Part shown: positions 1 through 64,000 of the stretch, piece after piece | Position numbering within the stretch: the stretch's first letter is position 1 | Layout: every line of letters starts with the position of its first letter | NCBI GenBank assembly: GCA_002269645.1 | Contig: NIVC01000511.1 | Span: 156,023 to 220,022, forward strand | DNA length: 64,000 bases | From: Macrostomum lignano | Lineage: Eukaryota | Direction: 5' to 3' | Notes under the pieces: model-generated | Told to the model about the DNA's origin: nothing | The model's database searches: none | What the model saw: only the letters and a program-made list of their open reading frames with translations | Made by a program: the position numbers and the translations under genes

Positions 1-293
1 GGAATTGCTGAGATGTCGAGGCTTACTGGGGGAATTGCTGAGATATCGAGGCTTACTGGGGGAATTGCTGAGATATCGAGGCTTACTGGGGGAATTGCTG
101 AGATATCGAGGCTTACTGGGGGAATTGCTGAGATGTCGAGGCTTACTGGGGGAATTGCTGAGATATCGAGGCTTACTGGGGGAATTGCTGAGACGTCGAG
201 GCTTACTGGGGGAATTGCTGAGATGTCGAGGCTTACTGAGGGAATTGCTGAGATGTCGAGGCTTACTGGGAGAATTGCTGAGATATCGAGGCT
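1..293. repeat. 30-bp minisatellite (GGAATTGCTGAGATATCGAGGCTTACTGGG)n, about 10 units, cut by window start
   Basis: Unit repeats directly with point variants only; explains ORFs 5..295 and 13..333. Confidence 0.95.
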
Positions 294-1784
294 GAGAGGT
301 CAGAATCTACGAGCTACATGTAGTCATTCCTAAAATTTTATCCCACTCTTTGAACAATTTTACTCGAAAAGGTGATTTTTAAAACGGAAATAGGAATGCT
401 TTACAGAAAATGTGCTCTCATTTTAAAGGATTCTTATAAATAATTTTTGTCTCTCGCTTATTGGGCGCCCTGAAAGGGGGGCACTAGATTGCTAGTAAAT
501 CATCTAAACCTGCTTGAAGGCTCATTCAACATAAATCATTCTGGTGCTATGCAGGCCCAAAAATGCAGCGATTCAACAGAGCCCAGCTCACGCCCGATGT
601 AGCTACTGAGGTCGTCCACTAAATCGACGTGATTCTCTTTGCCATGCTCGCCCCTGATGGCCGGGGTGACCGCGGCCGACTGTCGCGGCGTTGTAATGTT
701 GAGCAGCAGCTGGGTAAGCAGAAGCGAGCCGTGGTAGCTGCACACGGTCTTGCCAGCGATCAGCTGACAAATCGGCTTGGGAGTTGGCTCCATCCGACTG
801 GTACTTCAAAGCAGCAAGAGAGTTAGTTAGTGGCTCATGAAGGGCAATCTGCTGGAACAGACGATGACGCTATAGGCAAAAAGAAATCAGAATTGCTAGA
901 TCAGAGACAGGATGAAGGGCAGAGACAGAATTAAGTAATGGTTTCGCTAGGATTGGATTGGGAAGGCCAAGGTACGAAAGGGCTCTAGCAACAATTGCGC
1001 CTCTTCCCGACACGAAACCCAGGCCTACAGCTGCCTCCATCAACCCGCCCTCCCGCGAGCAGGGATTGGTGCTGCAGAGTTTCCGCAATTTTAGTCATGC
1101 TGAAGCGTCGCATCGATGCTTCCTTTTTGCTTGGCGATTCTTTCGCAAAGCAGCATACAGCAGTCGCATATGCGCAGCGCGTACAGTGTTGTGTCAACTC
1201 GCGCCAATCCTTCTAAAAGAAGGCAGGAAAATTCCCCCGAAAAGTCTGCAACCCCCGCCTTGGACACGCCTCTCGATTCATCTTGGCCTCGGGTGTTGCG
1301 CTGTCCAGTCTGCCGCCGACTGCGGAAAGGTTAAACACGGCCGGCTGGCCAGTCTGGGTCCGAGTGGATGACGCGGCTGCCCAAATCCGCATAGATCAAG
1401 ATCGACAGTGAAATGTCGCTTTCGTACGCTTTAGAAGCTCCGGAATGCCAGACGATGCCAATCCCGATTTAACTTCAGAATGTATACCAATTCACCGACA
1501 CTAATAGATGCAGGATTCTTTAATAATGGGACTAAAAATGGGAACAAAAAATACGCCGCCTTCCAGTCCTAGAGTGTTTACGCAGCTAGGCCGACCCACT
1601 TTCTTGACCGAATGCGGCGGTACTAGCAAGAAGGAACTTGTGAGTCACTGCAGCTTCCAATGTCGAAAACTATTGGCTAGGTCTCCAAAGTGTCCCTAAA
1701 CTGCAGATGGGCATGGAAGCTGCACATCAAGTGCGTTCAAGAACGACAGGCACATAGAAAGGAACTTCAGAAACTGCAACCAGG

Positions 1785-2437
1785 CCTCTAGGTACCTGCA
1801 TAATCTATTCTGAAACTTCAGCAGGTCTCTAGGTGCCTGAATCATCTATATTCAGAAACTGCAGGTCTCTAGGTACCTGCATCATCTATTCAGAAACTTC
1901 AGCAGGTCTCTAGGTGCCTGAATCATCTATATTCAGAAACTGAAGCAGGTCTATAGGTGCCTGAATCATCTATATTCAGAAACTGAAGCAGGTCTATAGG
2001 TGCCTGAATCATCTATATTCAGAAACTGCAGCAGGTCTCTAGGTGCCTGAATCATCTATATTCAGAAACTGAAGCAGGTCTATAGGTGCCTGAATCATCT
2101 ATATTCAGAAACTGAAGCAGGTCTATAGGTGCCTGAATCATCTATATTCAGAAACTGCAGCAGGTCTCTAGGTGCCTGAATCATCTATATTCAGAAACTG
2201 CAGCAGGTCTCTAGGTGCCTGAATCATCTATATTCAGAAACTGCAGCAGGTCTCTAGGTGCTTGAATCATCTATATTCAGAAACTGCAGGTCTCTAGGTA
2301 CCTGCATCATCTATTCAGAAACTGCAGCAGGTCTCTAGGTACCTGCATCATCTATTCAGAAACTGCAGCAGGTCTCTAGGTACCTGCATCATCTATTCAG
2401 AAACTGCAGCAGGTCTCTAGGTACCTGCATCATCTAG
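1785..2437. repeat. 36-42 bp minisatellite, core CAGGTCTCTAGGT(G/A)CCTG(A/C)ATCATCTAT(AT)TCAGAAACTG
   Basis: Direct tandem copies with two subtypes, downstream of ceramidase copy A. Confidence 0.9.
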
Positions 2438-3362
2438 GAGTAGGAGTAAGAGTAAATACCTGCCGAAGTTTTTCTTGTGCCTTCATCATTATTCTCATAA
2501 CTACCCAGAATCTTACTTAAGATTAGCTACAGCTAATAAGTTCGAGACAAGAAGCCAAGTGGCACTTAGCCTACAGATATGCATGGAACCAGTTGCAGAT
2601 AAAGCCAAAATGCTGTATTCCAAATTGAGGGCTCTCGTTCAAGCACGCATCTAGCTAGTTACCTAGAGTCGTAGGTACTCTACAATGGTACATTTTTAGA
2701 CGCATGGGACCTACATCACATCAAGCAAACGCGGGGTTCATATCCATACATATAAGTTTGCTTTCAGACAAACCCTAATAAAGTAGTTTATCAGCAGAAA
2801 TAAAAACGGTAGGTGAATTGAGAGACTTACAGGCGGATTTCTGGTTACTTTGTATGTCTGGAGTGCACGTTAATATTTATGAATACTTTGCTAGCTACGC
2901 TTGGGAAAGCCAACTGGAATTGGTTCAGCTTTCCTAAATAAAAGGTAGGTAGCCAAGGTTAGCCCGATTAGTATGTTACCCTTTTTTAGAACTCAAATAA
3001 AACTGCATAAGACTAACGAACTTTTTTGTTAACGAAAATCATTTCTCACGTAAAGTTTATTTTAAATAATAAATTTGGCGCAAAAGAATAATTTTCGACA
3101 ATTTGTTCAAAATCTAATTATAGATTCTGCCGGTTTCCTGTTTATTCTCTCCGAACTTTTTACCAAATTAAAATGAAAATTGAAGCGCGAGTTCGGAAAA
3201 ATATTAGGCCAGTAAACAACCGGAAGGCATTCGGGATAAATTTATCTGATGAAATTATATTGTAACGGATCGCTTGCATACTATTGGAAAGTGCTTCGAA
3301 CTTTGATTTATTGAGATAGCGTCCCGTAAGGCAGCTTGCGCCATTATAGAAGAGGCAAGGGG

Positions 3363-6346
3363 CTACCAGGGCGCGCACGGGTCCTTGCAGGTCTGGCGGT
3401 AGCTGTGGTACTCTCCCGTGTCCACCCGCATCAGAGCCGTGTAAGTTGTGAGCTTGTTGAGCACAGGAATCGAGCTCAGCACATTGAAGATCTCCTTGAA
3501 CCCCATGCTAGCCTGACCCTTGGCCATCATGCACTTGTTGCCGGGGGTTCGCCTGTCGTCAAGCACAAACGGTGGCTTCCAGTGATCGTAGTTGGTCTGC
3601 AGCAGGTACCAGGTGTGGTTGGCGGCCGCCGAGCGCTCCCACACGTCGATGGCGGCATCTCGGGACCGGGTGATGATGCAGCCCTTTTTATGGAGTGTGA
3701 TGGGGCAGCTCATGCAGAGCACAGTAGTATTGCTTGTGTCAGCCAAGTTAACAGTTAAGGCATAGACATAGGCGGAAAAAAGACAAGCAAGTTGATAATT
3801 CGGCCATAGACATCAGCACAAATCTGTTTTAAATTTGCAAAGGGATTCACTTGCATAAGCTGCTAAAGGTGCTTCCGTATTTCATCATCAGCTTTGTTAG
3901 TTCTCAACTTGGGCATGCAAAACGGAATGGTCCACTGGAGTTCTATGGCCAAGCGTTTGAATTAACTAGAGAAAGAAAGCCATATACATATAAAGAACGG
4001 TTTGAGCTTTTCACAGAGACAACAGGATGCTTTCATTTTCTATCGGTTAATCGATTTAAGCTCTAATGGGTCCAGAAATTTCAGTACGCGATCGACAGCG
4101 TATCGTCACCGCCTTGCACTACGTGGGCTGTTGATGAAGGGTATCAGTGCTTTTAAGAGTATCCAATTATTCTGTTCAACGCATTCGGTCAACATTGAAA
4201 CAAGCCGGCAGGTTTGGAAGCTGCCACTTAGCAGACTGATCATCTGGACCCTAACGGAAACAGGGTTTTTTATGGATGGCACAAATTTCCACCGTAGGGT
4301 ACGAAGATCCCAGAGAACCATTGGAACAGAACTTCAGCAAGAATCTTGAGGGAGTGACACATGCACAGTGGGGATTCATGTTACTCGAGCGAGAGGCTGC
4401 TGACAAGTGCGCTGGCTGGGAGTTGCGCTGCAACAGATTGTTTGAACCGTGTTTGCAGCGACATCTGTTTAAAAAGTTGACCTTTCGTAAATTTTGATGC
4501 TTTCGATTTGTGACTTAAAATATGCTTTATTGAATGCCAGTTTCTATTTTTTCTGTAAATAAAACTCAAACTGTTCCTCTTCTATTCTGTCTCATCGTTC
4601 CATATTGCGTGACAAATTGAGTTATCATGGCTTACTTTCTCGAGTTAATTCAAACGCTTGGCCATAGTAGAACTCTAATGGGCCATTCCGTGTTGCATGC
4701 CCACTGTTCCACATGGCGCGACAAAAGTTATACCAACCAAATTGCCCATGGAGCTTTGCTGTCAAATGTAATAGCTTGCGAGATATATCGTTGCCATTGA
4801 CAACCTGTGCGGTACGTTTATCATTCTTTCATAAACTTTCTTATTCAAAAAGACGAATTTAAATAAACGGATTCAGCAGCCTCGAACCCATATCACGATA
4901 CAGGATAGATTGTGGCAACCAGTTAAACAATTAATTTCCAAACCTGCATTGTGCTGTTGCCACCCAAGATGAAGTAGGCCGGTGCCAGCATCTTGGTGCC
5001 CGTCAGCATCTGCTTGGCCTGGGCGTAGCTGTCGGCCGTCTCCATGACGCTGCGAGTCAGAAAGCCCATCCAGACGGCGTCCCTCTTGCCCAGAATCCAT
5101 TCGATAACGCCGATGTAGCCGCCGTCAGCGTTGAATCTCTCGTTCATGGTGAGGCTGAACCTGCCCGGCTTCAGGGCGGTCAGAATGCCAACATAGCCGG
5201 CAAAGTTGGTCGACATGAACACCGTCTGGCCGGACTTCTTGAACCGGATGTTCACAATGGCCGGACGGAGGTACTCGGTGATGAGCCAGGTGCTGTTGGC
5301 GAGGTCCCAGCCGAGGAACAGGCCGAAGTCCAGATTGCGAGCGTGGTAAAGGACTCCCTAATGGTCCGAGTGTTTCAAAATGCACTGAGTGATCATTAAA
5401 ATGTCTGTGAGCACCCAGAATTATATCCTATTTTTAGCATTGGATCTTAGAATGCAAATCATAGTGATTCGCAATAAAATTAGAGATTGGCATTATTTAT
5501 TCCAAGTTTTCATGTGAATTGACCTTAATTCGGCAGTAAAAGATCCTTTTGTGTGAAGCGAACACCAATGAAGTGCATTGTAGAAATTATATATATACTT
5601 GCGTTCAGTGAGAATGAAGCTCAACCTTGTCTCGCCTCGCCTCAGCTCCCCTTTGCCTCCTCGCCTCAGCTTCCTAGCTTGCCTCCTCACCTGCCCCCCT
5701 AGCTGGAGGGAAACCCATTTAAAACATTTGATAAAAGTATCTTTTGAAGCACACATATATTATATGCATATCAACGCTAGTTAACTACAAGTCCCATCAG
5801 AGGTGCTAGCTTGGGAACTTGAAAATTTTGGCACCGATCATGAAAAACTCTAAAACCCCTTCCCCAGAAACTGAAAGCAGAAAGCAGAAATGTGCTCACT
5901 TTCTGATCCTCAGCCACGATAGAAGTGCACACGGTGAAGATCTCGTAGAAGATGTTGTAGAGAGTGACCTCGCCCAGCGGAATGCCGGTCATATTGGCGA
6001 TGCCGACAATCTCGTCGCGGAAAGGCTGCGGCAGAGTGTGCGCCAGCGGCGTCAGGTCTTTGTCCACCAGATTGATGAGCAGTTCGGAGCCGGTCATGTT
6101 GCGCACGAAGATCCTGAACTGGGCGATGAGGGCGCGCAGCTGGGGCCCGCGGTGGGCCACCACGTTGCGCCAGCGGGTGAGGGGAGCCTCGTCAAGGTCG
6201 ACATCAACCCAATCGATCTCGGAATCGGCAGGCGGCGGGTAGGCGTCCGACCGGCACTGAGTCGGAATCTGAGCCTGGCTGTTCGCTGCCAGACAAGCCA
6301 GCAGCAGCAGCAGCAGCAGTGGCGTGAGGCGGCTTTGACAAGTCAT
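3363..6346 (-). CDS. ASAH1: Acid ceramidase (N-acylsphingosine amidohydrolase), copy A, 393 aa; exons 6346-5900, 5357-4944, 3683-3363
   Basis: Signal peptide ([12 protein letters not shown]), autocleavage/nucleophile motif [31 protein letters not shown] and DDRR motifs of the Ntn-hydrolase acid ceramidase family. All introns GT-AG, phase 0; length close to human ASAH1 (395 aa). Confidence 0.95.
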
Positions 6347-7240
6347 GGCTGCGAAACTCTGAGATAGAAACAGTACGCCAAACCTAAGTTTGCACCCGGG
6401 CTCTCTGGTGGGTTGGGTCAGTTTTATGCCACAACTATAACAGACAAGTTCGCTATACTGGCTGCGGCCACTTACCTGATAAAGCTAGAGAGATAAAACC
6501 AACTGCACCAGGCACGCACACGGTAAGAGAGAAAAAGTCACTTTGAAATATGACGCAAATTGCAGTTGATAAGGCATTATTATGGACCCTATATATGAAC
6601 TATTCTAACATAAATAAACTTATGATTGGCAAGGCCCATAGGCTGCTTTCATCTCTGCCAGGTGATGCTATCACTCTCGATAATGAGCGCGTACGCCTAA
6701 CTAAAACAGATGATAATCCGTCCATGAAGCACGAACTTTCACATCTGACCGTCGTACACAAAGTATGGACTGATTATTTAGACCAATTGATGTACAAAGT
6801 GTACATCTAGGTTTTCAAAGTAAGCTGCATGAAAGCACATGACACGCCTGTCAGCCACCGCGTCTGTTTTAGAGGTCACAAAACTGTGTTCCGGAGCATA
6901 TGCACTATTGGAAATGAGCAATTGCTCTCTTCTTGCTCAAATTTCACCGACGTTGTTCTTATTAAACAGGTTTTTGAGAGCATTGTAAGACAAGCAAAGT
7001 CAATGAGAAATCTGGTGCGAATTCGAACATTTTAGCACCGTTCTAATATCCATGTAAATTATTTTACTTGTAAGAACATAATGAACTTAAAAATACCTCG
7101 TTCATTTGATAAAAATTAGAGTAGAGTTTAGTATAGGTTTACTTGGTACACGTAAACTTGTTTTAGCGTCTTAATTAGTAGTAGTAGCTCGTCTGAAGTG
7201 CCATCAAATTGCACTACTGATGTACTTCTCTACGATGGAT

Positions 7241-7476
7241 TTCTCCAGGCGAGTGTTCAGCGACCACAATGAAGTTCGAGAAGCTGCATTGCAATGGGCA
7301 AGAGGCCTTGACGAAGATTGCTTGAAAAGAGAGGTTCAGCGACTCGTTGACCATTGCCAAGCTGTAATCAACGCAAGGGGAGATTACATTACCAACTAGT
7401 GCTGTTATCGTGTTTTCTGATAGTTCTGACTGGTTTTTTTAAATACAATCTCACGACTTTCCGGACAGCCGATGTA
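7241..7476 (+). mobile_element. Mariner transposase 3' remnant with probable right TIR
   Basis: Translates RRVFSDHNEVREAALQWARGLDEDCLKREVQRLVDHCQAVINARGDYITN*, matching the mariner C-terminal helix and the WxxCIxxxGdY pattern; followed by ...CGACTTTCCGGACAGCCGATGTA ending in TA. Confidence 0.7.
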
Positions 7477-8753
7477 CAAAGTGACGAAAAAATGCGCAAC
7501 AGGCCGTTTGTCTGCCTTGATGTCTAAGCGTATCAGGGCCATTGGTTAACTGTGAATCATGCGAATTTATGTATGCAATTAACACAGCACTTGTGTAAAA
7601 CTGTGATGAAATGTTGATTATACTTTTAAAACTTCATTTAAGTCCCAAAGGGGTGCCAAGTGTGCTAGTCATCACAATATACTAAATATGCCAACTATAC
7701 TAAATACGGTCTACTTATTACTGTTACCTGTACCTGCACACTTCCAGTATGAGAACTGGGAACTAAGCTTTTTGGGTGGAAGCGGGTTCGTTTCCCGACG
7801 CGGTAGCCAGACAAGTCCCTAAATGGCGCCAGATTAATAAGCTAGACCAAGACCACTAGACTATGGATACTGGCCTCTAAATCCTCTAAAACGGTTCAAA
7901 TGAAAAAGGCAAAAATCAAACGTTTCAGATAGGGTGTATTGCACATCCGTCAGTAAAGCAGCTACTCATATGAGCTCTACTCAACTGCCGACTGGCGCAG
8001 CGCCACTGTAAAAAAGGCAAACCAAATTTAATTGCCTCCTCTATGCTCACTAATTAATAAATTTCAGTAATCAAACAGAAACATGACAGATACTCGATGC
8101 TTGAGTAGAATTAGGTAAATCAAAGGCGTGTACTATTTTAGCCAGGTTATTAGCGAGCACTTGCACTTCAAAGACGGCAGGTAGGTGGGCGGGGAAAATA
8201 AAACAAAAAAAACGACTAGAAATTGAAAGTGATAAAATAGCAACACTAAAAAGGACTGAAAAAAATACTGCTGAATAGTCGAATAGAAAAGGACTGTAAA
8301 AAAATTGATGCAAATAGATGCCTTACTGTGAGAGGTGAGGAGAATAAAATAAATTTAGCACAGCAAGTACTAACTATACTACTACTGTCCACTGTCACTT
8401 CAAAAAGTAAGTAGAAAGCCATGCAGCAGGGTGTATCTAATTATCATCAAGCAAAAAATTTCGAGTGTGCACTCGTATCTGGGACAATGGGAGTACTCGG
8501 AAAGCTTTTGAGAAGGCATGCAATGCGTAGTAGCGCAATGTACTCGATATGCTTCACTCTGTCTTGGTTTTTAGTGTTGGAAAATATTTGACAAGCAAGA
8601 AATAAAGTATCGCTTTCAATACAAGAAATCAACTGTATAGAAGAGTCCAAATAAAGGTAAGCCCCTTATCCGTAGGTGCACAACTGCATGCCAACCAGTT
8701 AATTCTATCCTTTCATTCTGCAATAGATTTGTCAATAAATCAACCAACAGGTT

Positions 8754-9882
8754 TCACTTGTCGCCGGAGGCTCCGGCGGCCTTCAGCCGATCGCGGATGC
8801 AGTCCTCGGCCACTTCACTGATATCGTTGGCCTGAATCTCCACCACGCCGCGCAGCTTGTGCTTGATGGCGTCCTGAAAATTATAATCATGCGATTGTTA
8901 AGCTTCGTTTGAAAAAATATACCATAGCAACCCACATTGACTTACCACTTGGATTGTTCTACGATACTTTGCTTCAATCTAAATAGCGTAATATTTCCTA
9001 ATATACTTGCTACCGGGCCTAATGACCATAGATACAAGGACCAATTGCGATAGCAACCATGACTAATCACCATAGCAACCATGACGAATCACCATAGCAA
9101 CCATGACGAATCACCATAGCAACCATGACGAATCACCATAGCAACCATGACCAATCACCATAGCAACCATGACCGATCACTAAGCTAAATCAATTATTGA
9201 AGTGAGTGGTTGGCTGTACGTACTTGTACGGGGCAGTGATAGCGCTGGACCAAGTGAGCGAGGGAGAGAGAGAGGGAGGCAGATGTACACTGCCCCACAG
9301 CAACCATTACCAATTACGATAACAGCAACGACCAATTACCAAAGCAATCATGACGAACCACCATAGCAACCATCACTAATCACCATAGCAACCACGACCA
9401 ATCACCATAGCAACCATGACGAACCACCATAGCAACCATCACTAATCACCATAGCAACCACGACCAATCACCATAGCAACCAACCGGATCAATTTATTAA
9501 GAACAAAACTGATATTTGCTAAGCATAAGTGTTTTCAAGTATAAATCAAGAAGCTTAAGAGCTTAGCACTACAAACCTTGGATGAGGCGTAGATCATTTT
9601 GCAGCGAATTTTGCACACATCCGGTGCCCAGTGAATAAACAGCAGCTTCTCCCGCTTGCCGCCATCCTCCAGCGTGTAGGCGTAATCGTAAATAATGTAG
9701 CGACAATCGTTTCTAGGCAAGGAATCAACGAAATCTTCGTAGCTGCTCTCCTCAACAATGCGCTCCGTGGTGATGGTGGAATCGTTGACTATGTGAAAAA
9801 CAATGTAGCGATACCTGTGCCCGATCTTGATGGCTTTGAAGTGCTCTTCAACCTGAGGATCAACTGATACACCGGATGCCAT
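8754..9882 (-). CDS. CFL: Actin-depolymerising factor / cofilin, 141 aa; exons 9882-9577, 8873-8754
   Basis: MASGVSV N-terminus, DCRYIIYDY, KLLFIHWAPD, KMIYASSKDAIK and EIQAND motifs of ADF-H cofilins; phase-0 GT-AG intron. Confidence 0.95.
9050..9484. repeat. 22-bp minisatellite (CCATAGCAACCATGACGAATCA)n in two blocks (about 9050-9180 and 9340-9484) inside the cofilin intron
   Basis: About a dozen copies of CCATAGCAAC at roughly 22-bp spacing within each block. Confidence 0.9.
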
Positions 9883-10149
9883 GCCTACTTTTTATCGATG
9901 CTTTCGTTAGTCAGGAAATTTCAGTTCAGTGGATTCTTTGAAGTTTCTAATTGTCCCCTGACAACGGGCTCTACGTTGGCATAAAATTTTAGTTTTTAAT
10001 CATCTGTAATAAGTTATTTATATAGATATCCTATGATTGATTCTTTGAAGATTTCCTACAATTTCTTTCTTTCTCTAATCTGTAACTTTGTGTTCTTAAA
10101 TCAAGAACATTAGTATCCTAATTCTTTTAAGGTTAAATTGAAGCATTTA

Positions 10150-10504
10150 TTAATAGAGACAGGGGCTGTTTGCATTTAAGCGACATTGTCACACAACCGG
10201 CGAGAGGCATTACTGCCCATTCCGCCGACTCCCCTGAGCAGGCACACAAGCGCGCGGATACGTACGCAGTCATACGCACAGGCACACACTCACACAGGAG
10301 TGTACAGCGGCCCTAACTTTATTTATCGTTAGGCATGTACACTTCACTGTGCCATGGGGGTTGACCCTCAAGGGCGTTAATTGCACGAGCAGAGCCAAGC
10401 CGAGATTCCAATTTAGCCCCAAATTAATGTGACTGCACTGGGAATCGAGCCTGGGCCGCTGGCACACCAGAGCGCCGCGCTGGACCACTGGGCTACGGCC
10501 GCCC
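10150..10504 (-). mobile_element. tRNA-derived SINE (head 10504-10431)
   Basis: Minus strand GGGCGGCCGTAGCCCAGTGG...GGCTCGATTCCCAG has Pol III A-box and near-consensus B-box, but acceptor and T stems are degenerate. About 280 bp of body follows and ends in an AT-rich tail. Confidence 0.65.
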
Positions 10505-10904
10505 TAAGTTGAAAAATGAAAAATATTTTTTTATCTAACAACAAAATTGACATTCGAAATTCAGATGCGTAAAGTCCTATTTAGGACATTCATTAAGCTA
10601 ATTACCTAATTGTTACGATGAGTTTAACCAAGAATAAGATACTAATTTAAGAAAAAAGGAACAAGTCAAACAAAGCCAATGCGGTCAAACTGGAAAAAAA
10701 CACAAATCGCTTCGACTCTTTCAAGAGCCCACCGACACGAAGGAAATGCGTCATCCACAGTATTAAACGGTAGGTGGGAAATGAATGAATGCCTCAGCTT
10801 GTTTTTGTGCAGCATAGTATAAAATTTATTTTGCCTAATAAAAACCGCACTTCGCCAATATCCCAATCCCAATTCTTTCACAATGGCCGACCAAGGGACC
10901 ACCT

Positions 10905-11690
10905 CCATTTCTTCAGTGAGGGGGAATGGCTGACCAATTAAAGGACCCATCCATGGCTTCAGTGAGGGGGAATGGCTGACCAATTAAAGAACCCATCCAT
11001 GGCTTCAGTGAGGGGGAATGACTGACCAATTAAAGGACCCATCCATGGCTTCAGTGAGGGGGAATGGCTGACCAATTAAAGGACCCATCCATGGCTTCAG
11101 TGAGGGGGAATGACTGACCAATTAAAGGACCCATCCATGGCTTCAGTGAGGGGGAATGGCTGACCAATTAAAGGACCCATCCATGGCTTCAGTGAGGGGG
11201 AATGGCTGACCAATTAAAGGACCCATCCATGGCTTCAGTGAGGGGGAATGACTGACCAATTAAAGGACCCATCCATGGCTTCAGTGAGGGGGAATGGCTG
11301 ACCAATTAAAGAACCCATCCATGGCTTCAGTGAGTGGGGAATGGCTGACCAAAGGACCCATCCATGGCTTCAGTGAGTGGGGAATGACTAAAGGACCCAT
11401 CCATGGCTTCAGTGAGTGGGGAATGGCTGACCAAAGGACCCATCCATGGCTTCAGTGAGTGGGGAATGGCTGACCAATTAAAGGACCCATCCATGGCTTC
11501 AGTGAGGGGGAATGGCTGACCAATTAAAGAACCCATCCATGGCTTCAGTGAGTGGGGAATGATTAAAGAACCCATCCATGGCTTCAGTGAGGGGAAATGG
11601 CTGACCAATTAAAGAACCCATCCATGGCTTCAGTGAGTGGGGAATGACCAAAGGACCCATCCATGGCTTCAGTGAGGGGCAAGGAGCCAT
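10905..11690. repeat. 46-bp minisatellite (ATGGCTTCAGTGAGGGGGAATGGCTGACCAATTAAAGGACCCATCC)n between SNRPA1 and cofilin
   Basis: Direct tandem copies, shortened variants toward the right end. Confidence 0.95.
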
Positions 11691-11807
11691 CCATGGAGCA
11701 CCTAATTAAACATGCTGATGAGGCCAATGAATGAAACAATTGACTAATAGAAAAGCAGAGTACAGAACGCGTCACGGCAGACAGAGCAATGCAATAACAA
11801 CAGACAG

Positions 11808-13304
11808 TCAGGCCTGCTTCTCTCCGCCGCCTCCGCCGCCAGTCTTAGCAAAGCCGGCATAGTTTCCTGTAGTGAGCAGCCGGTTGAGCCGGTCCACCTC
11901 GTCCAGGGTGTTTGCCCGCCGGATCGCCTCGCGCACAGCCAGCAGGTCAGCGGAAGTCGGGCCGCCGGCTGCCGAGACAGGCGCCGACGCAGCGGCAGCA
12001 GCCGCCGGCACTGGCGCTCCGGGCGTGAAAGTCTTGGCAGGCTTGGACTTCAAGTTTGCCGCCGATTTATCGGCGACATCCCCGACGCCACCGGAGGTAA
12101 ACAGCGCGGCCGCTTGTCGACGTTCGGCGTCGGTGATGCGTCGAAAGTCGAGGAAGCGCAGACTGGGCAGCTTGTGCACCACGTGTAGGCGGTAGTTGCG
12201 CCGGCTGCAGACGGGGTTCTTCAGCAGGGACAGGAAGCGCAGCCGCTTCAGGGCGGTCAGGGGCTCCAAGTCCGCCAGCTCCTGCAGGCAGTTGTTGGTC
12301 AGCAGGAGGGTCGACAGGCGCGGCAGGCTGCTTGAAAGGCCGTCGCCAATGCGCATCACCTTGTTATTGTTCAGCATCAGGTTTGCCAGCCGGGGCAGGT
12401 GGGGGAAGCCGTCCAGCTTGCGGATCTGCCGATTCGTGGGGAAGAATGCGTTTGATAGGGCAGTAAGAATGGCAGTTTGTTAGGTGAAGAATGGTAGTTT
12501 GTTAGGGGAAGAATGGCAGTTTGTTAGGGGAAGAATGGCAGTTTGTTGAAGGAAGAATAGCAGTTTGTTAGAGAAAGAATGGCAGTTTGTTGAAGGAAGA
12601 ATGACAGTTTGTTAGAGGAAGAATGGCAGTTTGTTGAAGGAAGAATGGCAGTTTGTTAGAGAAAGAATGGCAGTTTGTTAGAGAAAGAATGGCAGTTTGT
12701 TGAAGGAAGAATGACAGTTTGTTAGAGGAAGAATGGCAGTTTGTTGAAGGAAGAATGGCAGTTGTTAGGGAAAGAATGGCAGTTTGTTAGGGAAAGAATG
12801 GCAGTTTGTTTGAGGAAGAATGGCAGTTTGTTAGGGAAAGAATAGCAGTTTGTTTGAGGAAGAATGGCAGTTTGTTAGGGAAAGAATAGCAGTTTGTTTA
12901 AGGAAGAATGGCAGTTTGTTAGGGAAAAAGTAGCAGTTTGTTAGGGAAAGAGTAGCAGTTTGTTAGAGTAAGAATGGCAGTTTGTTAGAGGAAGAGTCTG
13001 CCTCTCCGTTCCGGCAGTTTGTTAAGAGGAAGAGAAAGTGAGATTGGAGAGTACATGCATATCAGCTAGGCGAAACAACGAACAGAGAGTGATGCATCAA
13101 GCTGAGAGTACATCAATGATAGTGTTGCAATGGAAGCATTATATATACCTCATTATCTGTGAGGTCGATGGTATCAAACTGGTCCAGAGTAGCGCTGAGA
13201 TTCTCTAACAAAGCCACCTTGTATCCTCGCAGATCCAGTTCGCGGTCACCCAGAGGATTAGTGGTCTGCACCGAGTTCTGTATAAGCTCGGGCGTCAGCT
13301 TCAT
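11808..13304 (-). CDS. SNRPA1: U2 snRNP protein A' (LRR protein), 257 aa; exons 13304-13149, 12425-11808
   Basis: MKLTPELIQ...RELDLRGYK...ATLDQFDTIDLTDNE|IRKLDGFP, LRRs and LRRcap YRLHVVHKLPSLRFLDFRRI, C-terminal IRRANTLDEVDRLNRLLTTG; phase-0 GT-AG intron. Confidence 0.96.
12460..13030. repeat. 21-22 bp minisatellite (GAAGAATGGCAGTTTGTTAGGG)n filling the SNRPA1 intron
   Basis: Direct tandem copies starting about 35 nt from the acceptor. Confidence 0.95.
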
Positions 13305-13444
13305 GCTTGTTGGCAATGCAATCAGTGGACAAATCAATGAGCTGCAATCAGGAAATAATAGATTTAATAATTTAGCACAAGCATCCACTAGTTGTTATTT
13401 CGTCTAAATTCCTCCTTAAGTCTGGCTACTTCCCCAGTTCCCTT

Positions 13445-13975
13445 CGCTGCCTCTCCGCTCCCTCAGTCCTTGAATCTGCCTCTCCGCTCCCTCAGTCCTT
13501 GAACCTGCCTCTCCGCTCCCTCAGTCCTTGAATCTGCCTCTCCGCTCCCCCAGTCCTTGAATCTGCCTCTCCGCTCTCTCAGTCCTTGAATCTGCCTCTC
13601 CGCTCCCTCAGTCCTTGAATCTGCCTCTCCGCTCCCTCAGTCCTTGAATCTGACTCTCCGCTCCCTCAGTCCTTAAATCTGCCTCTCCGCTCCCTCAGTC
13701 CTTGAATCTGCCTCTCCGCTCCCTCAGTCCTTGAATCTGCCTCTCCGCTCCCTCAGTGTCCTTGGATCTGCCTCTCCGCTCCCTCAGTCCTTGAATCTGC
13801 CTCTCCACTCCCTCAGTGTCCTTGAATCTGCCTCTCCGCTCCCTCAGTCCTTGAATCTGCCTCTCCGCTCCCTCAGTCTTTGAATCTGCCTCTCCGCTTC
13901 CTCAGTCCTTGAATCTGCCTCTCCGCTCCCTCAGTGTCCTTGAATCTGCCTCTCCGCTCCCTAAGTCTTTGAATC
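13445..13975. repeat. 29-bp minisatellite (GAATCTGCCTCTCCGCTCCCTCAGTCCTT)n between ceramidase B and SNRPA1
   Basis: Direct tandem copies; occupies more than half of the intergenic gap. Confidence 0.95.
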
Positions 13976-14250
13976 AGCTTCCAAGTATTCAAAAATCAGG
14001 AACAACAAATTAGTTTATTATAGTGCCAAGCAAAGCTTCAATTGAGCTTACAAAATATTATATTTTTTAAAACCGATCAAAGACAACTGACTATTGCGAA
14101 AGATAAAAATATTGTAAAAGTGCATTAAAAACTCTGAATGCAGGAAGTTAGTGAAAATGGAATTTAAAAAACAAAATTGAAAGCCATGCACCAAAGCAGT
14201 TAAAATCTGCTTTATAAAACAAGCACAAATTGAGTCAGTTTAATGCCAAT

Positions 14251-17200
14251 CTACCAAATCGGACACGGGTCCTTGCAGGTCTGGCGGTAGCTGTGATACT
14301 CTCCCGTGTCCACCCGCATCAGAGCCGTGTAAGTTGTGAGCTTGTTGAGCACAGGAATCGAGCTCAGCACATTGAAGATCTCCTTGAACCCCATTCTAGC
14401 CTGACCCTTGGCCATCATGCACTTGTTGCCGGGGGTTCGCCTGTCGTCAAGCACAAACGGTGGCTTCCAGTGATCGTAGTTGGTCTGCAGCAGGTACCAG
14501 GTGTGGTTGGCGGCCGCCGAGCGCTCCCACACGTCGATGGCGGCATCTCGGGACCGGGTGATGACGCAGCCCTGCGCCAGTGCAGCCGGGAGGAGATTAG
14601 AATCATTTGATTGGTAGTAGATTTGGCTTGTCGGACAGTGTAATCTCGAGACTTTTAATTTTCGAATATCAAATATTTATAAAAATCTAAAGTTTAGACT
14701 TCAGGATTCTTAGACTCGATCTAATCTGCAGGGGTTGTGTGAGCAATTATAAAGTTCTATCTAACCTATGTAAAGCCGCAGCGACACTAGGGCGGTGACC
14801 ATGGCCCTCCCGGGTCATGGCTGTTTTGCAAGTCATCGTCACCTGCAGGGAAAAATCCGCAGTGAGGAATGTCCATTCTGCCTCTTAGGTGTTGAGAATG
14901 CGGAGTCCCGTCTTTACCCAGGACAGGCTCATCTACCTCGGCACAAACTCGGACCTCTTCGACGTTTTCAGGCCCGAGAATGTCTGCCAACTCGTCCGCT
15001 ACTTAAAAGCTACCGGGCGAGTGACCATCCACCTCCTGGACTCCCCGGAGGGGGACCGCGCTGCGGACACGGCAACACCAGCTGCCTGTGCTTGACGGGG
15101 TGTATCCGGGGCTTTCCCTGTTGTATCCGGATGCTCGGACCCCCCCCCTCTGCAGCTGAGTCAACCTAGCAGTGCATAGAGCCCCTTGGAAGCCTAGCTA
15201 GCCTTATCTGACAATAAAGTCACTAATAAAATCTGATACTCTTTCGATTATTCTAATTTTAGTAACTCACGAACCTGCATAGTGCTGTTGCCACCCAAGA
15301 TGAAGTAAGCCGGTGCCAGCATCTTGGTGCCCGTCAGCATCTGCTTGGCCTGGGCGTAGCTGTCGGCCGTCTCCATGACTCTGCGAGTCAGGAAGCCCAT
15401 CCAGATGGCGTCCCGCTTGCCCAGAATCCATTCGATGATGCCGGCAGTCGAGCTGCCATCGAGACTATTTCGAGAATTCACGGTGAGGCTGAACCTTCCC
15501 GGCTTCAGGGCGGTCAGAATGCCAACATAGCCGGCAAAGTGGGTGGACATGAACACCGTCTGGCCGGACTTCTTGAACCGGATGTTCACAATGGTTGGCC
15601 GAAGGTACTCGGTGACGAGCCAAGTCTTTTTGGCTTTGTCCCAGCCAAAGAAGAGACCGAAATCCAGATTGCGAGCGTGGTAAAGGACTCCCTGACAAGA
15701 TGGAAACGATGATCAATAACGAGTGCATGGTATAAGAATGAGAATTAATAATAAAAATACGCACAAAAAAGCTCCCGATCAGTTGTGGGAGGGAGGGGTA
15801 GCCGTTTTTTCGGGCCGCACTTTTTTGCTTCCTTGGCCTTTGTCGTCTCCAACAACAGTTGCTCTGCTTCAGCTTCTCCCTAATCTGCTCGGGCGTCTAC
15901 TGAACCAACTTCTCCAAGTCGGTGTATTTCTTGCTGGCTCTACTTTCATTTTGGATATCTGACGTGACTCTTCTCCAGCTTCTCCCTCTTCTTACGTTAT
16001 TATCATCTTTCGTCCTCCAGCTGCCAGCGGCATACAGCATAGGCACTGGCGCACAAATTCTTTGAGTCTGGTGAGACCTACAGACTGGCAGCAGCCCAAC
16101 CTTTAGCCACCAGACACGATTGTGATACAACAAGTGCCCTGATGGTCAGCGATCCAAGGCTGCAAGGCTGTCTTCCTCACGACTTCGTCAATAGAGAATA
16201 AGAATTAGTGAGGAAAAATCAGGCCCATTAGCTACACATAAATTCGGGCCACCCTTAAAAAAATCGGGCATTCGGGCCATTTCCGTCAATTGCGTCACCC
16301 CAGAGTTGTTGCAGATAACACAGGTAAAATACGAAAGAAGTGACTCTAGACGAGTCCGAAACGACGAGATGTCACGGAACGGCGCAAGTTACCAAAAAGG
16401 ATGGCCTAAGAGTCAATTTGAGATGCTTTATTGTCTGCGACTCTGAAACTACTCTGAGACGCTTCTATAATGACTCTGGGGCCATAGAGTATCGTTTTCA
16501 ATGGGTCTTAGAATTGAGAAGTCTCAGCAAGTCGATGCGGCGCACGCTGGCCTGCTGCGCGCCGCCTTCAACATCGGCGTCGAGCGAGTCACCAACGCGG
16601 CACTCTATCGCCGCACTGGCCTGCCACGTCCAAGTGATCTACTGCGCCGTCGGCGATTCCAGCTCGCAGGCCATCTCATCCGTGCCGAGTCGTACTGCCC
16701 ACAGCCGGTGCAGGTGCTGCTGTTCACGCTGCAGGCACCCTACCGGCGAGGTCAAGCGCGAACTCGGCGTTATGTCGACTGTCTGCTGGCTGACGCCGGC
16801 GCCCCGGACACTGCCGGTGGCGCGGCCTTTGTTCGCGCCCAAGCCATGAAGCGCGCCCTGCGACGCTGACTTTTGCCATCCTGACAGCGTATTTTGTTGT
16901 TTTTGTTGTGTTGTCAGACTTGAGCAGAAAGTCTCACTAAGAAGATAGTAAATATTATATCTACCTTGGAATCCTCAGCCAACACAGACGTGCACAGGTT
17001 AGTGGCTTCGTAGAAGATATTGTAAAGCAAAATCTCGCCCAATGGAATGCCAGTCACTGTGCTAATGCCAACCATTTCGTCCTGGTAGGGCTGCGGCACA
17101 GTGGGCGCAATAAGAGTCAGAGACCGCGCAACAAGGTTAAAGTACACACTCGAGCCGGTCAGTTGCCGAATGAAATTTTTAAACTGCAACAGTAGGTCGC

Positions 17201-17399
17201 GTATCTGGGATTGACGGCGCGCTACCACATGGCGCCAGCGAATAATTGGAGCTTCGTCTAAGCTGACATCAAACCACTCCACCTCTGAGCTGCTTGGGGG
17301 TGGGTAGGTATCGGAACGGCACTCTTGCGTGAACTGGGCTGGCACAAATGCCGAACAGAACAGAGCACAAAGCAGCATTAACCAAGATTCACTGCGCAT
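14251..17399 (-). CDS. ASAH1: Acid ceramidase, divergent copy B, 390 aa; exons 17399-16965, 15691-15275, 14571-14251
   Basis: Same three-exon structure and phases as copy A; signal peptide, [14 protein letters not shown] nucleophile motif, [13 protein letters not shown] and DDRR; open frame across all exons. Confidence 0.92.
14789..15170 (+). mobile_element. 5'-truncated non-LTR retrotransposon, C-terminal cysteine-knuckle region (I/R1-like group), in ceramidase B intron 2
   Basis: [34 protein letters not shown] then a frameshift to ...[17 protein letters not shown]; fits the LTGHG..F..H..G..CxxC..E..H and terminal FLxxTGR patterns of ORF2 ends. Confidence 0.7.
16295..16503 (-). mobile_element. 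Internally deleted copy of the MITE found at 24911-25311
   Basis: Reverse complement carries the CCCATTGAAAA terminus and shares GGCCCCAGAGTC, CAGAGTCGCAGACAATAAA, CCGTGACATCT and GTCTAGAGTCACTTC with 25100-25260. Confidence 0.7.
16510..16912 (+). mobile_element. 5'-truncated RTE-clade LINE 3' end in ceramidase B intron 1
   Basis: ORF 16501..16869 has LLRAAFNI...[32 protein letters not shown]...[14 protein letters not shown], typical of the RTE ORF C-terminus, then a short 3'UTR and a (TTG)-like tail. Confidence 0.8.
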
Positions 17400-17939
17400 C
17401 TGGAAGCATGAGCCAGCAAAATGCTATTAATCTTGCTCTACTCAATTGAAGTTTAAATAAAATGTTCTAGATAATGATTGCTAGTTTGTAAAGAAGCCAA
17501 TAGCTTGTGTCTATGCAGTATTGAAATTTATATTTCTATAAACTTGATTTTGCTTTTACTAACCTAAAGGAGAATAATCCTTTACAAGGCTTACCTATGC
17601 AATAAGGTCGATAATGCAGAAAATTCAAGATTAATCAAGCATACAAAGCATTGGCTAGTGTATACTAGCATACAAAATTTATCTCAAAGCTACATTCTGG
17701 CATATACTAGTATACACAGGCATATACTAAGCTTTCATAGACTTTTTGATGTTGGTATTTATTAAAAAAGCAGAAAAGTATCCTTACCCCCTCCTCCAAG
17801 ATAGCAAACATATACCCAAATACAAAAGTAAGTACCCCCCCCAAATACAATAGCAAAATCCCCAAAATACAATGGCAAGCATCCCCCAGATAGTATACTC
17901 CAAGATGGCATGCATACATGCAAAACTTTAGGAATCACC

Positions 17940-18055
17940 TGGCCGTTTCTATTGGCAACACATACATGTAAGTCGCTATTGGCTGAGAGCAGTCACGTGA
18001 TTACTATTCTGTCCAATAGCAACTTACATGTGTATGTTGCCAATTGAAACGGCCA
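17940..18055. other. 116-bp imperfect palindrome (43-bp arms, about 30-nt loop containing TCACGTGA); probable miniature inverted-repeat element
   Basis: TGGCCGTTTCTATTGGCAACACATACATGTAAGTCGCTATTGG pairs with CCAATAGCAACTTACATGTGTATGTTGCCAATTGAAACGGCCA with 4 mismatches. Confidence 0.8.
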
Positions 18056-19900
18056 AATGAATCCCAAGGTTGTGCCCAAGCATGATGGCATGTACCCCCT
18101 CCTAAGAGCCAGCCTTTCGCTTTCCCAATATCAGGCATCCCCTGATCATCTAGTGCAATAATTGATGCACCATCAAATTCAATAATCTTTTTACTCATCT
18201 AGTAAAATAATCCTTTACACATCAAATGCAATAATAATTGTCTTATCAAGTGCAATAATCCTTGGCTTATCAAGTGCAATAATCATTGGCTTATAAAGTA
18301 CAATAAACATTGGTTTATCAAGTGCAGTTGTTAAATTTGATTAGCAGATTATCACATTACTTGTTGTCGATAGTATTCCAAAAGATTGCCTTCTCTTCTC
18401 TCCTAAATAACAATAAAAAAATCTTTGGCCTATCATATTTCATTGATACAGGCCTAGACAAAGCATAGGCCTAATTTAAAAGTTCTAGGCCTACCAATTT
18501 ATACAAAGATGAAGAGACTTTTTTGTCTTAAGTTGTATGTATTATAGGGGCCTACATTTTATGATTTTAAATTATTTAGTTTAATAATAATTAAACAATT
18601 ATACATATAATGTATAAAATTAAATTTAACAGTTTATAATATTTCAAAATTCAATTAATATAGGCCTATCAATTTTTTTCAAAACAAAAAAATTCAATAT
18701 AGGCCTATCAATTTTTTTCAAAACAAAAAATTCAATATAGGCCTAGTAGCACTTTAAGACCTTGTTGAACTTTAGTAAAATCCTTAAATCAATCTTTATT
18801 GATTCTTTACAATCTTTACTTCCAATTATCCACAAAACTAGGCCTAAAATGGGAGTTTGGAGTCATTTGTATTCTCTATACAAGGCTGGTGCATGCGTGC
18901 GCAAATGTTTTCAATACAACAAAATAAAGCTACATGCAGCGCTGCATTCATTACTGGTCTGTAAGGCCGTGTTTTCCGAGGATAGAATGGCCTCACGAGT
19001 GGGACACAGCTACTTTATATATATTTTAGATAAAATTGGCATTCAAATTTTTACCTTATTTAATAATCTAACGTATCTAATTGAACCAAATTAATACTTA
19101 AAGTTATATTAAAACTTGTTTTACGTGTATCTCAATAATGAAATTTTGAAATCATTTTGTTGTAAAGCGAGCGTACAACAGATGACAGTAGGCTTACAGT
19201 ACAACAGTCAGTACTAAATTATCAAATGCTAGCTGTTCTTTGCTTAACGCACGCTTCTCTGCGTGCGTGCGTGCTCTGGTATTGTTCTTTGCCCGCCTTA
19301 AAGACAATCCCTTAGCTACTGCGATTCTGCGAAAACTAAGCTATGACATGCTAAAATAAGTTATTTCTCGTCATAGATAGGCCTATTAATCAAATATACG
19401 GCTTCGAGCAGTTGGCAAATTAGATTCAGATATGCTAGGCCTCCTTTAGATAGGGTGTGTTGTTTCGTCTAATGACTTTTTGTCTAATCCTTTATTTCCT
19501 TTAGATAGTAATACCAATAAAACCTTCGTATTGTCTTGATAAGCCTCAGAAGGTCTAAATTTTTTAATAACGAAAATCGACCAAAAGAAACTAGGATATT
19601 TGTCACAGCTGACAAGAAGTACTAGGCCTAGGCCTAATAGAATTTGGACAAAGTTTACAATGTGCAAGCCACACAAAACAAACATATGTGACATTTACAG
19701 ATCAGTTGTTTAGGCCTAGTAATAGTATTACTTCTAGTTCTTAGGGCCTACTTTTATTTTTATCCAGCTCTTAAGTTAGGCCTACCCCATTATTTCATGG
19801 CAATTTCTTTTTCGAACAGAGTATTTATTTTACTTTTTAAAATTGGGTTCCAAATTTAAAAAAACTATTTCACATAATTACAAGGGTTGCTTAATAAATT

Positions 19901-21042
19901 GGCAGTGCTTATTTAGCCAGCACCAGTCAAATAAGCGCGTCACTATTTAGCCGGCAGTCCTGCCCCACTGCCAGTCAAATAATCCTGTCACTATTTAGCT
20001 GGCAGTCTTGCCCCACTGCCGGTCAAATAAGCACGTCACTATTTAGCTGGCAGTCCTGTCCCACTGCCGGTCAAATAAGCTCGTCACTATTTAGCCGGCA
20101 ATCTTGGCTAACACCACATTTCCCCTATTGCAGCCAAGGTCTGAACCGCGCCGGACGCCCCCCTTTCCCGCGCCAGACATCTACCCGTACTGCGCCAGGG
20201 CCAGTCCCCAGGATCAGTGATTTGGTTCAATTAGTCAGTCAATGGCTCGCCGCGCGCTGCGCGCCGCCGCCACACACCACGCCACCGCGCGCCGCCGCAC
20301 GCGCCGCGCCGCCGCCGCGCGCCGCGCCGCCACCAGTCCAATCCGCGCCGGACGCCGTCCACGAAAATGGCCATTGGCTGCAATAGGGCACATTTCCTGT
20401 TGACCTGCGCCAAGGGATTTGGTGTTAGGTTCTTCCCTGTTCACTCACTATTACTAGAGGAATTCCCCAATGGCATGCTAGTCAAAATACATTTATATAT
20501 ATTTATATATACGCACTGCTTGCTTGTCATGACCTTAAATTAATAATTTAACATACTACAAGCTAATTATTTATATTACAATTTTGGAGTTTTTTGATAA
20601 AGGTGTTTGTAGTGGTTTTTGGCTTTAATGAGTGGTTTTGATTTAGAGATTAAAGTGAAAGTAAAATATGCATAATTAATTTTTAATTTGTTTATATGTT
20701 TTCTGCTGCTACAAATAATTTTCGGAATATGCAAGACTTCCAGAAACAATTAAACAAACTTAAAGGCAAATAATAAATTGTACTGAATCTACATTGATTT
20801 ATATTCACTATACCTACTTTGTATTGCCCAAAGTTTAAATATCTTAAATAAATATATATAATGGCGTGGCCATTAGGGGCCAGGATTGCTGGCTAAATAG
20901 TGACGAGCTTATTTGACCAGCAGTGGGGCAGGATTGCTGGCTAAATAAATAGTGACAAGCTTATTTTACTGGCAGTGGGGCAGGACTGCCAGCTAAATAG
21001 TAGCAAACTTATTTGGCCAGTGCCAGCTAAATAAGCACTGCC
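19901..21042. mobile_element. Foldback-type non-autonomous element with long modular inverted arms and a GC-rich core
   Basis: Arms about 19901-20108 and 20876-21042 are reverse complements beginning GGCAGTGCTTATTTAGC and built of CACTATTTAGCYGGCAG/CCCCACTGCC/TCAAATAAG modules. Confidence 0.75.
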
Positions 21043-21047
21043 TAATC

Positions 21048-21886
21048 AGTTTGTGGAAAATCTAACTTTCTTTTGTACAAATAAAATAATATTTTATTTG
21101 GCATTTCTTTTTATATAGAAATTGACATCTTTTATGTCAATTTTCAGCCTCTAACTAAAATGCTAAAATGCAATGGTCAAAAAAGTGATATGACTCTAGA
21201 CCTTGCCTTGCAATTGACAATGTTCAATGTGACAGACAAGTTGCAATCCTTGTTCAATTTTAGGATTGCTTTGGATAGGCAGTAGGCAGTGGATTGCTTT
21301 TGAAGAGGATTCCTCTATCAAATTCCTATGTGAGAGAAGTATTGGCAAGGTCATAACAGTAGTCTTCTTCTGGTAGTATGATATCCTGCTGCCTATTCTA
21401 CTCAAAGAAAGTGCCACAGTGACTGGTCATTTGTACTGAAGTGTTTGCTTGCCCTAGGTGCTGCAGTTCCTCAATCAAGAGTGGCCAAATAGTAGATACC
21501 ATGCCATTTTCCTGTACCATAACAATGTTCTAGCTTACCAAGCCAGGGTGACATAGGAGTTTCTGGTATCAACTCAACTGAGTCTGCTGCCATACCCAGC
21601 CTATTTGCCCAACCTTGCTCCAGCTGACTTCTTCTTTCCAAAGATCAAGAACAATCTCAAGGGAAAGTGCTTTGACTCACGCAAGGAGCTTGGAGAGGCC
21701 TTGAAAGCAAAGCTGGAAGCTGTCACTTAGGTGGAATTAAGGGACTGTTTTGTAGCATGGTTCTATAGGATGGAGAAATGCATCAATCTATCTAGAAACT
21801 ATGTTGAAAAGTCTCATTAAGTGGGGATAAATGCAAGTAATTTTTTTAAGTGGAAGCATATTCAGAAGTGTCTTTTTCCACAAACT
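21048..21886 (+). mobile_element. Degenerate mariner element with both TIR remnants
   Basis: AGTTTGTGGAAAA (21048-21060) and TTTTCCACAAACT (21874-21886) are inverted. Interior translates with stops as KVITVVFFW...FLYHNN...PYPAYLPNLAPADFFFPKIKNNLKGKCF...RMEKCINLSRNYVEK (degenerate HDNA, YSPDLAP and KCI..G.YVEK motifs). Confidence 0.85.
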
Positions 21887-22188
21887 TATTTATTAAGCAG
21901 CCCTTGTACTTCATGTGCATGTCATCATGGTTGTCAATTTGTTGTTACATTTGTTACATCAAGCAGACCAGTGCATGGGTTCTCCATAGCCAATCCACTG
22001 CTTGCCAAAGATGTCATTTAGCTATTCATTGTCTTAGGCTTAAGTAGTTTGTAAAAATGGATAGTAAGTTCTTTTTATAGGAGTTATGTTCATTATCCAA
22101 CCTTTTTCAGCCCAATCTGGCCGATTCAGCTATAGCATTTCATGCCTAAGCCAAGGTGCATTGATAGTAAGAATTTATTCAATCTAGC

Positions 22189-23019
22189 ATGCAGCCTGGC
22201 GACGAAGTAGTGATAGTTTACAAAGGCGAGGACGCCCTCGGCATCGTAGAGCGCTGCGATCCCGAGCTGGACTCTGTGCTTGTCAGCCTCACGCTGTCGT
22301 CTGGCGCCCGGATTCAAACTGTGCGCCGCCTGGCCGATTGCCTGCCACGCGCTGTTGCCGAAGCCGCCGCTGCGGCTGAAGCTGCGGAGAACAGCCAAGC
22401 GGACGATGCTGACGAGGACGAATTCGAAATTGACATCGAGGCCAGCCAGCAGCATCCGCAGCATCAGAGTCGCGCTGTTGGATTCTCGGCACCAATTGGG
22501 GCAAACCAAGCGCTTGATTCGCCGCGATTGCGTCCGCAGCAGCAGCAGCAGGCTCTGCACATGTACAGCTGCAGTGCCCCGCCCTCCGCGCCGCCTCCAG
22601 TCTGCTGCGCCAGTTTAGCCTTGCCGCTCAGCGTCAACGTCGGCGCCGGGAGTGGCGCATTTTTTGGCGGCTTCGCCGTCTCGCCGTTTCGCCTGTCGGC
22701 TTCGTCCTCGTTTTCGTTTCCTCCTCCGGCCGTTTCGACTGGCGGCGGAGGCAGAGGCGGCGGTGCAGGCGGCGGCCCGGAAGACCCGCAACAGCTGCTG
22801 GCCGTGACCCCGCCGTCGTCATTGTCGTCCTCGTTCTCTGGCGGCGACGCCTCCTCAGCCTCGCTAACGCCGCTGTCGCCGCGCGGCAAATGCCGCCGAA
22901 TTTATGGCGTTGATAACCGGAGAATGTGGTGCACGCAGTGCCGCTGGAAGAAGGCCTGTACAAGATTTAAGCCGGCCCAGACCATGCTGCCCGCTCAGTC
23001 CAGCACTGGAATGCAGTGA
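22189..23019 (+). CDS. ZNF395: ZNF395/ZNF704/SLC2A4RG (HDBP, Glut4EF) family protein with C-clamp (CR3) domain, 276 aa, single coding exon
   Basis: C-terminal [27 protein letters not shown] matches the family CR3/C-clamp (KCRKVYG....WCTACRWKKAC.RF). N-terminal [20 protein letters not shown] resembles the ZNF395 N-terminal domain as recalled. Confidence 0.85.
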
Positions 23020-24527
23020 GCCAATTGGCCCTCTGTTCGTGTGCTCCAGCAGCTTTGATTTTTGTTTGTTTCGTTGTTTTTCACACTTTAGCGACTGTCA
23101 CACTCTTGGGTTGTGTTTATTAAAAGCAATGGTTAATACAAACCACAGATGGTGTAGAATGTAGCCATAAGACTTTTCGGAAATTTCCCTAAAGTGCATG
23201 ACATAACAAAGTATCGACGTTAAGCAGAAATCAATGGCCAGAGAGATTGCATGTGCAAGTGTGTAATAAGCACAGTACCTCGCAGTGTTTTAAGATCCGC
23301 AAAACTATCCTTGAAACTATTTGGCATATGAATATCAAACAAGTGACTTTATAATTTTATAAATTTGGTGCTACTATTAGTAGAAGTGATAAAGCAAAAC
23401 AAATATTCATTTTTTTGCGCGCATATCTGCTTCGTGTAATCTAATCGCCTCCTGCGCTCTTTCACGCTATATATAAAGGCAAGTTTATTTTATTACATAG
23501 ATTGATATTTATTCTTCCACTCTTCGTAAGAATATTTATTTAAATCACCTTTTGGAGCGAATGCCTTTCCTTCTTGTGTGTCTTCTTGTGTCTGCGTTTC
23601 TGTGGGTCTGGTCAGCTGGATCGGTGCTTGCTCAGAGTTATCTGTTATTTTGTTTTAAATTGACACATTTTCATTGTCACAAACTGTAGATACTACTTCT
23701 GGGTTTCGCGCTGCAGTAGAGTTTGAAGAGTTTTAATATTTTTACTGTGTTTGTTTATTCACCGCAGCCCCAGTATATATGATATAATAATAAGTGATTA
23801 GCCGCCATAGCCCCAGTTACCTTCAGCAGATGTCATACCTCCTGCCCGTGTTTGTTTTAATTTACACACACCGGTGCTTTTCAAATTTGTTATACAAAGT
23901 AGTAAAATTCAAAACATGTTTCATCAGATCTTGTCTCATTTTATTGCATTGCTTTTATCATCTAATTATCGTTCATTCCTCAAGTGAGCTCTATGCTCAT
24001 TGGTTCTCATCGTCCCGGTAACTGGGCTCAGATATTCGCTCTCGCTCCTGTCTCCACATTGCATTCTGAGAAGATTCTCCGTTGTTCTATAAGACAGCCT
24101 TTCTGTGATTTTATCCTTGCGTCAGAGTTGCTGCACATTTTCTTGTGTAAAAATATTAATCCGCAAACATGGAGTAAGTTACAGCAAGGACATTTCTTCC
24201 AAACCAATATTATAAATATTTTTATCAGATCACCTTGTTTTGCTGTTTTTCCTGTATAGCAGAGTCTTATAACTGTTGCTTTCTTGATTGCTGCTTGTGT
24301 ACTCTTTCTAGCTATAGTAATATAAATAATATAATATCAAAACTTCTGTCTGCACTTGAAAGAGAGCTTCCTTAGTTGACGAACTGTCACGGATGGAAGT
24401 TCAACGAAAAAGCTTTTCTTTCTGACTTCATTTTTGCATCGAGATTTATTTTTGTTTGCGGTCGAAATTATAACTGCATTCAGGCTTGGAGTTTCGCTGC
24501 TCACAATGCTTGTACTTGCCTGTAGAA

Positions 24528-24906
24528 TCCAACCCAGTGTAGAATCGCCTCTAACCCAGTGTAGAATCGCCCCTAACCCAGTGTAGAGAATCGCCCCTAA
24601 CCCAGTGTAGAATCGCCCCTAACCCAGTGTAGAATCGCCCCTAACCCAGTGTAGAATCGCCCCTAACCCAGTGTAGAATCGCCCCTGCCCTAACCCAGTG
24701 TAGAATCGCCCCTATCCCAGTGTAGAGAATCGCCCCTAACCCAGTGTAGAATCGTCCCTAACCCAGTATAGAATCGCCCCTAACCCAGTGTAGAGAATCG
24801 CCCCTAACCCAGTGTAGAATCGCCCCTAACCCAGTGTAGAGAATCGCCCCTAACCCAGTGTAGAGAATCGCCCCTAATTCAGTGTAGAGAATCGCTCCTA
24901 ACCCAG
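24528..24906. repeat. 22-24 bp minisatellite (CCCCTAACCCAGTGTAG[AG]AATCG)n containing a telomere-type CCCTAA in each unit
   Basis: Direct tandem copies; minus strand reads GGGTTAGGGG in each unit. Confidence 0.9.
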
Positions 24907-24910
24907 TAGA

Positions 24911-25311
24911 CCCATTGAAAATGTTACCGTGGCAAGAATCGCTACGTCATTGCCAACATGACACTTAGTGACTCTAACGTCACTGGATCGACTCTTTAAT
25001 GACTTAAACGACTGCAATTCGACGGAGAGATGACAAGTGCATCACGTGAGTTGCAGGATCGTAAAAAGAGTACAGCACACCTCAGATACAAGTAAGTCTA
25101 CGGCCCCAGAGTCTAGAAGCGCCCCAGAGTCGCAGACAATAAAAAGCTTTAATTGATCTTATGTGACTCTGACGACTTTTATAGCTTACCGTGACATCTC
25201 ATCGTTTCAGTTGTCTAGAGTCACTTCTTTCCTAATTAAACTGTGTTACCTCTGCAACGACTCTGAATTATGACTGTGGCGATTTTTGGCCTAGGTACCA
25301 TTTTCATTGGG
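24911..25311. mobile_element. 401-bp MITE, CMC/EnSpm-like termini, 3-bp TSD AGA
   Basis: CCCATTGAAAATGTTACC ... GGTACCATTTTCATTGGG (18-bp TIR, 2 mismatches); AGA on both sides; the host repeat resumes as AGAATCGCCCCC after the element. Confidence 0.75.
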
Positions 25312-25426
25312 AGAATCGCCCCCTAGCCTCCAAGCGAGCAAGAAGTGGCATACTCTATAAGTATGATTTTATGATCGAGTTCGCAAACATGGTCAAGAGA
25401 AAATAATTACTGCGATAGATTAATTA

Positions 25427-28400
25427 TTAAAAGTCAAGCGGTTTGGCTAGCGAGTCCAGCAGATTCCTGTGCGTCAGCTCTATGCCCCGGCCGCTGCCGC
25501 TGGCGCCGCCCGTTGAAGCGGCTGTCTCCAGCAGCTCGGACTCGATGTCCGCCTTGGATTTGCCCTCGAACGTTGCCAAGCGTCGCACTAGAATTTCCCG
25601 ATCTCTTAGCAGATTCGCGATTCGCTCGCGCATGTGGCGCATGTCCCGGTTGAACTGGCAGCTCTTGGCCCTGATGGCCTGGTCTACGCTCTCCAGCTGT
25701 GAGCTGATGCTGCACTCCAGGTCTGTCTGCACAGCGATATTGTTCAATAGCATCATTGCGGCTGCGTCCTGCTGCTGTTGCTGATGATGCTGATGGTCGT
25801 GCAGTCGGGTCTCCTCCGAGTGATCGGCTCCCAGCGACATGAGCAGACTGTCCCTGTCGCTGGTGTACTTTTGAAGCCTGCGCGAGCGATTTATGTTGAT
25901 GGAAATTTTGAAATTATGCGATTCACGCTGTAGCGATGGTATGGCTTATGCGAAAGCATGGCTTAAGTATTGGAACTTCTTTAAGGCAGCTAAGTTTAAT
26001 TTTTTGGGTTCCAATTATATCCAACAGCCCCAAAAGCCAATCGAGAAGAAATCTCAACTTAATCAGAGAATGGCATCAAGTCTCACAGCTTAATCAGAGA
26101 AAGGCATCAAGTCTCACAGCTTAATCAGAGAAAGGCATCAAGTCTCACAGCTTAATCAGAGAATGGCACTGAAATCTCACAGCTTGATGGGGAATGGCAC
26201 TGAAATCTCACAGCTTAATCAGAGAATGGCATCAAGTCTCACAGCTTAATCAGAGAATGGCACTGAAATCTCACAGCTTAGTCAGAGAATGGCACTGAAA
26301 TCTCACAGCTTAGTCAGAGAATGGCACTGAAATCTCACAGCTTAGTCAGAGAATGGCACTGAAATCTCACAGCTTAGTCAGAGAATGGCACTGAAATCTC
26401 ACAGCTTAGTCAGAGAATGGCACTGAAATCTCACAGCTTAGTCAGAGAATGGCACTGAAATCTCACAGCTTAGTCAGAGAATGGCACTGAAATCTCACAG
26501 CTTAGTCAGAGAATGGCACTGAAATCTCACAGCTTAGTCAGAGAATGGCATCGAACCTCAGCTGCATGAGTGTCACACAGAAGTCCCACAGTTTAGTGAT
26601 AGAATTGCACCAAAATGTGGGCCACAAATTCGCACCCAAGTCTCGGCACGTGTCTTTAATTGCACTTATCATCTCGAATTATCCGGCCAAAGCAGCCGCT
26701 TTGGCTTTGACTTGGCCGAAAGAAAATTTCTAGCCGCGGCGCTGAACTGCTCGAAACTTACAGATTTCAATTTTCCCCTCGAACTTCCCTTCTCCCCCTG
26801 TCCAGTACTTTCCCAGCTTCGCAGTCGCAGCCTCATCAGAGACCATTAGGAAACCGGGCAATCCAATTCCACGAATCGCTACTGGGAGCTTGCTGAATGT
26901 GGGATTTACTTCCTCAGCAGCCTGGCTGAAAAGTCAATTCCACTTTTATTTGTGTTTTTCTGTGACAAAATTCTAGCCAGGGTTTTTGAACCGTTTTTTA
27001 TTTCACATTAGTGATGTTTCGCTGACAAATTAGTATCTATATACGTAAATGGGAAGAGGGAAGGGAGGGGAGATGAGAAACGGAGGCATAGGAGATGGGT
27101 GAGAAATAGTAGATGAGAAACGGGGGGAGCAATGTGTAGAAGGAGGGAGAGATTTGTAGAAGGGAGAGGAGGTGTGTAGAAGAAGAGAGAAGAGATTTGC
27201 AGAAGGGGAGAGATGTGTAGAAGAAGGAAGAGAAGATGTGCAGAAGAAGGGAGAAGAGATGTGCAGAAGAAGGGAGAGGAGATGTGCAGAAGAAGGGAGA
27301 AGAGATGTGCAGAACAAGGGAGAGGAGATGTGCAGAACAAGGGAGAGATGTGTAGAAGAAGGGAGAGGAGATGTGCAGAACAAGGGAGAGATGTGTAGAA
27401 GAAGGGAGAGGAGATGTGCAGAACAAGGGAGAGGAGATGTGCAGAACAAGGGAGAGGAGATGTGCAGAAGAAGGGAGAGGAGATGTGCCGAACAAGGGAG
27501 AGGGGATGTGCAGAACAAGGGAGAGATGTGCAGAAGAAGGGAGAGTAGATGTGCAGAAGGGAGAGGAGATGTGCAGAACAAGGGAGAGATGTGTAGAAGA
27601 AGGGAGAGGAGATATGCAGAAGGGAGAAGATGTGTAGAGGGAGGGAGAGGAGATGTGAGATGGGGAGAGAGTTGACGGTAAGAGAAGTGGTTAAGTATGA
27701 GAAGTGGAGAAAGTGATAAATGAGACATCCAAGAGGTTACAGTGCAGGGCATAACAGAGGCATAAGAGACGAAGTGTAGAGAGGCTGCAGAGGTATCGAT
27801 ATGCTTTGCAGTGTAGTGTTTGGAAAGCAGCAGCTCCTGAACATAAGAGTAGAAATTCTCTGACTCTGAAGAGGCCCATCAATGGCCAAGTTGCACTCGC
27901 CTAGCTGGCGCTGCCCGTCAACTTGACAGGCTATAATTCGAAAGAAAACACATTGCTGTCACAACAACTGCAGCCACTCACCTGAGCGCCACGGGCAGCG
28001 CGTCGCGATTGCACCGCCGCCTCTCCTGCGCCTCCCGGTAGCGGACCAGGTGGCGGTAGACCCTCTGCAAGGCGTTTGGGGAAAGAGTTGCTAGGGCCCT
28101 GGCCATTCGGGGAAAACTAGCTCGAGAACTAACTCATATACACTTGTGCCAAGAAGGGAGCAGAAATCACCCTGGCAGAGTTCCCTAATGGAATCGCCTA
28201 ATGGAATCATCTAATAGAATTTTCTAGTGTAACCCCCATTTGGAATTTCCCTAGTAAAATCCCCTAGTGGAACCCCCTTGTAGAACCCCCTAGTGGAACC
28301 CCCTTGTAGAATCCCCTAGTGGAGCCCCCTAGTGGAGCCCCCTTGTAGAACCCCCTAGTGGAACCCCCTTGTAGAATCCCCTAGTGGAGCCCCCTAGTGG

Positions 28401-31400
28401 AGCCCCCTTGTAGAACCCCCTAGTGGAACCCCCTTGTAGAATCCCCTAGTGGAGCCCCCTAGTGGAGCCCCCTTGTAGAACCCCCTAGTGGAACCCCCCT
28501 TGTAGAATCCCCTAGTGGAACCCCCTAGTGGAGCCCCCTTGTAGAATCCCCTAGTGGAACCCCCTTGTAGAACCCCCTAGTGGAACCCCCTTGTAGAATC
28601 CCCTAGTGGAACCCCCTAGTGGAGCCCCCTTGTAGAACCCCCTAGTGGAACCCCCTTGTAGAATCCCCTAGTGGAGCCCCCTAGTGGAGCCCCCTTGTAG
28701 AACCCCCTAGTGGAACCCCCTTGTAGAATCCCCTAGTGGAGCCCCCTAGTGGAGCCCCCTTGTAGAACCCCCTAGTGGAACCCCCCTTGTAGAATCCCCT
28801 AGTGGAGCCCCCTAGTGGAGCCCCCTTGTAGAACCCCCTAGTGGAACCCCCTTGTAGAATCCCCTAGTGGAGCCCCTAGTGGAGCCCCCTTGTAGAACCC
28901 CCTAGTGGAACCCCCCTTGTAGAATCCCCTAGTGGAACCCCCTAGTGGAGCCCCCTTGTAGAATCCCCTAGTGGAACCCCCTTGTAGAACCCCCTAGTGG
29001 AACCCCCTTGTAGAATCCCCTAGTGGAACCCCCTAGTGGAGCCCCCTTGTAGAACCCCCTAGTGGAACCCCCTTGTAGAATCCCCTAGTGGAACCCCCTA
29101 GTGGAGCCCCCTTGTAGAACCCCCTAGTGGAACCCCCTTGTAGAATCCCCTAGTGGAACCCCCTAGTGGAGCCCCCTTGTAGAATCCCTAGTGGAACCCC
29201 CTTGTAGAACCCCCTAGTGGAACCCCCCTTGTAGAATCCCCTAGTGGAACCCCCTAGTGGAGCCCCCTTGTAGAATCCCCTAGTGGAACCGTTTAGTGGA
29301 ACCCGCTAGTGTAACCCGCTAGTGAAACCCCCTTGTAGAATCCCGGCCCTAGTGGAACGCCCTTGTAGAATCCCGGCCCTAGTGGAACGCCCTTGTAGAA
29401 TCCCGGCCCTAGTGGAACCGTTTAGTGGAACCCCCTAGTGGAATCCCCCTTGTAGAACCCTCTACTGGAATTCCACGGAATCCCCCTAGCGGAATTCCCC
29501 AAGGGAATCTCCAGAGAGCCGTAGGCAAGATAGACATTTTCATTCCGCGTCTTTGTCATGAAGCTATCTAAATCGTGTTTTTACCGTTTCACCGTGTTTC
29601 AAGAGTCAAATCAAGGGTGTCTGCTTATTTAGAAAAATCCTCTCTACATAAACAATGCTGAGGTTCGAGGATCCACATGGCAGATAGAAGGAAGTACGTG
29701 GTGGAAAATTGTTAACTGAAAAAAATCCGTTGGCTAATAGATCATTTATAGGAAATCGGAATTGAGCTATTAGCTATGAAAATGCATCAGGGATCCGGGG
29801 AAATGTTGAGTTTTATAAGCATTGGCTGAAGTTTTTGGACCGTTTTTCATCGTTTTTTTTGCTTTTCCAAATTCAAATTTTAATTATTAGCTATTCGAGC
29901 CTTGATTTTTCCACATATTCTACAATATCTTAGTTTTTGTATTCATTTTTTATTGTAATATTCTGTTACACTACTACATTACATGTAGCAAAATGTCAGA
30001 AAGTTAAACATAGGGCTGCTACAACACAATTAGATTGCATGCTGTCACAGATATCTTCAATCACCCCTTCGGATCATGCAATTATTTTCCAGGACTGGTC
30101 CGCCAACTTGCTGCTTCACCGGACCATCGCTGCTCAATGTGGCTCTCCCGCTCCCTCTCCCTAGCTCCCTCTCCCTCTCCCGCTCCCTCTCCCTAGCTCC
30201 CTCTCCCGCTCCCTCTCCCTAGCTCCCTCTCCCTAGCTCCCTCTCCCGCTCCCTCTCCCTCTCCCTAGCTCCCTCTTCCTCTCCCGCTCCCTCTCCCTCT
30301 CCCGCTCCCTCTCCCGCTCCCTCTCCCGCTCCCTCTCCCGCTCCCTCTCCCGCTCCCTCTCCCGCTCCCTCTCCCGCTCCCTCTCCCGCTCCCTCTCCCG
30401 CTCCCTCTCCCTCTCCCTCTCCCGCTCCCTCTCCCTCTCCCGCTCCCTCTCCCTCTCCCTCTCCGCTCCCTCTCCCTAGCTCCCTCTTCCTCTCCCGCTC
30501 CCTCTCCCTCTCCCGCTCCCTCTCCCGCTGCCTCTCCCTAGCTCCCTCTCCCGCTCCCTCTCCCACTCCCTCTCCCGCTCCCTTTCCCGCTCCCTCTCCC
30601 TAGCTCCCTCTTCCTCTCCCGCTCCCTCTCCCTCTCCCGCTCCCTCTCCCGCTCCCTCTCCCTAGCTCTCTCTCCCGCTCCCTCTCCCTCTCCCTCTCCC
30701 GCTCCCTCTCCCTAGCTCCCTCTCCCTAGCTCCCTCTCCCGCTCCCTCTCCCTAGCTCCCTCTCCCTCTCCCGCTCCCTCTCCCTAGCTCCCTCTCCCTA
30801 GCTCCCTCTCCCGCTCCCTCTCCCTAGCTCCCTCTCCCTCTCCCGCTCCCGCTCCCTAGCTCCCTCTCCCTAGCTCCCTCTCCCTCTCCCGCTCCCTAGC
30901 TCCCTCTCTCGCTCCCTCTCCCTTTACCTCTCCCTCTCCCTCTCTCGCTCCCTCTCCCTCTCCCTCTCCCGCTCCCTCTCCCTAGCTCCCTCTCCCGCTC
31001 CCTCTCCCTCTCCCGCTCCCTCTCCCTAGCTCCCTCTCCCGCTCCCTCTCCCGCTCCCTCTCCCTCTCCCGCTCCCTAGCTCCCTCTCCCTAGCTCCCTC
31101 TCTCGCTCCTTCTTCCTTTACCTCTCCCTTTCCCTCTCGCTCTCCTTAGCTACCTCTCCATCTCCCTCTCTTTTTTCCTCTCCCTAGTCCCCACCCTCCC
31201 TCTTCCACTCTCTTTCCGTAGCCCTATCTATCGCTCGATTGGTTTATCTCTGACGCATCTAAGAAAATCCACCAACCAAAATAAAATGGATAAAGAAAGT
31301 AAATTTTGACTCCAAATTTGGCAACATCTCCCAACCCCCCCCCCCCAGGGAAAGCGCATGCAAAGTGCTAAATCAGGATGACTCAGAGCTGGCCCTCCAC

Positions 31401-34400
31401 GAACCTGGCTGATTGGCAGGCAGCAGGCGGGGTTCACCCTGACCTTGCGCAGCAGGGGGAACAGGGCAAAGTACAGCAGGAACTCCGCGGCTGCTGTGGC
31501 ACCAGACAGCAGAACTCCGAAGCAGAAGAGCAGCAGCGGGCCCGCGAAGTTGGTGGGCGTGAGGCGGACTTTATTCTGCGGGTGGTTGAGGGGGTGGGTT
31601 CCAGCACATCCCCTCTGTGACTCCAGCACATTCCCTCACCGACTCCAGCACATCCCCTCTGTGACTCCAGCACACTCCCTCTGTGACTCCAGCACATTCC
31701 CTCTGTGACTCCAGCACATTCCCACTGTGACTCCAGCACATTCCCTCACCGATTCCAGCACATCCCCTCTGTGACTCCAGCACATTTTCTCACCGACTCC
31801 AGCACATTCCCTCACTGACTCCAGCACATCCCCTCTGTGACTCCAGCACATTTCCTCACCGACTCCAGCACATCCCCTCACCGACTCCAGCACATCCCCT
31901 CACCGACTCCAGCACATCCCCTCACCGACTCCAACACATTCCCTCTGTGACTCCAGCACACTCCCTCTGTGACTCCAGCACATTCCCTCTGTGACTCCAG
32001 CACATTCCCTCTGTGTCTCCAGCACATTCCCACTGTGACTCCAGCACATTCCCACTGTGATTCCAGCACATTCCCTCACCGACTCCGGCACACTCCCTCT
32101 GTGACTCCAGCACATTCCCTCTGTGACTCCAGCACATTCCCTCACCGACTCCAGCACACTCCCTCTGTGACTCCAGCACATTCCCTCTGTGACTCCAGCA
32201 CATCCCCTCACCGACTCCAGCACATTCTCACTGTGACTCCAGCACATTCTCACTGTGACTCAAGCACATTCCCACTGTAAATCCAACACATTCCCACTGC
32301 AAGCCGAAGCACAGTTACTCGGAAATATTCAAGGTCGAGTTTCAAGCAGCCGGTTGAGCACACAGAAAAGCACCCAGCGGTCCGCCCGGCAGCTGACCAG
32401 CTCCAACTCCTCATAACCTGTCGCTCTCGGTAAACAAAGCAGGGCCCAGCAAACACAGCGACTGCAGCTCAAGTCTCTCCCATGATGCCCGCCAGCCTCG
32501 GGCCCGCGACTGCTGGGCGGCCAACTTCAGGAATTTCGTCGGCCCCTCCCCCCGCCGCCAGCTGTCGAGGCTGCTGAAGAACTTTCAGTTTAATAGCACG
32601 CCAGGAAGAAGAGAGGCCAGCGGACTCGGGAAATATGTGTTTGCCCATCATCCGCCTCTCCTCTGGAACATCCCCCCTGCTCGCTCATTCACTCTCTGTG
32701 CTCGTGTGTGCCTAAGCTAGTAGCTAGCAGAGCCGGGTTCCTGAGCAGAAAACTGACGAACAATATGACTGTTGAAAAATCGATCTATCGAATACCAGAT
32801 TTTTAGCATTGACGCTTTAATTGGAAGAACGGGTGATCTTGTTTCTTAGAAATTCTCTGAAGGCAGGCTTAGCTCAAAAAAATCACTACGGAGACAGGAA
32901 TGGCTCATTTCTTCCGTTTCCTCGTAATAAGGGACTCCATTTTTCGGTTTTACAGGGTGTACAGCAGCCCTGACTTTCTAATGGTCAAGCATCCTCATGG
33001 CTGCGAATCGCACAACAACCCCACCCTCCTGGCAACCACCTGCCGCATCTCACATGTCTAGTAGTTGCAAAGGTCGTGACTGACACATAGCATAGCAACG
33101 CTCTGCACTCACCACGTGAGGTCGCTTGTCCTTTCCCGGCACCACTTTGGTCCACAGATCGATCTTCTGCTTCATCTGGTCGGTGAAATCGTTGGTGCCG
33201 AGCAGGTTGGTGAGGGTGGCGGTCAGGTCCTGGCCTGCCTCTCGCAGCTCCCTGCTGAGTGCGGCGGTGTAGCCAACCCTGCCGAACGGTTTGCCAACCA
33301 ATTCCACATTGTAGGTGTGGTTGACTCGCAGCAGGTATTGCAGCAGCTCAGTGTCGTATAGGAATGCCCCTATGCTGCCTTTTCTGTGGGGTGAAAAATT
33401 GTCACATCTTGACTTGCCTCTCGATTTAGAAAATCGATTACTACACGTGGCATATTGAATAGGTTTTTGAAAAAGTCATTGAAAGTCACAAGGTGTCCAC
33501 TGCGCCGCCCCAAAACACAACCGTTAGAAGCCATTGGAAGTCACAAGGTGTCCACTGCGCCGCCCCAAAACACAACCGTTAGAAGCCATTGAAAGTCACA
33601 AGGTGTCCACTGCGCCGCCCCAAAACACAACCGTTAGAAGCCATTGGAAGTCACAAGGTGTCCACTGCGCCGCCCCAAAACACAACCGTCAAAAGCCATT
33701 GGAAGTCACAAGGTGTCCACTGCGCCACCCCAAAACACAACCGTCAAAAGCCATTGGAAGTCACAAGGTGTCCACTGCGCCGCCCCAAAACACAACCGTC
33801 AAAAGCCATTGGAAGTCACAAGGTGTCCACTGCGCCACCCCAAAACACAACCGTTAGAAGCCATATTGGAGGTGTCCAATGCGCAACCCAAAAGACAGGC
33901 ACTGTATGCCCACTCTCACCCTAGGGCCGCCATGGCCTCCTCAGCGGTGTCAAAGAAGCTGAGGTGCTTCACCAGGTGATGGTAGGTTCTGTTCAGCTCA
34001 ATCGCTGTGCCGCTGCCCCTCACGGTGCCCAAACTGATCTGGCCGCTCTGAATCTGCAAACATTCGGGCAACTGGAGGTCAGAGGCAGTGCAGTGAGTGA
34101 CGCTGCAGTACTATAGTAAGTTAGAGTACAGTATGTAGTTAAACTGCAGTAACATGGATAGCCACTCAACAGTAGATGAAAAGGAAAAGCTTGATTTTTA
34201 TCTGGAACTATCGCTTTTCTCACTTCGAGCAGCATTTGTTATCAAAATAACGCTTTTATACAAACCAGACCAGTAGAATATGATCATTCGCCCACACACT
34301 ATGCCCATTCACCCACGAACTATAACCACTAACCCCACAGACTATGTCCATTCACGCTACATACTATGCCCATTCACCCTACAGACTATGCCCATTCACC

Positions 34401-37400
34401 CACATACTATACCTATTCATCACCCATAAACTATGCCCATTCACCCATAAACTATGCCCATTCACCCATAGACTATACCCATTCACCCATAGACTATACC
34501 CATTCACCCATAAACTATGCCCATTCACCCATAAACTATGCCCATTCACCCATAGACTATACCCATTCACCCATAGACTATGCCCATTCACCCATAGACT
34601 ATACCCATTCACCCATAGACTATGCCCATTCACCCATAGACTATACCTATTCACCCATAGACTATACCCATTCATCTACAGACTACGCCCATTCACCGAG
34701 ACTATACCCATTCATCTACAGACTACGCCCATTCACCGAGACTATACCCACTAACCCCACCACAGACTATGCCCATTCACCCACAGACTATGCCCAGTCA
34801 CCCACACACTATGCCCATTCACCCTACAGACTATGCCCATTCACCCACAGACTTTGCCCATTCACCCTACAGACTATGCCCATTCACCCTACAGACTATG
34901 CCCATTCACCCTACAGACTTTGCCCATTCACCCTACAGACTATGCCCATTCACCCTACAGACTATGCCCATTCACCCTACAGACTATGCCCATTCACCCT
35001 ACAGACTATGCCCATTCACCCTACAGACTATGCCCATTCACCCTACAGACTATGCCCATTCACCCTACAGACTATGCCCATTCACCCTACAGACTATGCC
35101 CATTCACCCTACAGACTATGCCCATTCACCCACAGATTGTATTTAGCAACAGCAATTTATTCTGCTGATAAATTTCTGGCAAAATCCTCGTGTGAGAGCA
35201 GGTGGCGGGGGCAAAATGAAGGAATGAAAATTCACGCATTCACTTTCCTGATTTCAGATTAAAGCGAGGTTCCAAAAATGGGTATTAATTATTAAAATTG
35301 TTTAAAAAGGCAATGCGGCGCAGAACAATGCAAGAAAATTTTCTGCACTGCAAATTGTGTTGCCGATTTAAAAAATCAATAATTTGCCAATTTTATTATC
35401 CGAAATTTTGAAATACTAACTTAATATGCGTTTTTTGTTGAGCTTTGCCTCCATGAAAGCTGTCAAATGGGACTGTGTGAGGACCTGCATCCATTTATAG
35501 CTGCTAGATTAGCGAAACACCTCTGGGTTTGCCCGGCTGTCTCCCCTCTCTGTCTCCCCCTCTCTGTCTCCCCCTCTCTGTCTCCCCCTCTCTGTGTCCT
35601 CTCTCTGTCTCCCCCTCTCTGTCTCCCCCTCTCTGTCTCCCCCTCTCTGTCTCCCCCCCTCTGTCTCCCCTCTCTGTCTCCCTCTCTCTCTTCCCCCTCT
35701 CTGTCTCCCCTCTCTGTCTCCCCCTCTCTGTCTCCCCCTCTCTGTCTCCCCCTCTCTGTCTCCCTCTCTCTCTTCCCCTCTCTGTCTCCCTCTCTCTCTT
35801 CCCCCTCTCTGTCTCCCTCTCTCTCTTCCCCCTCTCTGTCTCCCCCCTGTCTCCCCCTCTCTGTCTCCCCCCCTCTGTCTCCCCCCCTCTGTCTCCCTCT
35901 CTCTCTTCCCCCTCTCTGTCTCCCTCTCTCTCTTCCCCCTCTCTGTCTCCCTCTCTCTCTCCCCCCCCCTCTGTCTCCCCCTCTCTGTCTCCCTCTCTCT
36001 CTTCCCCCTCTCTGTCTCCCTCTCTCTCTTCCCCCTCTCTGTCTCCCTCTCTCTCTTCCCCCTCTCTGTCTCCCCCTCTCTGTCTCCCTCTCTCTCTTCC
36101 CCTCTCTGTCTCCCCCCCCCCTGTCTCCCCTACTCTGTCTCCCCCTCTCTGTCTGCCCCTCTCTGTCTCCCTCTCTCTCTTCCCCCTCTCTGTCTCCCCC
36201 TCTCTATCTCCCTCTCTCTCTCCCCCCTCTCTGTCTCCCCCCTCTCTCTTCCCCTCTCTGTCTCCCCCTCTCTGTCTCCCCCCCTCTGTCTCCCCCTCTC
36301 TGTCTCCCCCTCTCTGTCTCCCTCTCTCTCTTCCCCCTCTCTGTCTCCCCCCTCTGTCTCCCCCTCTCTGTCTCCCCCTCTCTGTCTCCCCTCTCTGTCT
36401 CCCCTCTCTGTCTCCCCTCCTCTCTGTCTCCCCTCTCTGTCTCCCCTCTCTGTCTCCCCCCCTCTGTCTCCCCCTCTCTGTCTCCCCATCTCTGTCTCCC
36501 CCTCTCTGTCTCCCCCTCTCTGTCTCCCCCTCTCTGTCTCCCCCTCTCTGTCTCCCCCTCTCTGTCTCCCCTTCTGTCTGTCTCTGTGTGTCTCTCCCTC
36601 TTTCCCTCTCCCTCTGTCTCACCCATCTGCATCTAACCTCCCTAAGACAGGGCTGCCAAACCGGGACAGAAAATTTCTCCTAAATATGATGCTACGAGTC
36701 ATATGCAAGCAGAACACAAACACTGGTAAATGTTAGGAATGCAAAATTTTCAAAGTAAATTCTCTTCACTTCGCGACAGGATACTCTCTTGAGGCTGAGA
36801 ATCGGAAAGAGGAGGAACAGAAGCCCGAGCTGTGAGGCTTGGAAGGCTGCAAATCTAATTAATTCGCAGACAGCGGCACGGATTTGATTGCAGGGCACAG
36901 CTGGCTGCTAAACTGGGGTTTTGAGAAAGTTTTGTTCAGCCAAAAATCGGCGCAATTAATTTGAATTGTGCTGCAGAATGAGTTGAAGGAATTGGTGAAA
37001 TTTAAAGCATTTCATTAGTACACTTTTTACTATAAAATTTTACTGCTGTGCCTTTCGGATACGCAGTCTCGTGAGCATGAAAATGCTATTTGATTAACAA
37101 ATATGAAGAAAAAGAACAAATCGGAAAATAATTGACATTTTCGATGACTGCTAGAGTGACAGATTCGTCGAGTGACAGTTTTGTAGATTGACAGATTCGT
37201 AAGAGTGACAGATTTTTAGATTGACAGATTCGTAGAGTGACAGATTCGTAGAGTGACAGATTTGTAGAGTGACAGATTCGTAGAGTGACATTTGTAGAGT
37301 GACATATTCGTAGAGTGACAGACTCGTAGTGTGACAGATTCGTAGAGTGACAGACTCATAGAGTGACAGACTTGTAGAGTGACAGGCGACTCACCCGGCT

Positions 37401-40400
37401 GTCGTGGATGCCGACAATGTCAGACGCTTCGCCTTCGCCGACCATGAAGGCGGCGAGGTTGGCGGTGTAGCTGGCAATGAAGACGAGGCAGAACATGGCG
37501 TAGATATTCAGTAGGAAGCGGGCGCTCCAGCACTTTGGCGACTTAGTCTGCACCGTGTGCGAGAACAGCACAGACCAGGTGAGGGTCAGAGCGCTTGGGA
37601 AGCTGAACACCCGGCGCCGATTGCGGCCGTAGGGCGTCAGGCCGAACGGGCTGAGCCACTCGTAGATGACGGCGGCAACGGCGGCCACATGGACGGTGGC
37701 CAGGATGCACATCCACATGAACAGGTCGAAGGGATAGAGGAAGCCAAATCTGGTCGCCCGGCCGCTGAGCTTCTCGGTTCGGTTAACCACGATTGACACC
37801 GAGGTCAGCAGGTAAGGGTCTGAGGTGAGAAAGTCGCGGCGCCAGTTTGCGTTGCTGACCACCTGAAACGTCGCGCGACTTTAATGTTATTTGAGGTGTA
37901 ATTTAACATCACGTGACTTGAATTGTCTTCAGGTGTGTACTTAAACCTCATGGGGTTTGATTCGTTTTTGAGTGTTATCTTGGAGCATGTACTTAAAAGT
38001 CACGTGACTTGATTTGTCTTGGAATATGTACTTTAACATCACGTGGCTTGATTTGTCTTGGAGCATGTACTTTAACATCAGGTGACTTGATTTATCTTGG
38101 AGTGTGTACCTTAACATCACGTGACTTGATTTATCTTGGAGTGTGTACTTTAACATCACGTGACTTGATTTACTCGTATCTTGTAGTGTGTACTTTAACC
38201 TCACTTGACTTGTCTGTGAGATTTAGTTCTTTTTAGCATCTTGGGACTAAATGCTTATAGTAGGTGTACTTCAAGATCGCGCGACGCAATACGTCAGGTA
38301 TCACGTGAGAGAAAGGAATTTTATAACAGCAGCTTTATTACACAATTAAAACTGTGCTATTCATTTTTCTGCTGAGCTGACTTTGACCGAGAGAGAGATA
38401 GTAAATGTTTCAGCAAAAAGCGATTGTCTATAAAATTTCAGGCAGGAAACTTACGGAAGCCCCGAGGCCTTACTGGGATAAGTTGAGGGATGATAATTTC
38501 AAGAATTTGCTGCCTCATCCTCATCTTGCATGGCGTCCTCCGAGCTGAGGCGAAAGGCAATTTAGCTTGAGTCGGAAACTGCAGCTGTACCTGGGTGTTT
38601 AGAAGGACTCCTATCGCCTCATCTGCCGTTATGACTGTGGGATAGGCAAGATTCTTCGCCTTGGAAAAAACACCCCAGGCCGGACAACTCTTTTTCTGGT
38701 CTGTAAGGTCACCCCGGGCCGGAAAGGCAGGAAGAGCTGCCGCGCGGTCTTTTAGCTAAATATTTCGAGCGTGCTAATCTTGTCGAGTTCGAGTGTCTTA
38801 GTATTGATTCATGTTTATTTAGCGAACTTTAGCTTCAAGCTGCCGGATGGTTGGCAGAGTTGTTCTTGACTGATTGATATCCTTATAGCAGCAGATATAT
38901 TATTTTAGTAGCTTATTGGGTGAGACAGGTTAAACTTCTAGCTTATGCAGAGCCTTTCCTGTCCCATTAGCTCTGATCGAAGAGTAGCTAACAGAATGAC
39001 ACTGACCACTGTCATGTCATAGAAGATAGTGCTGGCCAGGCCCAAGTGAGGAGTAAATACGATTCTGTAGTCTATGGCCTGGCCCAAGTGAGGAGTAAAT
39101 ACGATTCTGTAGTCTATGGCCTGGTCCAAGTGAGGAGTAAATACGATTCTGTAGTCTATGGCCTGGCCCATGTGAGTAATAAATACGATTCTGTAGTCTA
39201 TGGCCTGGCCCAAACGATGAATAAATACGATTCTGTAGTCTATGGCCTGGCCCAAGTGAGGAGTAAATACGATTCTGTAGTCTATGGCCTGGCCCAAGTG
39301 AGGAGTAAATACGATTCTGTAGTCTATGGCCTGGCCCAAACGATGAATAAATACGATTCTGTAGTCTATGGCCTGGCCCAAGTGAGGAGTAAATACGATT
39401 CTGTAGTCTATTGCCCGGCCCAAGTGAGTAATAATGACGATTCTGTAGTCTATGGCCTGGCCCAAGTAAGGAGTAAATACGATTCTGTAGTCTATGGCCT
39501 GGCCCAAACGATGAATAAATACGATTCTGTAGTCTATCGCCCGGCCCAAGTGAGTAATAATGACGATTCTGTAGTCTATGGCCTGGCCCAAGTGAGTAAT
39601 AAATACGATTCTGTAGTCTATGGCCAGGCCCAAGTGAGTAATAAATACGATTCAAGTAAGCCCAATCAAGTATGCGGAGCTGTATATATATACTGTAGAC
39701 TAGGAGGAAGCCTTCCTGTCCAGATGCTTGCTAGAGAGGGGGTCCATGGTTTAGGCTAACAACTTGTTTGTCTATGGCTCGAGCTGACTGGAAAACTTAG
39801 CCAGAGGATTAAATGAGACAAAAGCAACGCTGGCCAGATTGAGCTCAGATGTGCAGCCCAGCTTACCCATTTGTCACACCTCGCTATACTGCTGCAGATT
39901 GCTGCACAATATAACTGAGAATGATTGCTTTAACAGAATTATTAATTATAATTATTCCATGCAATTGGCTGCTTCAGAGCTTTCACATTTTCCGTTGCTT
40001 TACGTATAGTAGAGCTATTTAATATTCGAGCTCTCTCTCTCTCTCTCTCTATTCGAGTCGGCCCAACCTTGAATCCTGGCCGGGGGTGGAAAGGAAATGA
40101 AAAGCCACTCCAGAGCGCGTCTTCAGTGAGCGCTCAGGCAATAGAGCTTCTTGGGTGTTGCATAGGGGTGAGCAGATCAAGCTGCTTGAGTCCTGCAGTC
40201 AGTTCGGTCAGAAATTGGCGATGACTGAGATGGAACTGGGAGAGCCATACATAGGAAGCCAATTGAGTAGCTACCCTGACCAATGGATACTCCAACTCAG
40301 TTGGCAGGCAGAAGTTAACATTCCCGTATGAATAATGAAATCAGGGCGCTGATTAAACAATATCCTGGCAGAATTCATGACTAATGGAATATTTTTGATA

Positions 40401-43400
40401 CAGACTGTGGGTAGCTGTGAAGCTTAAACAAATTACTGATCACCTGTAGAATCCTCATGCAGTAAGACAAATTCTTGGCTTCCACGTAAATCTTAAAGCT
40501 GGCTTAAAGCCTGGAGTCCTGATAAAAAACTAGGACTCAAGGACAAGCCTAAAACTCACGGAAACACTTGGTACCCCAGGCCAAACTTTGTTACCTAGGG
40601 ACAAACCTAGAGGTCAAGGACAAACTCAGTAGGTACCCTATGAAAAACCTAGGACCTATTGAAAATGCCTAGAACCCCAGCACAGACTCAGTGCCCCAGC
40701 ACAAACTCAGAGCCACAGCACAAACTCAGTGCCCCAGCACAAACTCAGTGCCTCAGCACAAACTCAGTGCCCCAGCACAAACTCAGTGCCTCAGCACAAA
40801 CTCAGTGCCACAGCACAAACTCAGTGCCACAGCACAAACTCAGAGCCACAGCACAAACTCAGTGCCCCAACACAAACTCAGTGCCACAGCACAAACTCAG
40901 TGCCACAGCACAAACTCAGTACCCCAGCACAAACTCAGAGCCACAGCACAAACTCAGTGCCACAGCACAAACCTTTGACCCGAGAGCAATGTTGGCCCTC
41001 TCGCTTTTGAGCTCCTGCGCCAGGCAGTTGTCCGCGGAGACGCAGCAGCCACCTTTTGGAAAGACGCGCACGTCGGCAACCTGAATGACGGTGGGCAGGT
41101 GGTCGCAGAGCTCCTTCTGCTGTTGGAGTGCCTTCTGACTGAACATCTTCTCGCACTGCAGCTGCACAGGGAACTGGATGCTGAGGTAGATGAAGTCGAT
41201 GGCGATGCCGAAACAGCAGCGCTGCCGCGGCTCCTCGGTGCCGTTCGGACGCAGCAGAGTGCAGGCCATGCCGTGCTTGCACTCCCAGCGCGACTCGCTC
41301 GGCTCGCCGCTAAACTCCTTGATCCGGACCAGCGGGTCCTCCTCGTTGAGGGTGAACACCAGCTCGATGTTCTTCTGCCTGACCTGAACCGCGCCTTGGT
41401 GAGTGCTGGACCAAGTGGCCTCAAATTCCAGAGTAGCGATCCAGCGCAGGCCAGCCATGGGTTGGTCGTACTTCTGCGGCAGTGCCACCCCATGCAGCAG
41501 TTTGCGCAGGTTGTAGAACCCGGTGGGCAGCACCGGCTGCTGCTGCGAGGATCTTGCACTCGCATTGCAGGCAAACTTTGGGCAGCTAAATGCTCTGTGA
41601 AGGGTTATAGTAATAGTATTTTATCGATATGGAAATATGGATTCATCCTAGCAATGTCAGTGCCAGTTGAAATTGATTTTATTCAAGCATAATTTATTCC
41701 ACAAAAAGTGATGATGTTCTATAAATTGGACATTGGTCAACGGTCCCAGAAGAAATTGCGACTGCATTACTGACCTCCTGGCCAGCCACCATCCATCAAA
41801 CAGGATAAATTTGATTAGTGTGCGAGAGTCGCCTTCGCAAGTATCTGCAATGCAAAACCAAAGGACTACTACCCGGTATGTCAGGACGCTACACTTAAAT
41901 ATCGTGTAATTATTTCGAAGGCCGATTTCCACGAAAACATACACTGCGGAGATAGGAAATAATCATTTTTTCGTCACAAAAACAATGATTGCATTTGATC
42001 TGGGATGCTGAAGATTATCACTCTTTTAATTTAGCATGGACAGCATGTTACTCTGATGTTAGTGAAAGTTTTATTTTCATATCGCTTTTTACTTTATTTT
42101 CCTATTATTCTTCTTAATATTGTTTGTATACTGCAAATTTGAATGGGATTGAAATGGAATTACACCCACAATAATGGCTTAAGAGCATTAATGCCTGCAT
42201 GCAACATTTTTATTACAAATATAATTCTTTGTAAAAATGGAGTGTTGCGTCCTGATACACTGGAGTGGTCCTTGAGCGAAACCTTACATAAAGCATTCTT
42301 TGCGTTGCAAATCTCATGGTCCTACCGCTTCCCATTTGAAAGATTTTCCAATCGAAACCTGTTGATTGAACAAATATGATCTTTTATCAGCTTATACTTG
42401 TGCACTAATGCGATCCTGTGACATGTATCTAGTACAGGCTCTCTGAGGCGAAACGCGTGTGTATGGCTCAGTAAAAATATTCAGCCCCGTCCATTTTTGA
42501 CTCATTTCTACTCTGAACCCGAACAGATGCAGGCGAGTCTTTCAACACTCTGTCTCTCTCCTTCCCCAGCTTGTAGCCAGGCGACCAGAACGTGAAGGGG
42601 CCGAACGTGCACAAGAGAGAATTGCTTGACAGTTAGTGATGAAGTGAGACAAGGGGACTAGGATTATGAATCATAATTTATACTGCTAGACTCGTGATAC
42701 TGCCACAGACGTGCAAACTCAACCAGCACCAGCCTCACCTGATGGTGCTCTCATAGTGCTTGCTCAGCAACCGTCGGCAAGTCGCCAAATCCTCCGAGCA
42801 CCTCGCCGGCAGCAGCTGACCTGTCGCCGCCTCCTCCTTCAGCTCCTTCAGCTCCTTCAGCTCCAGCTGCCTCGCCCTGGCATAGGCGATGTGCAGCTGC
42901 TGGGAGCTGGCCATGAACTTCAGCAGCAGCACGGACACCAGGGTGCTGAGCTTACTAATGTGCTTCTTCTGCTCATCGTAGTACTGCTCCTGCTTCTGCT
43001 CGTCAACGTGCGGCCCGAACACGTGTGCCACAGTGCTGGGGCTGCTGCTGAAGTACCTCAGCTGCATCTGGCCGGCGGTCGTCTCGAACATCGCCTCCAT
43101 CGCGGATGACTCCACGAACACGTGCAACCGTTCGTCGGCTGGAATTTTCAGCTGACGTCGAAATGCGTCCAGCGCAGTAGTGGCCAGGTGTGCGGCTCCG
43201 ATGTGGAACAGCACGAACTGCTGCAGCTCCGAGCCGTCCTCCTCATCCTCAGCATCACCTTCTACCCGATCTTCATCCGCCACAGCCTCGGATGAGAACA
43301 GCTTAGCCCGCGTTCGCATGTCAACAACTGGATCTCCAGTGAATGCGCGAACCTGGTGGCTGAACAGGTGTCGCTGCAGGTGTCTGCTAATTAATTGGAA

Positions 43401-45312
43401 ACAGTCGGAGGCCACTATTGCTACGTACTTGTAGACTCGCCTTCTGCTGAGCAGGTAGGCGAGTAGAACGCGGGCATCGTTGCAGGTGTTGTCCTCCACG
43501 GGGACGTATTGGAAGTGCTTTTGCTGCAATTTCAACATTTCATTCAGTGTTATGTTACATAGGATCGTTTGATGACAGAGTTTGCCAAGTGTCCCAGCGT
43601 CCCAGTGTCCCAGTGTCCCAGTGTTTCAGTGTCTCAGTGTCCCAATGTCCCAGTGTCTCAGTGTCCCAGTGTCCCAGTGTCCCAGTGTTTCAGTGTCTCA
43701 GTGTCCCAATGTCCCAGTGTCTCAGTGTCCCAGTGTCCCAGTGTCTCAGTGTCTCAGTGTCCCAGTGTCCCAGTGTCCCAGTGTCCCAGTGTCCCAGTGT
43801 TCCAATGTCTCAGTGTTTCAGTGTCCCAGTGTCCCAGTGTCCCAGTGTCCCAGTGTCCCAGTGTTCCAATGTCTCAGTGTTTCAGTGTCCCAGTGTCCCA
43901 GTGTCCCAGTGTTCCAATGTCCCAGTATCCCAGTGTCCCATGCAGTGTCCCAGTGTCTCAGTGTCCCAGTGTCCCAGTGTCCCAGTGTTTCAGTGTCTCA
44001 GTGTCCCAATGTCCCAGTGTCTCAGTGTCCCAGTGTCCCAGTGTCTCAGTGTCTCAGTGTCCCAGTGTCCCAGTGTCCCAGTGTCCCAGTGTCCCAGTGT
44101 TCCAATGTCTCAGTGTTTCAGTGTCCCAGTGTCCCAGTGTCCCAGTGTCCCAGTGTCCCAGTGTTCCAATGTCTCAGTGTTTCAGTGTCCCAGTGTCCCA
44201 GTGTCCCAGTGTTCCAATGTCCCAGTATCCCAGTGTCCCATGCAGTGTCCCAGTGTCTCAGTGTCCCAATTTCCCAGTGTCCCAGTGTCCCAGTGTCCCA
44301 GTGTTCCAGTGTCTCAGTGTTTCAGTGTCCCAGTGTCCCAGTGTTCCAGTGTCCCAGTATCCCAGTGTCCCAGTATCCCAGTGTCCCATGCAGTGTCCCA
44401 GTGTCTCAGTGTCCCAATGTCCCAGTGTCCCAGTGTTCCAGTGTCTCAGTGTTTCAGTGTCCCAGTGTCCCAGTGTCCCAGTGTCCCAGTGTCCCTGTGT
44501 CTCAGTGTCTCAGTGTCTCAATGTCCCAGTGTCCCAGTGTCCCAGTGTTCCAGTGTCCCAGTGTCCCAGTGTCCCAGTGTCTCAATGTCCCAGTGTCCCA
44601 GTGTCCCAGTGTTCCAGTGTCCCAGTGTCTCAGTGTCTCAGTGTCCCAGTGTCCCAGTGTCCCAGTGTCCCAGTGTCCCAGTGTTCCAGTGTCCCAGTGT
44701 CCCAGTGTCCCAGTGTCTCAGTGTCTCAGTGTCCCAATGTCCAAATGTCCCAGTGTCCCAGTGTCCCAGTGTCCCAGTGTCCCAGTGTCCCAGTGTCCCA
44801 GTGTCTCAGTGTCTCAATGTCTCAATGTTCCAGAATCTAGCTCTAAGATTCCTCACTTCTCTATGAAAATTCAGGAATATATTATGTATAGTGTGAGCAA
44901 AAGTGAAGATTTGCCAATGTCTCACCAGCTCGGCCGAGTTCGGCAAGTCCACCAGCCGGTTGCCAACGCAGACAACGCGAAGTAGATTGCAGGCGAGCAC
45001 CAGCTGAGCGGACATGGTTGGCGACAGCACCGCCACTACAGACTGCGAATCGATGACGCTGACAAGATTAGTGAGCTCGCTGTCCGGCACCAGGACAGAG
45101 TCGGGCTGGAACTCCGCCCCGACCGCGTGCTGCAGATCGCGAACTCGTTTGGTGAGAAACCTGGCGTAGAACTCGGTCCTCTCTGGGGACAGCTGGCGCA
45201 GCTGCGACATGTCCAGCACCATCAGCGTCTTTAGCGACTTCAGCGGCGTCGGCGACTGCTGCTGCGCCTCGAAGGCTTGCAGAAAAAGCACCAGCTGCAC
45301 CAGCAGCCGCAT
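25427..45312 (-). CDS. GRIN3A: Ionotropic glutamate receptor, NMDA type, GluN3-like subunit, 1109 aa; exons 45312-44926, 43523-42739, 41552-40973, 37862-37395, 34053-33920, 33383-33113, 31575-31405, 28064-27982, 25877-25427
   Basis: Exons total 3330 nt in one frame with matched phases and GT-AG sites. Signal peptide, ATD, S1 (RCCFGIAID), [35 protein letters not shown] and [13 protein letters not shown] closely track GluN3A ([48 protein letters not shown]). S2 GTVR/AFLYD/VGKPF, M4 [25 protein letters not shown] and a C-terminal coiled coil also match. Confidence 0.9.
26055..26550. repeat. 31-32 bp minisatellite (GTCAGAGAATGGCACTGAAATCTCACAGCTTA)n, GluN3-like intron 8
   Basis: Direct tandem copies. 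Confidence 0.95.
27130..27660. repeat. Purine-rich minisatellite (GAGATGTGCAGAAGAAGGGAGAG)n, intron 8
   Basis: Direct tandem copies; explains ORFs 27008-27752. Confidence 0.9.
28230..29460. repeat. Compound C-run minisatellite (CCCCCTTGTAGAA / CCCCCTAGTGGAA modules), intron 7
   Basis: Two 13-14 nt modules alternate in higher-order units. Confidence 0.95.
30143..31200. repeat. Polypyrimidine (CTCCCTCTCCCG)n / (CTCCCTCTCCCTAG)n tract, intron 7
   Basis: 12-14 bp units, almost purely C/T on the plus strand. Confidence 0.95.
31595..32300. repeat. 22-bp minisatellite (GACTCCAGCACATTCCCTCTGT)n, intron 6, abutting the M4-exon acceptor
   Basis: Direct tandem copies starting about 20 nt from the acceptor at 31576. 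Confidence 0.95.
33480..33865. repeat. 55-bp minisatellite, about 7 units, filling intron 5
   Basis: TCACAAGGTGTCCACTGCG recurs at 33486, 33541, 33596 and onward. Confidence 0.95.
34295..35135. repeat. 21-22 bp minisatellite (CTATGCCCATTCACCCTACAGA)n, intron 4
   Basis: Direct tandem copies with two subarrays; explains ORF 34366..35262. Confidence 0.95.
35537..36625. repeat. Polypyrimidine (CTCTGTCTCCCCCT)n tract, intron 4
   Basis: About 1.1 kb nearly free of A; explains the overlapping 370-390 aa ORFs. Confidence 0.95.
37150..37385. repeat. 16-bp minisatellite (GTAGAGTGACAGATTC)n abutting the donor of GluN3-like exon 4
   Basis: Copies run to within about 10 nt of the donor at 37394. Confidence 0.9.
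37895..38215. repeat. 39-bp minisatellite (TAACATCACGTGACTTGATTTATCTTGGAGTGTGTACTT)n, intron 3
   Basis: Diverged tandem copies starting about 30 nt from the acceptor at 37863. Confidence 0.85.
39035..39652. repeat. 42-bp minisatellite (GGCCTGGCCCAAGTGAGGAGTAAATACGATTCTGTAGTCTAT)n, intron 3
   Basis: Tandem copies with three recurring variants; explains ORFs 38938..39759. Confidence 0.95.
40675..40972. repeat. 19-bp minisatellite (CACAAACTCAGTGCCACAG)n beginning at the donor of exon 3
   Basis: Direct tandem copies; the terminal unit overlaps the GT at 40972-40971. Confidence 0.95.
43588..44830. repeat. 8-bp microsatellite (CAGTGTCC)n filling GluN3-like intron 1
   Basis: Over 1.2 kb of 8-bp units including an internal duplication of about 300 bp; explains ORFs 43547-44985. 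Confidence 0.97.
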
Positions 45313-45903
45313 CGCTGAAGAATAAAATTTTTGCACTGCTCGCCGGAGCTGCCAGCTGCCAGCTGTTGGCGAGATGAGGCAGAACAAAATAAGCAATAAA
45401 TGTAGACTGACCGATAACGGTGGAACTTCTTCTACCTCGGGAACTGTTGTGAGCCCGCCTGATTGGCCAGTGCGTTGCGGCCCAGTGGCCTCCCAGAGAT
45501 TGCAGCAATGCGTTCACGGAGCAGAAATTGGGGAGGGGGCACAGAAAACAGGGGGTAGTTGAGACCGGCGTGGGTAGAAGCATTTTTAGCCGGTTTTAGG
45601 TAGCTGGGTGAGAAATATTAATTTCTGCACCCGACTAAAAGCATGAGGAGGTAGGCGTATTGACAGAGAAGCAGTTATTTCTTGCACAAATCGCTGATGT
45701 CTCGAGGCTTGTATCAGATGTCAGAACTGATCAGGACTGCAGGTTGCCGCTGCTAAAAAAAATGTGCTTTGGGGGAATCAGATTGAAATTTCCAGCCACG
45801 TGTGACATCGGCTTTTGCTGTATTTTGGGGCAATCTAGAATTCGACATGGATTATGGACTGCCTGGTGGCTGCAGAAGAGTGTTTTGTCCTGAAATGAAC
45901 TGG

Positions 45904-46693
<790 letters not shown>

Positions 46694-48683
46694 ACAGTCC
46701 TCAGTCATTCTATAATTTAGCAAGCAGGCTCTCAGCGCTGAAGGAGCTTCGAGGATCCCGTATCAAATCCCCCCATAAATGATCAATACATCTGATGGCC
46801 CACTTGCGGCAGTATCAGAGAAGACAGTTATGGATCTTTGAGTCTCCAATGCTGAGGCATTCGATCGTAAAATGAAAATACGGGTTTTATAGAAAGGCTT
46901 CCCAAAACAGCAGCACGCCGGTCTGCTCCGAGTGGAAGAAAAAACAAGATTACTTGCTTTTAGGGGAGTTTCGCCTGCGGTTCCCGTGGGGCCTGACTGC
47001 TCGAGGGGCCCGGCAAGTGAGGCGGAAAACTACCCCTACATGCATAGCTATCAGTGTATCAAGCACATCCAAGCAGTCAAACTCTGCTTATCCGTCACAG
47101 GTCTCTCCATGAACCCGTGGATTATAGACAGCTATCAGATCTGGATACAGTAGCCAGGGCCTAAACAGTCAAATATGGGAAATGCAATAGTAATGTGTAA
47201 CTAAAACAATGGTGCGACCTAATTCTACTTTGATTTTTCTATTAAAAAACCATTGGACAATTGAAATATCCTGCGAATACTTATGCACAGTAAGGTGAGA
47301 ACATAATTTTCAAGTTCTGTCAAATGCATTGCATAGAAATTGCACAGGCATGATACCTGATAGCTTTACATAATTTTTCATCTTGAGCTTAGTGCACTTT
47401 TATGCAAAATCTTACGAAGGTTTCCTTGCATGAACTTGCCACAATATTTAAACTGTTTCGTGCGAACAGCTTACTTTACTGTTAGTAGTATAGTCGAATT
47501 TCAAGTGACTTCACAAAAATATTAATACAATGAATGCACTGGCGACCACTGAACGAGCAAAACTTAAACGAGCAAGGCGAAGCTGATTGTAAACCACCAA
47601 TTTCTATACATTTTTAAAATACTCGTAGTTCTCAATGTTTCTTACAAGGACCACTGTAGTAGACTGTAGGTCCTTGGTTCCTTAATCGAAGTCCGTAGTT
47701 GCGTTTACTTTGAAATGTTACAGTATTTTGCGTAGCTAGTTATTTATAAACAACTAGTCTGTTAAAACAAGTTTATTAAATTAATTTGTTCCAGAACGAA
47801 CTTCTGCCGTTCCAAAATGAGCAAAACAGATTGCTTCTTTTTTATTCATTGAGAACGTAAAAGTGTAAAGTTTGTAGAGCATTCTCCGCTCCACCGCCAA
47901 ACCGGTTCTGGCTGACTAGTTGCCAAAGTTGCAAACAACCCAATAGCCAATCAGCTAGAGGGCAGAGAATGGCTTTTGGGGTGGGTGCGACAAGGATAGA
48001 AAGTTAAAAATTTCACGCGAGGCCGCCAGCCAATCAGCGCAGAGAGAAGCTCCAACACTGTGTTAGGGCACAGAGGTGGGAACAGCTAAGCTAGTGTTCT
48101 TTTTATTAGAAGCGATTAGGTAATAGGGGCTGTTTTTGAGCGAGCAGTTGGAGTACTTGAGATTCTATCGTCAATACAAGTCTATATCTCCAATTCACCC
48201 AGCAGCAGCACACCAGCCACACGGTCAGCCACTCCAGTCAAAATCTACGCTTGTACACCGGCAGTTTTTCGGCTCCAGTCTAAAGGTCTCGAGGCCAAGG
48301 TGCTCCATCATGCGCTTAAATCATCAAAACATTTTATTATGCACTTTTCTGACGCTAGGTAATGACTGCAAAAGAGATTTCGTCACAAGAATGATTTTAA
48401 ACGATCAAAAATCGACTACTTCTTATTTGCTAACAGCTGGCAGCTATTAAAATTTAAATTATTACCTGGGTGGGAGGGTAACAGACTAGGTGACAAACTA
48501 GTAATAAACGAACTTTAACTTTTCATCTCTTAAGGAAAAAATTTTTTTGACGCAAAATGCTTAAGCCAAAATCGGCATCCCTTTGAGCTTCGGCATCAAA
48601 GCATCTGAGCAACCCTAATGAGCAACCCCAATGAGCAACCCCAATAAGCAACCCCAATGAGCCTTGACATCTTAGTAATTAGT

Positions 48684-49807
48684 TATACTCGGCAACATCG
48701 AAAAGTCGCCATTCCGGCTGTGGTCGCCACTTTTGAGAGTGCAGGTAAAGTCTCTCAATCTTTGCGAGTGAAGCAACTTCGCTACGCCGCGTCAGATTTG
48801 AGTTGACAAATGAAGTGGATTAAACAGTTTTCGGAATTACAGATAAGAGAACTGCGAACCACCTAGCTTACCATACCTTACCTACCTAATATCCGCCTAC
48901 GTATTTTTTATTACAGAATAGTCAAAGAGAAATCGCTCACTGGCGCATGAAGTGAAGACTTTTAAAGTCCAAATACATGTAAATTAAGAGTATCACTTAA
49001 AGCGCTCTTTTTTTAAGTTTATTGCATATATACTTGACAATGTTTGAGTGCACTATTTCAATGTGGAAAGTCCTAATCCTTGCTTTGGCGTTTGATAAAT
49101 ATGGAAATTGAGGTGTCTGGGGCCCGTGCTATAGAATCAGGAGTTAGGAGTTAGAAGCTAGGACTCAAGACTACTCTTGACAAGGAGTGATTGAATTTTG
49201 TGTGCTATAGATTTCAAGAGTTAAGAGTTAGGAGCTAGGAGTTCTAGCAAGGAGTGCAGCCTAGGAGTGGGGGTGTGTTCAAGGAGTGTTGCGCAATCGT
49301 TAAAGGATGATAGAGAAATTGTGTGCTATATCACAATCCTAACTTTACGCTCCTTAAGGATTGAATCTCGGAGTGAAAATGCAAATTGCTCAAAAAATAT
49401 CATTTGTGAGAGCCGTCGCTGCATGCAAAGATGTTCTCTTTGGTGCGTTTAGTACAACCATAACTATAACCATAAAAGCCAGCTAGGAGCTAGGAGTTAG
49501 GACACTCTTAAGGATTTAGGAGTTAAGAGTATTCTATAGCACGGGCCCCTGTGCTGAGCAAAATATACTCGACAACATTAAAAAGCCGTCACCTTGACTT
49601 TTGAGCGACGCAACTTGCGCCACGCGTTGGTGAGGAGGGATTGGGAAGAGCGGAGGGCGAAGATTGGATGGATTGAAGCTTCCGCCCGGTTTTCATTGTT
49701 TTTTCAAGCATTTTTAATGTCAAAATGGTTGGCCAGGTGATGAGGCTGGTCGAAAGACACTGCTCACTGGGGCAAAGGGTGGCGACTTTTCAATGTTGCT
49801 GAGTATA
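48684..49807. mobile_element. Non-autonomous TIR element with TA flanks (Tc1/mariner-type MITE) hosting a nested MITE
   Basis: TATACTCGGCAACATCGAAAAGTCGCCA (48684-48711) and TGGCGACTTTTCAATGTTGCTGAGTATA (49780-49807) are inverted with 2 mismatches in 28. Confidence 0.65.
49120..49548. mobile_element. 429-bp PIF/Harbinger-type (Tourist-like) MITE, perfect 18-bp TIR, TSD CTG
   Basis: GGGCCCGTGCTATAGAAT ... ATTCTATAGCACGGGCCC with CTG at 49117-49119 and 49549-49551. Confidence 0.88.
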
Positions 49808-49850
49808 TTAGCAATGCGCTGGTTTAGTATGCAGCTTTGTTGAGCAATGG

Positions 49851-49932
49851 TCACTCACTCACTCACTCACTCACTCACTCACTCACTCACTCACTCACTC
49901 ACTCACTCACTCACTCACTCACTCACTCACTC
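49851..49932. repeat. (CACT)n tetranucleotide microsatellite
   Basis: Direct reading. Confidence 0.95.
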
Positions 49933-51089
49933 ATACACGTCTGTGACGGACTGGGTCGAGTCAAGTTAGCTACAGGGTTTACATCGAGTTGTAAAAAAAG
50001 CATTGGTTTTTTGTTTAAAATGCTCAGATAAATAAGGCAGAGATGCTTGCGCAAAAATTTAAACTGGAGAAGTCTCTGAAAACAAAATATTGAGCACCAA
50101 ATTTATCTAGGTCTCGACCTAATCTACCTGTCTTAATCCCACCTATAGCTCGAGGTCCGTTTGTTACAGGCGTTAGATCGAGTTTTTATTTTTTGTTCAG
50201 CTAATAAAACTAGATTGTGGATTTCGTAAAGAAAGTTAAATAACATTTTTAAAAAACCTGGATTGTGATCTAATAGAACTAAAATAACCTTATTGGATTA
50301 TGGCAAACATAAAAATGAATATTATAGACTTGATCAAAAGGTTTTTTATTTTAACAGGCCTCAACTATAAATAAGAGCGTTATTAGTGTTAATAATGAAC
50401 GGACAGGTATTCACTGCGAAACAGTAAGTTCGTACATAGAATTTGCTCGGAAGCTTATCAACTTTCCCTAATGGAAGCAGATACGCTCGAGGTAACCGCC
50501 TTAAGTGAGTCTCTCGTAGAAATCGCGCGTACCAAATAGAAAAGCCGGACGAAGCCCCTGAAGCTCGTAAGTTAGATCAGTCTTGACGTCTCACCAGGGC
50601 AGTCCCAGTTCATAACAGCCCTCGATTTTCGCTACTCATTCTTTCGTCATCGTTCATTCGTTGGACGGCCGTCAGAATATCTGCTGGAACCTTCTCCAGA
50701 AATAAAGCTGCTGGAATTTCATATTTTCCGTCCGCTACAAACGGCCCTTTCTTTTCCATGCCATTCTGGTCAATCGGTTGAAATGCACATTTGTGACAAT
50801 GCTTGTAAAGCTCACGACAACAAAAAACAATTGAATTAGCGGGAAACACCCGCTGTAGTCACAGTGATTAGAACATTGGCTGCATTGGCCGGGACGTAAA
50901 CATCAGATGCAGTGGCCGAGACGGAGTCATTCACCACAGTCGCCGCGCTGATCTCCGGACTCTGGGCGTTTTTCTTCTTCCTCTGATTTTTGTCGGCCTG
51001 AAATATGTGATTTCGTGGTATTACGAGCTACAAACAGTCAGCGCCAAATAAATAGAAATATTATCTGCTCAACACTTCTGATGAAAGCA

Positions 51090-51964
51090 TGATGTGTTCC
51101 TTATTACCAGTCCTCAACTGTAATCAAGGAACAATCACTTCTAGCTCAACAGCTAGGCAACCCAGTTAGTCAAACGAAGGTATTCAATTACCTTTAATCC
51201 GGATTTGAATTTCTTGAGTAGTTCTCGCTAGGAACTCGTCAGTAGATCTCGTAGATCAGGCGCCTTGATTCTTCAGTTGCTCTGGTCCTGGTTCCTCTTG
51301 TACTTCCGATAAGTTCTTCCGGCCGGTATCTTCAGTCAGGACCAATCAGAGGCCTCGTATCAACAATGGGATCCCTGCGCCAAACTGGGGTCTAGATTAA
51401 GCCTCCTTCTTCTAGCAGTGCCTCTATGCACTCTAGGTATAGCTCCGGAAACCACTGATAGTCCTCTAAGATCTATCAGGGGCAGTCCTTCTGGAGACTG
51501 CAACCAATGGAGTCTAAACAGACTCAAGAGTCTCAACAGACTCGAATAGACTCAAGTCTCAATAGACTTGAGCGAGACGTCTCTAACACAACAGGTGCAA
51601 ATAAGGAAGGCTTACCGCAACAACTCGACCGAGTCTCGATTGACTTGGTGATCAGGAAGTCCTCCTAAGGCTTCCTCTTCGGAGCTTCTCCTCTCGTCGG
51701 GAGTTGGCTCCTGGTCCGCTTCGGACCGCTTGTATTTATAGGCGATTTGGTGATCCAAAAACAGTATCCTGACTCATGTGTTGCGCTATAAGGGGTAACA
51801 TGACTTATTGCGTGCTATAATTAGTAACATGAATCATTGTGCTGCTATAAATAGTATCATGATTCATTTCTAAAGTTTAGGTGCACATGCATGCACTAGC
51901 TTACTTGCAGTAGCATTCTAAGATTTCTAATTCTTGCTCTTAACGGGAGGTAGAACACACTACA
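51090..51964 (-). mobile_element. 875-bp solo LTR (TG...CA, 4-bp TSD AGCA)
   Basis: TGATGTG...CACTACA flanked by AGCA at 51086-51089 and 51965-51968. The paralogous block near 52600 has the empty site CTGATGAAAGCAATC. Minus-strand TATAAATA at 51740-51733. Confidence 0.8.
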
Positions 51965-52654
51965 AGCAATCCAATTGAAACTTAGACACTCTAACATCGA
52001 GCTAGTCCTGGATTTAATGCTGAACAACCTCGATCGGATGCACTCAGCACATGCCTGGCTGCTGGACAACATCGAGGCTGCAGATTTCAGACACGCACAC
52101 ACACACAAACCTCGACCTATTCCGGGACTTATGCTGAATCAACGCGCAAAGAGATGCACTCGACACATGTCTGGCTGCCGGACAACTTCGAGGCTGAAGA
52201 GTTCACGCACACTCTTTTATTCTTTTGGTCTGCATTGATAAAAGTACATTGCTACGTTAAGCTAAAAAAGCACAAGGGCAAAGCTCAAAAAAGAAAAGAC
52301 TTTACTCACTTGATGCTCCTGAATTGTCGTACTAATCTTCTGGCCTGACATAGAGGACGAGGTACACTCGTAGAGGCTGTGGGACGTTTGAACTGAGTTG
52401 CAGTAGCAGAAAAGGAATATTGGCTGCAGTGCCCAAGATGGGAACGTCATATGCAATCACTGCGCTGATCTCCGGACTCTGGGCTTTTTTCTTCTTCCTC
52501 TAATTTTTGTCGGCCTGAAATATGTGATTTCGGTATTACAAACAGTCAGCGCCAAGAAAATACGAGCGTAGACATTATCTTCTCAACACATCTCCTGATG
52601 AAAGCAATCGAATCGAAATTTAGACTCTAACTAACACCGAGCTAGTCCTGGATT

Positions 52655-53225
52655 TAATGCTAAATAGCCTCGATTGGATGCACTCAGCACATGCCTGGCT
52701 GCCGGACAACATCGAGGCTGCAGATTTCAGACACGCACACACACAAACCTCGATCTATTCCGGGACTTATGCTGAATCAAGGCTAAGAGATGCACTCAGC
52801 ACATGCCTGGCTGCCGGACAACATCGAGGCTGCAGATTTCAGACACGCACACACACAAACCTCGATCTATTCCGGGACTTATGCTGAATCAAGGCTAAGA
52901 GATGCACTCGACACATGCCTGGCTGCCGGACAACATCGAGGCTGCAGATTTCAGACACGCACACACACAAACCTCGATCTATTCCGGGACTTATGCTGAA
53001 TCAAGGCTAAGAGATGCACTCGACACATGCCTGGCTGCCGGACAACATCGAGGCTGCAGATTTCAGACACGCACACACACAAACCTCGATCTATTCCGGG
53101 ACTTATGCTGAATCAAGGCTAAGAGATGCACTCGACACATGCCTGGCTGCCGGACAACATCGAGGCTGCTGATTTCAGACACACACACACACACACACAC
53201 ACAAACCTCGACCTATTCTGGGATT
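52655..53225. repeat. 112-bp tandem repeat, about 5 units; an older 1.5-unit copy lies at 52015-52200
   Basis: GATGCACTC...GGACAACATCGAGGCTGCAGATTTCAGACACGCACACAC recurs every 112 bp. Confidence 0.92.
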
Positions 53226-54765
53226 TATGCTTAATGACTTGCAAAGAATGAATTGCAAAGAAATACACGCGACATTCTTCTGTACATGAGGCACATGGAT
53301 TTGTAGTTTTAACGGAAAGTTGACTCTTTCGAAAGTCAATATTGTGCATAATTCTTACCTGATTTGTTTCACAATACGGTTGGTGGTATGATTCGGCGTA
53401 GACCTACTGCACCTTGGAGGCAATTTATGCAGCAATTTTCGTGCACGTTTCGTTTGCCGCTCCTATGTTTCTTAATTTCTATAATTTTCAGGTGACAGAT
53501 CGTTATTTTCAAAATATTATAAAGAATGGCAGAATGCCGAAAAATTTCCTGAAATTTTATCATCAAAGGAACTTACCGTCTGAAGCCTTCCCAATGCATA
53601 GAATAGTCAGACTCATACGCAGAGCAATTGATCCTGCACTTATGGCATTTCTCAATGCCCAATATATTGTGCCACTTTTGGCGTGGAGTTGTATTTCTGT
53701 TTTTGTTTTGTTTTTGGAGGGCATTCCATGGCGATCTGCATGTGATTCTAAAGAATTTATGTAGCAACAACCGTAACAGTGCTTTACGTCGTAACTGCCT
53801 TGCCTTTGGCCCTGCTTTCAATGCGGACTTTCTAAAATTTTACACCGACTTAATGCGAGCGCTTATATCGAGGCTCAGGGGTATCAGGGATAAAGCTGTT
53901 CATGTACACTCACACTCCCATGTACATCTCTGAGGCATAGCAAATGGAAAGAAAGGGAGGGAGAGTTTCACTCTATTTTTAGCTGGAGGCAAGCCCGGTT
54001 TGTTTTCTTAGCTTGGGTTGAGGGCAGCAGTAATAGGACTTTATTAACTGCAGCCTGTAAGATCAATTATAAGGTTTGGCTAAAAGACCTGTCTTTAGCT
54101 TTATTTCATCAAATGCATAATTGCAAGATTGATTACACTCGGAGTCATCCAATCCTCCCTTTTGTGCTATTTATGATTTGCACCTACAGACTCCAAAGCA
54201 CAGTTAGTGCCAGTTTGCTACAAATTATAGATTAGACACAAACGCTAGCAGTCATTCGACAATGGACAAGGAAAACAAAGTAAAAAACTCACTATCGAGT
54301 ACTTTTGTCACTAAAATCAGATTGATGCTGGAAACTTGGTGCATTTAATATTTGGTGTCAGTGTGAAAGCATAGAAATGACCCAGCAATTACATCATGGC
54401 ATCTAAGATACATTAGAGCTAGAAATTAGCTGCATTTCACATACTCAAATATGCAAAGCAGGATACATTCGATACTCAAAGTGAGTATGTTTTCCAGGAA
54501 ATAGCTGTAGGATTAGCTCGATGGGTAAAAAACTCGACCTAATCTACGGTGCTGTGTATTCTGTCCAGGAAACTTTTGGGATGTCCTGACCCTTTAAGGG
54601 CTACTTAAAAGTAGCCACTAAGGCATAAAAAGCTTTATTTTGAAAAATCATCTCAACAGGAGAGCGGGAAAATTTGCCTCGATCTAATACCTTGAGTGTA
54701 AAATAACCTCGAACAAGCCGTGACTTCCAACTTGCAGAGTATCGACCTAATCCGGCACAGATAAA

Positions 54766-54920
54766 CACACTCACTCACTCACTCACTCACACACTCACTC
54801 ACTCACTCACTCACTCACTCACTCATTCACTCACTCACTCACTCACTCACTCACTCACTCACTCACTCACTCACTCACTCACTCACTCACTCACTCAATC
54901 ACTCACTCACTCACTCACTC
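54766..54920. repeat. (CACT)n tetranucleotide microsatellite
   Basis: Direct reading. Confidence 0.95.
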
Positions 54921-55628
54921 CCAAAAGCAGAAAGTACTCGGTCTTTAGCCAAGGTGATGAAAGCAATGAAATTAATTATATTTTGTATAGCTATTGAGGA
55001 TAAAAGGAAATTTTGCGAAACTTCTACAGCAACAAAATAAAATTGACTTCACTGGAGATTTCAGGCAATAAAATAACCAAGTGGAAAGATATGCCTACTA
55101 CATTGAGCTCTCTATCGAACGGGATAAAATAGTAGAAATTGCAAAAATTTCAATAGTAACTAAAAATACGGTTTCTATGCTCAACTAAATGAATTTCTAA
55201 CAATGGATTTTAATGGATTTCTAACACAAATAATGCTATGATACTGTACCAGGAAAGCGGCTACAACTACGGGACTTGTGCTTTACTATGAATTACATCG
55301 GGTTTAGCGCATGCACACAGCGGCTATTCTAATAGCTAGTCTGCTTGAATCAAATTTTCCTTACACTTCGCGCGTTAAAGATGAGAATCTTCCTTCCCTG
55401 GACTACTCTGATTGGTTGAGAGGAACAGGGAGGCTGTTTTATCGATCGATTGCGCGGACTATGAGCATGCAGTTAAGGGTAACGAGAGTCGAGGCTTGCT
55501 AGCTCAGAGTTGTTTCAAATTTAAGCTTTTGGGAGCCGAAACATTGCGATTTACAGCATGATAAACCTCATGTTATTTATATAAAGACGGTTCAGCTGCC
55601 GGCAACAGAAGACTGAAATAATAAATTC

Positions 55629-58600
55629 TCAGCCGGCGGGGGCGGTGAAGTTGCCTGCCCAGTCGGGGTACTCGGTCATGTTGAACAGAGCCGTGCCGTA
55701 GGTCAGGCTGGCTCCGACCACCACCAAGCCGGACACGATAGTCAGCACGAAGCCGCTCTTGATCTGGGCGGAGTTGAAATTGTACATTGATAAAGCTATT
55801 TTTAGCATAGCGGAAAGCCATCCCTCTAGTCTTGGGTGGAGTTAATTGGTACATGTACACTGATAAGGCTATTTTTAGAATGGCCGAAAGCCATTCCCCC
55901 TAGTCCTGGGTGGACTGAACTTGTACATGTACATTGCTAAGTCTATTTTTAGCATAGCGGAAAGCCACCCCCCTAGACCAGGGTGGGGCTAATTGGTACA
56001 TGTACACCGATAAGGCTATTTTTAGCATAGGGGAAATTCAGAAGTGTTTTTTAGAAAACTTCCATCTTAGACCCAACTCTGTACACTCCGGAATTCTCGC
56101 GGCGATTCACGTCCTCCCAAACCCTAAGATTCTGTAAACGCAGGCATTCCTGCGGCAATTTAGCTCGTACATTCTTCTAATCCCTGAGGCGGCATCCTCC
56201 CCTCCCAAGGACGCACCATGTCGGCCACGGTGAGATAGCCCTTAGAGAACACAATAGAATTCGGGGGCGTGGCCACGGGCAGATTGAAGGCCAGCGAGGC
56301 GGCGATGGTGCAGGGCAGCATCAGGGCCAGCGGGTTCATGCGGATGCTGCGGCACTGAAATTATTCATAAATGTAAATCAAACGACAATCGCCTAGATGC
56401 TACTAGTGGTAACTGAATGAGGCTTACGAGATCAACCAGGATGGGCAGCAGGATGCTGGCTGTGGCGGTGTTCGAAGTGATCTCAGTGATGAAGGTGGTG
56501 CAATAGGTCACGATGAGCACCATCAGGGGCCGCGGCAGGGCGCCCAGCGGCTTCAGCTGGTCGCCGATCATCAGGGAGAGGCCCGACTCCTGCGGCAGAG
56601 GGATAGAACAGGTGACTCGTGTGACTAACAGGTGACTTGAGTGACTAACAGGTGAATTGAGTGACTAACAGGGGACTTGAGTGACTAACAGGTGACTTGA
56701 GTGACTATCAGGTGATTTGCGTGACTAACAGGTGACTTGCGTGACTAACAGGTGACTTGAGTGACTAACAGAGGACTTGAGTGACTAACAGGTGACTTGC
56801 GTGACTAACAGGTGACTTGAGTGACTAACAGGTGACTCGCATGACTAACAGGTGACTTGAGTGACTAACAGGAGACTTTAGTGACTAACAGGTGACTCGC
56901 ATGACTAACAGGTGACTCGCATGACTAACAGGTGACTCGCATGACTAACAGGTGACTTGAGTGACTAACAGGAGACTTTAGTGACTAACAGGTGACTCGC
57001 ATGACTAACAGGTGACTCGCATGACTAACAGGTGACTCGCATGACTAACAGGTGACTCGCATGACTAACAGGTGACTTAAGTGACTAGCGGGTGACTTAA
57101 GTGACTAACAGGTGACTTAAGTGACTAACAGGTGACTTAAGTGACGAACAGGTGACTCGCGGGACCAACAGGTAGCTCGCGTGATTACAAGTGAATCGTA
57201 TATCTATCATGTAAGTTTTATGCCTGCTGTATGATTTTAGTGTCTTTCGTCCAATGAAGAATTTTTTAATAATTATAGCGGCTTGTATTGGATACTATAT
57301 AATTGACTCCTTCATCTCAGGAAGCATAACTAGAGTCAATCAGTAGCAGGCCGGTCACCTTGGTGGCCTTGGCCAGAGCGAAGCCACCACCTAGCAGGAT
57401 GACAATGCCCCAGGGCAGGCGCTCGTGCACGGCCTGCCAGGTCAACAGGGTGCTCGCCTGCGGGCGCGCCGCCGTCTCGTCCTCCTTAGCGGCGCCGTCG
57501 CCCTGTTGAGCCGTCGGCCTCCTCTTGAACGGATTTCTCGACGGCAGCACGAACAGCAGGATGGACATGAGCAGCGCCGGCTGGGCGTCAGACATGTACA
57601 CTCGGGTGTCGCCGTCTCTGGTCTTTGTCGTGAACAGAGGGCTCCAGCCGGTGCGGCTGATCCACAGCAGCACCGTGGCGCCGAAAAGGATGATGCAGCT
57701 GACCTCCGGGAAGCTGCAAGGAGTGCGGTTCGAGATTGTAGGGTCCATCTAGTAGGGTCACAGGGTCTCCTAGTGAGGTCAAAAGTCTACTGAAAAGTAT
57801 GGGTCTACAATTGGTCGTTGCGTCTACTAATGAGTCATAGGGTCTACTAATATGAGTCATAGGGTCTACTAATATAAGTCATAGGGTCTACTAATATGAG
57901 TCATAGGGTCTACTAATATGAGTCATAGGGTCTACTAATGAGTCATAGGGTCTACTAATATGAGTTATAGGGTCTTCTAATGAGTCTAGGATCTATAATT
58001 ATGAGTCAAAGGGTCTACTAATATGAGTCATAGGGTCTACTAATTTGAGTCATAGGGTCTACTAATACGGGTCATTGGGTCTAGTCATGAGTCATAGGGT
58101 CTACTAATGAGTCATAGGGTCTTCTAATGAGTCATAGGATCTACTAATGAGTCTAGGGTCTATTAATATGGGTCATGGGGTCTACTACTGAGTCATAAGG
58201 TCTTTTAATGAGTCATAGGGTCTTCTAATAAGTCTAGAGTCTATTAATATGGGTCATAGGGTCTACTAATGAGTCACGGGGTTCTGAGTCATAGGGTCTT
58301 CTAATGAGTATAGGGTCTACTAATGAGTCTAGGGTCTACAAATGAGTCTAGGGTCTACTAATGATTCTAGGGTCTACTAAATGAGTCATAGGGTCTACTA
58401 AAGATTCGAGGGTCTACTAATGAGTCTAGGGTCTATTAATATGGGTCAAAGGGTCTACTAATGAGTCAAAGGGTCTTCTAATGAGCCATAGGGTCTTCTA
58501 ATGAGTCATCCATGTAAAGTCTACTAAATGAGTCATAGGGTCTACTAAAGTCTCGAGGGTCTACTAATATGGGTCATAGTGTCTACTAATGAGCCATAGG

Positions 58601-61600
58601 GTCTTCTAATGAGTCATAGGGTCTATTAATTGGGTCATAGGTTCTACTAAAATGGGTCATAGGGTCTACTTATAGGAACTATAGGGTCTTCTATGAAATC
58701 GTGGCGTCTTTCATCTGGGTCACGAGGTATTTCCGAATCATGCCAGACAGCTGCAACGTTGCATGTGATACCCCTGTCACTGATAATGCAGATCCCAGAT
58801 CCTTTTAGAAACCAATCCGCACAAAACTAAATTTTGTCCCGTCTCAAGACTGGGCCGCAGCCACTGCATTACTTTCAGGACATGGGATGACAACAAAACT
58901 AAAAGTGCAGGCCATCAGCTCACGTGATCGGTCCGAGTTTCTCGTACTGCGACTTCAGAGCCCGCTGCACAGCCTCAGCTTCTTCGGGGCTTTTGCCGCC
59001 GCCTCTGTACAAATTCCTGAGTAGTAATTGAGAGTAATTACACTAATTACCTTTGAGAGCCTCAATTACGAGATTATTCAGGCAGTCAGGGCATGAATAC
59101 TGATAATGGAAAACTGACGGTGGGATTACTATAGTTATGAATTAAGTTAACTAACAATCAGTCAAATCGGAAATGAGTCTTGTCATAGAGGAATCTGATC
59201 ATGGCTAGTTATATCTGGTCATAGTTGAATCTGGTCATAAATTAATTCGTTTATAAGCTAATTTGATCGCTAAGTAACTTAGTCATAAATTAACCTGGCC
59301 ATGAATGATTCGGTCATAGAAGAATCTGTTTATAGATAAATAAGTATGGTCATAGATGAATCTGGTCACAGCTGAATCTGGTCATAGATGAATCTGGTTA
59401 TAGATGAATCTGATCACAACTGAATCTGGTCATGAATGAATCTGATGATAGATGAATCTGGTCAAAGATGAATCTGGTCATAGATGAATCTGGTTATAGA
59501 TGAATCTGGTCATAGATGAATCTGGTCATGGATGAATCTGGTTATAGATGAATCTGGTCATAGATGAATCTGGTCATAGATGAATCTGATGATAGATGAA
59601 TCTGGTCATGGATGAATCTGGTCATAGACGAATCTGATCATAGATGAATCTGGTCATAGATGAATCTAGTCATAGATGAATCTGATCATAGATGAATCTG
59701 GTCATAGATGAATCTGGTCATAGACGAATCTGATCATAGATGAATCTGGTCATAGATGAATCTAGTCATAGATGAATCTGATCATAGATGAATATGGTCA
59801 TAGATGAATCTGGTCATAGATGAATCTGGTCATAGACGAATCTGGTCATAGATGAATCTGGTCATAGATGAATCTGGTCATAGATGAATCTGGTCATAGA
59901 TGAATCTGGTCATAGATGAATCTGGTCATAGATGAATCTGGTCATAGATGAATCTGGTCATAGATGAATCTGGTCATAGATGAATCTGGTCATAGATGAA
60001 TCTGGTCATAGATGAATCTGGTCATAGATGAATCTGGTCATGAATGAATCTGATGATAATGAATCTGGTCATAGATGAATCTGGTCATAGATGAATCTGA
60101 TCATAGATGAATCTGGTCATAGATGAATCTGGTCATAGACGAATCTGATCATAGATGAATCTGGTCATAGATGAATCTAGTCATAGATGAATCTGATCAT
60201 AGATGAATCTGGTCATAGATGAATCTGGTCATAGATGAATCTGGTCATAGATGAATCTGGTCATAGATGAATCTGGTCATAGATGAATCTGGTCATAGAT
60301 GAATCTGGTCATAGATGAATCTGGTCATAGATGAATCTGGTCATAGATGAATCTGGTCATAGATGAATCTGGTCATAGATGAATCTGGTCATAGATGAAT
60401 CTGGTCATAGATGAATCTGGTCATAGATGAATCTGGTCATGGATGAATCTGATGATAATGAATCTGGTCATAGATGAAGCTGGTCATAGATGAATCTGGT
60501 TATAGATGAATCTGGTCATAGATGAATCTGGTCATAGATGAATAAGCAGGACAAGAGCAAAGAAGCCGCACCTCGGTCCCAAGAAGAGGAACTGCAGCCA
60601 GATCCAGGCCAGCAGCAGGCAGCTGATCGATATGGGAAAGGCAAACAGAAACCAGGAGCCAAAATTGAACGGCGTTTTGTTGCCAAAGTTGGTTGCCAGA
60701 TTGTTGTTGAGAACAAGATTCGGCGGCGTCCCAGTCAGCGTCGGCGTCCCGCCGTAGTTGGCGCTGTAGGCCACGGCGATGGTGAGCATCTTGCAGATGC
60801 CGCGGAACTCCACGTTCTCCGGCTGTTGAATGTACTGCAGCACGGTGAACTGCTGCTGCTGCTGCTGCTGCTTGCTGGGCTGCTGCCCGTTGCTGTGACT
60901 CTGGTCCAATTTTGGCTCCACAGACACCTGCAAGTTTATGGCTGATTTCTGACTGCTGGCAGATCCCTGATCTTCATGCGGTAGGGCAACCCCTGATCTT
61001 CATGCAGTAGGGCAACCCCTGATCCCCATGAGGTGGGGCAGCCCCTGATCTTCATGCAGTAGGGCAACCCCTGATCCCCATGAGGTGGGGCAGCTCCTGA
61101 TCTTCATGCAGTAGGGCACCCCTGATCTTCATGCAGTAGGGCAATCCCAGATCTTCATGCAGTAGGGCAGCCCCTGATCTTCATGCAGTAGGGCAGCCCC
61201 TGATCTTCATGCAGTGGGGCAATCCCAGATCTTCATGCAGTAGGGCAGCCCCTGATATTCATGCAGTAGGGCAGCCCCTGATCTTCATGCAGTAGGGCAC
61301 CCCTGATCTTCATGCAGTAGGGCAGCCCCTGATCTTCATGCAGTAGGGCAACCCCTGATCTTCATGCAGTAGGGCAGCCCCTGATCTTCATGCAGTAGGG
61401 CACCCCTGATCTTCATGCAGTAGGGCAATCCCAGATCTTCATGCAGTAGGGCAACCCCTGATCTTCATGCTGTAGGGAAATCCCCCTGATCTTCATGCTG
61501 TAGGGCAGCCCCTGATATTCATGCAGTAGGGCAACCCCTGATCTTCATGCTGTAGGGCAGCCCCTGATCTTCATGCAGTAGGGCAGCCCCTGATCTTCAT

Positions 61601-63396
61601 GCAGTAGGGCAACCCCTGATCTTCATGCTGTAGGGAAATCCCCCTGATCTTCATGCTGTAGGGCAGCCCCTGATATTCATGCAGTAGGGCAACCCCTGAT
61701 CTTCATGCTGTAGGGCAGCCCCTGATATTCATGCAGTAGGGCAGCCCCTGATCTTCATGCTGTAGGGCAGCCCCTGATATTCATGCAGTAGGGCAACCCC
61801 TGATCTTCATGCTGTAGGGCAGCCCCTGATCTTCATGCAGTAGGGCAGCCCCTGATCTTCATGCAGTAGGGCAATCCCAGATCTTCATGCAGTAGGGCAG
61901 CCCCTGATCTTCATGCTGTAGGGCAGCCCCTGATCTTCATGCAGTAGGGCAGCCCCTGATCTTCATGCAGTAGGGCAATCCCAGATCTTCATGCAGTAGG
62001 GCAGCCCCTGATCTTCATGCAGTAGGGCAATCCCAGATCTTCATGCAGTGGGGCAATCCCAGATCTTCATGCAGTGGGGCAATCCCAGATCTTCATGCAG
62101 TGGGGCAATCCCAGATCTTCATGCAGTGGGGCAATCCCAGATCTTCATGCAGTGGGGCAATCCCAGATCTTCATCCTGATTCCTTACACCTAGCAGACCC
62201 CACGACCCCCTACCAAGCCTTGCATGGACCCCTACCAAGCTTTGCATGGACCCCTACAAAGCCTTTCATGGACCCCCTACCAAGCCTTTCATGGATCCCC
62301 TACCATGCCTTGCATGGACCCCTACCATGCCTTGCATGGACCCCTACCAAGCCTTTCATGGACCCCCAGCAGGCCTGCCGGACCCCATCCAGCCGCACGC
62401 ACCATGGGCACCGCAGCGGACTCATCCGCGATCCCGTCGGCACCATCGGCAGCCGCCTGGGCAGCCTCAGCCTTGCGCAGCTGATCGTACACCATGAGCT
62501 CCTGCAGCACCGCGTCAACAATCGGCAGCATCATGGCGGCCGTGGCGGTGTTGGATATCCACATGGACATGAACCAGGTGGGCAGCATGAAGCCCAGGAG
62601 CAGCCAGCGGGGCTGCACACCGACCAGCTGCAGCACCAGCAGCGCCATCCGTCGGTGCAGATTCCAGAATTCCACGCTGATTGCCAGCATCAGGCCGCCT
62701 ATGAACAGCATGTTGGAGTCCTGCGGGTGCGGCGGGGTCGGTTCGGGATTAGACTGCCGATCCTCCGCCCTCAGATGCTTTAGTATTCCGCCCCTCCGCC
62801 CTCAAATGCTTTAGTATTCCGCCCTCAGATGCTTTAGTATTCCGCCCTCAGATGCTTTAGTATTCCGCCCTCAGATGCTTTAGTATTCCGCCCTCAGATG
62901 CTTTAGTATTCCGCCCTCAGATGCTTTAGTATTCCGCCCTCAGATGCTTTAGTATTCCGCTTTCCGCCCTCAGATGCTTTAGTATTCCGCCCCCCCCCCC
63001 TCCCCTCAGATACTTTAGTATTCCGCCCCTCCGCTCTCAAATACTTTAGTATTCCGCCCCTCCGCTCTCAAATACTTTAGTATTCCGTCCCTCCGCCCTC
63101 AAATACTTTAGTATTCCGCCCCTCCGCCCTCAGATTCGTTAGTATTCCGCCCCTCCTAAACTGTTAAAAAATTTCCAGAATTCGTTCTGCTCAACCCTTA
63201 GAAAACATGCATTTTGAGCAGTAGAGCAGGCGCGGGTCGAACTTACCGAGAAATAAGCCGGGCAGAGAACTTTTGATGGGATGATTTTAAAAGCTGGCGC
63301 GAGCACCACGGGGATCAGAGCCGTGACGCCGATGGGCAGAGATTCCGTCACCCAGTACATCGCCATGATCAGCAGCATGTAGGCCACTCGCGCCTC
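55629..63396 (-). CDS. SLC13: SLC13/DASS Na+-coupled di/tricarboxylate transporter (INDY/NaDC-like), 5'-partial; exons 63396-63247, 62720-62403, 60927-60572, 59016-58924, 57713-57359, 56589-56428, 56354-56217, 55763-55629
   Basis: YWVTESLPIGVTALIP, AISVEFWNLHRRMAL, MSMWISNTATAAMMLPI, GGTPTLTGTPPN, YEKLGPITFPE, WGIVILLGGGFALA, TSNTAT, ASLAFNLPVATPPNSIVF. All eight exons join in phase with GT-AG sites. The exact vertebrate ortholog cannot be assigned. Confidence 0.93.
55780..56040. repeat. Approximately 72-bp diverged tandem repeat in the last SLC13 intron
   Basis: GCTATTTTTAGCATAGCGGAAAGCCA...CCTAG...GGGTGG...GTACATGTACA recurs 3-4 times. Confidence 0.8.
56610..57170. repeat. 20-bp minisatellite (GTGACTAACAGGTGACTTGA)n, SLC13 intron
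   Basis: Direct tandem copies. Confidence 0.95.
57745..58690. repeat. 20-23 bp minisatellite (GGGTCTACTAATGAGTCATA)n, SLC13 intron
   Basis: Diverged tandem copies. Confidence 0.9.
59370..60543. repeat. 16-bp minisatellite (GGTCATAGATGAATCT)n, SLC13 intron
   Basis: Highly homogeneous tandem copies up to about 30 nt from the donor at 60571. Confidence 0.97.
60963..62175. repeat. 26-bp minisatellite (GATCTTCATGCAGTAGGGCAGCCCCT)n, SLC13 intron
   Basis: Direct tandem copies. Confidence 0.97.
62200..62370. repeat. 22-bp minisatellite (GGACCCCTACCAAGCCTTTCAT)n, same intron, donor side
   Basis: Direct tandem copies. Confidence 0.85.
62762..63150. repeat. 23-bp minisatellite (CCGCCCTCAGATGCTTTAGTATT)n, SLC13 intron
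   Basis: Direct tandem copies. Confidence 0.95.
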
Positions 63397-63529
63397 CTGG
63401 GGATTTGAGGGATTTTAGCCGGCGATGAGGCTAGCAAAGTGCCCAGTTGTAAAGTGCAAATCATGATTGAGCCCGATTGGTAAACTCAGAATTTACATAG
63501 CTGAACTCATCTGGCAGCAGCAGCCTAAA

Positions 63530-64000
63530 AGTGGGATTAGCGCCAGACTCATCTCATTCCCCAGTAGCTTAGAAGTGGGCTTGGCGCCAGACTTATCTCA
63601 TTCCCCAGTAGCTTAGAAGTGGGCTTGGCGTGAGACTCATCTCATTCCCCAGTAGCTTAGAAGTGGGATTGGCGCCAGACTCATCTCATTCCCCAGTAGC
63701 TTAGAAGTGGGCTTGGCGCCAGACTTATCTCATTCCCCAGTAGCTTAGAAGTGGGATTGGCGCCAGACTCATCTCATTCCCCAGTAGCTTAGAAGTGGGA
63801 TTGGCGCCAGACTCATCTCATTCCCCAGTAGCTTAGAAGTGGGATTGGCGCCAGACTCATCTCATTCCCCAGTAGCTTAGAATTAGGATTGGCGCCAGAC
63901 TCATCTCATTCCCCAGTAGCTTAGAAGTGGGCTTGGCGTGAGACTCATCTCATTCCCCAGTAGCTTATAATTAGGATTGGCACCAGACTCATCTCATTCC
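63530..64000. repeat. 44-bp minisatellite (GCCAGACTCATCTCATTCCCCAGTAGCTTAGAAGTGGGATTGGC)n, runs off window end
   Basis: Units at 63542, 63586 and onward. Confidence 0.95.

Follow-up and report, generated by a model that had tools for sequence, protein, structure and literature searches.

Two genes, here called A and B, lie on the minus strand within the window, the 64,000-nucleotide stretch of Macrostomum lignano DNA that was analyzed. Both are intact and consist of three exons separated by GT-AG introns, with phase-0 junctions at homologous positions, and they encode proteins of 393 (A) and 390 (B) amino acids. The predicted proteins identify both as acid ceramidase (ASAH1-like) genes. The Pfam domains CBAH (PF02275) and NAAA-beta (PF15508) score above their gathering cutoffs (20.4 and 27, respectively) in each protein, with 96.5 and 38.6 bits in A and 81.7 and 31.3 bits in B. 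Protein A is 57–58% identical to molluscan and vertebrate ASAH1, and the alpha subunit of B is just 58% identical to that of A. The nucleophile Cys and the equivalents of Arg159, Asp162, Asn320, and Arg333 are kept in B, according to an alignment to 5u81_A (numbering offset +11), and A and B agree at all of these positions in their own alignment. For the protein look-up, annotated 389-aa products took the place of the spliced B protein.

The features of the locus are listed in Table 1. The two genes that occupy the spacer were taken from gene calls in L001, where the window position equals 16359 minus the L001 position. The second intron of A holds an inverted repeat (3910–3983 against 4627–4703).

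Table 1. Features of the A and B acid ceramidase locus (window coordinates)
Feature	Position	Strand	Remarks
A exon 1, codons 1–149	5900..6346	-	signal peptide, whole alpha subunit, Cys nucleophile (Cys143 equivalent); unconverted
A intron 1, 542 nt	5358..5899	-	unrelated to B intron 1
A exon 2, codons 150–287	4944..5357	-	mosaic
A exon 2 converted blocks	5357–5329, 5260–5148, 5105–4944	-	
A exon 2 islands	5328–5261, 5147–5106	-	L4-6 loop; Glu225 segment
A intron 2, 1260 nt	3684..4943	-	unrelated to B intron 2; inverted repeat inside
A exon 3, complete	3363..3683	-	
A exon 3 core, 306 nt	3378..3683	-	homogenized with B
A last four codons and stop, CAPW*	3363..3377	-	unconverted
B–A spacer, 7.9 kb	6347..14250	-	A and B in same orientation; outside exchange
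Cofilin/ADF gene in spacer	~9882–8754		
LRR_9 (U2A'-like) gene in spacer	~13340–11808		
B exon 1, codons 1–145	16965..17399	-	diverged alpha subunit, Cys nucleophile kept; unconverted
B intron 1, 1273 nt	15692..16964	-	unrelated to A intron 1
B exon 2	15275..15691	-	mosaic
B exon 2 converted blocks	15691–15663, 15594–15482, 15436–15275	-	
B exon 2 islands	15662–15595, 15481–15437	-	L4-6 loop (DKAKK); Ser for Glu225, one additional codon
B intron 2, 703 nt	14572..15274	-	unrelated to A intron 2
B exon 3, complete	14251..14571	-	
B exon 3 core, 306 nt	14266..14571	-	A type, homogenized with A
B last four codons and stop, CPIW*	14251..14265	-	B-specific

Divergence between A and B along the coding sequence

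The divergence between the two genes, obtained from a codon alignment with Nei–Gojobori estimates, changes sharply from segment to segment. Exon 1 is diverged throughout, with 39% nucleotide difference, a dS of 1.5–1.6, a dN of 0.37–0.39, and a dN/dS of about 0.24. Exon 2, with an overall dS of 0.30, is a mosaic. Its near-identical blocks (alignment columns 1–29, 98–211, and 257–418) differ by 0–3.8% and alternate with two patches, the first at columns 30–97 (24% nucleotide difference) and the second at columns 212–256 (about 45%, with a 3-nt indel). The patches have a dN/dS below 1. Only 3 of the 306 nucleotides of the exon 3 core differ (exon positions 7, 177, and 276; dS 0.015), and the last four codons then differ at 5 of 12 nucleotides. 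Silent sites follow the same pattern: where A and B encode the same amino acid, the codon differs in 38 of 78 cases for exon 1 and in 1 of 93 for the core of exon 3 (Fisher p = 5e-15). The longest identical run between A and B measures 169 nt, and the maximum reached in 20,000 shuffles of the codon columns was 94 nt.

Codon usage also marks the segments. GC3 is 0.77–0.96 in the segments specific to A and 0.50–0.70 in those specific to B, and the converted blocks lie at 0.82–0.87 in both genes. In exon 1, B has a GC3 of 0.59 versus 0.79 in A; in the exon 3 core the values are 0.82 versus 0.84.

Outside the coding sequence, a blastn comparison of the A region with the whole window revealed no homology between A and B in introns, UTRs, or flanks. 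The only matches were exon 2, extended by 2–3 nt of splice consensus, exon 3, extended by 2 nt, and exon 1, where the match is weak (67.6%). The intron pairs were equally without a match in every copy of the locus in the assembly, and blastn within the window found no paralogous match to the A region in the spacer. An earlier note on this DNA, made by reading the sequence, had described an almost identical exon 3 with three differences, silent sites included, apart from its last codons, an identity that stops at the exon 3 acceptor and the stop region, an exon 2 that alternates near-identical blocks with two divergent patches, a diverged exon 1, and unrelated introns. The alignments and searches bear out each of these observations.

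The same mosaic in three homeologous loci

The locus is present in three homeologous copies, namely, the window, NIVC01000512.1, and the start of NIVC01000511.1 (the same locus as NIVC01005020.1), and all three carry the same A/B mosaic. Fixed differences between A and B across the homeologs number 177 in exon 1, 1 in block c of exon 2 (the third block), and 0 in the exon 3 core. They reappear in the tail of exon 3, at positions 309, 310, and 313–315, in all copies. Within exon 3, A and B differ by 0.7–1.6%, which is not above the divergence between homeologs (0–1.3% in exon 3 and 0.6–9% in introns). For M. lignano, homeolog divergence has been reported as 1.1% in coding sequence and 2.2% genome-wide (PMC10733133).

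Polymorphisms common to both paralogs occur at sites 27 and 111 of exon 3 and at site 278 of exon 2, and the two exon 3 sites appear in all four haplotype combinations among the six sequences. At exon 3 positions 27, 29, and 111, A of the window has the states of B of the window, which are absent from the remaining A copies and from outgroup Y. Judging from these sites, A 3657–3573 (outer bounds 3676–3508) looks like a recent B-to-A tract confined to the window copy. We also considered the excess of differences among A homeologs in the converted blocks as evidence on rate; it does not exceed intron divergence, and site patterns alone were therefore used.

Outgroup trees and probable direction of transfer

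Two transcripts, X and Y, served as outgroups; they come from the nearest two species in which a transcript was found. The earlier note had proposed an old duplication with recent gene conversion confined to exons and had suggested per-exon trees with orthologs; the trees that we built give conflicting topologies, in support of that proposal. For exon 1 and the two patches, B falls outside (A,X,Y), with bootstrap values of 99.7% for protein and 100% for nucleotides. In the trees of block c of exon 2 and of the exon 3 core, every A and B copy of M. lignano falls into a single clade (100%), and the two paralogs are intermixed within it. Protein and nucleotide trees agree.

Pairwise distances follow the trees. 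In the exon 3 core, A and B lie 13.4% and 14.4% from X and 1.0% from each other, and in exon 1 the distance to X is 37% for B and 21% for A. The dN from B to A is 0.39 and that from A to X is 0.11, so B is fast-evolving. A search of the protein collection with full-length B and with its N-terminal 178 aa yielded no B-type protein outside M. lignano. Since B-type proteins were found in M. lignano alone, the per-exon trees contain A-type outgroups only, and the age of the duplication depends on where the trees place B exon 1, a segment in which dS is saturated and B evolves fast.

The divergence from X, together with GC3, shows that the shared tract is of the A type. Because the converted blocks are A type, A would have been mostly the donor. 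One short segment differs in part from this pattern. In exon 2 columns 98–146, A and B are identical yet 13 of 49 nucleotides differ from X, and GC3 is A-like. The excess divergence from X suggests a B-to-A origin for this segment, but codon usage does not.

Divergence islands

Three parts of the protein escaped homogenization: the alpha subunit, the L4-6 loop, and the Glu225 segment. In the L4-6 loop, B has DKAKK where A has DLANS, and a Lys at the position of Ile171. At the Glu225 equivalent, A has Glu (MNERF) and B has Ser (VNSRN), as does a third paralog, C. Glu225 takes part in head-group binding and in the oxyanion hole (PMC5915598). The residues involved hint at a functional divergence of B; the islands may instead simply be too diverged, or interrupted by an indel, for pairing. 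Paralog C was considered as the donor of B patch 2 and rejected: the proteins are alike there (NSR...AG), but the nucleotide identity is 0.36.

Proposed history and alternatives

We propose that A and B are the products of an old duplication and have since undergone recurrent and still ongoing interlocus gene conversion, a reading to which we assign a probability of close to nine in ten. The two genes, which share both intron positions and their orientation and lie 7.9 kb apart, would have arisen at the DNA level before M. lignano split from the species that provided X and Y. The 3' two-thirds of the coding sequence, namely, three exon 2 blocks plus exon 3 without its last four codons, would then have been homogenized repeatedly by interlocus (ectopic, non-allelic) gene conversion, mostly with A as the donor. 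The 29-nt identical block that opens exon 2 is short for a separate conversion tract. In the window copy, 85–169 nt of A exon 3 appear to have received B variants, and the exchange would therefore be bidirectional; it also seems to have gone on since the recent whole-genome duplication. Homology on both sides is probably required for heteroduplex formation and repair synthesis, and since introns, UTRs, and flanks have lost it, tracts would end at exon borders. Conversion has left three parts of the coding sequence unerased, namely, the L4-6 loop, the segment starting at Glu225, and exon 1 with the alpha subunit and the end of helix alpha5, either because they are too diverged for pairing or because selection protects them as the basis of a functional difference of B. 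We consider protection by selection of a functionally different B slightly less probable than not.

The sharp tract ends can also be read in terms of a spliced transcript used as the repair template, which would carry identity up to the exon borders, and identity does begin 0–3 nt from three of them (the two that flank exon 2 and the one on the 5' side of exon 3). Yet intron 2 is kept between converted blocks in A, in B, and in all copies, and a spliced template spanning the exon 2–3 junction would have deleted it. Four tract ends lie within exon 2, and another lies 15 nt before the stop, where a cDNA would run on into the 3' UTR. The tracts also differ in age (1.9–3.8% in block c against about 1% in exon 3), and the limit of homology accounts for every tract end. 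With both introns still in place and five tract ends located within exons, there is no need to invoke a cDNA template. Of the two accounts that the earlier note gave for tracts ending at exon borders, the loss of intron homology is thus favored over the cDNA-templated event, which we regard as improbable. Equally improbable is the more far-reaching view that some exon-exact tracts were templated by spliced RNA or cDNA in the flatworm germ line or, in a more modest form, that the three islands are maintained by selection as specificity determinants of a neofunctionalized acid ceramidase paralog. A different origin, in which B is a chimera of an old 5' part and a recent copy of the 3' part of A, formed by unequal crossing-over or exon shuffling, would fit the 5'-to-3' polarity from a diverged exon 1 to an identical exon 3. 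It predicts A intron 2 and the A 3' UTR in B, but both are B-specific. A single junction fits neither the alternating blocks of exon 2 nor the last four codons, which are B-specific, and the LRR and cofilin genes between A and B are intact in all copies; we give such an event very little weight.

It might be argued instead that the duplication is young, without conversion, and that exon 1 and the patches evolved fast under positive selection. The fast protein evolution of B (dN 0.39) and the failure to find a B ortholog from another species in the protein collection agree with this view. It is contradicted, however, by the saturated silent sites of exon 1 (dS about 1.6, with the 38 differing synonymous codons noted above), by a dN/dS there of about 0.24 rather than above 1, by the lack of shared sequence in introns, UTRs, and flanks, and by the position of B exon 1 outside (A,X,Y), which makes a young pair very improbable. 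The last concern is the assembly itself, in which, for one of the two genes, exon 3 and portions of exon 2 could be a collapsed or chimeric consensus introduced during assembly or polishing. Mlig_3_7 is an assembly of a neopolyploid genome in which 93% of read pairs map to multiple loci and chimeric scaffolds make up 36% of the length (PMC10733133), the contig start holds a second, inverted copy of the locus, and polishing with short reads could erase a few true differences between A and B. Three separately assembled copies, with introns 1–9% apart, nevertheless show the same mosaic with the B-specific tail and patches fixed, and UniProt models from the earlier, independent ML2 assembly include exon 3 in a B-type version that ends in CPI and in an A-type version that ends in CAPW. 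Moreover, mis-mapping is impossible for reads that are 39% diverged, and an artefact would therefore remove at most a few residual differences. A collapsed or chimeric assembly thus appears unlikely as the source of the mosaic, and we consider it a minor risk. Old duplication with continuing gene conversion is the reading that we retain below.

Consequences

Trees or dS values computed from the whole coding sequence of A and B would misdate the duplication. Over 60% of their length, A and B are inseparable with short reads or in transcript assemblies, and for this reason the annotation at the locus includes chimeric or fused models, one in GenBank and several in UniProt. The 227-aa product PAA81815.1, which resembles a B/A hybrid, was considered as a real recombinant and rejected as an annotation artefact: its model spans 12 kb and two other genes, and its switch between B exon 2 and A exon 2 falls within an identical block. 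With its three subgenomes, M. lignano provides a natural replicate for measuring the frequency of conversion between paralogs after polyploidization, and the islands point to where a paralog may have altered its interaction with substrate or membrane.

Comparison with known systems

Gene conversion between paralogs is a known kind of event, and the present pair is a clean yet ordinary case that leaves general knowledge of the process unchanged. Our literature search found no report of interlocus conversion in the acid ceramidase family or in the flatworm phylum.

The NAAA-beta and CBAH architecture of A and B is that of human ASAH1 (PDB 5U7Z, 5U81, 5U84; PMC5915598) and NAAA, and the nucleophile Cys stands at the alpha/beta junction in A and B as it does in human ASAH1. 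Protein B departs from the human enzyme in the Ser at the position of Glu225, in a lysine-rich L4-6 loop with Lys at the position of Ile171, and in less hydrophobic residues before the cleavage site (EATNLC in B versus EIFTVC).

Short diverged segments that have sharp edges, lie inside homogenized paralogs, and fall on functionally important residues, as in A and B, are known from exon 5 of the primate red/green opsins, from the GOT1 paralogs of Tigriopus californicus, and from C. elegans fog-2/ftr-1 (PMC3924837, PMC3728101, PMC3966223). Compared with these three cases, the patches of A and B have a dN/dS below 1, and the islands are perhaps simply unable to pair.

Concerted evolution limited to coding sequence, with non-coding homology lost, has been documented (PMC3924837, PMC3966223), and the closest parallels are the yeast WGD duplicates and Caenorhabditis paralogs of those studies. 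Like A and B, these pairs are old, lie near each other on one chromosome, have coding blocks homogenized including synonymous sites, and have lost homology in non-coding sequence. In their trees, too, converted parts cluster the paralogs by species, and unconverted parts cluster them by gene. Unlike those cases, the exchange between A and B can be traced in three neopolyploid homeologs, through shared polymorphism and a copy-specific tract.

Results

Genes A and B, the two neighbouring acid ceramidase (ASAH1-like) genes, lie in the same orientation, with B upstream of A at a distance of 7.9 kb; two genes lie in the interval, one for a U2A'-like LRR protein and one for cofilin. In the window copy both reading frames are intact, and the introns, all GT-AG and of phase 0, occupy homologous positions in the two genes. 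Both proteins exceed the Pfam cut-offs for the NAAA-beta and CBAH domains, A shares 57–58% identity with the acid ceramidases of molluscs and vertebrates, and the top PDB matches are acid ceramidase structures. The GenBank protein PAA81828.1 (Macrostomum lignano) is the product of gene A, with 100% identity. An inverted repeat of about 75 nt (88%, with about 640 nt between the arms) in intron 2 of A is also present in the homeologous intron copies and resembles a foldback or MITE-like insertion. Micro- and minisatellite arrays are abundant throughout the window (TRF gives 50 rows scoring at least 150, with periods of 3–178 bp and up to 263 copies), and those at 26–37 kb have a strong strand composition skew.

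Coordinates of the features discussed and A/B divergence along the coding sequence (positions in the window unless a contig or alignment columns are named)
Feature	Coordinates	Strand	Description
Gene A, exons 1–3	6346-5900, 5357-4944, 3683-3363	minus	393 aa
Gene B, exons 1–3	17399-16965, 15691-15275, 14571-14251	minus	390 aa
A/B, exon 1			39% nt difference; dS ~1.6; dN 0.39
A/B, exon 2 blocks	columns 1-29, 98-211, 257-418		near-identical, 0-3.8%
A/B, exon 2 patch 1	columns 30-97		divergent, 24%
A/B, exon 2 patch 2	columns 212-256		divergent, ~45%, including a 3-nt indel
A/B, exon 3 core	first 306 nt		3 differences; dS 0.015
A/B, exon 3 end	last four codons		5/12 nt differ
Introns of A	5358-5899, 3684-4943
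Inverted repeat, A intron 2	3910-3983 / 4627-4703		~75 nt arms
Candidate B-to-A tract in A	3657-3573 (outer bounds 3676-3508)		85-169 nt
Exon 2 columns 98-146	5260-5212 (A), 15594-15546 (B)		A = B
Tandem arrays, examples	1766-2436, 28249-29470, 30143-31185, 43588-44833, 45904-46693, 59282-60543, 60965-62174		TRF
Inverted second copy of locus	NIVC01000511.1 1-22876
Single-base exon indels	NIVC01000511.1 622-1037, 1738-2057; NIVC01005020.1 21469-21883		contig-end copies
Model PAA81815.1	NIVC01000511.1 672-12876		227 aa
Paralog C, two copies	NIVC01000393.1 239-248 kb, 208-216 kb		31 kb apart, 52-57% identical

The earlier note had described an exon 3 that is nearly identical except in its last few codons, an exon 2 that alternates between near-identical blocks and two divergent patches, a diverged exon 1, and unrelated introns with identity ending at the exon borders. 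This description is correct in every detail (Table). Outside the exons, blastn found no A/B similarity beyond the 2–3 nt of splice consensus. The longest identical run between the genes is 169 nt, compared with at most 94 nt in 20,000 codon-column shuffles, and codons for the same amino acid differ in 38 of 78 cases in exon 1 versus 1 of 93 in the exon 3 core. The pattern of identity far exceeds chance.

Trees by segment, the check proposed in the earlier note, gave conflicting topologies, in favor of conversion. Two Logan RNA contigs with A-type orthologs served as outgroups, X (SRR28338163-5, 392 aa) and Y (SRR30276804, 389 aa), at a dS to A of about 0.6–1.3. In nucleotide trees of exon 1 and of both exon 2 patches, A clusters with X and Y to the exclusion of B (100% bootstrap). 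For the exon 3 core and for block c of exon 2 (columns 257-418), every A and B copy of M. lignano falls into one group (100%), in which the copies of the two genes are intermixed; A monophyly in exon 3 has 0% support. Protein trees, to which eleven further outgroups and C, a third and distant M. lignano paralog, were added, are concordant: (A,X,Y) at 99.7% in exon 1 and (A,B) at 95% in exon 3. According to the trees, the A/B duplication is older than the divergence of M. lignano from X and Y; protein searches found no B-type protein outside M. lignano.

The protein cluster of A contains A-type and B-type products from three contigs, and the DNA of these loci was compared. The window itself covers about 156–220 kb of NIVC01000511.1 (assembly GCA_002269645.1). 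The complete B-LRR-cofilin-A block also occurs on NIVC01000512.1, at the very beginning of NIVC01000511.1 and in the terminal part of NIVC01005020.1; these regions align collinearly with the window for at least 20 kb, with 95–99% identity. The latter two are one locus, since only 6 mismatches, besides 44 indels, separate them over 12 kb, leaving three distinct copies. This number matches the three homeologous subgenomes S, L1 and L2 of the neopolyploid M. lignano, for which an SNP divergence of 1.1% within coding sequence and of 2.2% overall is described (PMC10733133). The same mosaic is present in all three copies. Exon 1 has 177 fixed A/B differences and exon 2 has 40, of which only three lie outside the two patches; the 306-nt exon 3 core has none, and the last four codons have five. 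Introns of homeologous copies are 91–100% identical, and in none of the three copies does an A intron resemble a B intron. Protein models from the earlier assembly ML2 likewise include both types of exon 3, the B-type ending in CPI and the A-type in CAPW. An assembly artefact as the source of the mosaic is therefore very unlikely.

Several features of the copies deserve mention in their own right. The copy at the start of NIVC01000511.1, the contig to which the window belongs, comprises the whole locus, inverted relative to the window, and suggests an unmerged overlap or a chimeric scaffold. In the window, NIVC01000512.1 and NIVC01000511.1-start copies, A intron 1 measures 542, 541 and 350 nt and A intron 2 measures 1260, 1721 and 1759 nt; these large indels agree with the indel-dominated subgenome divergence of M. 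lignano (PMC10733133). In the contig-end copies, B exons contain two single-base deletions and A exons one single-base insertion; these would break the frames, but they are probably long-read errors close to the contig ends rather than signs of pseudogenes. Model PAA81815.1 joins B exon 2 to A exons 2–3 over the LRR and cofilin genes, with the join inside an A/B-identical tract, and other models, 920 and 1173 aa in length, run continuously from B through LRR and cofilin into A (UniProt entries here: A0A1I8H5K7, A0A1I8IK45, A0A1I8IHK5).

The shared tracts are of A type. The exon 3 core differs from X by 13–14% in both genes, compared with 37% for B exon 1, and GC3 is 0.82–0.87 in the converted blocks of both genes, 0.77–0.96 in A-only segments and 0.50–0.70 in B-only segments. 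Because the A–B divergence of exon 3 (0.7–1.6%) does not exceed that between homeologs of one gene, the exchange is as recent as the genome duplication. It continued afterward, since at exon 3 sites 27 and 111 both alleles occur in both paralogs, in all four combinations. At sites 27, 29 and 111 window A shares the states of window B, and the other two A copies match outgroup Y. The best reading is a B-to-A tract specific to this copy, so that the exchange is bidirectional. At exon 2 site 278 the A and B states are swapped in the window copy. In exon 2 columns 98-146, A equals B, yet 13 of 49 nt differ from X, a higher rate than in the flanking sequence, with 12 of 160 nt (p = 9e-4); codon usage there is A-like despite the excess distance. 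This 14-residue segment carries six amino acid changes, along with the 13 nucleotide changes, relative to both outgroups.

Residues were mapped by alignment to 5u81 and from the structure paper (PMC5915598). Exon 1 encodes the whole alpha subunit through the Cys nucleophile (inclusive), and the residues preceding the cleavage site are EIFTVC in A and EATNLC in B. Patch 1 corresponds to the L4-6 loop (Trp169, Ile171, Trp176), which lies within the hydrophobic surface of acid ceramidase and is required for activation (PMC5915598); it reads DLANS in A versus DKAKK in B, with Lys at the Ile171 position in B. Patch 2 begins at Glu225, which touches the ceramide head group and contributes to the oxyanion hole (PMC5915598); in B this position is Ser, and the patch is one residue longer. 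Arg159, Asp162, Asn320 and Arg333 fall in converted blocks and are the same in both proteins. On this mapping, the divergence islands coincide with those regions of the enzyme that serve substrate entry and head-group binding. Paralog C, with a single intron at a position unlike those of A and B, resembles B in having Ser at the Glu225 position and a one-residue insertion, without nucleotide similarity there.

Discussion

The main interpretation of the earlier note, an old duplication with recent gene conversion confined to exons, is upheld by the conflicting trees and by the recurrence of the mosaic in three copies. A young duplication followed by fast divergence is excluded, given the saturation of exon 1 synonymous sites and the placement of B outside (A,X,Y). 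The same holds for a single unequal crossover, since B has an intron 2 and a 3' UTR of its own.

For tracts that end at exon borders, the earlier note had offered either lost intron homology or a cDNA-templated event. The former is the simplest reading. Heteroduplex formation and repair synthesis would require matching sequence on both sides, and because introns, UTRs and flanks have no A/B match, conversion would be limited to blocks that are still similar and would in turn keep those blocks alike. A spliced cDNA as template is not required and fits poorly: every copy of both genes still has intron 2, which separates two converted blocks, the two blocks flanking it differ in age, and five tract ends fall within exons. 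The location of the divergence islands suggests that B has diverged in function and that the parts setting it apart may resist homogenization; dN/dS, however, is about 0.24 in exon 1 and patch 1, and divergence by itself could prevent pairing at the islands.

Coding-only homogenization has been documented for old duplicates (PMC3924837, PMC3966223). The A/B pair is a well-resolved new example of this well-known process and would not surprise a specialist; what it adds is three subgenomic replicates and divergence islands that match functional elements.

What the first reader, a model, noticed from the sequence alone, without database searches (positions are those of the whole stretch)
37395..41552. 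GluN3-like NMDA subunit whose agonist pocket seems to have lost the conserved arginine
Seen: joining exons 3 and 4 gives ...[10 protein letters not shown]|[21 protein letters not shown]. Known: in iGluRs the S1 segment reads like GluN3A [22 protein letters not shown], where the Arg five residues before DF binds the ligand alpha-carboxylate and the preceding S/T binds the amino group. Here that position is Ala or Asn depending on gap placement, the S/T is Val, and the GKYG / W.G.VG loop is replaced by [17 protein letters not shown]. The S2 Asp (AFLYD) and the transmembrane core are well kept, so the frame looks constrained rather than decaying. Inference: an invertebrate GluN3-lineage subunit that no longer binds glycine or glutamate canonically, acting as a ligand-independent modulatory subunit or sensing a different ligand.
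Basis: partly seen in the sequence, partly recalled or inferred. Interest (0 to 1): 0.78.

Follow-up and report, generated by a model that had tools for sequence, protein, structure and literature searches.

The report
Flatworm GluN3-like subunit without pocket arginine
An intact nine-exon gene of the flatworm Macrostomum lignano encodes a GluN3-type NMDA-receptor subunit with a well-conserved channel core but no agonist-anchoring arginine in its ligand pocket; about a tenth of the GluN3-type sequences I collected show the same loss, so this is a real but only moderately unusual family member.

Summary
The quoted sequence and the 40973|37862 junction are real. The gene lies on the minus strand. 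I built a nine-exon model (45312 to 25427) with GT-AG at every intron and one 1123-codon open frame. The window is Macrostomum lignano: UniProt A0A1I8IVW0 is 100% identical over residues 1-753 and uses the same junction.

GluN3 placement holds:
- Best solved-structure match is GluN3A (181 bits, against 116 for GluN2D).
- A neighbour-joining tree puts it inside the GluN3 clade.
- It carries the invertebrate GluN3-type C-terminal NIAVQTD coiled coil.

Four alignment methods put Asn604 at the canonical arginine column and Val599 at the Ser/Thr column. Comparing the secondary structure of two AlphaFold models gives Asn604 or Trp605, not Arg606 or Arg607. No hidden S1 exon exists. Two relatives from another sample read straight through this site in unspliced DNA and also lack the arginine.

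One correction: S2 is as divergent as S1 (18-26% identity). Only the stretch from before M1 through M3 is well kept (61-66%). The N-terminal 450 residues have no detectable homologue.

About 10% of the GluN3-type sequences collected lack this arginine, so the loss recurs. What it does to function is inferred, not tested. Interest is moderate.

The parts
44926..45312 (-). Exon 1: ATG at 45312, signal peptide [16 protein letters not shown], start of the N-terminal domain
   Evidence: same sequence in public model P0008
42739..43523 (-). Exon 2: bulk of the ~450-residue N-terminal domain, which has no detectable homology to an ATD
   Evidence: Pfam gave no hit; hhalign probability 0.2%
40973..41594 (-). 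Exon 3: end of the N-terminal domain plus S1a (Cys quartet C..C..CC, inserted helix, [17 protein letters not shown], ...[10 protein letters not shown])
   Evidence: AlphaFold pLDDT 81-92 except in the insertion
37863..40972 (-). Intron 3 (3110 bp): three private minisatellite arrays and no coding-like S1 segment
37395..37862 (-). Exon 4: S1b ([17 protein letters not shown]), pre-M1, M1, M2 pore loop, M3 SYTANLAAF
37845..37847 (-). Codon AAC = Asn604, at the canonical carboxylate-binding arginine column
   Evidence: DSSP register
37860..37862 (-). Codon GTG = Val599, at the canonical Ser/Thr column (GluN1 T518 / GluN3A Ser)
37836..37841 (-). Codons CGC CGC = Arg606 and Arg607, two and three residues after the canonical position; candidates for a relocated arginine
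   Evidence: P0001 also has Arg one residue before its SF
33920..34053 (-). Exon 5: S2a with [12 protein letters not shown] (Ser768, Gly769, Thr770)
33113..33383 (-). Exon 6: S2b with GAFLYD (Asp809, codon 33355-33353), VGKPF and GY; both cysteines of the S2 disulfide are absent
31405..31575 (-). Exon 7: M4 and ...CLPISQ
27982..28064 (-). Exon 8: RVYRHLV..., equivalent to SQRLHR in relatives; supported by motif and reading phase only
25427..25877 (-). Exon 9: C-terminal NIAVQTD... coiled-coil motif shared with invertebrate GluN3-like proteins, then stop TAA

Best explanation
This is an intact gene of the flatworm Macrostomum lignano (nine exons, 1123 residues) for a GluN3-class NMDA-receptor subunit. 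The channel core (pre-M1, M1, pore loop, SYTANLAAF gate), M4 and the invertebrate GluN3-type C-terminal coiled coil are conserved. The whole extracellular part is strongly remodelled. The clamshell is still predicted to fold. In its upper lobe, however, the arginine that anchors the agonist alpha-carboxylate is Asn604, the Ser/Thr that binds the amino group is Val599, and the aromatic GKYG lid loop is replaced. The lower lobe keeps Ser768, Thr770 and Asp809. Most likely mechanism (inferred, not shown): the subunit cannot clamp glycine or D-serine in the canonical way. It would then work as an agonist-independent modulatory subunit in heteromers, with gating driven by the ligand-binding partners (GluN1 and/or GluN2), while it contributes its pore loop, its gate and C-terminal interactions. 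Shown: gene structure, family placement, residue substitutions, predicted fold. Inferred: loss of glycine binding, heteromeric partners, modulatory role.
For: - Gene model: nine exons, all introns GT-AG, a single terminal stop, GC3 0.79.
- The public model A0A1I8IVW0 (Macrostomum lignano) is identical over residues 1-753 and uses the same exon 3/4 junction.
- GluN3A is the best solved-structure match: 181 bits against 116 for GluN2D.
- Neighbour-joining trees place the gene inside the GluN3 clade (bootstrap 99 for the clade, 85 for the sub-clade holding vertebrate GluN3 and named 'NMDA 3A-like' proteins).
- The stretch from before M1 through M3 is 61-66% identical to invertebrate GluN3-like proteins.
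- The C-terminal NIAVQTD coiled-coil exon is present.
- Asn604 sits at the Arg column and Val599 at the Ser/Thr column in four independent alignments.
- The DSSP register of AlphaFold models of this protein and of a canonical Saccoglossus GluN3-like protein gives Asn604 or Trp605 as the Arg equivalent.
- The model folds as an NMDA-receptor LBD plus TMD: pLDDT 83, Foldseek E about 1e-22.
- No canonical S1 exon is hidden anywhere in 31-46 kb.
- Relatives P0001 and P0018 read through the site without an intron and carry Ala and Lys at the Arg column.
- In vertebrate GluN1/GluN3 receptors, glycine binding to GluN3 is what opens the channel (review PMC12005412), so loss of the site should matter.
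Against: - Arg606 and Arg607 sit two and three residues after the canonical position on the same short helix. An Arg just before the [DS]F motif is shared with P0001, so a relocated anchor is not excluded.
- I had no model coordinates, so side-chain geometry was not examined.
- Asp809, Ser768 and Thr770 in the lower lobe are retained. That is not expected if the pocket were completely idle.
- There is no expression evidence here and no functional data. Whether M. lignano has GluN1, GluN2 or a canonical GluN3 was not tested.
- The subfamily grouping rests on three sequences, with 63.5% bootstrap.
Confidence: 0.4

Rival explanations
1. The pocket still works but for a different ligand. The amino-group-binding half is kept (Asp809, Ser768, Thr770) while the carboxylate anchor is gone. 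That fits a ligand with an amine but no alpha-carboxylate, or some other small molecule. On this reading the subunit is a retuned sensor, much as insect IRs were retuned from iGluRs.
For: Asp809, Ser768 and Thr770 are retained while Arg and Ser/Thr in the upper lobe are lost. The clamshell is predicted to fold with high confidence, with pLDDT 93-96 in S2. The whole LBD and the N-terminal domain are remodelled rather than degraded. Two paralogues exist in another sample, which suggests a small radiation.
Against: No ligand can be inferred from sequence. The residues lining the pocket differ among the three subfamily members. In vertebrate iGluRs Asp809 also has a structural and gating role (Seljeset et al., bioRxiv 10.1101/2023.08.03.551817), so keeping it does not prove ligand binding.
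Confidence: 0.25
2. Canonical amino-acid (glycine or D-serine) binding is preserved through a relocated arginine. Arg607, or Arg606, on the lengthened helix D would reach the carboxylate site in place of the lost canonical arginine.
For: WRR lies directly after Asn604. P0001 also has an Arg one residue before its SF motif while lacking the canonical Arg, and P0018 has Lys at the canonical column. Residue i+3 lies on roughly the same face of a helix as residue i (general helix geometry).
Against: Register from either flank of the two AlphaFold models puts the canonical position at 604 or 605, not 606 or 607. An ideal-helix estimate (my own arithmetic) puts the C-alpha of residue i+3 about 8.7 A from the canonical guanidinium carbon, beyond the reach of an Arg side chain. 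P0018 has Met at that position. Val599 also removes the Ser/Thr contact.
Confidence: 0.2
3. A decaying or redundant copy: relaxed selection after the genome duplication in M. lignano is eroding the ligand-binding domain of a gene on its way to becoming a pseudogene.
For: The ATD, S1 and S2 are all very divergent. No expression data are available here.
Against: The 3372-nt frame is uninterrupted across nine exons, with canonical splice sites and GC3 of 0.79. The S1 cysteine quartet, the channel core and the C-terminal motif are conserved. The divergent S1 type is shared with two paralogues in another sample, so it is old, not recent decay.
Confidence: 0.07
4. Gene-model artefact: a missed exon or a wrong splice junction hides a normal TxxR motif.
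For: Intron 3 is 3.1 kb long and full of repeats. The junction rests on prediction only.
Against: A profile search of all six frames over 31-46 kb finds no S1-like piece other than exon 3 itself (E = 0.44). The spliced protein is one residue longer, not shorter, than canonical proteins across this segment. The public model uses the same junction. P0001 and P0018 are contiguous through the site in unspliced DNA.
Confidence: 0.03

Closest known systems
Vertebrate GluN3A/GluN3B (GRIN3A/B), glycine-binding NMDA-receptor subunits
   Same: Best sequence match among solved structures (181 bits). Shares the GluN3 signature YEW.SPFGLTP.GRNR..VFSF.SAL...K.PKCW in M1-M2 and YTANLAA.MVGE after M3. Same LBD plus TMD fold. 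Keeps the S2 Asp.
   Different: The canonical Arg, the Ser and the GKYG lid are lost (Asn604, Val599). The S2 disulfide is lost. The pore-loop site reads Ser-His instead of Gly-Arg (the Gly-Arg assignment is from my knowledge). The N-terminal domain cannot be aligned. LBD identity is only about 23-26%.
Invertebrate 'NMDA 3A-like' proteins (e.g. Saccoglossus kowalevskii XP_002734105.2, Tubulanus polymorphus XP_074641318.1, Branchiostoma XP_078658348.1)
   Same: Same clade in the trees. The stretch from before M1 through M3 is 61-66% identical. Shares the C-terminal NIAVQTD...DLRHMRE coiled-coil motif. Shares the Ser-His pore-loop residues.
   Different: Those proteins keep ...S.N/T..R....DF and the DGKYG / WNG motifs, match Pfam Lig_chan-Glu_bd, and have a recognisable ATD. 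This one does not.
Other GluN3-type sequences lacking the arginine: Symsagittifera roscoffensis XP_063722254.1 (Arg to Leu, Asp to Ala), Tachypleus/Limulus NMDA 3A-like (Arg to Ala/Thr), unnamed P0024, P0190, P0191 and P0145
   Same: Same class and same kind of loss at the same column. About 13 of 112 GluN3-type sequences that cover the site lack the arginine.
   Different: These are independent lineages with different replacement residues. Only P0001 and P0018 share this gene's one-residue-longer S1b and its GS...F.T..Y pattern.
iGluR classes and insect/protostome IRs with degenerate agonist residues (Phi and NMDA-Cnidaria classes in Ramos-Vicente et al. 2018, PMC6307864; tuning IRs, from my knowledge)
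   Same: An iGluR scaffold kept while the Arg or acidic backbone-binding residues are replaced. In that paper 28 of 122 proteins from newly defined groups lack them.
   Different: Those belong to other subfamilies. This case is inside the NMDA3 class, for which that paper reports no such loss in the passages read.

Membership tests
Ionotropic glutamate receptor superfamily | Pore module M1, re-entrant M2 and M3 with the SYTANLAAF gate, then M4 after S2 | tested here: met
   Pfam Lig_chan PF00060, E = 2e-25. SYTANLAAF at residues 729-737. AlphaFold helices and Foldseek matches to NMDA-receptor chains.
Ionotropic glutamate receptor superfamily | Bilobed S1/S2 clamshell ligand-binding domain | tested here: met
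   AlphaFold model with pLDDT 81-96 over most of S1 and S2. Foldseek aligns about 475-500 columns to NMDA-receptor chains. At sequence level Pfam Lig_chan-Glu_bd (PF10613) is not matched.
Ionotropic glutamate receptor superfamily | LIVBP-like amino-terminal domain | tested here: inconclusive
   A signal peptide and about 450 residues lie before S1. There is no Pfam ANF_receptor hit, no hit among 1.8 billion representatives, and hhalign probability is 0.2%. The fold was not modelled.
NMDA3 (GluN3) class | Phylogenetic placement with GluN3 rather than GluN1, GluN2 or the AMPA/kainate/delta/Phi (AKDF) subfamily | tested here: met
   GluN3A scores 181 bits against 116 for GluN2D. Neighbour-joining bootstrap is 99 for the GluN3 clade and 85 for the inner clade. 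Nearest named proteins are 'NMDA 3A-like'. Caveat: distance trees only, and the branch is long.
NMDA3 (GluN3) class | GluN3-type M1-M3 signature (SP[FY]G[LM]TP.GRNR, K.PKCW) | tested here: met
NMDA3 (GluN3) class | Glycine-site residues: S1 Arg (carboxylate), S1 Ser/Thr, aromatic lid in GKYG, S2 Ser, S2 Asp | tested here: not met
   Arg is replaced by Asn604 and Ser/Thr by Val599. The lid loop is replaced, with Phe569 one position off. Ser768 and Asp809 are kept.
NMDA3 (GluN3) class | Obligate assembly with GluN1, and activation by glycine binding to GluN3 | not testable with these tools
   Needs heterologous expression. Mechanism as reviewed in PMC12005412.
Invertebrate GluN3-like group | C-terminal NIAVQTD...(D/N)(L/M)RHMRE coiled-coil motif | tested here: met
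   tblastn matches of the C-terminal regions of P0010, P0011, P0012 and P0015 to 25741-25478, E = 2e-12 to 3e-9.

The most novel reading that the evidence does not exclude
Flatworms (and whatever species DRR639838 is) carry a small radiation of GluN3-derived subunits. Their entire extracellular part, meaning an N-terminal domain with no detectable homologue and a remodelled clamshell without the carboxylate anchor, would have been repurposed. They would sense a non-amino-acid ligand, or act as constitutive ligand-free gating partners. That would be an NMDA-lineage counterpart of the way insect IRs arose from the non-NMDA iGluR lineage.
Probability: 0.15. Interest if true: 0.6.

Novelty: new variant of a known kind. 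Interest (0 to 1): 0.36.

Why it matters
GluN3 subunits are the least understood NMDA-receptor subunits. In vertebrates, glycine binding to GluN3 is what opens GluN1/GluN3 channels. A natural GluN3-class subunit that keeps the channel and the lower lobe but lacks the carboxylate anchor is a ready-made test case. It lets one ask whether agonist binding at GluN3 is ancestral and indispensable, or whether GluN3-type subunits can serve as ligand-free or retuned partners. Macrostomum lignano is a transgenic laboratory model, so knock-down and expression are feasible. The recurrence of the loss (about 10% of the GluN3-type sequences collected) suggests this class tolerates pocket degeneration more than GluN1 and GluN2 do. 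That has not been described for NMDA3 in the papers I could search. The practical value is modest: it corrects a chimeric, truncated public gene model and flags a candidate for electrophysiology.

Tried and rejected
- Hidden or alternative S1 exon. A canonical S1 profile searched with all filters off against all six frames of 31-46 kb found nothing but exon 3 itself at E = 0.44. tblastn with seven homologues found no second copy. Rejected.
- An apparent tblastn extension of P0001 into intron 3 (38078-37863) falls on a 39-bp minisatellite and is spurious.
- My first end for exon 7 (LLRK|gtcagg) was replaced by ...CLPISQ|gttcgt, on homology to the LP.SQ of relatives.
- The source contigs of P0002 and P0003 are anonymous ENA assemblies, so they do not show whether M. 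lignano also has a canonical GluN3.
- A second word-indexed search with the subfamily alignment found no members beyond P0001 and P0018.
- Literature searches for GluN3 in Platyhelminthes, for DRR639838, and for Macrostomum glutamate receptors gave nothing specific.
- Profile comparison of the N-terminal domain with GluN3-like ATDs found no similarity.
- dN/dS against P0001 was not attempted, because about 40% protein identity means synonymous sites are saturated.
- Pairing with the acoel P0020 (bootstrap 89) fell to 21-24% once P0001 and P0018 were added. I treat it as long-branch attraction.


Full report
**Observation**

The feature is a gene on the minus strand. The donor is AAG|gtttgt, the acceptor is tttcag|, and the junction is phase 0.

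**Gene model**

I followed open frames, splice signals and homology outward and obtained nine exons:

| Exon | Coordinates (minus strand) |
|---|---|
| 1 | 45312-44926 |
| 2 | 43523-42739 |
| 3 | 41594-40973 |
| 4 | 37862-37395 |
| 5 | 34053-33920 |
| 6 | 33383-33113 |
| 7 | 31575-31405 |
| 8 | 28064-27982 |
| 9 | 25877-25427 |

Every intron is GT-AG. The 3372-nt frame has a single terminal stop, and GC3 is 0.79. The protein has 1123 residues. In order it carries:
- a signal peptide;
- a ~450-residue N-terminal domain;
- S1;
- M1, the M2 pore loop and M3 (SYTANLAAF at 729-737);
- S2 ([23 protein letters not shown]);
- M4;
- a C-terminal NIAVQTD...MRHMRE coiled-coil motif.

Exon 8, and the direct joining of exon 8 to exon 9, rest on a short motif and on reading phase only.

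**Organism and independent model**

An exhaustive HMMER search returned a protein that is 100% identical to my residues 1-753 in one stretch (P0008). It is UniProt A0A1I8IVW0, 'PBPe domain-containing protein', from Macrostomum lignano. That model uses the same exon 1-4 junctions. It is chimeric, however: its first 289 residues come from the neighbouring SLC13 transporter gene. It is also truncated at ...GIHDS.

**Family placement**

- Against all solved structures the best matches are GluN3A chains (181 bits, E = 2.5e-52). Next come GluN2D (116 bits) and GluN2B/2A.
- The M1-M3 region carries the GluN3-type signature [26 protein letters not shown]...KSPKCW...[13 protein letters not shown]. GluN1 and GluN2 lack it.
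- A neighbour-joining tree of 60 sequences over S1b to M4 puts the protein inside the GluN3 clade. Bootstrap is 99 for the clade and 85 for the inner group that holds vertebrate GluN3A/B.
- Its nearest named relatives are annotated 'NMDA 3A-like' (Saccoglossus, Tubulanus, Branchiostoma, Ptychodera).
- The last exon carries the C-terminal motif shared by those invertebrate proteins.
- An AlphaFold model of residues 460-933 has mean pLDDT 83 and matches NMDA-receptor chains over its whole length.

**The pocket**

Four alignment methods agree: HMMER against GluN3A, MAFFT auto on 65 sequences, MAFFT L-INS-i and alignment to a canonical profile. All of them put Asn604 at the arginine column (GluN3A ...SINTAR) and Val599 at the Ser/Thr column five residues earlier.

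I also modelled a canonical Saccoglossus GluN3-like protein and compared the two secondary-structure strings.
- In the canonical model the arginine is 11 residues after the start of the preceding strand, and is the third residue of a four-residue helix.
- Counting from the strand in the flatworm model gives Asn604. Counting from the helix start gives Trp605.
- From the C-terminal side the offset also gives Trp605.
- Neither count reaches Arg606 or Arg607.

I had no coordinates, so side-chain directions are unknown. The DGKYG lid and the WNG.VG helix start cannot be aligned. There is a ~25-residue insertion and a Cys-rich loop of low confidence, and Phe569 sits one position away from the usual aromatic residue. 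On the S2 side, Ser768, Gly769, Thr770 and Asp809 occupy the canonical columns.

S2 as a whole is not well conserved. Identity to canonical GluN3-like proteins by region is as follows.

| Region | This protein vs canonical | Canonical proteins vs each other |
|---|---|---|
| S1 | 19-30% | 37-48% |
| S2 | 18-26% | 32-55% |
| Before M1 through M3 | 49-66% (61-66% to the invertebrate GluN3-like proteins) | 56-77% |

The N-terminal 450 residues match nothing. Pfam gives no hit. No hit covers them among 1.8 billion representatives. Profile-profile probability against GluN3-like ATDs is 0.2%. The whole extracellular part has therefore diverged, not only the S1 half of the pocket.

**Is it an artefact or decay?**

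No S1-like segment is hidden in intron 3 or anywhere in 31-46 kb. Across S1b the spliced protein is one residue longer than canonical proteins, so nothing is missing.

Two proteins from one anonymous sequencing run (P0001 and P0018, Logan DRR639838) share this divergent S1 type (A.GS, then 18 residues to Y, with F.T). In both, the site lies in one uninterrupted open reading frame on an unspliced contig.
- P0001 has Ala at the arginine column.
- P0018 has Lys at the arginine column.
- They group with the flatworm protein at 63.5% bootstrap.

The S1 cysteine quartet is kept. Together with the intact frame, this argues for an old, maintained variant rather than recent decay.

**How unusual is it?**

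Of the GluN3-type sequences gathered here that cover the site, 99 have the arginine and about 13 do not. Those lacking it include horseshoe crabs (Ala/Thr), the acoel Symsagittifera (Leu, and Ala at the Asp position) and several unnamed sequences (Gln/His). Ramos-Vicente et al. 2018 (PMC6307864) reported that 28 of 122 iGluRs from newly defined groups lack the Arg or acidic pair, especially in the Phi and NMDA-Cnidaria classes. I found no paper on GluN3 in flatworms.

**Mechanism**

In vertebrate GluN1/GluN3 receptors, glycine binding to GluN3 opens the channel, and glycine binding to GluN1 desensitises it (PMC12005412). A GluN3-type subunit without the carboxylate anchor and without the Ser/Thr contact should not bind glycine canonically.

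My preferred reading (0.4) is an agonist-independent modulatory subunit whose partners supply the gating. The rivals are:
- a retuned pocket for a ligand that uses the retained Asp/Ser/Thr but has no alpha-carboxylate (0.25);
- a relocated arginine (Arg607, an Arg also seen just before SF in P0001) that preserves amino-acid binding (0.2);
- decay towards a pseudogene (0.07);
- a gene-model artefact (0.03).

None of these can be settled without coordinates, expression data or electrophysiology.

**Verdict**

The functional inference is plausible but untested. The case is a divergent variant within a known class, one instance of a recurrent loss, in a tractable model flatworm. Interest is moderate.

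Noticed in passing
window 25878-44925 (introns 1 and 3-8 of the gene): Seven of the eight introns (all but intron 2) are dominated by their own distinct minisatellite arrays, often starting within a few bases of a splice site. Examples: 8-bp unit x157 at 43588-44833 (89% of intron 1); 19-bp at 40678-40972, which begins at the exon 3 donor; 42-bp at 39033-39653; 16-bp at 37152-37385; 14-bp at 35537-36615; 55-bp at 33473-33864; 22-bp at 31600-32299; 13-bp at 28249-29470. Intron 2 has none.
   Followed up: partly
window 45904-46693: A perfect (CTA)263 microsatellite, 790 bp at 100% matches, lies about 600 bp upstream of the gene's start codon.
   Followed up: no
window ~55600-63400, minus strand: Exons of an SLC13-type sodium:sulfate/dicarboxylate symporter (Pfam Na_sulph_symp) lie upstream on the same strand. 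The public UniProt model A0A1I8IVW0 fuses the last of these exons to the GluN3-like gene and stops at ...GIHDS. It is therefore chimeric and truncated.
   Followed up: partly
window 41400-45312, minus strand (residues 1-~460): The N-terminal ~450 residues have a signal peptide but no detectable similarity to any ATD or to any other protein. By eye there is a faint LIVBP-like pattern (VVAVLSP..., F.Y.P...A..LL......Y..V.IV.SD). The fold was not modelled.
   Followed up: partly
window 33113-33383, minus strand (exon 6): Both cysteines of the conserved S2 disulfide (GluN3A ...DADC... and ...VVPCGK) are absent together: Tyr in NHTYNV, and no Cys in VVPGK. The nemertean (P0011) and P0015 GluN3-like proteins also lack them.
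   Followed up: partly
L001 and L002 (Logan DRR639838): Two paralogues of the arginine-less GluN3-like type occur in one unidentified sequencing run. Both have S1b to M3 in a single uninterrupted reading frame, without the intron that M. lignano has at GSK|VV.
   Followed up: partly
P0009: A 2907-residue predicted protein consists of 23 tandem copies of a fragment containing FEWLSPYGLHPLGRNRY, that is, a GluN3-type M1-M2 linker exon amplified as a tandem repeat in some genome. It is probably a repeat read as protein.
   Followed up: no
window 22189-23019, plus strand: A 276-codon GC-rich open frame ([28 protein letters not shown]...) with no Pfam match lies downstream of the gene.
   Followed up: no
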